A stretch of 64,000 nucleotides of DNA from Microthyrium microscopicum. Its lineage: Eukaryota. Of the stretch, positions 1 to 64,000 are shown in pieces. A model generated the notes under the pieces. The model had not been told where the DNA came from. It did not search any database and worked only from the letters and a program-made list of their open reading frames with translations. Position 1 is the first letter of the stretch; the number at the start of each line of letters is the position of its first letter. Location: NCBI GenBank assembly GCA_010405405.1, contig MU004237.1, forward strand, positions 1,375,345 through 1,439,344, read 5' to 3'. The position numbers were made by a program, and so were the translations under genes.

Positions 1-3000
1 TAATAGTAGCTCTCTAGTAATACTTATAAAGTTTAAAAAACTTAGTAATTTTAAAGGTAAACCTATATACTATAAATAGTAGAAGGAGAAGATATTAGAT
101 ATACTTCTTAATAAGAATATATACCTTTATGTTCCTATTAAAAAGAAGAAGATTAAGTTTATTTATATCTATTATATTAGCTTTACTTATAGTATTATAA
201 TTATATATAGAGGTTATAAGTTAAAGGATCCTTATAGTACTATAGAAGAGATATAGGTAGACCTAGATAGATATTATTACTCTAAGAACGCTTTTAAAGA
301 TACTAAGGTATAGCTAAAGTCCTTAAATACTAAAATAAAAGATATAGAAAGTCTTTAAGCCTTTATTAGCTACTTCTTAATAAATTTAGTAGATATAGAA
401 CTATCTAAGCGTAAGAAGATTATTAAATTATAAAATCTTATTAATTATAAGTTTATAGACTTACTAGTAAACTAGTATTTTAGTAGCTTTACTATATTTT
501 ATGCTTAACTTTACTTAGTTATATGCTAAATTAACTATAAGCTTATAGCTATAAATAATAACTTTTATAGCTATAATAATAATTAGTCTACTAATAAAGA
601 GGCCTAAAATAATAAAACTAGTAACGTTAACTATTTTATAGACGTCTTTAATGCCTTAAAAATAAATAAATATTATATTTATTATAGTTAAAAGGGTTAT
701 TACTACTTTAATAAGACTACTCTATATAAAGATTAGGAACCTTTATCTAATAATAAGATTAAAGCTTTAGTTATACCTTTAATAATAATATTTATAAAAG
801 TTTAAAAAGAATAGTAACCCTTTATAGAAGATACTACTAAGGATAATAATTATTAGTCTTTAAATTAGATGCTTCTTTATTAAGTTATAAGGAGGAGCTA
901 AATAAGACTAAAGCGTATAATAAAAGAAAGAAATATACCTTTAATATTAATACTAAGTACGTAAAGGATATATTTTGTTATTATAATAAAGAGTAGTATT
1001 AAAATACTAAGAAAGCTAAAGAAATATTCTATTAGGTAAAGAAAGACTATAAAAATATTAAAGAAAAGATATAAAAAAAAACTAAAAAGATACTTAGTTA
1101 CTTTTATTAGTATATTTAGCGCCTTAAGTATAAAGATACTATTTATAAAGAATAAGTCTTATTAGTATACTTATACGCTATCTATATCTTACTAGCTTTT
1201 ATTATATTAGTAGTATAGCCTTAAGATATTAAAAAGAAAGATCCTATTATTAGATTATAATAAACTATTATTAGCTTAGTATTTATACTATAGCGTTTAA
1301 CCTACTCTAATGTTAGTATTTTAATTAATACTAGTAGTAGCGTAATAGAAATTATTAACCCTTATTATCTTTAGTAATATAATATTTCTACTTTTTAATT
1401 AGCTTATTTATACTTAGTAATACTTACTAATAGCAAGTTAGTATCTATAGTTAATAAAGCTACTATCCTTAACTTATATATTAAATACTACGTTAAGTAG
1501 ATTAGCTATTTTATTATAAAAGTAGCCTCTTATAATCTAATCCTAAGAGTACTCTAGCTAGATTAATATAAAGTTAACTTATATAGAGGATTAAGAATAT
1601 TAACCTTCTATAATATAAGATATATTATAAATTATATTATATTATAACGCTTTATTACTATAAACCTAAAAGGATAATTTATAAACTTAGAATTACTTAA
1701 AGAATTAGATATCGCTTTTATATTAATAGTAGCGTTTAAGAAACTAATAAAGCGTAAAGATGCTATAGTTAATATATTCTAACCTAAAGATTTTAATAAT
1801 AAAAAAGAAAAGAAACCTCCTAATAGCGACAAAAATAATAATAATAGATTTACTATAAACCTTACTATATATGCTATATTAGAGGAAGATTATTTTAAAT
1901 AGTAAAATAAGTAAGATTACTCTTATCTTTTAAAAGAGAAAATCTTAAAACTTATTTTAGAATATTTCTATTAATATTTTAAAGTCTTTAATCTAAAGTG
2001 TTTAAATATCCTTATACCTTACTATAGTAAATATAACTACGCTATTAACTTTATCCTTAACGCTAAAATTCTAAAATGCTAATCTATATTAATATTGCTA
2101 AAGTAAGCCTTAGTTATTAAATAATATATTAAAAGTCTACTTTAGTAAAGTTTTACTATAGGTTTAAAGTCTTAGTATACTATACCTATACTCTATATAA
2201 GCAAACTAGGGGAAGGTATTTACGTCTATATTAATTACTATAGATTAAATAATATTATAGTTAAGAATAGTAACGTTCTATTACTTATTAGCAAAATGCT
2301 TATATGCTTTATAAAGGCTAAATACTACTCTAAGTTTAATATTATTACTACTTTTAAACGTATTTATATTAAACTTAATAATAAATATAAAATAGTATTC
2401 TTAATATACTATAGCCTATTTAAGTTTAAAGTACTACCCTTTAGCCTTATAGAAGGATTAGGGATATTCTAAGCGTATATTAATTATATACTAATATAGT
2501 TTTTAGACGACTTTATAATTATCTACTTAGATAATATTCTAGTATTTAGTAAAATATTAAAAGAATATAATACTTATATATACTTAGTACTAGACGCTTT
2601 AGAACGTATAAGCTTATTTCTTAATATTAAGAAGTTAGAGTTTGCTATTTAAGAAGTAAAATACCTTAGTCTAATTATTACTATAAAAGGCATTAAGATA
2701 GACTCCTTAAAGGTTAATGCTATAGTTAACTAGGAATAACTAAGTTATTTTAAAGATATATAGGCATTCCTTAGATTTACTAATTTCTATTAATAATTTA
2801 TTTTTAATTACTCTACTATAGTAGTACTATTAATAAATTTTACTTAGAAGAATGCCCTAGCTATGTTTCCTTAGGACCCTAATAGGCCTAAGGAATAAGC
2901 TTTTAAGAAGCTAAAAGTAGACTTTACTAGTATACTAATTCTATAATACTTTAATTATACTAAGGAAACTTAAATAGAAATAGATATATTAGATTAAGCT

Positions 3001-5783
3001 TACGCTACTATATTATTATAAAAAGATATAAATAGTAATTTAAGACTAGTTGCCTTTCTCTTTAAAAAGATGTTACTAGCGGAATATAATTATAATATTT
3101 ATAATAAAGAACTACTTACTATTATTTACGCCTTTAAAGAGTAGAAACTTAAGTTATTTAGTACTAAAGATATTATAAAGGTATTCTTAGATTACTAGAA
3201 CCTTTAAATCTTTATAAAGACTAAGAAGCTTATATGCTATTAAATATGCTAGGCTAAATTCTTATTATAATTCTATTTTTTAATTAAATACTACTCTAGT
3301 AAAGATAATAATAAAGCTAATACTTTAATCTAAAGATTATAAAACGTATCCTAAAGTAATAAAGACTTATAGATTAAGTAATAGTATTAACTACTTCTAT
3401 TCCTATATTAATTTAGTACTAAATAAGCTATTAAGCTAGCTATAATCCTTATTAACCTAATTACCTTATCCTTTATATAGATAGCTATACTTACGTTAGA
3501 TAAGTTAGATATTACTATAGTAAGAGAGTCTAATTTAGAACCTATTATAGGGAGCTCTTAGAATAGAGCTCTAGCTAGTTTAGATAATTTACTACTAGTT
3601 AATACTAAATCCTTAGACTTTAATTTAGAGTAGTTTATATAGAAAGTAATAAAGGTAAGTAAGAGAGATAAGTTACTAATTATAATTTAACTAGTAAAAG
3701 TATAGAAAGACTACTTCTTACTCTTTAGAGTGCTAGATTAAGATTAAATTAAATTAATAGATTATAAAGCCCTACTAAATAGTACTATCCTTTATTAATA
3801 GAAGCTATTTATATTAATAACGTATTTACGGAATAAAGTAATAAAATAAGTATATTAATATAAAGTTATAGGTTATAGAGGAACTATAATAACCTATTAC
3901 TATCTTTAATAAGATTATTAGTAGCTAAGAATGTTAGAATATATTAAGAAATATATTAAAGGTTATTACTATATCTTTTTAAAATTAATACGCTAAAAAA
4001 AATAAGGGCTTCTTTATTTATTTTCTTTACTAAATTAGGCTTAGTCTAATATCTCTATAGACTTTACTATCTTACTACTACGCTATACCTACTAGGGTAT
4101 AGTTTACTAATATATCATAGTTATTATTAATTATTTAATATAATTATAATAATTTATTACCCTCCTAAGTCTTTTAGTAGAAATAATAGTTATAGTATTT
4201 ATTAATTAAGTATAGAAGCTATATAGTTAGCTAGACTCTATTCTTTTAGATTAAGAAACTTAATTTATATTAGCCTTTTAGAGTTACCTATATAAACGTA
4301 TAGGCGTTATATTAAGATTAAGTACTATATAGTATCTAGAATCTAATAGTATTACTAAAATAACTATTACTATCTTAAAATAGTATCTTAGATCCTTTAT
4401 TAATTAGGATTAGGATAATTAGGTAGCTCTTTTACTATTTACTAAATTTATAGTAAATTTTATTATAAGTGCTACTACTAGTTTTATACCTTTTAAGGCA
4501 TAAAATAGTTTTCTACTAAAATTAGGACTTAAGTCTACTTACTATTTATTACCTAAAGTATTATACGCTTTTATTATAGCGTATAAAGAAGTCGTTACTA
4601 CTAATTAAGTATAGGATAGTTAAAAGAAGCTTTATAAGTTCTTAAAGAAGTAATTAGTATAGGCTTAGGCTTAATAAAAGCTCTACGCTAATAAGTATTA
4701 ATATCTAGTATTAGATCTTTATCCTAAGGACTAAATACGTCTTAATATTTAAAATTATAATATAACTTACCCTTTAAAAATACTTAATAGTAAAAATACT
4801 AATCCCTTTAAGGTATTGTACAAAATTAATAGAGTAACCTATAAATTAGATTTTCCTAAATTAATAAAGATATACCTAGTATTCTATACCTAGCTACTAT
4901 ATTTAATTAATAATAATATATACTTATTATAGGAATTAAACCTACCCCTAGTAGTTATTAGTAAAAAAGAAGGTAAAGAGAAATAGCTTATTAATACTAT
5001 TATTAATAGTAAATAGAATAGTAGGAGTAAGAATAAGGTACTTAAATATAAGATTAAATAGATAGAATTTTATAATAAAACTTAGTAGCCTTAGAAAGAT
5101 ACTATTAATATACCTAATACTATATTAGAATTCTATAAGCTTTATCCTTAAAAGCCTAGTCTATACCCTTCTTAGTCTCTACTAGTAAATAAAGTTAAAG
5201 AAGAAGATTATAATACTAATAAACTACTTATAAATTAGAATTATATAGTATAAAAAGTATTATATTTATTTATTTTTACTAAAAATATTATATCTCTAGT
5301 TTAGTTTTTAATTTATACTACTAAAAAAATTATAGAATACTATAAACTAGCTTAAATAGATATCTTTTTCTTTATTAAATAGATTTAAATAGTACTAAGG
5401 TAAGTAGATAGTATATTACTATATTCCTTAATAGTAATATATATAAAAGAGTTTTATATTTATATAGACTAGCTTAGCCTAGCCTAGATTAGCCTAGACT
5501 AAACTAGAATAAATTAGATTAAGATATAGCCTATAAAGTCTATTTTAGAGGAGGGAAGTTATATAAGGAATCCTTATAGGTTTAGTATTATAGTATTTAG
5601 ATATAGAGATTTAATCTTATAGATAAGATCTCTTTATTCTATTTAGGGTTAGTATGTCTAAGGATCCCTTAGGCCTTATATCTTTATATCTATAGCTATA
5701 TCTCTAGATCTCTTCTCTCTATACTTAGATCCTATAATACTAGCTACTTTCTACTTACCTATTGCGCCCATTAGCTCCTCATA
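1..5783 (+). mobile_element. Ty3/Gypsy chromovirus-type LTR retrotransposon (element 1), RIP-inactivated; 5' part lies outside the window
   Basis: RIP-degraded pol motifs in order: protease LI(D>N)T at ~1321, RT IYLD(D>N)ILVFS at 2521, RNase H NY(D)IY(D)KELL at ~3088, integrase at ~4040-4500, chromodomain-like YKIKW at ~5047. Polypurine tract AGAGGAGGGAAG at 5547-5558 precedes an LTR. Many TAA/TAG stops; CpA/TpG almost absent. Confidence 0.9.
5562..5783 (+). repeat. 3' LTR of Gypsy element 1 (~222 bp)
   Basis: Begins TATAAG (RIPed TGTAAG) just after the PPT and ends CTCATA (RIPed ..CACA). Co-linear similarity to the reverse complement of the element-2 LTR (shared GGGTTAGTA..CTAAGGATC and TCTAGATCT blocks). 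Ends inferred. Confidence 0.7.
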
Positions 5784-5829
5784 GCTACTAAGTATTTATA
5801 TGCCTCCTTCTAACGTTAGATAGTCCTTC
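5784..5829 (-). mobile_element. 46-bp fragment of the hAT transposase lying between the two Gypsy insertions
   Basis: Removing element 2 and one CCTTC copy joins 13482 to 5824, and the minus-strand frame continues (..TTTI-R-R-T-I-*-R-*-K-E-A-Y-K-Y-L-V). Confidence 0.65.
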
Positions 5830-6056
5830 TGTAACGAGCTACGGAACTTAGAGCGAGCAGATAATTAGATTATATTCTAGAATCTATAAATAGGAGAGAG
5901 AGAGAAGAAGATCTAGAAGAGCTACAGATCTATGAGGGAAATAAGTCCGCTTAGTAGATCCTTAGGCGTACTAACCTTCTTAAGTTTAGTGCGTAATCTT
6001 ATAATAAGATCTCTCTTATAATACTACTATAAAGCCTATAAAGAGGAATTATTATA
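5830..6056 (-). repeat. 3' LTR of Gypsy element 2
   Basis: Direct repeat of 13255-13481, same length, differences are transitions only. Confidence 0.95.
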
Positions 6057-6133
6057 TAACCCTCCCTTTTAGTATAGCTTTCTAGGCTATAGACTACTAA
6101 TTATATCTACTTTCTTAATCTATTCTATTCTAA

Positions 6134-6176
6134 TCTAGTCTAGTCTAGTCTAGTCTAGTCTAGTCTAGTCTAGTCT
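6134..6176. repeat. (TCTAG)8 pentanucleotide microsatellite in the 3' UTR of element 2
   Basis: Perfect tandem TCTAG units; a degenerate counterpart lies at ~5466-5520 in element 1. Confidence 0.9.
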
Positions 6177-9100
6177 TATAAACTTTTAGTAATAAATAAT
6201 ATTTTAATCCTTTTATAGTATAATACTAACTTTACTAGTCTTTTAGAGTATCTTAACCTCTAGCCTACTAAGATAACTATTAAGAAGTATTAATAAACCT
6301 TAAAATATCCTTAGAATACTCTAGTTCTTAAGTCTTAGTAGTTTAGTAGTTAGTAATCCTATTAATATAAGAGAATTAGTAGTATAATTATTTACTTTAC
6401 CTAATTAGTAAAAATACTATTAGAGTTATAATTAATACTATTACTAGTAGGCTCTAGTATTAGTAGTATCTAGGTAAGATATAGGCCTAGCTTACTAAGG
6501 TGCTAAGTATAAAACTTAGTAATAAGCTCTAGCATATTCTTAGTAGCTATCTAATTATACTATTTAGCTTTATTATAATTAGTATACTTAATCTTATATT
6601 ATAGCTTCTTATATTAACTAGTAAAGTAGCTATTAATAATAGTATTAATAGACTATTTATTATTATTTATAGTTTCTTTAATAATTACTAGTAGTAGATT
6701 AGTATACTTAAGTAGCTTAGCATTATCTATAATATAATAAAAGACCTAGGCATAGAAGATATTATACATTTTTATAAAAGAAAGGAGATTAAGTTTATAA
6801 GTAATAGTATTAATTTTCTTAATTATATAAAAGGAACCTATATTCTTATTATCTAAAGTCTTTAAGGAATATAAAGTAAGGTAGTTCTATATATCTAAGT
6901 AAACTTAGTTACTTAGTAGTAGGTCTAAAGCTATATAGTAATAGTAGTTAGTATATTCTACTTATTAAGCTTATACCTAGATTAATTACTCTATTAAGTA
7001 ATTATATATCTTAGCGTAACCTTTCTATATTATATCTATATTAATAGCTTCCTTATTAGTAGCTATAGAAGCATTTATAGATTTTAGAAGGCAATATAAG
7101 GACTTAAGGCCTAAATAAGGGTTAAATCCATTTTAAGCTTTAAAAGGTATAACTCCTATAGTAGCGTTTATAGTAGAATTAACTATAAATTTAGTAAAGG
7201 GTAAAAGGGCTATTTAGTTATTTTAATCCTAGTTAATAAATACGTATAAGAACTACTTAAATATAGTAACTAAGATTTCTATTATACTATTAGTTTTAGG
7301 GTAAAATACTATACTAAGATAGAGTATTATACCTACGCGTTTATATAAGCGCTTCTAAAATATAAAAGTAAATTAGCTACTATAGTTTAAAAGAATTATT
7401 AATAGCTAGCTAATAAGCTTCTATATATAGTTAATAAAGGCTAGTACTATTAAGTCTATAGATAAGTCTAGTAGTAGAATAAAATATTAAGTCTATATAT
7501 ATTAGTTAATAACTACTATAACGTATTAGTAGATTATACCTTAGTATAAATAGTAAGATAATAAGATAGTAAAGTTAATAAAGATATTAGACTATATATA
7601 CTTAAGGAGAAGGAATTAATATAGGAAGCCTTACTTCTTTTAGTAAATAGGTTTAGTAAATATATATTTATAGCCTTTAATAAAGCTTTTAATATTCTAT
7701 AATATTTTAGGCTACTAGTAATCTTCTTATAAGTAATAATAAGTTATTACTACTTTACTATAGCCTATAGCTTTATAACTATATATACTCTATATAGCGT
7801 AATGCTAAAGCTTATCTTAAAGAATAAAAATTTAATTATAATAAAAGATTATCTTATTAGTAGCTACTACGTAGTTTCTAAGCTTAATTTATTCTTATTC
7901 TAGAATACTAAAGAGTAAGAAGAGCTAGTAGTTAATTTTAGTATAATAAATAGCAATTATTATTTTATTATGCTCTACTACGTTTATAATATCTTATAAA
8001 AACTAGTTGCTATTAAAATCTAAGGATAGATTATCTTCTAAGGGATTAAGTAGCTTACTCTTAGGCGTCTTATTATTACTAAAAGACTCTTCTATAGGAT
8101 TAAGTAGCTTACCTATAAGACTAGAAATATTTAACTTATCCTAAATAATAGTAGCTAAGTATAGTATTAAGAGGTAAGTAGGTTTAATAAGTAATATAGC
8201 TAGCTTTACTACGTACTCTATATTAAATTAATATAAGAATAGTAAAGATTAAACTTATTAAGAGACGTAAGGGTTATTATTACTTTATAAAATATCTTAT
8301 AACTAATAGGTAAAGGTATCTACCTTTCTATTAGCTATACCTAAGTAGTACTTTATTTTAAAGTAAAACTAGGAGAGGAACTTAGCCTATCTAGCTTATT
8401 ATTAAGAAAGATGTTTTATTATTATAAATATTTAAAGATTATAGTAATTAGAGAATACTTAAATAAGGTTAATAGAGCTAAATAGCTCTAATTCCTATTT
8501 TTTAAATATGTAAATAATAGCTAGAAGCTCTTTATCGTAAATATTATAATTATATTCTACTAAGGTTATCTTCTTTAAGAGGTACGTAACTAAATAAAGC
8601 TTTTTATTATTACTTTTTTAAGAAAGAACTATAGTATAGACCTAATCTAAGGTATCTATCTCTAGTTATATTTTTTTATATAGTTAAAGTAATATAATAT
8701 CTTAATAAACGTAAAGTTTTATTTTAGCTTCTTAAACGTACGTTCCTTTAGCTTATTAAAGTTCTAAGGAAAGATTACTATAGCGTTCTTCTTTATAAGT
8801 ATTATTAGTAATATTATAGTCTTTAAATATTTAAGAATAAATTAGTAATAGAAGTTAGTAAAGCTAAGAAAAGCTTAAACGTCTTTTACTAAAAAGAGAC
8901 GTTACTAGTTAACTACGCTTTAAACCTTCTTTAAGTCTATCTTAATGCCTTTAGTAGTAATAATTAAGCTAAGGTATTTAACTTATTAAGTATTAAATTT
9001 ATACTTCTAGATATCTAAATATAATTCTACTTTACTTATTACTTTTAAAACTAGGTAGGTATAAATAATATAGCTAGCTTTAGTATTACTAAAGACTAAT

Positions 9101-12100
9101 AAATTATCTATATAGCCTATAATAAAGTTATTTAAGTAATTAATTAGAATATAGTTAAGATAAGCTTAGAAAGTCTCTAGGGCTCTAGTAAGGCTAAAGG
9201 GCATAACTTTAAATTTATATAACTTATAATAAGTTAAGAATATAGTTTTGTATTTATTACTAGGTTTAATATAGATATACGTAAAGATAATAATAACATT
9301 AAATTTAGAGAAGTATTTTATATAATAGATATAGGTTAAAGTTTCTAGTAGCTATAAAAGAACGTTATAATTCTTTTATGTAATCTTATTAAGTTTATAG
9401 TAGTTAATATAAATTTAAATTCCTCCTCCTAGCTTATATATATATAGTATTAGTATAGCGTAATATAATTTACTAGCTTAAACTTAGTTTTAGCTAAGTA
9501 TCTAATTAACGTATTATTTAATAATAAGGGATTCCTAGTAACCTAGGCTATTATAGTAACGTTTAAGAATTATAGCGTCTAAAATAATATTAATAGAGTA
9601 ATCCTATTCGCTATAGTATAATACAAGTTTATTACCTAGCTTAGGATTAAAGACGTCTATATAATAGTAATATTCTTTTAGTAAGCATTTAAGAATCTCT
9701 TCTTATAAAAAAGGAGGCTTATTATATTTCTTTTACTACTTTTTAAAGTCCTTAGGTAAGATTTTGCCTAAGTTAATAGTAATATCTTCTTTAAGTACTA
9801 AGTCTAGGTCTAGAGGTTTCTTATTCTTCTTATTTTTAAAATTGTTAGGCTAGATTTTACTAAATTACTAGCCTTATTTAAGTAACTTAATAAAAATAGT
9901 AGTACTAACTATAGTAATATTCTTAAAGTAAGAATTAGTTAGGTTAACTAAGTAGCCTTTATAATCTACTAAGATTAGATAACTAGCTAGTAGATAGTAT
10001 ACTAGGTAGTAGTCTAAATTAAAGAGGATTTACTTTTTCTTTCCTTTAAGAGTAACCTTATAGAGGTTAATTTATAAGTTACTTAGAATAAGGTTATAGC
10101 TAGCAACGTTTATAATAAAGTAGTAAATCTATTTAATATATCTTCCTAAATAGATGTTAACTATAATAGCTTTATTAACTTTTATAATAGCCTTACTATT
10201 AGCTAATTATATAATTTAAGAAGTAAAGAGATTAATAGTAAGGATCTTATATTATTTAATAAAGTTAGAGTAGATAATTCTTATTGCTTTACTTCTAATA
10301 TCTATAAGGATATTAATTTTTAAGTAGTAGCCTTACTTTAAAAAGAATATAGTACTATAAGTAGTCTACTAATTACTTACTATAAGTATAGTAGCTACTT
10401 CTTAAGAATAGAAATTATATACTATAGAGGTAAAGGATATTTTAATAATAGCTAATTTAGTATTATTAAATATAATAGGCTTTAAGAATAATACTTATTA
10501 AAGATTACCTTCTAGGCGTTAGATAGTCTTATTAACCTTATATTAGATTTATTCTTTAAAGAGAACTAGCTTAAGATTAGGTTTCTTCTTCTTCTATCGC
10601 TAATTATACGTTTCTTACTTATTTAGCTTCTTTATACGTCTCTACGAAGGAGTTTTTAATTTTTTATATTATTACTATAATTATACTTATTATAATTATT
10701 CTTTATAGTTAAAGACTAAAGAGATTAAGTAGTAATTTAATTATAAATAGTAGCAAACTTTATAATAATAGCTATAACCTTTAGTTATATTTTAGTATCT
10801 AATAAGGCGTCTCTATTTTTATATAGTACTTTATTTTACTAGTAACTATAACTTTTTTTACTATATTTTATATAGTAGTTATTTATTTTTAATATATTAT
10901 AAATTTCTAAAGGATAGTTATATTTAGGCTTTTATCTACTACTTTTAGCTACTAGGTAATTATTATTATTATAGCTACGTAAATTTATAAAAAGGACGTA
11001 TTTAATATAATAAGCTATAGTATATAGGCTTTCTAAGAAGTTAGTAAAGGTCTTTAATTCTATAAAGAGTACTCTTTCTATAAACTTTAGAAGTAAGAAA
11101 GGTTATATTTTAATAATCTTATCTTAATTACTTAGTTTAGCTTTATATAAATTCTTTAAGAAGTAAGCTAAGAACTCTTTAAGTTTCTTAGTAGGCTTTA
11201 TTATAGCTTCTTAACTCTTAAGCTAGGTTTTAGTAATAATATAACTATCCTTAATACTATATTTATAATCTAAATTAGACTATATTTCTATAATAAATAA
11301 ATATAAGTTAGTTAACTTATAGTTACTTTACTTATTAATAATACTAAACGCTTAGTCCTTTATTACTCTTTAGATAACTTAGATCTTAAAGGCTTTAGTA
11401 AAGTAGACTTAAGTATTATTATTTAGGTAGTTTAGCATTTTATCTTTTTAAGTATAATACTTCTATTTATTCTTTCTAAAGAAGAGTAAAGGCTTATTAC
11501 CTTATACTTTAAGGAAGAAGGCGCTACTAACTAAGTTAAGGTTAAAGAAGAGAATAGTTTAATATAAGTCTAGTACCTCTAGAGGTATATTTAAGCTAGG
11601 TTAATCTATATCTTAAGCTAAAAAGGTCTAGTAAAATAGATTATTATTTATTAACTTATTATAATTAAGATAGGGATTAGCCGCTTTAGTAGCTAAGAGT
11701 TTCTTTTAGAGAGCGTTAACCTAAGCTTAAAGAATAGTAGCTTTATTTACCTTCTTTTATAAAGCTTTATAGTATTTACTAATCTTATTAATATAGATAG
11801 TAAAGGCTTCCTTAAGTAGATTATTATTATATTATAGTTCTTATACCTTTTAATAGGTAGTTACTACTTCCTTAAGAGCAATAGTACTATCTTAAATTTA
11901 TACTTTTAAGTAAATAATCTACTTTACGCGTTTATTATTAGTTTTAACTAAGTTCTATATTTCTCTCTAAGCTTTTAGAGCTTCTTCCTAAAGAGTATAG
12001 ATTAAGTCTATATTATAAGTATTTATATTCTACTTAATTTTAAAAAGGTAGGCTATAGTTTAAAAAGCTAATAATAAGGTATAGAGCTATATAACTAAGT

Positions 12101-13254
12101 TATTTAGTATAAACTCTCTTTTTAATAGATATTCTAAGTCTATACTTAATTTAATTAAGTAGTAAAAGTAGTAGTAAAGGTTTAATTACTTTTCTTTATA
12201 ATAGAGGTATATTCCTATATCTTTTAGCTTATTACCTTCTTTATTAAGTATCTTTTATACTTAAGTAGCTTAGAAAATTAAAGGGTTCTTATTAATAGTT
12301 AGAGTAACTAGTTAATTAAGGTTTACTACTATAAGATAATAAGATATTAATATAGGTAGTACTCTAAAGCTTTTAGCTTATTAGCATAGTTCTATTAGCT
12401 ATTTATATATTCTAAGAGAAAGTCTAGTATTATTATTAAGTTAAAAAAGAGCTAGTAGTTAATTATCTCTTATATTTATTTAGTTTAGTAAAGTTATTTA
12501 ACTAGTATTTTAAGGAGCATCTTCTAATGCTTTAGTCTCTTTACCTTTATAGCCTTATTCTAATAAATAATTATCTTTTAACTTATCTTTATCTTCTAAT
12601 AACGCTCTTAAGTCTAATTCTAGTAGTTTTAATAGTCTTAAGACGTTCTCTACTAAATCTACTACTTTCTAGGTAGTATCTAGTTATACTATATCTTAAG
12701 TATTAAGTCTACTTTAATACTTAGTACGTATAGTAAAGAGGCAATATAATAAAGATAAGTAACGTAAGTATATAAGAGATAGGGATTAATACTAATTATA
12801 AGACTAAGTATAAGTAACTAAGAATAGTAAGTAAGCTATATAGCTATTAACTTAGGTCTATTAGGTAGAAGCTTTATTAGCTATAGTTATAAATAATAAA
12901 GAAGAGTACTAAGAGAGAATACTTATTTATTTAGCGCGTTTTAATAGTAAGTATATTAAGTATAATTATAGATATTTAGTAGTAATATAGAAGATAAACT
13001 TTAGTATTCTATAGAACTAAAAATAAGAAATAATTAATACTTAGACTATTAATAGGTTAAAAAGTATTAGGAAATCCTAATGCTCTAATTAGATAAGGAG
13101 TTAACAAAGCTAATAGATTTAATAAATCTATAAAGGATCTTTAATAAGGTCTAAAACTATACGTATAAGATGCTAATCTATGTAGGCGCTTCTTTAGAAA
13201 TAAATTCTAGGGTACGTAATATAAATACATAATAATTAAATAGTTTATAGATTA

Positions 13255-13481
13255 TATAACGAGCTATGGAATTTAGAGCAAGCAGATAATTAGATTATAT
13301 TCTAGAATCTATAAATAAGAGAGAGAGAAAAGAAGATCTAGAAGAGTTATAGATCTACGAAGGAAGTAAGTCTGCTTAGCAGATCCTTAGGCGTACTAAC
13401 CCCCTTAGGTCTAGTACGTGATCTTGCAATAAGATCTCTCTTACAATACTGCTATGAAGCCTATAAAGAGGAATCATTACA
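13255..13481 (-). repeat. 5' LTR of Gypsy element 2
   Basis: Direct repeat of 5830-6056; ends CATTACA, followed by TSD CCTTC. Confidence 0.95.
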
Positions 13482-14861
13482 CCTTCTAATAGTAGTAGTA
13501 TTAGACTATATAGTATTTAATAGGTTATTAAGACCGTTAAATAAGAAAGTAGCAGTTATTACATTTAGAAAGAACTAGTCGTTAGCAACCTACTCCTTAG
13601 CAGTAAATAAGGTAGCTTTACCCTTTAGGGGTCCTTCTACTTAATAAGGAAGCTTTAATCTATACCTATAGTAGAAGTCCCTTAGGGCTAGTTAGTTCCT
13701 TAAAATAAATTATAGCTACTATCTATAGGTAGACTAGCGGGTCTAAACTATAATATAGAAGACGCATTTACGTTTATACTAGTACATTTAGTAATTACAA
13801 AGCAACCTAAGTTATTTATAAGCCTTTAAGAACCTATAAACTAGGAGTCTTACCTTCCTAAAGAGACGTTTAAAGTAGGGTAGCTTAATAATATCCCTAA
13901 TTAGTAGTTATAACCTATAGGCTTTATATAGAACTATAAAGATATGCTTAAACCCTAGCTACTTCTTAATTAGGTAATATAGCTTCCTCATTTAGGCAAG
14001 GGTATTAGTAGCAATAGCTAAATAAGTAGAGGAGGGTAGGTTACAGCTATTAAGAAAGGAAGTAATCTAGCTCGTAACTTCCTTAACTAAAGCTTCTAAA
14101 GTCTAGTCCCTACCTTCCTAGTAGTAGGATCCTAGGTAGAAAGACCCTACGCTAGTACTATTTATATATAAATTTAATATTTATTCTTAGCCCTAATTGC
14201 TTAATTTATTAGTAACAAAGGTAAAGTATTTCTACCTACCTAGTACGGTATAGACCTTCTTTATTATCTCTTAGTATTACTAATCTAGAAGAGGGCCTGC
14301 TAGGTCGCTAAAGGTAGGTAGCTATAATTATAAGTAAATAGTATAGAAAGCTTTAGCTAGTTCCTTCCTTAAAGAGAAGGAGTTAAAGAATAGATTATTA
14401 ATAAATACGCCCTTAGCGATATTACTCTTAAAGTATAGTTATGAGCTTAAGGAGATACTAATATACTATTCTTACTTAACGTAGAATATAGTACTAGCAA
14501 ATAAGGATCCTTCTACTATAGAGGAAAGCTTCTAGTTCTAAAGCTTCTTTTTATAGTATTCTTTACTCTCTTTATACTTACTATATTCATTTAAATAGCC
14601 CTAGTGTTAAGTAGGAGCGTAGGCGCGTTTAGCTTTATAGAAAGTATAGACACATATACCTACTTGTTTAAGAGGGTCGTAGGGAGGCATAAGCTAGTCG
14701 TACTTAAGGTTTCTAAGTCTTCCTATAGTCGTAGTTACTAAATAAAATAATAGTAGTTACTATAGAGAGAAGGTATAATTTATAAAGAAGGAAGTAATAG
14801 GGGTAAATACTTAGGTAGTAATTACTTAATCTAGTAGTAACGCACGGGCCTACTTAAACTA
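13482..14861 (-). mobile_element. hAT-superfamily DNA transposon (5' half), RIP-inactivated
   Basis: De-RIPed minus-strand translation gives hAT transposase motifs: FTFVT(D)(E) at ~14205-14225 (first catalytic Asp), AIAT(D)T..MRKL, (C)(E)A(H)(G)L(Q)LLI CxxH motif at ~13903-13930, and TR(W)ST at ~13730. RIP signature stops at 14861, where the minus strand begins TAG (RIPed CAG, the usual hAT terminus). Confidence 0.75.
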
Positions 14862-15574
14862 GCATGCGCCACTGCATGCCAATTAGCATGCCTTTTATGG
14901 TGTTGGCGCCAATTATGCGAACCCTGCATGGTGGTACAACATATTCCGGCGGCATGCAGTTGCGAGGTCGGGTATGCAGCATTGAGCCAGAGCCACTCAT
15001 GTCACACTTGCCCTTGTCATTGCTGTTGCAACCTCCCGGATTCGTTTGTTGTCCCAAATTCTTTGGGGGAATTATCATTGATAACTTTTTGAATAATCTG
15101 GGGAAATATCAAGCTTTGCTGCTTTTAGCATTGGCGAATGGGCCGTGTCGCCACGCTTTAGCCCAATGGGTCATAGTTCAACTGCAATATTGGAGCGGAC
15201 GCTCCTTCCTAAGCCTTCTTTGATGTCACTGGTTTACTTTGGTGGTGGCTGCCTTTTAGTGCAGGGTGTTGAACTTTTAGCTGTCGTGCTTTGACTTACG
15301 AATGTGCTGCGGCGGCTTCCCAACGACCCAAACATGGGAAAGTGGACCTTTCTTTCTCGACGAATTGGCAAGCGTTCTCAGCCAATTCGGCCGCAATTTC
15401 CAATCGCGTCGGTCGTCGCTGCCAGCTTGAGTTGGCCAGGCTTTGCTTAGCACGTCCTTAAAGCTCCTTGTCCTCGTCTTCTTCTCCATCTTCTTTCTCC
15501 ATCAACCCAATTCATCAACTTTACACTTTTAATCAATCAGCTCTTCCATTCAACCAATTCAATCCACCATCAAA

Positions 15575-16241
15575 ATGAAGTACACTGCTGTCATCATTGC
15601 TTCCCTCGGCATGGCCTCTGCCGCCATGTTCGAAAAGCGCGCCGTTGACCCGTAAGCTGATCCCAAACAATCAATGCTCATTCAAAACATCATCAATTGA
15701 CTCTTCTCCAGTGCTCAGGCTACCGCCTCTCTCTTCGCCGCTCTCCCATCTTCCCTCCAGGCCTTGGCCTTGACCAACCAACCATCGGCCGCTGCCGTCA
15801 TCTCCTCTGAGCTCTCTGGAGGAAGCGCTCCAGGTGAGAAACACACAATCGAGGCATTCTGACCATTTCTAACAATCAATTAGCTTGGTTCTCTTCCCTC
15901 CCAGCTGAGGTCCAGACCTACTTCATCACCCAGGGTGCTGCTGCTACTGCTGGTGCCAGCGCTGCTGCTTCCGTCGGTGCCTCCGCCAGCTGTAAGTCTT
16001 CTTCCAAGTCTTCATCGAAGCCCCTCAATTCTAATTACTTCCAGCTGCCATCGCTTCCATCACCAAGGGTGCTTCCAGCGCCATCGCCTCTGCCACTAGC
16101 GGTGCTGCCAAGAGCGCTACCGCCTCCGGCTCTGGATCTGCTGCTTCCAGCTCCTCTTCCGGATCTGGTGCCGCCCCAACTGGCGTCATTGGTGCTGGCA
16201 TTGCCGGTGCCATCGGCCTCGTTGGTATGCTCGCCCTATAA
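15575..16241 (+). CDS. Small secreted Ser/Ala-rich, probably GPI-anchored cell-wall protein (4 exons; not in the ORF track)
   Basis: MKYTAVIIASLGMASA signal peptide, EKR Kex2-type site, three canonical GT..AG introns, PAWFSSLPAEVQTYF motif, Ser/Ala tract, hydrophobic C-terminus (GAAPTGVIGAGIAGAIGLVGMLAL*). Strong codon bias. Confidence 0.9.
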
Positions 16242-16644
16242 GCGATCTACAACACTGTGGGGGAAACGGGTTGGTCTAGGTTGGCTACATCCAGTCTTAG
16301 GCTCATCTGCGTATTGGTCCGTTTGAACAAAAGTGATTCTGGTCTTTGTTGCTTGTAGTTGCAGGTAACGAGATAGGATCAGGTTAATACCATTATAATA
16401 CCGTTCAATTGCTTGTCTTCTGTGAGACTGTGATCAATTAATTGGTCGGTCCGAGCGCCTTGTGCATGCGACCCTATTACTAGCCTACTAATGGAACAAC
16501 TCTGACATCGCCTCTCACTTTCGACAGTCTCGAACACACCGTGAACAACTTAACGTTTCTCTTACGCCGCGTATGGGGATTTGGGAGCCATTGCGTTCTC
16601 AAAAACGCGTCGATGCCACGAAATGCACTTTTTCCGGAACCCTA

Positions 16645-16883
16645 CCGTAAAGATCGATTCTCACGGGTTCTAGGTCCCCAGTGAGGGTGCTGGGTTTTGC
16701 CAGATGGCTTGTGGGGCGTCCAAGAGGCGTCCAAAATGTGTTAAAACTAAACTTATTATAGCTAAGTGACAGTCAAAGCAAGCACTTCAACGCCCCGTTT
16801 TCAAAATGTGGTATAGAAATTGAGAATTGTGAAGCCACAAAAAACGCCAAATAGCTAGAACCCGTGAGAATCGATCTTTACGG
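16645..16883. mobile_element. 239-bp MITE (Tc1/mariner-pogo type)
   Basis: Perfect 29-bp terminal inverted repeats CCGTAAAGATCGATTCTCACGGGTTCTAG (16645-16673 and 16855-16883), flanked by TA on both sides; no ORF. Confidence 0.9.
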
Positions 16884-17584
16884 TATGTGCATTGCAGCTT
16901 GCATCACGCTATACTTACCCGTCGGCCTAATCCAGATCCAACCAGTTTAAACGGCGTGTTCTGATTGGACAGATGCTTCACGATATAAGGCTCTTGCCAT
17001 GTCCACAACATTGAAGTAACTGTTACACTCAATTTTGTCAAGTATGAGTTTACAAAACTACTACACTTCAGCACCGAAAGCTTTCTTCGCTCACGGTTCG
17101 CATCGAATCTATGACTCTCCATTTACCACGCCGGGAAACGAAGCATTATTCCATTCTCAAGTAACGTTGGCGATGGTTTTTGAGCCGCGCTCTGCGCTAG
17201 CCAAGAAAACATCTATCAGAATTCTCATTGTATTGAATGGCCGTACAATAGCTGCTACCTAGAATCGTGGCGGCCAAGTCATTTTCAGTCTCATTGCAAG
17301 CAATGATAAACGATATCAAGTGTCCGATTGGCTCCCTTCTAGGCTCCCATTATGGCTGCAGTGGCTGCCAAGTGTCGAAGGAGCATATTCTCGGCGAGTT
17401 TTCTTGGTATTTTGATTCGTAGAGATAATAAGTAGAATAGAGAATGTTTGGTGGGTCTAGCGGGTATTCAAATAAGGTGTATATGCTGGTCTACTATGGA
17501 AACGGCCTTTGACCATAAACTAATTCGTTCATCTCTTCTTTCTTGCCAATCACTATTCAAAAGAACTTTCTCCAATTCTCCAAC

Positions 17585-18478
17585 ATGGTGGTCGCGGATA
17601 CTCTCTCCCTTGCCGGCAAAGTCGCCATTGTCACCGGCTCAGGTCGTGAAAACGGCATTGGCGCAGCGATTGCCACAACATTAGCTCGAAACGGCGCATC
17701 AGTGGTCATCCACTACGTCTCCTCCACCTCTACTGCTCGTGCCGAAAACGTAGCCAACAACATAACCCGCACCGGCGGAAAAGCGATTGTGGTTCGCGCC
17801 GATCTATCAACGCTTGAAGGAGCGCAAAAGCTCACTGAAGAAACGCTGAAGGGATTCGAGACTGACAAGATTGATATACTGGGTATCCACAACTTATTCC
17901 CTTCTTGAGCGCTATTGTTAATATGGTTCAATGATAGTGAATAATGCAGGCTACGGCAACATTCACAGCACCTTGGACGTTCCCATCGAAGATATTCATA
18001 AAATCGTTGGCATAAATCTCTACGGTCCCTTCTACCTAAACAGAACCGTCGTTCCCCATATGCCTCACGGCGGCCGCATTATCAATATTAGTTCCATTGT
18101 ATCAAAAGTTGGACCTGGCAGTATGCCAGTGTACGGTGCAACAAAAGCCGCATTGGACAATTTGACGTATTCTTGGGCAGAAGAGGTAAGTCTCCAAACC
18201 AGTCCCCAAAATGATACGGTTTTGACGATGATGAGTAGTTTGGAAAATCGAGAGGCATCACTGTCAACTCGATTGCGCCTGGTTTTGTCGCGACTGATCT
18301 AACGGAAGATCTTGTCAAAGTCGATAGTGTCTTGAAGGGAATAATGGCTACGACGAGAGCGGCTGATAGGATAGGTACGACGGAGGATGTTGCTGATGCG
18401 GTTTTACTGTTGGTTTCGGAGAAAAGTCGATGGATTACTGGGCAGTGGATTAGTGTTAGTGGTGGGATGACTGGGTGA
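17585..18478 (+). CDS. Short-chain dehydrogenase/reductase (FabG-like), 3 exons
   Basis: GKVAIVTGSGRENGIG Rossmann motif, (V)NNAG, catalytic YGATK, C-terminal SRWITGQWISVSGG; two GT-AG introns. Confidence 0.93.
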
Positions 18479-18735
18479 TTGTGATCAGTATGAAATTTAG
18501 AGTTTTTCTTGTTTGGCTGTGAAATTGATCAATGAAAGAAGGAATTTGATTTGATCGTTAGTTACCTAGCTTTACTCGTATTTGTTTGTTACTTCGGAGG
18601 CTACAAGCTCATTGATTCGAAACAGGCCATGCGCTTCAAACTCTGATATCCTCAATCCGCTTTCGACGATCAGATTCGCTGATTTCCACCTCCAAAGGCT
18701 ACTCTGCAAATGCTAGATAAGCTTTAGTCTTTACA

Positions 18736-20171
18736 TCAGACATCCTGTCTTTCATTCCCCCCAGAAGCAGAATAGCGCATTTCCGCCATATTGAACTCAA
18801 CTGCGCCCACGTCATGATTAACCTGGCTCTTACTGCTGGACTGAGTGAGATTCAGTCCTGCTGAAAGTCTTCTCGCCAACGCTGATCTCGCAGAGTTACT
18901 GCTAGAATCTCGAATGGAAATACCTGAACTGTTCTTCCGACGTCTTCCAGTACATGTGTCTGCCAAAGCTATGAACAGGGGGCGGAAGGTTACTACACAG
19001 CCGCCAATGATGTAGGCTACGACTTCTGCTTGGTTGAATGTTACTGCAATGGAGACGTCGTCTGCATGGATATGATATTAGTTGATGAGATGTGGGAAGA
19101 TAAGGAAAGGAGGAGAGTATTGAAGGCTTACATTGTATTGATTGTACATCACCCCAAGACCCGCCATCCGCTTGTATCCTAAAATCGGTAAAGTAAATCT
19201 TCGCAACAGCGAAAGCGCATCCCCTACCCACAGATTAATAAATGTCGCACTAAGAAACCAACAATGCCCGGCGGAACTGCCAGTTACTTACGCCAGAGAA
19301 AATCCAATAAAAAACGCAATCGAAACCTTCTGTTTCTTATCCAACATCTCCGAAAACATCATGAAAATCGACAAAACCGACATGATCACATCCACTCCTA
19401 CATTAGTGTACACTGACAGCCCGAAAACTAACTGCACAAACTGTTTGGTGGGGATTTTTGGATATCCTAGACACACGCCGGTGAATTCGTAGAGGATGGA
19501 GTTGCGTGGACTACCGCATGTGATGAGGTAGAATAGGCCTGATATGCTGTTGGCTAGAATGGTCACTGCTGTTATGATGTACATCACTGCACGTTGCCAT
19601 TTTGATACTATGAGCTAGAGATTGGGCCAGGAGTGTGAGAAAACTTTGTGATGCGTGTTTGCCTGATGGGGGTGAGATAACTTACTCTGAGGAGAAAACA
19701 GGCAATTGAAACTTTGACGCAGATTGTGGCTGCGATTACCAATACGGCGGAGACAACGTATATCTGTGCGAGTTGTATTAGCCAATGAAGCTTAAAGAAT
19801 CGCAATACACGATAAAGGTACTTCGGAGGAGATATGACATACGACGACCAATTCATTCATGAAGGCCATTATTTGACCACCAAGTATCAGCGCCAACAGC
19901 TTTGACGTTGTTACAGTCGCAGCTGTAAATATGAGCTTGTTTGTTATCAGTTCAAACTCTTAACGGTGGAAATTCTTGGGAGAGTACGAACCAGAGATGC
20001 GAACATGAAATAATCATCAAGGCCGTAAACTTTGTAGTAATGGGCCCTTACGATGAATCGAATGGCAACGAAAAGCCATACTAGAATGCCGAATGCTATT
20101 TGCGTTTGAATTGAAGGGTCATGAAGTGGTACGAATTGCGACTTTCGCTCTGTTGAGCGACGGAGGTTCAT
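18736..20171 (-). CDS. PTH11-like (fungal rhodopsin-domain) integral membrane protein without CFEM; multi-exon
   Basis: FVAIRFIVR..YGLDDYFM, VKVSIACFLLR, NVGVDVIMSVL..M..KQKVSI segments across several exons; Ser/Arg-rich tail. Exon boundaries approximate. Confidence 0.8.
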
Positions 20172-20721
20172 GGTGTGATGTAGGATCTAACAATCCAGGG
20201 GTATACGATGAGAACACGGAGCCGAGTAGAGATTGCTGGATAGAGGTGAGCAGAAAAGGGTATGTTGCGCTAGGATGTTGCAGTAACTATCAACTCATAG
20301 AAACACAACGAGCAACGAGATCGTGAGATTTGGCCTCAAAAGGTTCATGAATTGGTGTTGACTATCAAAATATGTCCTGGACGTGGGAGGTTGAGGCGAA
20401 TTTCATTCACTGGTACGACTCCTGAAGGCTTGGGTTGCTCCAATCGGCTCTTCAGTATCCTCTAGAGTAGAAGTTGTACATTGCGATGTATGATGGTACA
20501 CTAGAGTATAGACAGCCTTGACTGGATATCAGATAACACAAGGCCAGCCGAAACACCGTAAACTTGTTGGAAAAGGCATTTGCTATGTCTTGAAAGAAAC
20601 CAGCATATTCATTATTTCAATAATTACCCAACTTAATTATTTGTCCATCAACGAACTCTTTAGCATTGAATGATCGCTCAAAAATCTCGCCAAACCAAAT
20701 TAGCCACAGAGTACAAATACT

Positions 20722-21672
20722 CTAAAGCCATCGCTTAAACCAATCCAAAACCTGCGCCAGCGAGTCCTCCAGACACTTCCTCTCCTCTGGATCATCAGGA
20801 TTACCCCTAACAGAAAAACCATGTCTACCCGGCTTATACACCTAATAACTGTCAGCTCCAAACCATCTATATCGATGCAGAAACCACATACCTTATGTTC
20901 CATTTCCGGCACTTTCCTCCCAGCCTTGATCTCTCTCTTCGTAATCTCCTCCACCTTCGCCTTCGTCTCAATCTTCACCCCCTGATCCTCCAATCCCCAA
21001 CCAATACCGACCGGCACCACCAACTTCTCCGCATCAGCAGGCAATTCTAGGTTGCTTGGATGAAGCGCTACAACAGCGTCTACTAAAGGCACTTTGATGC
21101 CATCTTTCTGTATCATTTGGCTTTCCATCGCCGCACGAATCGCATATCGACCTCCCCAACACGTTCCAACAATACCAATCTTCTGCTCTTTTGGCGTCGC
21201 GCGTCTCAAAGCGCCTAGAAAGTCCATGCAGATCTTATCGGTTGCTGCGAATTTATGTCGAGTCATCCACATGATGAACGTTGGCGCACCAGCTAACATG
21301 CCTGTGTACTTGCTCAGACTACTTTGTTTCTTAGCATCGACGGGAATGAGGACGTCCGCGACTTTAAGTGGGACGGGATCGCCTTTGAAGAAGTCGGGGA
21401 GGTAGACGAGATATTCACCAGACTTGGCGTAAGCGTCGGCGAGGAGTTTGTTGTTGGGGAGTAGGAGGCCGAAGATGTCAGAGTATAAGACTATGGTGGC
21501 ACGGGGATTGGTCCGGTTGCCGACGACATAGGTGTTTAGGCCATGGATTAGTTCTTCTTTGCCGGTGGGCTGGCCTGCGTGGATGGTGCCCTGAGGTATT
21601 GTTAATTGGGAGTTGGAACTAGAGGCTTTGGAAAGTATGGACCTTGATGCATTCTTCGCATGGAGCGCTCAT
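20722..21672 (-). CDS. Dienelactone hydrolase family alpha/beta hydrolase, 3 exons
   Basis: MSAPCEECIK/GTIHAGQPTG N-terminus, SDIFG, VYLPDFFKGDP, nucleophile GTCWGG, catalytic HGFSVRG in the last exon. Confidence 0.9.
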
Positions 21673-22362
21673 GGTGAGGGTTTGGAGTGAGATTGGTTGT
21701 GAGGGATCTTTTGTGGTGAGTTAGGATCTTGTAGGTTGATGAATACGTTTCTTTGCTTACTGCTTCTTCGGCTGATATAAAGATTTAAGGTTGGTCGGGT
21801 TTGGGCTAACTCAATGAGATGTTACGGAGTAGTTGATTTCAGTTCTGTATTCCACAAGAGTCTTCGAGCAATTGATGGAACTAGCTGGATGGATATGTGG
21901 ATGGGTGGTAGTTGTCCAATTCAGATCTTCTCATCATGGGCAAGGGAGCATTTTATCTCCAGAAAGACCCATGTCTTCTATGTATCAATTGTGGGTGTAA
22001 GTTGGGGGCCTGGTGGTTATCATGCATCCGGACACCATTCGGCAAGATCATCCCCTCTGCCAATACAAGCATTGAAGATGTATCAAAAGGTTCAAAGTAC
22101 ATACTGTCCGATCATTTGGCGAATGTAACAAGGGGAAGAAGATATTCTGGGACTTGCCGTCCAGCAAGCCCACAAGCTGGTTGCCAATCAGCGGGGGAAA
22201 CGTCCCACATGGAGGCTCGCTTACGGAGATTTAGATAGCAGAACCACCTTCAACGAGAATCTTTCCACTTGCCGACACGCCCGACAGGCAGACACTCAAA
22301 AATATAGATCACTAAGCAAGAGCCTACCTAGTCTCGGTGCAAATTACCTTGAAGGAAAAGGC

Positions 22363-25312
22363 ATGTCGCTGGTTCCAGACGTGACAGTCTCCATGGCAGG
22401 CTCGGCTTCTCCCTCCGAAAAAAGCGCGAGCTCTCCTGCCTTCGCGTCCACGCCAGCATCAACCACCACATCAGTCACCCAGGCCGCCCCAAAAAAACGC
22501 AGCTGTGCAATTTGTAGACGCCGAAAAGTCCGCTGTGACAAGCAGTCACCATGCTCAAACTGCCGTCGCGCAAATATCGCATGTGTCTATCCCGCCACCG
22601 ACCGCCCGCCGAGATGGGCCCGGAGATTGGAGAGACTTTCGAATGAGCAGACGGCTCAAGATGCCGAGCCTGGCGTTGAGAAGATCATGGATCGATTGAG
22701 GACGCTGGAGAACCTTGTCAAGGAGTTGAATGGCCAGCTGGAACAGGCGCAAACGGATGGTTCCTCGAATGGGGCCCCGTCGACAGGCAATTCTCCTGGG
22801 AGCTCTACCCAGGATCGTGATGGAGAGAATCATGCATCTCCGAGTAGTCCTGCTGCTGTGCAGAAACAATTTGGTAGATTGGTTCTCCAAAAGTCGAATC
22901 GTAGCCGCTATGTTAGTACTGGGTTCTGGTCTCGCATCAACGACGAGGTAGGTCGACATTTTTTAGGTCGATCCATTGGTACAAATCGGATGGTTCGCTA
23001 ATCTTTTGAAGCTTGATGGCCTCAAGACAGATACTCGTGAGCTGGAAGGTGATGCGTCTGATAGCTCAGAAGATGAAGCATCGCCTGGAAAATCACCACC
23101 AAGCCAAGAGCTGAACCGGTCTCCTTTAGAACGCAATGCATTTCTATTTCGGAATAACTTGAATCCTGCTTCTGCGGATCTTCACGAGTTTCATCCACTC
23201 CCATCGCAAATTCCGTTTCTCTTGGACATGTTCTCGGAGAACGTGAATTTCCTTTTGCAATCCGTTCATATGCCAACAGCGATCAAATTGATTCGGGATA
23301 TGCGTAGCACTGGTATGACGCACGTTGCACCAAATCATGAAGCCTTATTCTTCTCAATCTACTACGCTGCTATAACCTCCATGGAGGAAGAAGATGTAAG
23401 TTTGCTCTGTTTTATCTCTACCTAAGCTTTGGATCAAGCCACATAGTCTCTCTACTGCTATCTGTTCTGCATCAGGTTTATCCATATCAATTATTCGATT
23501 TGTCCAACTATTAGCGCATATACTCATATCAAGCAGGTGATGACCAATTTCAATTCCTCCAAAGCAGATCTAAGTCTCAAATTCCGAATAGGCCTAGAAC
23601 GAGCCCTCGCAAAAGCCGATTTTCTGAACGCCCCGGACATAGTCCTCGTTCAAGCATTTGCCTTATTTCTCATGCTCGTTCGCCGACACGACAGTCCAAG
23701 ATACGTATGGATGATGACAGGCCTAATCATCCGCATGGCCCAATATCTCGGTCTCCAACGAGACGGCGCTCAGTTCGGCCAACTCACCCCTTATGAAATC
23801 GAGACTCGACGAAAGGTTTGGTGGTGTGTATGCGCATTAGACCTCAGAGCTTCCGAAGACCAAGGTACAGATCTAACGATTGCCATGGACAGCTTTGACA
23901 CTAAAGTACCGCTAAACATCAATGATACTGATATTAGCCCGGAAACGAAAGTCATGCCGGTTGAACGGGAGGGTCTGACAGATATGTCAATGGCACGAAT
24001 TCAGGTTGGTATGATCACACTCATGCGGCAAATCACAGCTAGCGTGAAAGACGGCTCAGCCAGTTTGGACGAGCAAGGCCAGCGCTTAAGCGGCCTCTAC
24101 AAGCAATACGAAGACGGCTATCTTCGATATGCATCCGAGGATGGGAACATCCTTTACTGGGTCGGGGTGACTGTTGCGCGCCTCGTCATGGCTAAAATGA
24201 CTCTCCTAGTCTTCCTCCCCGTTCTTTTCGCGTCGCCCACAAAAACAGATTCAGAACCAAGCGCAGAGTCTACACGCGAAAACTCCATACGCGCCAAATT
24301 ACTAATCGCAGCAATCGAAGTAGCCGAATACAATCACGCACTGAACGATAACCAGCGCTGTCGTAATTGGCGTTGGATATATCAAACATATACTCACTGG
24401 TATGCTATCGTCTACCTTCTCATCGAGACTTGTCGACGGGAATGGTCACCTATCGTGGAACGAGCTTGGACGGTATTGCATAGTTCCTGGTTGATACCTT
24501 CCCATGGAGCCATGGATCGCAAACAGCGTATATGGGTACCACTGCGCAGAATGATGGCCAAGGCGAAACGACACCGGGATGCAGAACTCAACAAATTACG
24601 CGCTGATCCAGACGCTGTGGCTAGATTGGATGCGCAAGATGAAAACGTTCCGTTGCCGACGAGTCCAGAGCCATTCTCAGAATACGATGACTTTCGCTCG
24701 CGATGGCGTCAACTTGTTTCCATGCCCGTCGGAATGGGCTTTGGGACGCCAGCATCACACGGCGCAGCTGACCTACAGGCTTCAAACGATATGAACAGCT
24801 CATCTGCACCATCGAATGCTTCTATTCCAAGCACCATCGACTTCTCCATGAATCAACCATACCAAACTCAGCCATCTTCCTACCAAACCCAACCAGCTCT
24901 CAGCGGATCCTACGATTCTTCCGCACCAGTATATGTCCCAACATATCTCCCCACCACTAACGAAACTCATAACCCCATTCCTAACTTTCAACACGCCACC
25001 AATTCTTCCCTTCCACAAACTCATGGACAGACTGGCGCCCCAACCCACGGTGCTTATTCAGAGCAGGCCAATGATTGGTTCTCAACTGGTGTCGCAGACT
25101 TCAAGGGTACGCCCTGGCTCTGGGGTGACTTTGGCGATGCTGGCATGTCTGATGAAATTGGCATGCCTGAGGGAGTAATCGGTGGTGACCCTGGCCTGAA
25201 TGTTGGTATGGATGGAAATGAAGTGAATATGGAGTCTCCAGATGTGAATTGGTATAATTGGATTGAGTCCGCTAGAGGGATGGAGTTGGATGCGTCTCCG
25301 TGGGTGACTTGA
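22363..25312 (+). CDS. Zn(II)2Cys6 transcription factor with fungal-specific TF domain, 3 exons
   Basis: CAICRRRKVRCDKQSPCSNCRRANIAC cluster, coiled coil, middle-homology region (RMAQYLGLQRDG..ETRRKVWW), acidic C-terminus. The start may be the second Met. Confidence 0.95.
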
Positions 25313-25483
25313 TCACCACGTTTCCATTTGAGAGTAGTATCACAGAAGATTGGTCAAGATGAACAATTCCAAGCCCTTTTCAGATGACCACTGCAAAGTT
25401 CATAACATTCAAGTCAACAATTATTTCGAATATCCAAATAATACAGACATCTCAGTCAAACGAAAATACATGCAGGACCAAAA

Positions 25484-26339
25484 TCAATCATAAACACCCT
25501 TCTGAACCTCTGCCGAACCAAAGCTTACTCGTAAGGAGAGATCATACTCATCGAAATCAACTTCGTCTCTTGTTGGCGTCTTTTCATCCCGTCTTCTTCC
25601 TTCGTAAGCAGGATACACCACATTCGACTCTCTCGCCCGGTACGCTGGCGTCTTCTCATCCCACCTCCTAGGCAAACCAGCAGCTTTATCGTTCCCTTGA
25701 TAAGCAGGCGTCTTTTCAGTCCACGTATGACCGAAAAGACGATAATCCCCACCTGAACCTGCAGGTGCCAGCGGATCCCTCTCCTGGTACGTCGGCGGTC
25801 TATCAAGACCACCCATACCACCTCTGCTAAGACCTCTCGGCATCTCACTCATATCCGGTCTATCCCGCTTTTCTGAAACATAAGCTATAGCGCACGCCAA
25901 AGTCGTGGCAACAAGATTAATCGCTATCCAGAAACTGCAGATAACAGCCATGGTGTACCAGAAGTTGCCACAGGGCCAGGAGTAGTAGGCGTAGGGGCCG
26001 TGGGTGCAGGCAGGTTTTTTGATGGAGAAGTGGGGAGGGATGGTGGTTGTGTTGCTAGTCTCGTTGGCAGTTGGGATAATCGTCGCGTTGCTAGCAAGGG
26101 TGGAGTCTGGCCATTTTACGATTGGGGTAATGGACGATGGCTGCGGTGGGCGGGCTGGTAAGGGGGAGATTGGTAGAGGTGCTGAGATTGGATGTTTGAT
26201 TGGTACTGGTGCTAAGATGGGACACTGAAGAGAGACTACAGGCTTGCTTTATAAGAAGTTGATTTCTGCATATGGGACATGTATGAGGCTTACAGTGAGA
26301 GTGGTGGTGGAAGTTGATTATGCATTTTGGTTGGGTCAT
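25484..26339 (-). CDS. Hypothetical single-pass membrane protein with Pro/Thr-rich N-terminus and a PPxY-containing tail
   Basis: Exon 1 MTQPKCIINFHHHSH plus a GTAAGC..TAG intron joins in frame to a long open frame. N-glycosylation sequons NAT/NET/NTT, one hydrophobic segment, then PPTY and repeated (D/T)EKTP motifs. Confidence 0.6.
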
Positions 26340-27726
26340 TGGGCCGTAGGTTAGGAACTACCAGAGTTCCTGACGAGTGAGAGGTATTGCGCTTCATGAT
26401 GTCTACAGCTCAATGAGATATTGAGGTAACTATAGTATCATTGAGGTACTTCGTTTGATATACCGATGGTGACCTCGCGGCCACCCGGGTTTACATGTAC
26501 AATCATGATCACGGACAATGGACATGCCATCGCGACTGTTTGAACCGTCACATCTTTTTGGTAGACTTCAGCCGACCTACGTGAGATCACGGCAGTAAAG
26601 AACCAAACGGTTAAGTTCGACAATCGGCTCAATTGATGGTCTTGCTAAATTGCTATGCCGCAGACCTTCGGCTTAGGAGGAGTATGTGTGTAATAACCCG
26701 TCGCTTACGTATGCAGAAGCAGTCATAGGCAAGCCGGCTTACTGGCAGGCGTCTCAGCCTTGCGAATACATGGGGCCAGAGATGCACGATGGTCCGAAGG
26801 CATCTAGATTCCCGAATCTTGATAGTGATGATTGCTTGGTAGTTTGGAGGGGCGAAAATCGCGGAAACAGAAAAGACAGGACATTGGTTGGTGTTGAGGA
26901 AGGGTGGTTGGTCGGCGGCTACTGCACAGTGACGGAAAGAGCACTTGGCACTAGTCAACTTGGGAAGGGGCGCTCAAACAGGAAAGGCAAGAGGAGGGCA
27001 GCTTTTGGTTGAGGCAGGGAAGGCACGAGGGAACAAGCTGGAGTTGCAAGGAAGGCACGACGTGGGAGAGGCTCTTGCTCTTCTCAGTTCTGGAAGGCGG
27101 AGCTGGGCTGGCTTGTGGGCTTTCCTCAACTGTTTCAAACCAAAGGCTGGCTGCAGTTGTCGATCAACAACATTCTCCAAACAATAACCTAAACCTCCAA
27201 CAAACAACCATTACAACTCTTATACTTTATACATACACAAAAGCTGCCAGGCACCCGGCTTACACTGCTCCCCATTATCCGAACTCTCTATACTCGTCAA
27301 TCTCACCGCTCCAGCGACCTTTCTACGTGGCACCACCTCTCGCTCGTATTTCTCCGATTGTCTCAACTTCAGCCTCTATCCAACCCGTTCGGCTGATCGC
27401 TCTACCCTCAATTGCTTTCTTCTTCTTCGTCAATATCTTCTTACCAAACTTGTGTACTTTTCTACAATCATACCGTTATCATCCTCTGCAAAGCGCATAG
27501 ATCTCATCACCTGCTAGCTCCCAGACTCCGCATCCTTACCCCACCCGCCCTACCACGAGCTCACTCACGTTTCCACGAGGCTTCTTCCACGCGACAATAC
27601 AAGGCTACCATACAAGCAGAGGATCCTTTCCTTCTGGAATGCGGCCCGCGCCGCTGCACCATACTTCAGTGCGCCCATCACCATTACCATTCTGTCCATA
27701 CCGTCGGAGATCATTGAGCGGCAATC

Positions 27727-29072
27727 ATGAGCTCCTTCGTTCCAGCCACCGTCCGCGTTACGGGAACACCAAATAGCAACTTTTTAGTTGGATATCCTGG
27801 TATATCAGCGACATTGGTGAGTCCTCCCATACTCCCCTAGGCCCGTGAATATCTAGCAGAGCTAGTACTAACAAACCCCTACAGCCACGCATAGAAGGCA
27901 AAGTCGAAATCCGTCCGTATCCCACACCAGGCTGGGCCGCCCCAATGCGCATATCATTTATTAAAATCGCCCTTCAGCGACGCGAAACCATACATCCTGC
28001 TGCCGATAATATCAAAAAGCACCTGGCCGCGCCACGAAAAGACATAACGGACATAGTAGGAACCGAAATGCTTTTGTACCGATGCGCTGCCGGAAAAGAA
28101 CATGATACCGTACTTTGCATGGACCTGCCCTTTGTAATATTTATACCGTATGGCCGAGAAGGCGTCGAAGTCGCTAGACGGGTACCGCCCGCAAGTTTAT
28201 CGTTACCGTCAAGGACTGCGGAGACTTTTTATGAGTTGGTTGTTACGGTGCAGCAGGGAAAGTCGGATCAGAAGAAATTCCTCTTTCCAGTTCCTATAAC
28301 GCGCTACGAAACATTAAGTTCCTTTGGGATGTACGACAAACCCGAGTCCGCGGAACAAACATCAGACCACCTTGTAACGCTAGGTATATCTATACCGCGC
28401 TGGTCATTCGGCCCCCTCGACCCTATATCCGTCTACGTAAAAGTCTCACCGAATCCAGACTGGATGAACAAGGCGAAGCGCGTAACCGTCAAAAATATAA
28501 CAATCAGTATTGAAGAAGAAATAATATACAACCACGAAGGCGACGAACCTACCAAAAAGACCCGCTCGCTTGGCAAAACGCAACAACAAGTCGGCATGAA
28601 ACTACCTGAAGCTGGATACTTTACAAACCTAGGCCTGGTATTTCCAGCAAAAGATCTGAGAGATAATGATGGCATACAACCAAGGGGCGATCGGAAGTTT
28701 CCGGTTTATAACGTCTCTGGGTTCACTACTACCGGCTCTCTTTATAAAATTCAGTATTTTCTTGTCGTCAAGGTAAACCCCCCTTTCTCTTACCTTATCT
28801 GGGTACGGTGCTAACATGTTGTTTTCTAGGCACAACTAGGATCAGCCAAAGACATTATCCTCCGCAAACCCATAATAGTCTGCCCATTCGACCACGCAAC
28901 CTGCAAAGAAGAAATGCGCGCGATCGAAGAAGCCGCCAAAGAAGCCGCCAAAATCTCGCGCGAAAATCCCATGGCGCCGGCACAGTGGGTTGCGAATCCA
29001 AAGGATGCGGAGGGTCTCAAAACGTTGGGGTTTTGTCAGGTAGGTGGGGATTTGAGGTTGTTGATTGATTGA
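27727..29072 (+). CDS. Arrestin-fold (alpha-arrestin-like) protein, 3 exons
   Basis: MSSFVPATVRVTG..GYPGISATL/PRIEGKVEIR N-terminus, DLPFVIFIP..VPPAS..ETFYELVVTV, FTTTGSLYKIQYFLVVK..DIILRKPIIV arrestin-like beta strands; canonical introns. Confidence 0.75.
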
Positions 29073-29485
29073 TTAGGGTGGTACAAGATATGGTGAGGGA
29101 AGAGGAGAATGCCGAAATAGTGGTATGGGAAGAGGGGAGGTGATTTGATTGATTTGTTATGCAAGCGCGAAAGGAGTTCTGGGTTATTGGACATATGTCT
29201 CGGATGCATTGGACGTTTTCTTCCATTTTCAGCCGATTAGGCTTCGTTGTATATATACCAATTTTCGCCAACGCTTTAGCCCATGGAATAAATAGAGAAC
29301 GATTGTTCTTGTAACGCCTGACTCCCTGCCTTCTATGCGGACCAAGTGAGCCCGAAAACCCGTAAACCATAGGCGCAAGTGTAAATGTCAAATTCCCATG
29401 CTATGCTATGCAATTATTCCGACTACCCCGTATCACTCCAAACTCATCTTTACTCCATATCCAATTCCATCTCTTGAAGAAAATA

Positions 29486-29827
29486 TCACAAGCGTTTCGG
29501 CCGTATCACTAGATTCTGAAAGGTCGGTAACATCGCTTCCACCGTGGTAGCTTTTGGACTATTCTCCGCGCTAGCCATTGCGCTGCTACTTGCGGATGTG
29601 GTAGCTGGGGTTGTGGATGTGGAGGAGGAACTGGCGAGGAAGTCTGCGATGATGGATTCAATTTGGCGGGCTGGTTGGCTGGAGGGGCCGTACGTTGCGA
29701 TTGCGTTGGAAAGATTTACGTAGAGCTGGCAAGTTGTTAGTTGGGCTGTTCGATGGAGGAAGGTAGGGAAGATTGGGTTGATGGGTGTGAAGATTACCTT
29801 TTGCAGCTCGTCTTCGTTGGTCGTCAT
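29486..29827 (-). CDS. Small hypothetical protein (~89 aa after removing a 72-nt intron at 29726-29797)
   Basis: GTAATC donor, CTAAC branch point and CAG acceptor inside the ORF; predicted helical N-terminus and Ser/Thr tract. Confidence 0.6.
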   Translation of the reverse strand: MTTNEDELQKVIFTPINPIFPTFLHRTAQLTTCQLYVNLSNAIATYGPSSQPARQIESIIADFLASSSSTSTTPATTSASSSAMASAENSPKATTVEAMLPTFQNLVIRPKRL

Positions 29828-30845
29828 GTTACTAGTTTTACTAGACGGATAGGCTGTGTATGTTTGGAGATGGTGAGAATTGTTGCGAGATAGTTTGATG
29901 GGGTGGTGGTGGAATGTAGATATTGGTGGTGGTTAAATAAGAACAGGGGTTGCGAAGGCACTGGGATTATCGTAGTGAGGATGGCGCGTTTGTCTACTAT
30001 ATGAAGAAATCGTTTGCTGTATGTCGATTGGATCGGTGGTTGCGGCAATTGAGGACGAAGGGGAACGTAGAGTATTTATTCGATTCCTTGGAGAGTTGAC
30101 GGAGTGAAGTTGGTGTTGGACTGTTACTGCAGCGATTCGGCAGAATTCCTCGTTTGGCAGCAATAACGGTTTCTCAAGTCTCAGTCAGTGAAGACTTTGA
30201 CACTCCTTAAAGATCAATTGAGAGTAGTGAGATATGGGGAAATGACGGTTCCTGTCAAACTGGAAGAACAAGTATATGGATTATTAGATAGGAAGGAGCA
30301 TAGCTGACAAGCATTTAATATTTGCATAAAAATGGAAGGAAGGCTTGACTTTTTAATCCCAGAAAAATCAGTCCTTAGCAAACCACCAAAACCATTGCTT
30401 TTACCAACCGATTTTTTCCTCCTTAGCAAAGAACTTGTCTGGTCTTGTGCATCAAGCGGGGAATCCAAAACTGCATACTTTACTTTTTTTCCCATAAAAT
30501 TCAGATCTTCATCCCATCGTGCAGCACGGAATGATGCAGCAAGAAAAAGGTTCCCGGCTTACTGGGCCCAGCGGCGGAAAGACTAATACCTTTTATTCAT
30601 TGTAGTACCCCACGTTATTCTGGTTGTAAGTAAACTTTTCAAGCGCGGAGATGAGAAATCATTTCCTTGCTTTCACGATGTCTTTTTCTTGCCGAGTATT
30701 CTTGGCGAATGTGTAAGACGGTAAGACCCCAATTTGAGTCTAGCCCGGCGGCAGGAACCGAACGTTATCGTAAACTTTGATCATCCATTGGGTTCGGATG
30801 TAAGAGTGGGTGTCGTGTGTCGCAAGGCATTGCCGGATGTGGTGT

Positions 30846-32796
30846 CACCATTCCGCCTTCTCGTCTTCCAGCTTCAAGCCTTGCACCTGGGCACTAATCT
30901 CTAGGGCCTGCTAAAGCTCTCCCTATTCGTCTATAAGCCTTAGTAAAGCATGCCTATCTTTAATCTTATTCGTGGCGACCTTAAGGCTAAGAGGTCCTAC
31001 CTATAAACTTTCTAAGACACCCTAGACTATATTTACTACTTTACTAATAGCTTAGGCATTAAGAGTAAGGTTAAGGCTACCTTCTTTTGCTAGAATCTTA
31101 TACTTAAGAACTATACCCTAAGATAAAGAAATTATTAGACTATTATACTAACTAAAAAGTAGTAGTACTTTAGCTTACTATAGTATACCTTAGTATATAA
31201 TACTAAGGCCTCTATAGTAGCCTAAGCCTTAAAAGATTAAGTAGATATAAGTTTATAAGACTTTACTCTTATCTATATCTAGATTAATAATTAGGAAGTA
31301 TACTTCTCTTTATATAATCCTAACGTAAAGATAGCCTAATAGTTTATATATATATTCTATAAGGCTTATAAGTAAATTGCTAGACTAGTCTATATTTACT
31401 AAATACCTAAGTATAAAAATATTAAAAGTAATAACTACGTTAATCTACTTACTAAGTAAGGTACTAAGAAAAGGTCTACTAACTACCCTAACCTATTAGC
31501 TAAATTAAAGAGTACTACTTATCTTAAGATATCTATTAAGAGAGCCTTAAATAATACCTAGTAGAAGAAGTAGACTAAGAGTAAATATAGCTATAAACTA
31601 TATATTCTTATTAAATAAGTTAACTACTATAAACTAGATTTCTACTTTAAAATAAATACTAGAGTTACTAAAATACTTTTTTAACTAAAGTTAGATTATA
31701 TAGAACTAAGAGACTATCTTTTTAAGATTAGCGTAGTAAATAATACTTTCTACTAATATTATAATAACTATACTAACTAAATAGTTTATTATATTCTCTA
31801 TATCTACTTAGGTTTTAATACGCTATAACTTTAAATATAAACTAATATAAGTAGAGTAGTAAGTTATAATAAACTACTAGTAGACCCTATAAAGGTATAA
31901 CTTACTATAGTCTTTATTATTAAAATAGACGCTATCTAAGATATAAGGTATATAGAGAAGTAAAGAATTAAAGTAAAGGCTACGCTTAAAATTAAAGAAA
32001 AGGAGACTACTATAGAAAGGAAAGAAAAGAAGCAAAAGCTCTATCTCTAATAGAAAGCTTAGGTAACTAAGTACGTCCTTAGAAAGCTAATACTCTTACT
32101 TATATAATAATCCTTTTAAAGCACCTAAGGCTACTAGAAACTAGAATTACCTAAGAAAAACTATCTTTATAGGCTAGGGCTCTATAAGATAATAGAGGAA
32201 TTTAAATATAAAGCTAAATTATTAAACTTTAGAAAGCCTTCCCTACTTTAAACTTTTTATAGCAATTCTATAATAACTTAATAGACTACTATATACGCGA
32301 AGAGATAGTAAGAAGCTAAGAACTATAAGAGGATTAAGAAGAAGACAATAGAAGGAATAAGAGAAGAAACTAATAAAATAGCTAGGAGGCGTTTATATAC
32401 CTACTTCTTTACTAGAAGAGAGGCTATAACCTTAAATCTAGTAGTGCTTAAGACTTATTATACCTTAAGTATATTTAGTATTTATTATTATCTTTTAGAG
32501 CATTAGGAATATTATCTTTTTAGGTTTAGGGGCGTTATTATCTTTTAGGCTCCCTTTAAGACCTATATTTAGTAGTATCTTAAATTAGGATATATCTTCT
32601 ACTAAGTCTTACTTACGCAATAACTTAAATATTTTAAGAATCTTAGGGTTAGATATAGATATTAATAATTAGGGCCAAAATCCTATATATTAAATAGCTA
32701 TTATAGAGGTGGCTACATTAGCATAATACGTGCTAGTATCCACTATATAACGGTAGAACTAGTCAAGGCTAAATCCAAACAAACAAACAAACAAAA
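30846..32796 (+). mobile_element. 5'-truncated non-LTR retrotransposon (Tad1-like LINE with RNase H), RIP-mutated
   Basis: 13-bp TSD CCGGATGTGGTGT at 30833-30845 and 32797-32809; (AAAC)n 3' tail. De-RIPed RNase H motifs FT(D)(G)(S)GI at ~31040, Y(D)(A)(E), WI(D)N, and (W)IP(G)(H)..I(E)(G)N..V(D)LL(A)K at ~31400-31455. Confidence 0.88.
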
Positions 32797-33277
32797 CCGG
32801 ATGTGGTGTGGTTTATGGATGGCCGGCGTTTGCGACAACGTGGAGTCTGAGGGCCTGAGCAGGCTTATTGTTTAGCGGTAAGTTGAATGTTACGTTGGTG
32901 ATGGCTCGCAGTGCGCCTGTGGTTTGAACATTGGGTGGCCCTTCGATAGGACGTGGGCGGGTGGGTTTTGCTGGTGGTTTTGAGGATGGTGTTGGTCGCT
33001 GCAAGTTTCTGGGTGTAATTGTTGAGGCATAATTATGATGCTAGTTGCTGTAAATTTTAGGAGGATTGGAAAAGCTGACTCCAACTCAGTGATTTATATC
33101 ATGTTGATCTGGAATTGAGGATAAGCTTTCAGATAGAAGATCAAGACTCAAGAGCAATAGAGTATTGCGGTTGACGTTGAGAAGGATGCCACAAGCAGCG
33201 GTACCTCTCTTAGATGGACTTTATTTCATGCGTAATACCCCAGCCGGAAAGGCGAGAATACGACGGAAGGAAACTTA

Positions 33278-34164
33278 CTACACAGCAGGAACTTTCTGCA
33301 CGTAGTAAGGCAGGCCGCTCCAAGTCTCATTCAGCTCTCCTTGCTGTCCCCCTTCGTCCTCGTCCTCTTCTTCTCCCTCCTCAATATCAGATTCCTCATC
33401 GTCCTCGTCACACGCAGACGAATCCGACCCTTCCGGCGAATCTGCACATCCACGACCTCGTCCAGGGCCCATACCATTATCCGCTTCCCACTGACTCATA
33501 CTGAGGGCACGATACTCCGCCTTCCATTCATCCACCTCCCCCGTAAAATCACATCCCTTCGTCTGCTCCCAATCAATCTTGCCTGAAATATCGAAGGAGT
33601 CTCCAACTGCACACAAAAACATATCGCCCGTGAAGCTCTCTTCATCAGTGAACTGCATGTGAATAACATTCTCTGGTCCAGGTTCAATCTCATCAGTCCC
33701 AGTATCTCGTCCTCGCCATTGGAATCTGATAGGACCGTCGAGGGGTGTAGTGATGGTAGAGGATCGAAGATGGCCTTCTTCGATGTCGATGTTGAAGTCG
33801 CCCCAGATGTGCTCACCACTCGCAGTTTGGCAGAGTCGCATGGTTAGCGGAGAAGTGGTTGTCCAGCCTTCGGAGATCTCGGGGGCTGTTAGGGTGAATA
33901 CTGCACCGGTGGCTAGGATTTTGGGGAGTTTCTGCTGATAAGATTAGCACAGAGGATATATAGAAGGCATTAGTGAGAAACGCTTACTGTTAGAAACGTG
34001 TCTTTTGACTTCTTAGCGCTCGTGTTGCCGGTATCGTCACTTGGCCTCTTTCGCTTCTCATGGTCAACTTTGTTAGAGGTATCTTTCCCTTTCTTTTTGA
34101 GTTCTGCCAATTTGCTCATTTCTCGTAGCGCTACGCGCTTGACTAGATCTTCGTGTGACTCCAT
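33278..34164 (-). CDS. Hypothetical protein (basic NLS-like N-terminus, WGDF..EG.LRS / F.WRGRDTG motifs, acidic C-terminus), 2 exons
   Basis: ORFs 33970-34164 and 33278-33841 join in frame through a GTAAGC..CTAAT..CAG intron. Confidence 0.75.
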
Positions 34165-35935
34165 GATTGAAAAAGTGTCTTAATGTAGAATTGCTGTATC
34201 CGTCTCGACTCGGAATGAAACAAGCGATTCTATTATGCAGAGAACTTCTTTATCTGCTTCAGTGAGGGATGAAGTATGTGGCTTGCAGTATTTGATGGTA
34301 CCAGTGACAGCAAGTGTACCGATCGCCTCTGACAGTTGATGAAATATTGAAGGCTTTTGCTATACCTTGGATGTTTATTTGTGAAATTGATTAGAGATGC
34401 ATCTTTATGTCGGTGGATGCATCTCAATCATATTTCCTTGCAATGGCTCTGATCAAGACTGGAATCATCGCTGATGTCGGAGGCTTTCCTGGTGACCTCT
34501 TGCTCACGCGTGAACGCGTCTTCAAACAACAATATTTTATGGAAACCGTGTGTTTCTTTACATTTCTGGGATACTTTCACATATGTGACGTTGGTGGCGC
34601 ATCTAAGGGGTGATCGATATCGATGCTCACGGAGTAGACTCCGAATTATTACTCCTGAATTATTGTTCAACAACAAGAAATCGGTTTGGACATGAAGACC
34701 ATCAATTTTGATGCTGATGAGATCTAAGCCTACTTTTCTATAGGGTCCCATAACGATAAATCCGGCAATAGCTGTGAAGTTGACTCATGGTTGATTGACG
34801 ACTGCCTTATCGTGGCACAGATTTCTTCCAAGATGCAAAGTTGTCACTGCCTTTTATTTTCGAGCGGGAGAAATTGACCGGACATTCACATGGACCAACT
34901 TCTTCCTACTCGGCATAAATCGTGTTTATCTCATATTACACTTGTAGCCAAGTACTTGATCTAGTTTCGAGTCTAACTATCCGAATATCGTTCTGGAGTC
35001 CTTGCGTTTGTCATAGTAATCTAGCATTTCATCTTACAGCTGTACCGTAGTATGAATGGCCCTTTAAAAATATTCAGGGACTGCGACCATGACTCTTGCG
35101 ACCTAATGTAGACTTACTCAAGAGAAGACCAGAACAGACATTCGGTACTCCTATCAACTGCAGAAGTTGTATTATACTTCTCAGCATGTAGGACACATTG
35201 TGGTCTCCATGCTAGTCGTCTATGGGAATATGGAGAAAGGTACCTCGCTATTGGATACAGATAAGTTTAGGAGCATCGTGTTGTTCTTATAAGTTCAGGC
35301 TCAGTTGATTAGTTCAGTGTCTTTCAATATCACTGACTTTAGCCCTTGGAGAGCTACTGATTACGGCACGTCCCTCATGGTTTGATAATGCCCTTTTGCT
35401 CGCGAATTCTGAGAGACTAAAATCAAAGGCAACGTGTGTCGAAGATTAGTACTTAGGTTTATTCCACCGCGTTTTTATTACTCCGACGGTAGCTAGAGAC
35501 TCTCCTACCAGACGCAGGTACCACCTAAGCCTTCGTGACCGGTTTAAGCTTTTTGCTAGCTTTGAACATATGAATATCATAGTATGGTTGCGCTTTTCAA
35601 GGGTTTCATGCGGGGAACGAGATGGCATTATCCATGAATGGTCTTCCTTCAGAGCGGTTGTGGGGAGGAGGTACCTTGGAGTAATATCACATTTATCCCA
35701 TGAGTGCCCGATATCTTGCTTTCCACAGAATAAGCATACAGAATGTGTTTGATTGATCCCTTCTGACAATATGCGTGTCTAATAGGACGTTCAAAGTAGT
35801 TTGCGCTAAATTAGAATAAATCCAAGGAGGTTGAATGCCTATAACATAAAGAATCCATCCCATTTTGGTACTTGGCATGGACTACATCTAACTTCCAAGC
35901 ATTCAGATTCGTTCCTTTGGTTTAGCGCTCACATC

Positions 35936-37306
35936 ATGAAATTCCACAATTTATCGATGGCTTTGGCCTACGGTGTCATGACAGTATCGGCGCTTAGCCC
36001 ACCAAAGATGATATCTACCAGCAGAGACTTGGACGCTGGCAAATTTTTGAATAATTTACAGAAACGAAGTCTCTCGGGTATGCGAGCTTTCCTACGCGTT
36101 ATGGCAAAGCACAGCCAATCGATAACAGCAACAATCAAGACCCTCACCGACCAAAATGCGTCGGCGCAAATGCCACGGCTGAACATGCAGCTACTGCAAA
36201 TGAGCAAAGAAATGTCCTCCGAAGCGAAAAAACTCAAGGCTTCCGGTACTCTGGGCATCACAGACCTTCTCACAGTCGTGACCGCCTCACAGCGCAAAGA
36301 ATACTCTGATCTAATCAACATTGAAATAAAAAATCTCCAAACGGTCATGAATGAACTCTTGGCTAAACGCAATGTGTTCATCTCGTCCCACACAGCCAAT
36401 GTTATTGCACCAGGCGTCAAAGCACAAGCCAAATCACTTGTTGAAGTCTTTGCCGTGATTCCAAGCCAGATTCCTTACAAGTCAACCATTAACTTCATCC
36501 TGGACAACGCGATCCGCTCGACGGCGAGTCAGCTGGGTAAAAGCGTGGGCAGTGTTATTCCTGGTTATACCGAGCCAGTACCGTACAGCGGCCTTTTCTC
36601 CAAAAACACACCAAAGCCTCAGTCTCAGAGTCCTTCAACCGCGTCTGGATCGCGAGGGTCGAAAGGATCGAAAGGAACGCCAGCAAAATCTCCCACTGCG
36701 CCAAAGGCTTCTGCTCCGACCTCCGCTGTTGGAATTTCATTGTCGTCGTTCTTGACTTATGAAGTCACAGGGTATCCGGTAGTATATGAATGGCTCCCAA
36801 CAAAAGGAGAGATAAGTCGCGCGACGCTGGATAGTATCGAAAAGGCAGTTAGTCAGGCTTTGGATACCGTCGTTTACTTTTTGAAAGGAGAGTGGAATAT
36901 CTTTCCTGACTTTTCGACCCTGGAAGGCACAATCTCTTGGCTGTTTGGTACTGGACCAAAGCCAGAGTTTAATCCCAAGGACGTTCAGGCGTTCTTTGAT
37001 ACTTTGATTAGTAAATTGGAAGAGCAGGTTGCGGCTTTGATACCTCAGTTGCTAGAATACCTGAAAGCACAAGGAATCAAAGACATTGGATCACTTCTCG
37101 GTGGTGGTGGTGGTGCTGCTGCTCCCACAGCAAACCCAGCGGTCGCACCAGCGTTAGGTCCACTCGGCGGACTTTTTGGTGGAAAGACATCGAAGTTGGG
37201 AGTGGTTGTATCTGGTCTACTGGAAGCCGGAGCACTTGCGGAGCTTATTGATGGAGTTCAAGCACCCGAAAACGCGTCAATTGCTAAGGGAATATCAGCG
37301 GTATAG
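35936..37306 (+). CDS. Secreted protein with an HsbA/Mp1-like helical domain and Ser/Pro/Gly-rich linker
   Basis: Signal peptide MKFHNLSMALAYGVMTVSA, QKR site, HsbA-like pattern (ELLAKRNVF..VIAPGVKAQ....IPSQIP); single long ORF. Confidence 0.7.
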   Translation: MKFHNLSMALAYGVMTVSALSPPKMISTSRDLDAGKFLNNLQKRSLSGMRAFLRVMAKHSQSITATIKTLTDQNASAQMPRLNMQLLQMSKEMSSEAKKLKASGTLGITDLLTVVTASQRKEYSDLINIEIKNLQTVMNELLAKRNVFISSHTANVIAPGVKAQAKSLVEVFAVIPSQIPYKSTINFILDNAIRSTASQLGKSVGSVIPGYTEPVPYSGLFSKNTPKPQSQSPSTASGSRGSKGSKGTPAKSPTAPKASAPTSAVGISLSSFLTYEVTGYPVVYEWLPTKGEISRATLDSIEKAVSQALDTVVYFLKGEWNIFPDFSTLEGTISWLFGTGPKPEFNPKDVQAFFDTLISKLEEQVAALIPQLLEYLKAQGIKDIGSLLGGGGGAAAPTANPAVAPALGPLGGLFGGKTSKLGVVVSGLLEAGALAELIDGVQAPENASIAKGISAV

Positions 37307-37820
37307 GATGTTCGCTAAATCAAACCAAACCTAACCTATTCGAACCCTTTCCCGAAACTACCCATTCTTCCATCCATTAATACTAACAAGAAATCCGATG
37401 ATTGCAGCGTTCAACTGTATGTAACCCGATCCTGTAATGGGCTCAATAGTGAGCTTGATACAAGCATTTTTGAACAACAGATTATGAACAAGTCTTTTAT
37501 GGGAAGATCATATTAGGCAGGCTGATCTTCGTAACGATAGCGTGTAGACTGAAGACGGAAAAGCGTCTAGTGACAACCGATATATTCTATATCAAACCTT
37601 GACGGTCATTGTCACAACAACCTTATCAATTTGATTGATTGGAGTCCCATCAATGGCACAGCAATGCCCAGAACCCTAGCGACCTGGATATAGAGTAATC
37701 GCCTAGTCAGAACGAAGGATGATTCTGAATCACAATCCGCACAATTCCAAGGCCCACACAATACTACAGTCCACATAATGCGGCAGTTCATCCAGTCCTA
37801 CTCCGTACACCCACTTGGAC

Positions 37821-40759
37821 TCATAAAACAATAAGGAAGACGGCAAATGCCAAGAGCGTGAGTACAAGCAAAGAAGCGGAGAAGAGGAAGAGAAATCCCG
37901 CAACCAGGTGACTCAACAAACCTGGCTTTCCCTCCCCAGCAGCCTTGACGATAAGAACTTTGTCGACCGCCTTATCGCCGAGCTCCTTGAGTTGAGATGG
38001 GACATTGTCCACACCAGCACGAATGTCAGTCAACTCGCCTGGCTCGTTGCCACCAGTAGCTTGGACAACAATGTCATGGCTAGCCTTGATGTCAGCTGCC
38101 TTGAAGGCAATTGGGATCTTCTCGAGAGCAGCACGGATTTCGCTGACAGGAGCTTCTTCACCAACTTTCTGCTGACATCCAACTGCCTGCTCTTGCTCAT
38201 CGTGGTCATCATCTTCTAGAGGTACAACTCGGTAGCCCAAATGAATCTCCATGTTGTCAAGCAACCACTCCATTGGAGTGATGTAAGTTAGATCAACATT
38301 GTCCTTGTCGCCGCAATTATTACCCTTGATGCCGCCAAATAGCATACCGCAAATCCGACCACCAAGATCGAAGACTATAGATCCAGAATCGCCTTTGGCG
38401 GAGAATGCGGAATCAATTGGCGACATGACAGTCCAGGCTTTGGTTATTCGTCCATTGAAACGAAGAGTGGACTCAAGAGCGACGATTTTGCCGAATTTGA
38501 GCCCGGAAACGGCGCCAGACTGGCCAACAGCAATGCATGGCTGACCGTCTTTGTCTTTGTAGGGAGGATTGTCGAGCTCATCGATTGGGACAATGCCCTT
38601 CAGCTGGAGCTTTAGGATATGTTGAGGAGAATTGTCTTTGGAGAGTAGCATCTCGACCGGGATGGTGGACTCGTCAATCATCTTCCAGAAGGTTGCTTGA
38701 CCAATAGCTGGAATGATGATCTCGTTTTGGATTGGTGTTGAGAATTTGGTATTGTAGATTTTAACTAGAGCCCAATCTTGGTCGAAGGATGGTGTGCCAT
38801 TGACATCGAAGGTTTCGCGTTGCTCAGGAGCATGAAGGACTTTGCCAAAGACTCGTTTGGTCAAAGATGCATATCCATTGAGGACTGTGGCTGTAGAGCT
38901 GGCTCCATTCAGTCCATTTCCATTCAAGTCACTACCATTCGACTCGTCAGGGCTCGACCCATCGCCATGAGATGCATCAGCTACAGAATGCTCATCTTCA
39001 TGTCCAGCGTTGGCTTTCCATTGCGCACAAAAGCTCTTCTATAGCTCTTGAACAGCAACGAGAACGGCATCAGAGTGGTCGATCATCTCCTGAAAGGTCT
39101 CTCGATTGACGGAAGACAATTTGGGCTTCTGAAGATGGTCTTTGTAGTATTTTGCAGTGGTTCGGCTTCGGTTCTCTTGGGCTTTGAACTGATCGATAAC
39201 GTCTTCGAAGGCCAATTCCCCCAAATAGACGGCCTGTTTGTTGTCCGAGAGAGTGATGGTGGGTTCAGTGTCGGTGTCTAGGACGTGGCGACAAGTCAAT
39301 GCCAGATGATCTGGCGTTTTGAACGACATTGGAGCAAGAAATGATGTATCTCCTTCCGCTCCAGACGGCTTGACGGTAGCTTTTTGTAGGAATAATCCCA
39401 GGGTGCCTGTTATATGTTAGTTTCAGTGGACCAACAATCGCATCTTTCGCGACAGAATGGCCACATGCAAAACAACAGCATGCTCCCATCAATTGCGATG
39501 GCTACCATGCAACGCGCTTCGTGTTGGAGTTTTTTCTTTCCCACAAGAGGCTTCCGAGTCTCAATGATTGACCGAGTGAGATGGTAGATGCAGCATCTTT
39601 TACTTAGAAGCGTAGGTGGCAGCCAATCGAAGTTGATGGGAGTGTGTCATATACGCTGCGTCGTGCTGATAGTGACTTACCTGAACGTTTTGATTCGTTA
39701 TTGCCTCGAATTGAGCATCCATTGTGAGGCTGAAGCATGCGCTCTAGGTCAGAGACGCTAGAAGGCAGGCTGAAGCCAGTGGTTGTAGTGATGGTTTGCG
39801 CCGATTCGACACGAACCGACTCTCGGATCTCGCATTCGACGTTGGATAGATCATGCTTTTCCAAGATTTGAAGACACTTTTGAGCAATATCTAGACCTTT
39901 CGACCTAAAAACTGTTAGTAAATGGTCGATTTGAAGCGCGGGCGCGTCGACAAAACACATGGCTGGCTGCCATCAAGTGCGATAGGAGACATTGCATTTG
40001 ATGGGAGCTCGACAGGTGTTACGTCCACCGTTTGGGTACAAGACAAAGCTTACCAAGAAAGAGAATCAGGATCGACGCTTATCCACAGCACAACCGGGAG
40101 CGATTTGGGATCGACTGGAACGTAGTCGATTTCGCGAGCGCCAATACGAACAATGTCTATGCTGTTCCAAGCAACTGCATTGGAGTCTAAGATCCCAATT
40201 ATCTTGACAAGAATATCAGGATGTGCTTTCCAAGTTTGGATAATAGGATGATCGCGATAGTCGTAAAGGTACTTTCGAGTCGGGTGTGGAGGAGTATCAG
40301 GGGCCTGACCAGATTAGCTACTACTAAGTAGGTAGAGAAGGAAGGATATAATCACAAGTTCTCGCCATGGGGTTGTGGAAGTGCGCCCAACTAAGCGTGG
40401 AAGTGTTGGAAGACCATAGTAAAACCTGATTTTCTGTTAGCGGTGGTGGCAGCCGTAAGTCGATTGCAGACTTACCAAGTTTTCTCTTCCTCGGAAGGTT
40501 CAGCTGTGCGGGTGTCTGTAGCCATTGGCGAATTTGGAGCCTTTTGATCTTCAGAAAGATTGGCGGCGCTTGAGTTGGTAGCCATCGGCGAGCTCAGGGT
40601 AGAGCGCTGCGGTTTCAAAGATTTCCGTCGAGTAGTGGGCGTAAGATCTTGAATTTTTGATGATTTAGAAGAGTGCGTAGGTGTGGGCGCGGGGCTTCGA
40701 GATTTTGTAGGAGAATATTTAAAGGTCAAAGGTCTTAGATCTGCAGAAGAAGGGGCCAT
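37821..40759 (-). pseudogene. Trypsin-like (PA clan, Ssy5/NAL1-like) serine protease gene with one in-frame TAG at 39039-39041: pseudogene, or an editing/readthrough-dependent gene
   Basis: Exons 40759-40476, 40425-40356, 40304-40054, 39904-39681 and 39406-37821 total 2415 nt (805 codons including the terminator). Triad motifs ALTCRHV, DWALVKI and GDSGS are present, plus a C-terminal transmembrane helix. The only lesion is TAG at codon 399. Confidence 0.8.
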
Positions 40760-41626
40760 ATTGAAGATTTATGGGGTTGTTACAGAATAGGTGAGGGAAA
40801 TATTACGAGAACAAGTAGGATCGATCTCTGGTTTGAGAGTCTTTTGGCGATGCTTGCTGAAGAGGGTAATTCGATTATGTTGGGAGTTCAACATCAAGGA
40901 GCGGGAGATTGGAAACTCATTATTTGAGTAAACATTGCTCCATATGTCTACAGTGACAGGCAAGGCTGGACAAGGCTGAAAAAGTGAAGTAATGTGGCTT
41001 GCCGCTAGTCAGATTAGCGCGTCGGGCCGAACCTTACGTTAAACTTGATCCTGGTCTAGCTCCGTTCAAAGTGATCCTCGCTGAGTTTGGTGAACTATAA
41101 CCATGGAACATCATTCCAAAGATAATAAATTTATGTTATTCTCAGAGGGATCTGGATCTGTTCGCCTCCAACTGCTACCAACAACAGCCAGTTTCGACCT
41201 TTTCAGCCCACGAGAGCCAACGCCAGTATTACAATGTCTAATATGTTGACTGAACCCACAGAGGTAAGTATTTGTAATCTTGTACAATAAGCTTGATGTG
41301 GATACCATCATATATTACATATGACTGCCATCGCACTCGATGGCGGCAGTTAATTGCGGTGGAATTTTGGCTGGAAAGACATTTCCGTCTTTGCAGGGCC
41401 TCATGACCTTGCGAAACTCACTTTCAAGTCTGATACTAACAAATTCAACAGTCTAGACTAGAGGCACTATGGAACGATGCAGAGGTTATATCATTATTGC
41501 TGAGTTGCTTCTTTAAGTAGAATCGTGGATTGCCTCAACATACACCAAGTACATAACATGACAATGCCTAATGGGAGCGCTTCGATGATACTCTTCCTTC
41601 ATCTAGACTTTTGATGGTTTCTTTGC

Positions 41627-42778
41627 CTATCTACAACCCTTGGGATACGAGCTGGGCCCCACGCACACCGGGGCGTCGTCGTCGTATACTTTCCCTGACC
41701 AAGTGTAAAGGAATTCACCTAGTTGAGCAAAGACGGGACTGTAAAGTTCTTGGTGTAATTTCCGAGCGTCAGTAGGAAGCTTGGCCTCGATAGCGAGAGC
41801 CATGTTCTTGATAGCCTTGTTTGTTGCTGTAACCAATTTTTCGATAACACGAGCCTGATTAGTTTTCAGAAGAAGGTATCTCTTTGAGTTGAGGGAAATA
41901 ACAAGTTTCTCAACCGATTGTAAGACATTTGAAGCTTCTGCCTCGACTTGCTTTACGCTTGATGAAGGGACGCTTGCGGCAGTTTCGATTTGTCGTATAG
42001 CATATCCAAAGTTGTTCTGCATCACCAAGTCTCTTTCTGCCAGTAATTGCGGACCTGGTCCTTCAGTGAAGCCTTTGACTTCTCCGTCTAGGCTTGCTAT
42101 CTCCTTGGTAATCGAGCGGATTGACGAAATGATAATTGAAGAGCCGTCTTGAGGTTGAGACAGAATACGCCAATCTTCGATACGGTCCTGTAAAGATGAT
42201 ATGATGGGCTGTATTGCGTCTCGGCTTACGGCCACAAGTTCTGGAGGCATTTTGCCTCCGATAAGACCAGACATATCTTGGATGTATCCCAAAATCTTTT
42301 CAAGAATCCTTACGACAAACTTCTCCTGTCCGCCTTTGACTAGTGAATCTTTTGCTTCGTTTAGAGTGCTTAGGAGAGACTCCATTTGCGGCTTTATAGT
42401 ATCTCCGATGGTTCCCTGGACTGTGAATGCTTCCTGGGTGGAAATACAAGTTGATTCTGCAAAAATGGAAAGACCTCTGTTGAGGTCTGCCATTGCAACG
42501 TTCCAGTTTTGAGATAACGTAGTTGGATCTGGAATGGATCCAAGAAAAGCCATGGTAGCGTATGTTATACCCCTCGCGATGCTCTGGACTCCTGATGTAA
42601 TGACTGAAGCTTGACGCTTCACCCTTGAATTTGTCGGGTGTAGTGCAACAGGGTCTGCACACGTCAGTTCGGCTGTCGAAACAATGGTGGCATCCTCTCG
42701 TTTTGCGAACGGATGATCAGTGACGGCAATCACTGAGCCGATGAGGAGTAGGAACGAATATCTGTCGGATAACCTCAT
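41627..42778 (-). CDS. Secreted protein with two tandem HsbA/Mp1-like domains
   Basis: Signal peptide, two KR sites, two repeats of the pattern (L..L.(E/S)(A/K)K..L.K......V...L......I..K(M/L)P); intronless. Confidence 0.8.
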   Translation of the reverse strand: MRLSDRYSFLLLIGSVIAVTDHPFAKREDATIVSTAELTCADPVALHPTNSRVKRQASVITSGVQSIARGITYATMAFLGSIPDPTTLSQNWNVAMADLNRGLSIFAESTCISTQEAFTVQGTIGDTIKPQMESLLSTLNEAKDSLVKGGQEKFVVRILEKILGYIQDMSGLIGGKMPPELVAVSRDAIQPIISSLQDRIEDWRILSQPQDGSSIIISSIRSITKEIASLDGEVKGFTEGPGPQLLAERDLVMQNNFGYAIRQIETAASVPSSSVKQVEAEASNVLQSVEKLVISLNSKRYLLLKTNQARVIEKLVTATNKAIKNMALAIEAKLPTDARKLHQELYSPVFAQLGEFLYTWSGKVYDDDAPVCVGPSSYPKGCR

Positions 42779-44456
42779 GTTGGGTTTGTATCTTCTAAAC
42801 AGACGTAAGGAAAGGGCGTAAGCGTCAAATGATACTGATTTGAAGGTGAATTAGTAGCAGAACGCTGAAGTATGTGGCAGACAGCGATTAAAAACAAGAT
42901 AGAAAGGAACAAGATCAGCGGTCGAGAAAGGTTGGACGTCAAATACTGAATTACATTGAACCAAGAAGAAATTAGAGAGATCACTATGAACCGAATTATA
43001 TCAATCGAATCCTACAACAAGGACCTATTTTCATTTCTCGGAATATATCCCAAAGGTAGCCTCTACGGTCTGGACATTAGTCTTACCACAGACGCTCTGT
43101 TCATATACTGTCTCGAGAAGGATCTCTGATCTTTAAGGATTGAATCCAATGAAGGGTGACAGATCGTATGACCCATCCAAGCAAATCGACATTCCCATTG
43201 GCAGCTAGGTCTGAGAGTAAAGATGAGCGATATTGGACCTGAACCTGAAGGTATAGTGACAGCAAGTATTTTCATTATTTGACTAAATATAAGGATCGTC
43301 TTCGGCGTTATTCATGACTTCGGTTAAGTTAATAAATTATAAGTTCCGCTCGCGAATCAACTTTAGAATGCGATAACCGATCAGAGTTAATAACCTTTGA
43401 GGACGCACGATGATTAGAAAAGAGTTCTAGACGAGTGGCCACCTGTGGCTTGCAAGCCGAGGAATGACAAATTGGAAGGATGCAACTAATATTGCAGATA
43501 AAGTTAACTGCAGAAAATGATTACCCGAGCATCGTAGTGATACCAGGCGAAGTCTAGTCGGAGTAATCATTGACATTTTTGCCAAACGAACTGATGCAAT
43601 CCGGAAATGCAGTGAAATAGATTTGCTTCGAGAGTAGAAGCAAGATAGGAACGTGCCAATCTTCTGTATTTCACTTTCCTGTATTATTGATATGATCTGG
43701 GGCTGTAGCATCGTTTCTGCTCATTGTTGGACTGGCAGGTGTTTGATGAACGACATGAACTGCCAGGCCCTAGGACTATTGTAGAAGCAACAAAGGAGGG
43801 AGTCTCAGACCACAAACACTGAAATCCTGTCTTAGCTCCAACATGCTGCCATATACTTGACAAAATCGAAAGCTTGCTATCACTGCTCTCGACGTAGAAT
43901 CGAAGGTAGACTCCTGGGAATGAACAGAAGTAACTTATGAGATTCAGGAGACATCAGGCTAGTAGGATCGAGCTGACGAAAGACTATTTATCTGTCTCTA
44001 ATGGTAACCCAGTACAACGGAGGATAAAAAAGTACAATAGCCTGCCCTTTCGACTCTCCAAAATGCCCAAGTGATATCATCTGTAGAACTTTTCGTGGAC
44101 ACACACCCTTAGATTAATTCAAGTACATTTCTGTATAAGATACTAGAATACAGGTATTCTGTCGGCTCCTTTTTGAGTACCGCTCTGTATGGCTGTAAAT
44201 TGACGCCTCACACGGTTATGGTCGCCAATAGCAGCCACAGTTACTGTGCCGCCTCCTGCAATTGGGTTTGATTTGATTGCGGGGCTATAGCAAGATCTCG
44301 AACACCATTCACGATCACAACATCTACCCGCGTACCTGTACGATGACTATGCTTCAAGACTACCTGCTTGGTGTTTGAGATATTGCACTTTGCCGTTCGC
44401 TCTTCAGCCTTGCACCAACGTTCAACTCCGGTCGGGATTCGTGACTACCTCTGATC

Positions 44457-45671
44457 ATGATGAGCATTCTAGCATATGTCATCTCGATTCTTTGCGTGTA
44501 TTTGAGCCTTAACTTATTTTGTCCGGCTGTTTCTGTACTCCTTTTCTACCCTGCCAATCTGCGAGTGTCTGATCAACCTGCTCTGAAATGGACAACTGCG
44601 GCCACCAACGCGTCATTACTTCGAGAAGATCACGGTGACTCACGAGATATCCCAGACTATGTATTAGAGTACGCACCGTACTGCTATCTCTACTCTGGGG
44701 AGGAGTATTGGCCTGGACTATTGTCAGAACATTTGGATCACACAGTTCCTCACATCAACTACGATTCTGTTCCTAGAGAATTTCAGCAGCCTAATCTAGA
44801 CGACCTTGATCAGCTTAATGCATTTGGAAATATATTCCTAATGAGTAACGATGATCCAGAAAATTACCCAGATTGGCTTGGTGGACTGAGCAATGTTCCA
44901 GATTCAAGACTTCACAGATCATCTGCACCAGCCATACTTATCATGGTGAGCAAAGGCCAATACATCGACGCATTCTGGTTCTTCTTCTACAGCTTCAATC
45001 TTGGAAACCAGGTGTTGGGACATCGTTTTGGCAATCATGTTGGCGATTGGGAGCATACAGTGATTCGTTTTGAGAATCGGAGACCAATCGAAGTTTATTA
45101 CAGTGAACATGCTTGGGGTGCTGCATATCGATGGGAACATGCTGAGAGGCATCCCAACAATAGAAAAAGAGTAGGTGCTTCTCTGAATAATGACTGCTCC
45201 TGGCTGATGGGACTTCAGTTGCTGACATATTCAGCGTACGGCACACATGCTATGTACCGTACGGCTGGTAACCAACCTTATGTCTTACCTTTTGGTTTAC
45301 TACAAGACATCACTGACAAGGGACGTCTGTGGGATCCTACGCTGAACATGTTCAGTTATACTTATGATCCTCGAGAGGACACATTAAGAGCCAGTAACTT
45401 TACCCCTGACGTGCCAGAAGCATGGTTTCATTTCAATGGTCGATGGGGTGATAAAGCCTATCCAACGGATGATCCAAGACAGTACGAATTTCTTGGAGCG
45501 CTACATTATGAAAGCGGGCCGACAGGTCCCAAGTTCAAGAATCTGGGACGGTCAGCAATATGCGAGAACAGTGAGATCGATTGTAGCATAAGAAACCCTA
45601 TAGATGATCAAGTACCCAGAAATATACAACCTGCAGAATGGGAGCACTGGAAAAGGAGTTTCGATCGCTAA
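44457..45671 (+). CDS. Vps62-family protein
   Basis: IPDYVLEYAPY.YLYSGEEYWP, DAFWFFFYSFNLGN, FGNHVGDWEH.VIRF, GTHAMY, WFHFNGRWGD..YP, GPTGPKFKNL. Probable 48-nt intron at 45171-45218. Confidence 0.88.
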   Translation: MMSILAYVISILCVYLSLNLFCPAVSVLLFYPANLRVSDQPALKWTTAATNASLLREDHGDSRDIPDYVLEYAPYCYLYSGEEYWPGLLSEHLDHTVPHINYDSVPREFQQPNLDDLDQLNAFGNIFLMSNDDPENYPDWLGGLSNVPDSRLHRSSAPAILIMVSKGQYIDAFWFFFYSFNLGNQVLGHRFGNHVGDWEHTVIRFENRRPIEVYYSEHAWGAAYRWEHAERHPNNRKRVGASLNNDCSWLMGLQLLTYSAYGTHAMYRTAGNQPYVLPFGLLQDITDKGRLWDPTLNMFSYTYDPREDTLRASNFTPDVPEAWFHFNGRWGDKAYPTDDPRQYEFLGALHYESGPTGPKFKNLGRSAICENSEIDCSIRNPIDDQVPRNIQPAEWEHWKRSFDR

Positions 45672-46106
45672 TGCCTGGTCGCAACCTTGGAAGAAAGTAT
45701 AGAATCCGCTACGAATCTTGCATCGCAGATTTACTATTGCTGTCAACATCGTTGTGCGGCCGAAGCAAGATACTGCCTGCATTGATCAAATACCCTCTCC
45801 ACAGGCCGCGAATACTCTTTGAGGAATAGAGCTTCAAGCCCTACCTAAACCGGTACAACTGAGAGTACCTGCACAGGGACAGAGGGTAAATGGAATTTAA
45901 TCTAAAACAACAGCTAGCACATGAGAGCCGCATCAAAACACAGCTAAATAGACAATAGTCGCGGTTCGCTCTCGTGGTTGCAATCTAAATCCTCGCAAAA
46001 GAGCGAGAATAGTCAAGCTCCCGAACTTCTGGAAATATGATCCCCGGACACATGTCAACACACTGACGTTATATGAAGTAAAATAAATCCCCACAATTAT
46101 GCTCTG

Positions 46107-47851
46107 ATGGCTGTCAAAATGATTTCCTTCCTTTCCTTGCTGCTGGTTGCGACGGCGAGTGCGCAACAGACGTGGACTGTCGGCCAACAAGTCAAGACCA
46201 CCAGTGGTCAAGTCACAGGACATGCGTCTAGTACGGCAAAAGAAGTCTCAGAATATCTGGGTATCCGTTATGGCCAGACTACAGGAGGAAGTAATCGGTT
46301 CATGGCACCAAAGAAATACACTGGAAATGAGACGATAGTGGCTGCAAAATTTGTAAGTCGTCACTGCCAACTTGAAGCTGCACACACTAATTCAGAATAT
46401 AGCCAACGCAAGTTTTGAATACTTAAGATCTCAAAGAGCAGTTTTAATACTTTTTAGTGGATGTCCTGAATACTATGGCGGCTTGCTCAGTGCTGTAGGA
46501 GGGCTGGCTGCGGCCTTTGCACTTCGAGGCGAGGACTGTTTGTTTCTGAATGTGTGGTCGAAACCACAAACTGGAGATAAGAAAAAAGCGGTCATGATAT
46601 GGATCTTGGGTGGAGGCTTTTCTCTAGGAGAAACTTCCATATACGATGGCGCATTACTTGCAGAAGCAGAAGACGTCGTTGTAGTATCCATGAACTATCG
46701 AACTAATAGTGGGTATCCATACGTCAAATTTCAGAGCGTCTTTTAACCTTAGGTATAGTGTTCGGTTTCCCAGGCGCGCCAGGAATACCCGATCAGAATG
46801 TAGGCCTCTTAGATCAGCGATTGGCTGTCGAATGGGCAAGAGACAATATTGCTCAATTCGGTGGCGATCCAACCAAAATGATCATATTTGGAGAAAGCGC
46901 AGGAGGTTCATCAGTTGATTACTACAACTATATGTGGCCCAAAGATCCAATTGTCAAAGGCTTCATTGCTCAGTCAGGAACGGTCCACATGGGAATATAT
47001 CCTACCAACAAATTCGCACCGCTGACACTTCAAGCTCGCGAAAAGACGTGGTATAACGTTTCTGCCACCCTCGGATGTGGTGGACCTGAGGCTGGTGGAC
47101 CTGCATCACTGAAATGTGTGCAGTCCAAGCCAGCGACCGATGTTACAAAAGCTATTCCTTCCACTAGTGGTGTAGATGGTGTTGTAGGGTTCTTTGGACC
47201 TACCATCGACAACAAGTATGTCCACAGTGCTGAAGACTATGACAAGATCGACGCATCAGCAGGATTTACAAAACTGGTTTGCTTTCCCTTTACGTTCCCG
47301 AAAGCGATGACTAACTACATCATAGCCCTTGCTTGTAGGCTCGAATCACAATGAATCGGTTCTCTTCCGTTTCATGGCAGGGGGACAAGCAAAGCCAGAA
47401 GAGCTTCTTGGTATTGACCAGAGCTTCCGATGCGGAGCAGCGAAGGCCGCGGCTGCTAGATCCAACAAGCAGATCCCAGTCTGGCGTTACCACTTTGCCG
47501 ATACGGATGGAAGTGCCTCAGGTGCTGCACTATACAGTGCAATCGGTCTCCCTGGATTTGGAGCCACCCATTCCACAGATGTTCAACCAGTATTCGGTAA
47601 GGGGAAGCTAGCGAAAACTTTCCAGACCGCATGGGGAGCATTTGCAAAAGATCCGCAGAATGGATTGAGCAAACTGGGATGGCCCAAGTATGATCCAAAA
47701 GGTAAGACTAAACGAAAAGGAAGAAATTGGACAGTGGCTGACTTTGCGCATAGGAAATACTTTGGTTCGGATTGCCAACAACGGATCATTGACTCCAGAT
47801 TTTGTCAAATCTACCATGTACGATGGCTATTGTGCCGACTTCAAGGGGTGA
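46107..47851 (+). CDS. Secreted type-B carboxylesterase/lipase, 5 exons
   Basis: Signal peptide, [16 protein letters not shown] oxyanion loop, [13 protein letters not shown], catalytic GESAG, GSNHNE, GATHS. Confidence 0.93.
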
Positions 47852-48275
47852 TCGCGAAATGTAATAATTGATCATTATAGACATGTTATTCAAGGCATAA
47901 TATTCATACCACAGCATTTACCTTGTCTGTGCTAGCACCCATTGTAACCTGATATTGCTCAAGCTCCGGCCTCATAGACCTCTCCTCTTCCGGCATATCT
48001 AAGTGAAAAGCGTTTCTGGCAACGAATACTGCGTTATTGACTTCAATCTTATATCCAGTAGTGTCCCAGTCTGATATTCCGAAGCTGAGTGGAGAGCTCT
48101 CCTCAGCGCTTCAATTTCTCTGACTACACAAAGGATGAGTCAACATAACATACGTCTATCAGAATTTTCCTCTAAAATCCACCTAACTAATTACAAATTA
48201 CAATGTCATATACATCCTCGTATCTAATCACCCACGCGCCATTGATCTATAGATTCATACATCAAGTCATCACGC

Positions 48276-51200
48276 CTAGCTTTTATCAACACCATCCTCC
48301 TTCTGCTGCCTCATCTTCTTCTCCTTCCTCTTCGTCCCCTTCAACACATTCAAAACCTTTCGACCACCCTGTAAATAAATCCACGAGAACAAGAACACCA
48401 GTCCAAACTGGATAATAATGTACGCCCAAAAAATCCCATAATCCCTCCAAACATTCGTGTAGTAAATATTAAAACTCGCCGCAAATTGATCACCATTCGC
48501 AAACTGACAATACCCACACATTCCACCCGGCTGCGTTTGCACATATCCACCCGCCTGTTGGGCAAATGGACCGGCATAGGTGTCACAGGACTGGCCAGAC
48601 GGGGGCGTGAAGAGCGCGAGTTCTTGCGTTTCGCATTGGACGGGGACATTGTGGACGACTAGCGAGAGCATGGCTTCGAGAAGCCATTTGAAGGGTGTTA
48701 CCCAATACCTTTGGAAAAATTAGTAAGTAACATGGCATAGGAAGGGGGATGTAGGGGAGGTGGTTGGTAAGGCATGAGTGGAATAGGGGCGGATAGGGGA
48801 ACTTACATCCAACTTCTCCAGAATGTTGGTAGTGCAGGATATGGTACAACGACACCACAGAATGAGACGATGAAGGTGAAGAAGACCGGGACTAGGAGGG
48901 AGGCGAGGAGCTCGTTGGGCGAGAAGGCGGCGATAAATTGTCCGAAGCCGAGATAGAAGAGCTCAAAGGATATGACCATTAGCCACATGCTGGCGGATGT
49001 ATAAGTGTCTCTTGGGAACCAGATCGCCCTATCGAAGTGTCAGTATCCAGTGGCCCTGGATCGTGGATGTATATAGACTTACCAATACCAACAGCACCAA
49101 TAAATCGTGCCTGCGACAATTCTGTACGGTATCTCAGATACAATAGTTCCTGTGACGAAGGCAACCCAGCTGTAGATCTTTGAATTCGCTTCTCTGCTTT
49201 CATAGATATTGCGTGCATTCAAGAAGCGTGGCTGCAATTGTTGAATCAATGGTGGAGAAATCGTAAGTGTCATGAATACGCTGAAAATACGACTTTGCAT
49301 ATCAATCTGCGAATTGCCCAAATGCCAAAACGTAAAACTGTTGAACAAACCAGTCATGATATGCAGAATAAACATGCCGAGCACATAGTCCTGATTTCGC
49401 CACATCGCCACAAAAGATCGGTGTGACACTGTGAAGATCTGCGTAAGTAGAGGCATGGCGTATGTGCTGTTGAGGGTTTTCTTGTTAGAGTCGGAGGTAA
49501 CGTTGGATTTCTCGCGGCGGTCAGAGATGATGGACTGGATTTGTTTTGTCAGCGCGCTGTTTTCTTCAGACTTTTCCCAGATGTCGCCCCAGTCTGGGCC
49601 GTTGTAGTTTGGATCGCCGGCACCAATGGCTTCGAGCATGTATTCTGCTGGGTTGACTTTTGGTGGACACTTCTTGGCGCCGTTGCTTTCGAGGTAGTCG
49701 AGTAATTGCCTGCTGTCCTGTCCTAGGTCGCCAAAATAGACTGTTCGACCACCACTCTTTAGGAGTAATAAGCGGTCAAAGTTTTCAAAGAGTACGCTAG
49801 AGGGCTGATGGATTGTGACGAGGAGTGCTTGGCCTGCGTTGGCGAGTTTGCGTAGGAAGCGCAGAATGTTGAACGCGGCGGCACTGTCGAGACCTGATGT
49901 AGGCTCGTCAAGGAACATGAGGAGTTCTGGTTTGGAGGCGAGTTCGACGCCGATTGTTAGTCGTTTGCGCTGTTCTTGGCCGAGGCCATTGCCTGGTTCT
50001 CCAATGACTGCGCCAGCGATTTCGCGCATCTCGAGGAGATCGATGATCTTTTCTACGTACTCATACTTTTCGGCAAGGGGAGTGCTTTTTGGTTGACGGA
50101 GTTTGGCTGAGAATTGCATGGCTTCTCTGACGGTTGCTTCGTGGTTGTTAGTATAAACCGACTATGGGGAGAGATCGTATGCATACCAGTAGGCTCATGG
50201 ATATCCATCTGTTCAGCAAACCCAGAAGAACGCTGAAATGACTTTGGCAGCGGCTTTCCGTCGACCAAAAAGTCTCCAGTAACAACACCCATACGAATCC
50301 GTTGCGCCAGAGTATTTAGCAAAGTAGTTTTGCCAGCCCCGGAAGCTCCCATGAGCGCCGTCAACTTGCCAGGCTGTACGAAACCTTGAACATTCTGCAA
50401 TAGTTGACGTTGGCCACCTTTGTATGGAATCTTGTCTACAACATGTCAGCAAGGATGTTCTCAGGAATCATAATTGACAAGTACTTACAGTTGACATCAT
50501 GAAACGTAAAAATAGCCTCATTGCCAGCAATCTCCTTGACTTGGTCTTCATTCTCCTCCTGCGAAGAATCGCCATTGGTACCGAAGTCCTTCTCCTTGGT
50601 GCCATCTTCCAGATCATCAGGACGTTCTGAAGATTCGATCGCCTTAGTAACGCTGCTAGGAGCTTGACCGCGTTTATAGATAGTAACAGCTCCACCGCCC
50701 TTGTTTGGCTTTTGCAATTCCATACCAATGATTGTAATCGCGAAGAAGAGGGCAAAAAATGCCCATATAATCCCAAAGTTTCGCCATAAATGGCTGCGGC
50801 TGTATCCATACGCCACGGAGATGTAATTCGCGCCAGAAACCGTAGCAGAGCCTGGGGTAGAGCCTTGAATTGCGCAGCCTTGGTTGGCTACGTTGGCGCC
50901 CGGGATGGAGGGGACTAGATAGGGTGTTACGCATTGCATTTCCAGGTTGTAGAATTCGTTGGACATGACTGCTTCAAAGGCGTATTGGACCTAGAGTAAT
51001 TTATCAGAGAGAACCAAGAGGATTGGGGGTACAAACTTACAGGATTGCACCAGCGGAGCCAGGAGAACCAGGGATGCATCTTGCGTGGTGGGATCAAGTA
51101 GCCGGTATAGACGATGAGAACTTGTAATGCCACGCCAGTGACTCTCGTAGCGGCATCTAGACTTCCAAAGGTAGCGCCAACACACCGGAAGAAAGCGTAC

Positions 51201-53754
51201 ATGGTCATGGTAATGGAGAAGATGATGAGCAAGCTGATGAAGAATTGGCTCGGTGTCCGTTGCAAGTTTGCCATGAAGTATACAACCAAGTTGAATATGG
51301 TGTTTTGGACAAAGACCAGTGGAACGTCAATGACAGTTTGGGCGATAGCGTAGGCGGCTGGTCGGTAGAAACTGAAGGATTTGTGCTTCATTAGAATTGG
51401 ACGAGATTCAAAAGCGGCGTTAAGTTCTGCGAGGGCGAGGAGGGCGTTGAAGAGGAGCATGAAAAACATTACACCACCTCTGGTGAATGCACCTTCTACA
51501 GTTTTTGGCAGGTTGTAGAACAATGAGCCTAGGTTAAGTTAGCTGGAGGTACTGGTATAAAAGACGAGGAAACAAGTTTTTCAGTGTCATATCAGATTTC
51601 CAATGAGAGACAATCTGATATGAAATCGAAATCATGATACCAACTTCATTGGAATCGCAGAAAAACATACCAACAATCAAAGCCTGGAAACCAATACCAG
51701 CCCATTTTCCAATAAGCGACTGTCTATCCCCAAGCATAACCAACCATTGCCGTTTCGTACAAGCAATAACCTGCGCCGGGAAGCTAATAGCATAATTCTT
51801 CGTCTTTGTCGCCTTCCCTGTACTCGCCTCACGCTGCCTCAATTGCTCAGCAGCATGTGTTTGAAACTCTTCAATCTCTTCCACATTCTCCTTTGCAATA
51901 TCAGACTTTGCAAAAATGTCCGCAAACTGAGCAGCAGATCTAGGAATTCTATCTTCCCAGCCTTCCTTGATATGCCGTTCATGCGGATCCGTCGTAGACG
52001 TCAAGAAATCTGCGGTAGTCCATCGATCAGGCTGGATAAAACCTAGCCCCTTGAAGTAATCTGCTGCGCGGTCTGCGGGCCCAAAGTAGCAGCATTTCCC
52101 CTCGTCGATGAGTAGGACTTTGTCGAAAAGCTCGTAGAGAGATTCGCCAGCTTGATAGAGGGCGACGGCGGTGCTGATATGCGTCATGTTGGTCAGTGAG
52201 CGGATGGAGCTGACGTATTCTAGTGCTGTGCTGGCGTCTAGACCGCGGGTGCTGTTGTCCCAGCATTGTGTGCTGGCACGCGTAATCATAGCCTGAGGGG
52301 TTTGTTAGTATGAGAATAGGGGTGGTGGAGAGGGAGTTGGTAATGTACTTCGGCGATTGAAACTCGCTTCTTTTCACCGCCGCTGACGCCACGAACGAAT
52401 TCGTTGCCGACGAGCGTGTCCATGGTGTGTTCGATCCAGAAGAGTTTGGAGACTACGCGCATAAACTCTTTGATGTATTGGCCTTTACTCTCGCCTTCAT
52501 TTCGAGAGTCTTTGCCAGGAGCTTTGGTTTGAAGCGCAAACCTCAGTGTATGCTTGACCTTCAGCCTATTATCCATTAGTCAAATTCATGCAGCCAGCAA
52601 AAACTGAGAAGTACAACATACGTCGCATAATGAAGATCATCTTCCGGGTTATACAGCACCTCCCCCCGAAACTTCTTCCCCATCTCCGCCGCCGACGTCC
52701 CACCATACGTGACCTCCCCATCAACAGCCTCATACCCAAACCGCTGATTTCCAATGACCTTCAAAAAAGTCGAACATCCAGATCCAGGACGTCCCAGCAC
52801 AAGACACATCTCTCCCGGCAGAATACTACCACTGAAATCATCAATGATAGTTCTCACTGGTGGTTTACTCTTGATACCCTTCTTCCCTTTGAAAAGACCA
52901 CCAATAAGTCGCGGCAATCCCATGAAGATATCGCCAGTACTAGCCTGCAACGCAGCACCAAGTCCCATACCCTTGACGGTCAAGTTTTTCCACACAACAC
53001 CTACATGACGCGTCTTCTCTTCTTCGCTGTTTGCTTGGCGGGTACGGCCGAACATGCGCGAGAGAAGACGTTCGATTTCTGCTTGTTCGCCTTTTTCTTC
53101 TTCGGTTTGCGCGCGGCCGAAAGATGCATTGGTCTTTTTACGAGAAAAGGAGCCGTTGGTTCGGCGGCGCGAGAGGGTGCGGATGAGATCATCTTCTGTG
53201 ATTTGGCGCTCTTCAGTTGGTCGGGTTTCATTATTATCGCCTGTGTGCTTTTCATTGGTGTCGGTGGTTCTGCTAGGTCCGGTTTTGATGGGTGCGAATT
53301 GTGGTGATGGTGAATCTTCCGCTATTGACGCGGGATCTTCTACGGCTTCTTGGTCTGGTGGTGTTTCTACGTGGGTGGTTGTATCGGAGACGGCGACAGA
53401 TTGTTGACTTTCGTGGATTCCGGAATGGGTCATGTCTCCTGCGATTGGTCGCGCAGGAACTGGCGCGGCAACAGGGTGTGGTGGTGAAGCTACTACCTGT
53501 GGTGGTATATCTAGAGCATGTGGTGTTGAGTCTGTCTTTGTTCTCGTGACCGTTCCCGCAGCGGCCGGTCGTGCATTCTCGGTGGATGGATTTATAGCAT
53601 TTTGGTCTGCAGTAGGGTTGGCAGTTGGACGGATAGTCGCCATGGATCTTGTTGATATTTCTGAGGGATTTCGACTGTTCATTGAAGGGGTACCTGGCCA
53701 TGCTCCAGGAACATGGTCCATGGAAGGAGTAGGTTCCGCAGACCTATCTGCCAT
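48276..53754 (-). CDS. atrF: Full-size PDR-type (ABCG) multidrug ABC transporter, AtrF-like; multi-exon
   Basis: NBD1 [34 protein letters not shown]1; NBD2 [34 protein letters not shown]2; C-terminal WRDYGIFW. The N-terminal [25 protein letters not shown] recalls Aspergillus AtrF (symbol from memory, tentative). Confidence 0.92.
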
Positions 53755-54858
53755 GATTGCGATCAAGAATTTCTCTAGTAGTAATTGTCTTTCGTGGAAA
53801 CAAAAGAGGCGTCTAGATTGTAGAGCTCGCTAGAAACAAAATGGTATCAATGTTTTTGTCAGCAATGCATCTTGAAAACAACAGACGACATGTACAAACA
53901 CAAGAACACGATGTATGCTAAGGTTAAGATAGGAAGTGAAGTTCAGCAAGGGATGAGGATCAAGCTATTTTCCATGTGGACGGGACATGGATAAAGTTTC
54001 CACGCTACAGCCTTGCAGAATGATTGCAGATCTCGATGGGTGCGGCGCCGTAGAAGGAAAAGAGAAGATTTAGTGTATTTAGACTAATTTAGTGGACATA
54101 TCAATCTCAAAGGGTGGAATCATAGACGTCATCTCGACTCACCGCGTCATTTATGTATTGATATACTCTAACAACCACATGCACCCTACAAGTCCGATTG
54201 GCGACAAATTATATATACGCGTTAGGCTGCATTCTTGGGTATTGCTGGGCATCTCAGATGTTAGAGTACAAGTACGGCCAAGACGGGTTACACGTCAGTC
54301 AATTTAACCACTTTGGCCATAGAATCCTGGGACAGGAGAAGCTTGATAGACTGTTCATAAGTAGCGCCATGCATCATCTTTGTAATAACCGCGTTGCGAC
54401 ATCATCTGCAGAGGCGCATTATATATGTGAAAATTGAGTCTGAGGATAGTTCAATCTTGATGTTGAAATTTCAAAAGAATAGAGTAGCTTGCAAAAGGCT
54501 CTCGTGCTTCTCGCTTCCTCGCACACTCAGGCTGATAACATTTTCCTACATTGAACGCGTCTGAATTGCAGCTTCCGACGAACCCGCTGGGTGTTAGCAT
54601 ATTGAAGATTTCTGCATTATCCACTGTCGCGCAGAATACCTACATTCGATACAATGCATGACAGTGTACGAAATCTGTGGATGTTGAAGAGACGGATGAA
54701 TTAGAAATGTAAAAGCCGTTCACGAACTCGGCTCCGAAGAACGCTCCAGAAAAGTGGCGCTGCAGATCGGATCCGAACCCTAACTTCACGTCCTCAGCAG
54801 AGACTTTTACGCTGTACATGTACAACTCCAACACACCTCGTATATTCTACCCAATTAA

Positions 54859-56680
54859 ATGTCTGATGCCTCCATAACCACACCAGTCAACTCACCAGTA
54901 GCACGTGAAGACGACCACCAAATTCCCAAGGCCCAACTCTCCTGGCGTTCCGCCCTCGCCATCCTCATTAGCATCCAAATCGGATCCGGCATCTTCTCCT
55001 CCCCAGCTTCAGTTGACAGCAACGCCCCCTCACCCATCGTCGCCCTCTCAATATGGATCCTCTCCGGTCTCCTAAGCTGGGCGGGCGCAGGCGCATTCGC
55101 TGAACTAGGAACGTGCCTCAAAAGAGCGGGTGGGATCCAGGAGTATTTGAGGTATATTTATGGCGATGCGGCGGCCTCTTGTATGGCCTGGGTGTGGATT
55201 TTTGCGGTGAAACCGAGTGCGATGGCGATACAGGGGATTGTTATTGGTGAGAGTATTGGCTATGGACTGAACGACGGCAGGCAAGGCAGGTTTCTGAGTC
55301 CTTGGACGATGAAGGGAATCGCTCTGGTCGTGATGAATGTGATTGTGCTTTTGAATCTTCGAAGCACAAATGCGTCAGTGAAGCTGAGCAGTGCATTCAC
55401 AGCAATGAAGCTATTTGCCGCTGCGTCGATTGCAGTGGGTGGCATCGTAGTTGTCTTGAGACATTTAGCTGGTCATAGAGATCCAGATAACTCGGACTGG
55501 TATACCTCTAGCTGGGTGGCACCACGAGTGACTATGAATAATGGTCATCGCGTCGATTGGAGAACATTGCAGTGGTGGAGACACCTTGAGCATTATAGTT
55601 CTGCCATATATGCTGGTCTTTGGGCCTACTCGGGGTGGGATAATGTATTGAAATCCCTTCTTTTGCATGGAGATGACTGACTGGTACAAAGGTAAGTTTC
55701 ATCGCTCGAGATATTCGAAATCCTGCGACAGAGATACCGAAGGCGATTAATGCTGCCATGACTATTGTGATGTTCTGTCAGCTGTTTGTCAATGTGTCAT
55801 ACTATATCTTGATACCGTGGAAAACTATTCAGTCTAGTAATGCCGTTGCCGTTGTAAGTCATACATATAAACTCTCTATACTAAAAACCCTTCGTTTCGC
55901 GCATACCACCTTTCGATAATAATCTCGACTTCTCTTATTATGCTGGCTGATATATCTGCCAGGTAGCAGCGCGATCCAATCTAGGACCAGTTGCTGCATT
56001 GATCATGGCCTCACTAGTCTCCGTATCGTGCGCAGGAACAATACAAGGAACGATATTCTCAGTCGGTCGACTCACCATGGCTGCCGCTGACGACGGTTAC
56101 CTTCCCGCTATCTGTGGTAGAATAGGCATTCCCTGGAGAACGTCGGAACTACCCTCAATATCCACAAGCCATACCAACGACGAGCATTCCCCTCTGCTGC
56201 AAAGTCATCATCCAGAACATGTAGAATCTACGCCAGATGGCAGCGCAGGAAATGAAAGAGAACAGCACTGGAATACACCAATGTAAGCTCCATCGCTCCC
56301 GCGCCTGCGGGCCTTCCCTCCATTCCCATTCCTAACTCATCACCAGAGTCGCAATGTTCATCCAAGGCCTCATGACATCCATATTCATCATTATCGGCAA
56401 CTTCAGCGAACTCCTCACTTTCGTCGGCATGTCCGTCTGGGCCTTCCTCTTCCTCGCCGTCCTCGGCCTAGTAATCCTTCGATACCGGGAACCTGAGCTG
56501 GAACGGCCTTATAAAGTGAGGTATATCGCAGTGCCGATTGTGTTTGTAGCTGCGTCGGGTGTTATTGTGGTGGTGAGTGTGGTGTTTTCGCCGGGGAAGG
56601 CGGCTTTTTTGGCGGCGGTTGGGGTTTTGGGCGCGGTGATGCAGAGCAGGTTAAAGGGTGTTAATCATGCCAGCAGATGA
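54859..56680 (+). CDS. APC-superfamily LAT-type amino-acid permease (Mup1-like), 4 exons
   Basis: IGSGIFSSP, AFAELGT....GG..EYL, GLWAYSGWDN, LR.REPELERPYKV motifs; many hydrophobic segments. Confidence 0.9.
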
Positions 56681-57218
56681 TGAAAACCACTACTTTACAG
56701 TCCAGTGGATACTACTCTGCATGAGTCCAAGAAGCAAAAGTTTTGTGGAGTATAGCATAGGCTGCATAGCCACTCTGCACCTAAGTAGGGAACGGATGGT
56801 GTTCAGGGCGAGGTTTCTCGTCATCTCGAAAATATGGTACGTTAGATCTGTCCAGCCTATTGCCCATCCACTGACATTCTTACCAGGGAAGGTAGTGCAA
56901 TATCTTTTACTTGGAAAAATCCTCATAGTCCGACAAATTTGCTGTATTTCTCGCTTGTATATTTTTGGAAACGGTTTCGAACGTGCCACGCTTGAGTAGG
57001 CCACTTTGGAGTTCGATTAGTTTTGGTGTGATATACTTCGATAAAAGAAGATGTATCTTGACCACGTCACAACTAATTCGATGGCGCTCTAGACCTCAAA
57101 AGTTTTCTTAGGACGATATTCTACCACACTCTCAACATGTTAAATGTCACCCAGGCACAGTCACTCGTGAATGCCACATCGCTTCTTCTACGAATCTGCA
57201 AAAAATAGAACCTTCAAC

Positions 57219-58067
57219 ATGGTCATGTTCCACAATACTGCGATCTTAGCCTTCCTCTGCATGAGCTATGTTCTAGCCGAAAATGCGCCGTCATACGGAA
57301 GTCCATATGACGACCGGCCGCAGAACTTTTGGAAATTATCGGACATCTCCTTCAGCGGGCATACAACCAACATCACCAATGCTCCTTCCCATTTCACACT
57401 CTATCGCACTTTTGGGGTTGGCCGGTGGAATAATTCCAGGAACGACGAATTCGCTCGATTCGTCCATCCCCTACTCACCGATCCACAGGAGTGGACCAAG
57501 TCACCTGTCGGGGTCAACTGCTCTTGGAATAACGCTGAAGCGCAGGCTGATCACAAAGATGCACAACCATGGCGATTTTGTGTCTCGTACTCTAACATGC
57601 CTGAGGGCGAGCAGATGGTTCCCGATGTACCGAGATCAAGACTTCGATGGCGAGTAAGAACTGCCCTGCCGTGGGAGGGTTGTCGAAATTTTATGAAGCG
57701 ATCTGGGCATGTGGGTGAGCGAACGGAAAAATTGTGGATTATTGAAGTCGTTCAAGCAATTCCTCTCCAATTGTAAGTGCTTACCACGTACACGTCCAAT
57801 TATAATTATGTCTACTCGTGCTCCGTCACTCAATTACTTGTACTAACTGTTATGCACAGACAAGCAAAGGCTGTCAAAAATGATGTCAACACTCGAGTCT
57901 TTGTTGCCAAAGTTCTTGTGAAACAATACATGCTGGACATCTTGGCGGATATGAAGCGCGGCATTTATGCTCACGGAGAGGATTTCGCTTCTCGAAATGT
58001 CGAGACGAAACAGCTGGTCATGTCAACGGCTGAATTTGAGAAGAAGTACGGATCTTGGGATGTTTAG
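57219..58067 (+). CDS. Secreted hypothetical protein (candidate effector), 2 exons
   Basis: Signal peptide MVMFHNTAILAFLCMSYVLA, several N-glycosylation sequons; GTAAGT..CTAAC..CAG intron joins in frame to QAKAVKND..SWDV*. Confidence 0.7.
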
Positions 58068-58771
58068 GTCTCTGAATTTGAGGAGAAGACTCCGGTTTTG
58101 GCTTTTAGCGCCAAAAAACTCCTGCTAAGTATTTGCGTTGAGAAAGTGAAGACTTGTGGCTGCATTTTCTATCTTTGTATATGGACCTGTTCATTGGCAA
58201 ACTTCGCAGGGATATATAATTTTTGCCGATGGTTTATTTCTTGAACCTACACAACCGCAGGGACGATGACTTTTAAGCACTCTGGCCCAGAGAGCAGTGC
58301 GATACTTATTAGTCTTCGGTAAGTTACCTATAAGTACAGGATAGTTTCATTTTCGATCCGCTTATCGATCTTGTACATGGATGGTAGAGTGTAGGAATCA
58401 AAGTGTACTGGACCAATCGCAAGCAGAAGGTCCTTTAGCATTTAATTAGTAGGCGAGTATTGAAGCCCAATATATCTGAAAGTAGGTCGCTAAATATCGT
58501 TACTTATACCTGTTTGAGCATTCACCCTATATTCTGCATCGTGGGGCTAATATAATGTTAGTAAAGTCACCTATAATTCATACTTGTTATGATATCAAAT
58601 CTCAAGTCTAGAGATTTCATCTCGATTCCAATTACTTTAATCTAACCTCCTTCTTCATTGTAGCTTCCCCAATTTTTGTTTTCTTCTTGTTCTTGTCATT
58701 TTTTTGTGTGAATTCTTGTCCATATCCACTTTCGTTAAGCATTCAACGGGCAACGTTGTAGAAGAAACAAA

Positions 58772-60066
58772 ATGAGGTCTCTGACGTCCCTAGCAGGGCT
58801 GCTCTCTGTGCTAGCCGCGGTGACAGCGCTACCACAAGCCGACAATGCGACTATCCAAGGTTTTACTAAGGAGGGCCTCGCAGTAATGAATGCTGAGATG
58901 AAGAAATGGGTAGACACAAAACAAGGTGCTGGTGTTGTTACTTTGCTCGCCCGAAATGGTGAAATTGTGGACCACAGCGCCTATGGAGTCATGGATTCTT
59001 CGGCTGCGACGAAATCCGAGATTCAAGTAGGTTTTCTTATGGCGATTTGATTGTTAGTCTATTCTAACAGAAAGCAGAAAGATTCAATTTTCCGAATCAT
59101 GTCCATGTCGAAGCCTATTGTAGGCGTTCTGATGATGATGTTCTTCGAAGACGGTAAGATTGTATGCATTAATCTTGATTTCTGAGCTGACAAATTCCAG
59201 GTAAATTCAAACTGGATGACGATGTTTCTAAGCATGTCCCAGAGTTCGCCAACCTCAAAGTGAAAAACGGCAGCCAAATGGTCCCCCAAGCAACCCCCAT
59301 GAAGATGTTCCAACTACTAAGCCATTCCGCCGGCTTTGCCAGCATGTTGACTGTCCCAAGTCCGACACTAGGCACGATCATCGAGCCTCTGATTAAAGCC
59401 CAGCTAGGTTTCCAGCCCGGCAAGGACTGGCAATATGGACCCGGAGTGGAAGTCCAAGGGTACCTCATTGAGAAATGGGCCGGCAAAGATCTCTCAGATA
59501 TCCTTCAAGAGCGCCTTCTTGTCCCACTAGGCATGAAGGACACTGGATTCTGGGTGGATCCATCGAAAGTCAGTCGTGTACCAAAAGTCGTTTCTGCACG
59601 AAGTGGCTCCATCTCTGTCTTGCCTATGAGCGTACCAACGTCCAAGCCAAAGAAACTCTTCCCATCTGGTGGTCTGCATGGAACTGCGCAAGACTACTTC
59701 CTTCTGTGCCAGATGCTGCTCAATGGAGGCGAGTATAAGGGCAAGCGCTATCTCAAGAAGGAAACTGTTGATCTCATGCATAAGAATGTGCTTGAGCCTG
59801 GTGTTAAGGTCAAGTTTGGTGAACCTGCTGGTATTGGCTTTGGATTGGATTTTGCGATTGTCTTGGATCCGAAGCCGGGTAATAACAATCAGCCGAAGGG
59901 ATCTTATTATTGGGGTGGTCTTTATGGAACTTGGTTCTGGATCGATCCTGTCAATAACGTCACTTTTGTTGGGCTTATTCAGAATATAGGTGCTCCAATG
60001 ACTGGACCGACTTCACTGCGGCAGATATCTGCGAAGGCAGCTTATGCGGCTATGAAATCCTCGTAG
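58772..60066 (+). CDS. Secreted serine beta-lactamase/esterase (class C/PBP-like) family protein, 3 exons
   Basis: Signal peptide, SIFRIMSMSK (SxxK), LLSHSAG, FQPGKDWQYG, PLGMKDTGF, SGGL, YYWGGLYGTWFWIDP. Confidence 0.92.
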
Positions 60067-60487
60067 AGCAATCGATCTGAACTCTAGATATGATTTACTG
60101 TAAATGTGCCATTGAATGGTTAAAACTATCAATCAGTCACAAGTCCATAACTCAATGATAACGATAAATGAATGGCCTGTCGCCATCAGTTTTTCGGTTC
60201 CCATGCGATTCGGGATTTCGTCGACCTTGTTTTTCTTAGCGAGTGCCTACAAAACCGCTACAGAGCCTCGAATACAATAAGGTACGATGGTGGACATCGC
60301 ACTTTATGAGAGCTGGGTATTTGTTGTGTTGACCCATTAGGTCACTTTTCTTCGCAGTACCCCTTCCCCCATTTCCATCTCTGCTGCTGCAAAGCAATAT
60401 CACAGGTGTTTCCCGTCAATTTCTTGTTCGGCGGATACACATGAAATGATCGGCTGCCACTTTCTTTCACGTTCTCCGTGCGACTCT

Positions 60488-61821
60488 TCAGGTGTGCTGA
60501 TATTTCTCTCGAGCTAATCGAACATGCTCTGGAGCATCAGGAGCATTGAGGTAGCCAATCATGATGAAACGATCCACTATAGCTATTCTGCGTTCTGGGT
60601 CTTTTTTAGCTTTCTTCAATTGCTCCCATGTCAGTCCACGACCGTGATCCATTCTCGCACCGTGGAACTTGATATCCTCAGTCTTGAGTTTGTTGTTTGT
60701 TGTAAGAAATTCGTAGGTGTAGACATGTTTTTTCGCCATCCAAGTAAAAAGTTTGGGTTTTATGGTGCTATCATCACCTGGCCGAAAGTGCATGCGCTTT
60801 CCAACATTCTTCAGGTCATCGTCGTCGTCCCAAGGCTCATATGAATCGCCGGGTTTTCCTTTCTGGAACTGAGGCTTTCTTGTTGACCTTGGAATTTCGG
60901 TTTCACATGGTTCAGTGTCGATAGATGACTTCGCTGGAGTCGAAAGACTGGGTTCGGCAGTTTGGCGGCTTTTCTTGATAGGTAGAGAATCCGAATGATT
61001 ATCTGCTGCTTTTCGTTTTATATTACTCTCAAATACTTCAGTTGTTAGTTGACTGAGCCTCTCATAGTTTCATCTTTGCTTACACATCTCAAGTTCGGTT
61101 TTCGGCTTTGGCTTATTTTTCTTCCTAGTGATTTCTTCCCTGATATTTTTCTCATGTGACTCACGTTGAAGCGTTTTGTAATGAGAATCCGACTTTCCAG
61201 GTGCTAGTTTTGCAAGTCCCTCTAAGGCATCAATGTCTCGTATGACACACTTTGATTCATTAGAGACCGCGACATTAAAGCGCGCATTCAGCTCATTGAT
61301 TTCGTCTTCTGTCAACTCGCCGGTGATCAGCTTGGCTCTTTCTTCAAAGCCGGTGATATTTTGATGGTGAAGGTCAGATCTGAACATCTGCTTGAATTTG
61401 ATTCCTGTTTTGGACTCAACAAAGGCTTGGAATCCATCTTTTGATGAGCTTTTCCGCCAGTATAGATGACAGTATGCCATGAAGAGCCACATATGCTCAT
61501 CAATTAGGTATCTCTCCAGGATATCCGGGACGCACTTCGAGATGTAATGGCAACTTTCCAAAAAGGTGTCAAGTGTGATCCTATTTCACTTTATTAGCGC
61601 AAGTAGAGCTTAGCAGGATGCACAAGAACAATCGAACGTTTTGAACATATCATCATAGTTAAAATAGCCTTGAAACGCTTGATATAATTTGCCTGCGTGA
61701 GTTTTTGCCTCGATCCGAGCGACCGAATCCGAGGAGTCCTTTGTAGGTAACATCTTAGCATAGATACTCTTAACGAATTCATTCGAAGATGACATACCTC
61801 TGAGGTCGATGGGTCTTGCAT
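60488..61821 (-). CDS. Hypothetical lineage-specific protein, probably 4 exons
   Basis: Three GT..AG introns with branch-like CTAAN sites join MQDPSTSE / DSSDSVARIE.. / ITLDTFLESCHY.. / ..MHFRPGDD..YQHT* in frame. Lys-rich, no recognised domain. Confidence 0.6.
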
Positions 61822-62516
61822 GCTGCTCAGGTTCTAACTTGCAGAAAATCCTGGTTTTGCCAAAAAAAGGAAGAGATCTTTCAAGAACAATTGATGTCAA
61901 AGAACAAAGAGAAGACCTAAATGTATCGTGGATATGGAGTACCAAATGGATGGAGAGCATGCAGCAAAGCTTATGAACGAGGAATTGGTGTGTATGTGAA
62001 GGCAATGGCTCAGTGACATTGCTGAACTTACGAGACGTCCACTTGCCAAATTAGGAAGTCATCACAACTGAATGTATGACCTAGTACCTAGGTAGAGTTC
62101 AAGAACCAATCGACTCTCAAGTCAAGTCGCTGAGTTTTGTATCCGTGAGCAACATCGAGTGCGGTAATTGTATCCAAGTGAGCAGTCGGTGTCAGGGTGA
62201 GTCGAGGTCAAAATACTACCTGGTCATCCCTTCCTCATCTCTTCCCTCAACTCAAGTCTCTTGAACTTGACTGCCTGAGAAACATCAGTTACCGTGACGA
62301 ATACACATGAGCAGTCTCTTCGTGTCCGAATTGGGGAAACCAAATTTTGTAAGCACTATATAATTTGACCTCCACCCAGAGTACCTCTCCATTACTTTTA
62401 CAGTCCACTACCTCAACTCCTAAGCTTGTCTATACCCCATTGAATTTATCAACCAGTCTCGATTAAGAAAAGCTACACATTGGCCCCTTTTCCCATTGGG
62501 TGTTTCACCACCAGCC

Positions 62517-64000
62517 ATGACTGAACCATTAAGCTCCGGCAAGTTGCCCGACATCAAATATGACATCAAATATGATACCAACACTATCGTTCGCATGAGA
62601 GCCATGACAGAGCAGCTCAAGAATCGCGGTATCAAAAATTTGAAGGACCAAGCTTTCAAACTGCTCAACTTGAATGATGACCATGACCTCAAGCAGCTCG
62701 TGATTGGACACCCATGGTTTTGGAACCTTTGGTACAAATTCAGAGATGGCTTTGAATTGAATCCAAATGCTGTGAAAGGCAACTGCCCTACAGATGCGAC
62801 AATTGCCGGTCAGAGTCTCGAGTACCATTTGGATGTGAGAAGTAAGTGAACGAATCGTCCAACCAGTGGTACTTACCAAGAGCACCTGTCATCTGCATTG
62901 ATTTCAATCAAGTCGGCAAAGTTACTGGCTGGCGGGACTTGGCGTCCATCGACTACGATGTTTGACTTAGCAGTTTTGGTCACATACTAACTCCTCCAGG
63001 CATTCATAATTACGGCGATGACTCCCAGTGCTGCATGCATTCGGAAATTGATGCATTGACATGGATTACGTTTAACGTGCTCAGAAAACTGTCAGCCGTA
63101 ACATTAGCACACCCTCATACAGAAGAAGCAGCCCTTGGAGTGGTTAAGCTCCTCCTATGGCTTCGACAGCCTTATCGCACTACCAAAAAGGTTCCTCAGA
63201 CCGAAGCATTGGACGACTGTATCGAAAAAGAGCTTGGAATCCCACTTTATTTGCCCGACGAAGCGGCTTACAAACATGTCAACGTCTACAATCAAGTCTT
63301 CGTCCATAGAAACGGAAATTTCTTCAATACCAACTCGGACTGGAAAGACCCCGATCCCATTGAAGATGAGAACTCGCCAGTTGCTAGCGAAAAGACTGCG
63401 TTCAATTACGACTTGTTTGCCGGCACAAAAGAGGAACACCAAAAGCAAATCGACGCACTAGTCGCAAGTGCTCCCGAAGAGTCTAAGCCCACGTGGGAAA
63501 AGTGTCTGAAAGTCTCCCATCAAAACATCAACCACATTGGCGAGCTCGAAGCGTCTCCAAGCGTAGTAGAGCGCTCGTTGCATTTCGGCAGCTATACGGA
63601 GCTGGAGGACGATTGTCGGAAGCCTCAAGTCAACAAGAAGAAGTTACCAGCAGTCCCAGTCCTTGAATCTCAGCTGGCTCCATCAATCTCCTCTATCGAA
63701 CGAGCCCAACAACGTGCAGCAGCTGAAGAAATTGAGGAACTAAGAAAACGTACTGACGAGTTGAGTGACATGTCTGATCCTGGAATTTGGAACTTGACAT
63801 TCAAGGAATGCTGCGAACTCATCAATGTCAACCCCGAGCACGAATTCAAGAGACCTCCTCTGATGAACCAACCCTGGTATTTACTAGATCACCAGGTCGA
63901 AGCAGTGGCAGTGATTATCAAAAACATCATTCCTATCAAAAAGATTTCACAAAACTACGATCTCAAGGACCCTAGACGAGGATTCCTTCTGGCAGATGGC
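62517..64000 (+). CDS. 5' part of a probable SF2/SNF2-like helicase gene with a long unrecognised N-terminus (runs off the window)
   Basis: An open frame from ~63000 to the window end finishes LLDHQVEAVAVII...RRGFLLADG, i.e. the Q motif and the start of helicase motif I. Upstream exon phases are not fully resolved. Confidence 0.65.

What the first reader, a model, noticed from the sequence alone, without database searches (positions are those of the whole stretch)
39028..39050. Premature UAG in a tRNA-anticodon-like hairpin of an otherwise intact protease gene: candidate restorative A-to-I editing switch
Seen: the 5-exon gene keeps all splice sites, its frame and its full catalytic triad, yet has one in-frame UAG (codon 399) between the catalytic His and the Asp/Ser. 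The mRNA reads CAAGAGCU-AUAGAAG-AGCUUUUG, an 8-bp stem (one G-U pair) with a 7-nt loop. The stop's U is loop position 2 and its A (39040) is position 3, which matches U33-A34 of an anticodon loop with anticodon AGA. Established: tRNA-Ser(AGA) A34 is a Tad2/Tad3 substrate. Sexual-stage mRNA A-to-I editing in Fusarium and Neurospora uses Tad2/Tad3, prefers U at -1 and hairpin loops, and converts premature UAG to UIG (Trp). Inference: this protease may be made full-length only when edited, giving a stage-gated proteolytic switch. If the host is not a Sordariomycete, this would widen the known range of such editing. Alternatives: CAG>TAG is also the classic RIP/deamination change (although the flanks show no RIP bias), an assembly error is possible, and short hairpins arise by chance.
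Basis: partly seen in the sequence, partly recalled or inferred. Interest (0 to 1): 0.85.

Follow-up and report, generated by a model that had tools for sequence, protein, structure and literature searches.

The report
Hairpin-tipped stop codon in fungal protease
An otherwise intact serine-protease gene of a Dothideomycete fungus carries one premature UAG at the tip of an unusually strong RNA hairpin, which is either a young knockout allele with a chance hairpin or the first sign of stop-codon-repairing RNA editing in this class, and no RNA data exist to decide.

Summary
Observation confirmed. A 5-exon, 805-codon minus-strand gene (40759-37821) has a single internal stop: TAG at 39041-39039, codon 399, between the catalytic His and the Asp/Ser of a chymotrypsin-fold protease. 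The A (39040) is position 3 of a 7-nt loop closed by 8 bp. That stem is the tip of a 56-nt, 21-bp hairpin, with pair probabilities 0.94-1.0 in contexts up to 801 nt. Among 1370 TAG trinucleotides in the window's normal-GC part, 6 sit on an equally stable hairpin, and only this one combines the anticodon-like register with a stem longer than 4 bp.

The interpretation could not be tested: no RNA run covers the gene, no orthologue was found, and no genome is held. The host is a Dothideomycete. The papers I read report A-to-I mRNA editing only in Sordariomycetes and one Pezizomycete. U at -1, G at +1 and an "AGN anticodon" hold for every UAG, so only the hairpin carries information. Intron, RIP and assembly error are rejected on sequence grounds.

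My odds: young nonsense allele with a coincidental hairpin about 0.5; restorative A-to-I editing about 0.37; other about 0.1. One RT-PCR amplicon from ascomata versus mycelium would settle it.

The parts
37821..40759 (-). Protease gene: 5 exons (40759-40476, 40425-40356, 40304-40054, 39904-39681, 39406-37821), 805 codons including the final stop
   Evidence: the joined exons give 2415 nt, starting with M, with stops only at codons 399 and 805, and canonical donor, branch and acceptor sites in 4 of 4 introns. In the 22-sequence alignment, which holds exon 5 only, the exon-5 product shows the family motifs. I compared exons 2-4 (YYGLP, HPI..W, SIDIVRIG, VECEIRES) by eye with that alignment's consensus.
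39039..39041 (-). In-frame premature TAG, codon 399 (residue X123 of the exon-5 translation P0001). The candidate edited A is 39040.
   Evidence: A DNA contig of depth 992 is identical here (possibly the source of the assembly).
39028..39050 (-). Inner hairpin: 8-bp stem (one G-U), 7-nt loop AUAGAAG, with U at loop position 2 and A at position 3
   Evidence: -7.0 kcal/mol, z = -2.42, 5 of 200 shuffles fold as well; pair probabilities 0.94-1.0 in contexts of 61-801 nt.
39013..39068 (-). Extended hairpin branch: 56 nt, 21 bp with small bulges, -19.8 kcal/mol, with the TAG at its tip
   Evidence: 6 of 1370 TAG sites have a branch at least this stable; 30 of 2000 synonymous recodings reach it.
39285..39287 (-). 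Catalytic His codon (motif LTCRHV), upstream of the stop
   Evidence: Invariant column H41 in alignment A1.
38775..38777 (-). Catalytic Asp codon (motif DWAL), downstream of the stop
   Evidence: Invariant column D211 in A1.
38385..38387 (-). Catalytic Ser codon (motif GDSGS), downstream of the stop
   Evidence: Invariant column S341 in A1. The Pfam Trypsin_2 match covers residues 264-355.
38922..39005 (-). Low-complexity, predicted-disordered segment just after the stop (residues 135-162 of P0001), inside the variable helical insert between His and Asp
   Evidence: pLDDT below 50 for residues 135-162. X123 lies between helices 102-121 and 125-133. The insert varies in length and does not align across the family.
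37824..37919 (-). C-terminal hydrophobic tail (last 32 residues, 81% hydrophobic). It ends an extension of about 130 residues that is absent from the 21 aligned homologues.
   Evidence: and 56 (helix 497-527).

Best explanation
This is a young loss-of-function allele. A single point mutation (CAG>TAG and TGG>TAG are both transitions) put a stop at codon 399 of a lineage-specific member of a large, fast-evolving fungal family of chymotrypsin-fold serine proteases. The unedited mRNA would give a 398-residue product that has the N-terminal domain and the catalytic His but lacks Asp and Ser, so it cannot be a protease. The hairpin under the stop is then coincidental, and the local amino-acid sequence favours it. 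Shown here: the gene model, the stop, the hairpin, the fold, and the host class. Inferred: that the allele is young and that the mRNA is not repaired.
For: (1) It needs no new biology. The host is a Dothideomycete. In the papers read, mRNA A-to-I editing is reported only for Sordariomycetes and Pyronema, was not found in A. nidulans or Botrytis, and the Ame1 cofactor function is said to have arisen in Sordariomycetes.

(2) The family is large and patchy. HMMER found 508 relatives at E<=1e-3, and the best is only 33-36% identical. No orthologue was found. Named relatives come from scattered classes.

(3) An intact remainder does not argue against a dead gene. Only 119 of 3645 possible substitutions in the 405 downstream codons would make a stop. 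The frame would stay open with 5% probability up to about 0.08 neutral substitutions per site.

(4) Part of the hairpin follows from the protein sequence. In 802 of 2000 synonymous recodings the A is still in a hairpin loop, and 124 of 2000 keep the 7-nt, position-3 register. Among window TAGs the figures are 26% and 0.4%.

(5) The flanking positions that are free to vary are 2 preferred and 2 depleted. The 121-nt region as a whole is not unusually structured.
Against: The hairpin is rare by chance. 6 of 1370 TAGs sit on an equally stable branch, 14 of 1370 in a hairpin of -7 kcal/mol or better, and this is the only TAG that combines the anticodon register with a stem longer than 4 bp. The native codons are more structured than 97-98.5% of synonymous recodings: 66 of 2000 reach its MFE and 30 of 2000 reach its branch energy.

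The stop is TAG, the only editable stop that becomes a sense codon. All 16 invariant and 16 near-invariant family columns are kept, most of them downstream of the stop. These statistics were chosen after seeing the site.
Confidence: 0.5

Rival explanations
1. This is a restorative (premature-stop-correcting) A-to-I editing site. The Tad2/Tad3 tRNA deaminase, with or without a stage-specific cofactor, deaminates A39040 in the loop. UAG is then read as UGG (Trp), and the full-length 804-residue tail-anchored protease is made only where and when editing is active. Elsewhere the gene is off.
For: A UAG in an otherwise intact ORF, with the functional domain completed only downstream, is the anatomy of the 71 PSC pseudogenes of F. 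graminearum (PMC10776026, passages).

The A lies in a very stable hairpin loop. 62.4% of F. graminearum editing sites lie in hairpin loops, and more stable hairpins are edited at higher levels (PMC4817773; PMC9600606). In this window 26% of TAGs lie in hairpin loops.

About 9% of UAG triplets are edited in perithecia. 71% of PSC pseudogenes encode disordered regions, and one follows the stop here.

Editing of a premature UAG in a hairpin loop, at 9-10%, occurs in vegetative Fusarium hyphae without the sexual stage (CHE1, PMC11169179). Pseudothecial fungi were named as untested in PMC7306014. Ame1 duplications and transfers in other lineages were flagged as worth testing.

The native codons are in the top 1.5-3% for structure among synonymous recodings.
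Against: There is no RNA evidence of any kind. The host class has no reported mRNA editing. No orthologue was found, so neither conservation of the TAG nor the ancestral codon is known.

-2 A and +2 A are of the depleted class. The protein sequence alone explains part of the hairpin.

As I recall it (not tested here), eukaryotic Tad2/Tad3 needs the whole tRNA architecture rather than an anticodon arm, so a bare mimic need not be a substrate without a cofactor.

My odds rest on guessed likelihoods for how often true sites have such hairpins. The papers' text gave no distribution, and the PDF supplements could not be read.
Confidence: 0.37
2. The stop is bypassed or irrelevant for another reason: translational readthrough of UAG, an unrecognised intron that removes the codon, a functional truncated 398-residue product, or an error in the assembly.
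For: The truncated product would keep the conserved N-terminal domain. No RNA data exclude an unusual splice. The only DNA support comes from a run that may be the source of the assembly.
Against: Intron: 59 in-frame GT..AG intervals of 40-400 nt could remove the TAG without opening a new stop. None of the 59 has a purine at donor position +3, whereas 4 of 4 real introns of the gene do.

Readthrough: the stop lies in the loop, so the hairpin is unwound when the stop reaches the A site. The 3' context AAG AGC is not one I know as a readthrough signal (recalled).

Assembly error: a contig of depth 992 shows no other letters.

The truncated product lacks 2 of the 3 catalytic residues.
Confidence: 0.1
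3. The TAG is a RIP (repeat-induced point mutation) lesion in a duplicated family member.
For: RIP has acted in this genome. Window 1-14000 is 23% GC, with TpA/ApT 1.74 and (CpA+TpG)/(ApC+GpT) 0.09. Both CAG>TAG and TGG>TAG are RIP-type changes.
Against: The gene has TpA/ApT 0.54 and (CpA+TpG)/(ApC+GpT) 1.42 at 48% GC, which is not RIP-affected. There is a single lesion in 805 codons. No paralogue lies in the window: the next tblastn match has E = 0.2. The nearest AT-rich stretch (30001-32000) is about 7 kb away.
Confidence: 0.03

Closest known systems
Premature-stop-correcting (PSC) A-to-I editing of 'pseudogenes' in Fusarium graminearum and Neurospora (PUK1, AMD1, 71 PSC genes; PMC4817773, PMC10776026)
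   Same: A single in-frame UAG in an otherwise intact ORF whose functional domain is completed only downstream. The A sits in a stable predicted hairpin loop. A disordered segment lies nearby.
   Different: The host is a Dothideomycete, not a Sordariomycete. There is no RNA evidence and no evidence that the TAG is conserved. -2 and +2 carry depleted-class nucleotides. The supplement text held for PMC10776026 contains no 'trypsin', 'peptidase' or 'protease' (1 file searched).
CHE1 hyphal PSC editing in Fusarium (PMC11169179)
   Same: A premature UAG in a hairpin loop is edited by the ADAT machinery outside the sexual stage. This shows that strongly loop-presented sites can be edited at a low level (9-10%) without the sexual programme.
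   Different: The CHE1 stop is conserved across Fusarium species and its editing was shown by RT-PCR. Here neither could be tested. CHE1 encodes a transcription factor.
TadA editing of tRNA-Arg-like mRNA hairpins in E. coli (as cited in PMC11169179)
   Same: A tRNA wobble deaminase acts on mRNA loops that copy the anticodon loop in sequence and structure. It is the closest analogue for 'works like' if no cofactor exists in this fungus.
   Different: TadA is a bacterial homodimer that accepts minimal stem-loops. The bacterial events recode sense codons and do not repair stops.
PA-clan serine proteases: NARROW LEAF 1 (NAL1) and Ssy5/Peptidase_S64, alpha-lytic protease fold
   Same: His-Asp-Ser order with a GDSGS motif. 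Foldseek matches alpha-lytic protease (E 1e-6) and NAL1 (E 2e-5). The family profile hits NAL1 chains at E 3e-4. Pfam S64 gives weak hits on homologues, and one is above the cut-off.
   Different: Sequence identity is only 13-16%. There is a long variable helical insert between His and Asp, a conserved N-terminal domain of about 280 residues of unknown function, and here a unique C-terminal extension with a membrane anchor.
Ordinary nonsense allele / young unitary pseudogene
   Same: One point lesion, everything else intact, in a dispensable-looking multi-copy family, and no product in the protein libraries searched.
   Different: The stop sits at the tip of a hairpin that about 0.4-1% of TAGs would match by chance.

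Membership tests
Fungal PSC (restorative A-to-I) editing site | A in DNA is read as G in RNA at the UAG | not testable with these tools
   No listed run is on record as RNA. The one guessed RNA run laid 0 contigs on the gene.
Fungal PSC (restorative A-to-I) editing site | The stop is UAG (U at -1, G at +1) | tested here: met
   This is automatic for any UAG.
Fungal PSC (restorative A-to-I) editing site | The edited A lies in a stable predicted hairpin loop (+/-30 nt fold, as in the papers) | tested here: met
   loop of 7 nt, position 3, branch energy -19.8 kcal/mol, rank 6 of 1370 TAGs.
Fungal PSC (restorative A-to-I) editing site | Preferred nucleotides at -2, +2, +3, +4 | tested here: inconclusive
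   +3 A and +4 G are preferred. -2 A and +2 A are depleted. Preferences are from PMC9600606.
Fungal PSC (restorative A-to-I) editing site | Otherwise intact ORF with a conserved domain downstream of the stop | tested here: met
   This is weak as evidence, because the frame would stay open by chance up to d of about 0.08.
Fungal PSC (restorative A-to-I) editing site | The host belongs to a lineage with demonstrated mRNA editing | tested here: not met
   The host is a Dothideomycete. Editing is reported for Sordariomycetes and Pyronema only. Dothideomycetes are untested rather than negative.
Fungal PSC (restorative A-to-I) editing site | TAG conserved in related species, or TGG/sense codon in outgroups | tested here: inconclusive
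   No orthologue was found. The best relative is 33-36% identical and does not align at the codon. Word searches and metagenome scans found nothing.
PA-clan (chymotrypsin-fold) serine protease | His, Asp, Ser in this order in conserved motifs | tested here: met
   H41, D211 and S341 are invariant in 22 of 22 sequences.
PA-clan (chymotrypsin-fold) serine protease | Double beta-barrel fold | tested here: met
   The model has mean pLDDT 70, with most of the second-barrel region (residues 171-400) above 80 in 10-residue blocks. Foldseek gives 62 PDB matches at E<=1e-3, led by alpha-lytic protease and NAL1.
Pfam Trypsin_2 (PF13365) | Score at or above the gathering cut-off | tested here: inconclusive
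   27.5 bits against a cut-off of 27.6.
RIP-mutated gene | TpA/ApT above about 0.89 and (CpA+TpG)/(ApC+GpT) below about 1.03 (thresholds recalled) | tested here: not met
   0.54 and 1.42 for the gene. The AT block 1-14000 gives 1.74 and 0.09.
Unrecognised intron spanning the stop | In-frame GT..AG interval with a donor like the gene's own (GTR at +3) | tested here: not met
   0 of 59 candidate intervals. 4 of 4 real introns have GTR.

The most novel reading that the evidence does not exclude
A Dothideomycete (Microthyriales-like host) repairs a premature UAG by A-to-I mRNA editing at an anticodon-arm-like hairpin. A tail-anchored chymotrypsin-fold protease would then be made only in the editing-competent stage. 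That would be a third, probably independent, lineage with restorative mRNA editing, and the first in fungi that form pseudothecium-type fruiting bodies.
Probability: 0.37. Interest if true: 0.8.

Novelty: new member of a known kind. Interest (0 to 1): 0.5.

Why it matters
A 2024 review calls it undetermined which classes of filamentous ascomycetes edit mRNA (PMC11156358). The group that found the Ame1 cofactor calls for tests in other lineages (PMC11087585). My three searches on the point found no paper reporting editing in Dothideomycetes: 'A-to-I' + 'RNA editing' + 'Dothideomycetes' gave 4 papers, of which I read passages in one, and 'pseudothecia' + 'RNA editing' gave 1 paper.

This site turns that question into a one-amplicon experiment in a culturable fungus. 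If it is edited, the known range of restorative editing widens and a protease becomes a stage-gated switch. If it is not, the site is a cautionary example: a near-perfect anticodon-like hairpin over a UAG can arise by chance in a plain null allele.

Tried and rejected
- RNA evidence: no RNA holder listed. The one run guessed to be RNA (X7) laid no contig on 37800-40800. This says nothing on expression.
- DNA from a second study (X5, X6): 4 short pieces, 0 differences, none covering 39040.
- Whole genome: not held. So there was no genome-wide count of single-stop genes, no search for Tad2, Tad3 or Ame1, and no tRNA-Ser(AGA) gene to compare. The window holds 0 tRNA genes.
- Orthologues: two word-index searches found nothing. 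HMMER over 1.84 billion representatives found only relatives at 36% identity or less. The protein scan of metagenome contigs gave 334 pattern matches, none confirmed. An exact 24-base scan gave 0. So the ancestral codon, dN/dS and conservation of the hairpin are all untested.
- Intron, RIP, readthrough, assembly error: rejected as set out under the rival explanations.
- Anticodon identity 'AGA' and the UAG core motif: rejected as evidence, because every UAG-N satisfies them (recalled list of A34 tRNAs).
- An 11-nt imperfect direct repeat around the stop (AAGAGCTATAG / AAGAGCTTTTG, seen): considered as a duplication that created the stop. Rejected because 11 nt is out of frame, and the AGCT palindrome makes direct and inverted repeats coincide.
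- Supplement of PMC10776026: no 'trypsin', 'peptidase', 'protease' or 'hairpin' in the one file held.
- Supplements of PMC9600606: 5 docx files were listed but I did not open them, and 4 PDFs cannot be read here. The distribution of hairpin energies or loop registers at true editing sites may be there. It would sharpen my odds.
- Other single in-frame stops flanked by at least 100 open codons on each side: 5 in the window. Only 39041 was followed up fully. By arithmetic on the ORF list, 50993 (TAG) lies out of frame with the ABC-transporter ORF there. 22126, 53405 and 61072 were not followed.
Full report
**What is there.**
The finding lies on the minus strand. Reading 41500-37000 in reverse complement and listing stop-to-stop frames shows two open stretches in one frame: 39416-39039 (125 aa) and 39038-37821 (405 aa). 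A single TAG at 39041-39039 separates them.

I derived the exon borders from splice signals and from homology, then checked them by script. Exons 40759-40476, 40425-40356, 40304-40054, 39904-39681 and 39406-37821 join to 2415 nt and 805 codons. The product starts with Met and has stops only at codon 399 and at the end. The four introns (50, 51, 149, 274 nt) have donors GTAAGT, GTGATT, GTAAGC and GTAAGT, a CTRAY branch site 13-15 nt from the 3' end, and YAG acceptors.

**What the gene encodes.**
I read exon 5 with X at the stop (P0001, 528 residues, X123).
- It scores 27.5 bits on Pfam Trypsin_2, against a cut-off of 27.6.
- HMMER over 1.84 billion representatives found 508 relatives at E<=1e-3, 102 at E<=1e-10 and none at E<=1e-30. 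The best are 33-36% identical, and only over residues about 170-395.
- Named relatives come from Sordariomycetes, a Eurotiomycete and a basidiomycete.
- In an alignment with 21 full-length relatives (A1), His41, Asp211 and Ser341 of P0001 fall in invariant columns. All 16 invariant and 16 near-invariant columns are kept in the window's protein.
- Read by eye against the consensus of that alignment, which holds exon 5 only, the products of exons 2-4 show the motifs of the family's conserved N-terminal domain.
- The stretch between the His strand and the RVxGHV/DWAL motifs varies in length across the family and does not align. The stop lies in this stretch.
- An AlphaFold2 model (mean pLDDT 70) puts X123 between two helices (102-121 and 125-133) of a helical insert, followed by a disordered segment (135-162).
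- The two barrels match alpha-lytic protease (Foldseek E about 1e-6) and rice NAL1 (E about 2e-5).
- A family profile reaches NAL1 chains at E 3e-4. Homologues give weak Peptidase_S64 hits, and one is above the cut-off.
- A C-terminal extension of about 130 residues ending in a hydrophobic helix is unique to the window's protein.

Without repair, the product would have 398 residues and only the His of the triad.

**The hairpin.**
- It persists in a 121-nt context, although that stretch as a whole is not unusually structured (z = +0.75).
- Stem pair probabilities are 0.94-1.0 in contexts of 61 to 801 nt.
- It is in fact the tip of a 56-nt, 21-bp imperfect hairpin of -19.8 kcal/mol (39068-39013).

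**Is the hairpin more than chance?**
I took every TAG trinucleotide on both strands of the normal-GC part of the window as the null.
- In the exact register (7-nt loop, A at position 3), 2 of 1373 have a stem of at least 8 bp. One is this site. The other, at +32176, lies in an AT-rich stretch.
- I folded +/-30 nt as the Fusarium papers do. 357 of 1370 (26%) have the A in a hairpin loop.
- 14 of 1370 lie in a hairpin of -7.0 kcal/mol or better.
- 5 of 1370 lie in a 7-nt loop at position 3, and this is the only one of those with a stem longer than 4 bp.
- 6 of 1370 sit on a branch at least as stable.

I then drew 2000 synonymous recodings of the 20 flanking codons from the gene's own codon usage.
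- 802 keep the A in a hairpin loop and 124 keep the exact register. The protein sequence itself therefore favours a hairpin here.
- Only 66 reach the native MFE, and only 30 reach the native branch energy.

The structure is real and uncommon, roughly 0.4-1% by chance. These measures were chosen after seeing the site.

**What does not count as evidence.**
U at -1 and G at +1 are the two strongest sequence determinants of fungal editing (PMC9600606, passages), but every UAG has them.

The match to "anticodon AGA" is also empty. As I recall it, the natural A34 tRNAs include AGA, AGC, AGG and AGU, so any base after UAG gives a "match".

Of the four positions that are free to vary, +3 A and +4 G are of the preferred class, and -2 A and +2 A are of the depleted class.

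Intactness of the rest is weak evidence as well. Only 119 of 3645 possible substitutions in the 405 downstream codons make a stop. The frame would stay open with 5% probability up to about 0.08 neutral substitutions per site.

**Alternatives that can be set aside.**
- *Intron.* 59 in-frame GT..AG intervals of 40-400 nt would remove the TAG without a new stop. None has a purine at donor +3, whereas all four real introns do.
- *RIP.* The gene has TpA/ApT 0.54 and (CpA+TpG)/(ApC+GpT) 1.42. Window 1-14000 (20-26% GC) has 1.74 and 0.09. No paralogue lies in the window.
- *Assembly error.* A DNA contig of depth 992 is identical over 37800-40800 with no other letters, but the run may be the source of the assembly.
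- *Readthrough.* The stop lies in the loop, so the hairpin is melted when the stop is decoded. This is inference.

**The host.**
An exon of the ABC transporter at 49079-50161 is 99% identical to a protein annotated as Microthyrium microscopicum. The next hits (about 78-79%) that carry an organism name are other Dothideomycetes.

In what I read:
- A-to-I mRNA editing is documented in Sordariomycetes and in Pyronema (Pezizomycetes). It was not found in A. nidulans or Botrytis (PMC11156358, passages).
- The Ame1 cofactor's editing function is said to have evolved in Sordariomycetes, with an independent origin in Pezizomycetes. Ame1 duplications and transfers in other lineages are flagged as worth testing (PMC11087585, passages).
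- A 2026 paper still names only those two classes (PMC13431901, passages).
- Pseudothecial fungi were called uninvestigated in 2020 (PMC7306014, passages).
- My searches for editing in Dothideomycetes returned 4 papers and 1 paper. I read passages of one of the four, which mentions the class only in a residue-conservation context. None of the five titles or abstract openings reports editing there.

So the class is untested rather than negative.

**What speaks for editing.**
- The anatomy is that of the 71 PSC pseudogenes of F. graminearum: a UAG, an otherwise intact ORF, and the domain completed downstream. 71% of them have disordered regions, and the TAGs mostly derive from TGG (PMC10776026, passages).
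- 62.4% of editing sites lie in hairpin loops, more so at high editing levels. About 9% of UAG triplets are edited (PMC4817773, passages).
- More stable hairpins are edited at higher levels (PMC9600606).
- A premature UAG in a hairpin loop (CHE1) is edited at 9-10% in vegetative hyphae, outside the sexual programme (PMC11169179, abstract and passages).

**Weighing.**
I could get no RNA, no orthologue and no genome. The verdict therefore rests on prior odds and on the hairpin.

My assumptions are guesses, not results:
- About a 10% prior that this lineage has a PSC-capable system.
- 10-70 PSC genes against about 10 plain TAG-nonsense alleles per genome, if it does.
- 1-3% of true sites on a hairpin this strong, against 0.4-1% by chance.

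These give a posterior for editing anywhere from about 20% to 80%. After discounting for post-hoc choice of statistics I put it near 0.37. A young null allele with a coincidental hairpin, which needs no new biology, is near 0.5. Everything else is near 0.1. The papers' text gave no distribution of hairpin strength at true sites, and their PDF supplements could not be read. That figure would move these odds.

**Novelty and value.**
Either reading belongs to a known kind. If the site is edited, it would be a new member of the PSC class in a class of fungi where editing has never been shown. It would also gate a membrane-anchored protease. The practical value is that one amplicon from ascomata versus mycelium answers a question that the field has itself called open.

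Noticed in passing
window 1-14000 (also 30001-32000): An AT-rich block of 20-26% GC with extreme RIP indices (TpA/ApT 1.74, (CpA+TpG)/(ApC+GpT) 0.09). It switches abruptly to about 45-50% GC gene-bearing DNA at about 14 kb. A milder AT-rich island lies at 30-32 kb (34% GC, indices 1.58 and 0.61)..
   Followed up: partly
window 39485-39501, 39624-39640, 39969-39985, 39989-40005, 41328-41344: A 17-nt partly palindromic motif (CCCATCAAnTGCGATGG-like) occurs 5 times with up to 3 mismatches, where 0.04 are expected in the 64-kb window. All copies lie in the non-coding parts of this one gene: two in intron 4, an inverted pair in intron 3, and one about 570 nt upstream of the ATG. A weaker copy lies in the 3' UTR (37645-37658). 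Another contig of run X3 also matches 39975-40008. It may be a regulatory site cluster or a small repeat..
   Followed up: partly
window 37824-38220 (C-terminal extension of the protease): An extension of about 130 residues with a repeated ...GG(N)EPG / GEGKPG... pattern and a terminal hydrophobic helix. It is absent from all 21 aligned homologues and suggests a tail-anchored membrane protease..
   Followed up: partly
protein P0004 (library hit, 827 aa): One relative of the protease carries an N-terminal WD40 beta-propeller fused to the protease module. This architecture is reminiscent of fungal NLR-like or self-recognition proteins..
   Followed up: no
window 37800-40800 in runs X5 and X6: Runs labelled as a different organism and study hold four short pieces (163-334 nt) of this gene at depth 2-4 with 0 differences. 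This could be low-level presence of the same fungus or carry-over. None covers the stop..
   Followed up: no
window +32176: The only other TAG in the window with an 8-bp stem in the exact anticodon-like register (loop CTAGGGC). It lies in the AT-rich island and was not examined for coding..
   Followed up: no
window 37821-40759: No product of this gene, whether truncated, C-terminal or with an artificial intron, appears in either protein library searched, although a neighbouring gene of the same window has a 99% identical annotated protein. The public annotation seems to have skipped the gene..
   Followed up: partly
window 22126-22128 (TAA), 53405-53407 (TGA), 61070-61072 (TGA), 50991-50993 (TAG): Four further single stops flanked by at least 100 open codons on both sides. 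These are probably frames crossing introns or lying off the true frame. Only 50993 was checked, and it is out of frame with the ABC-transporter ORF..
   Followed up: partly
window 41627-42850 (-), 35810-37306 (+): The neighbours of the protease gene are an HsbA (hydrophobic surface binding protein A) homologue and a 498-aa open frame with Gly/Ala/Pro-rich low complexity and no Pfam match..
   Followed up: no
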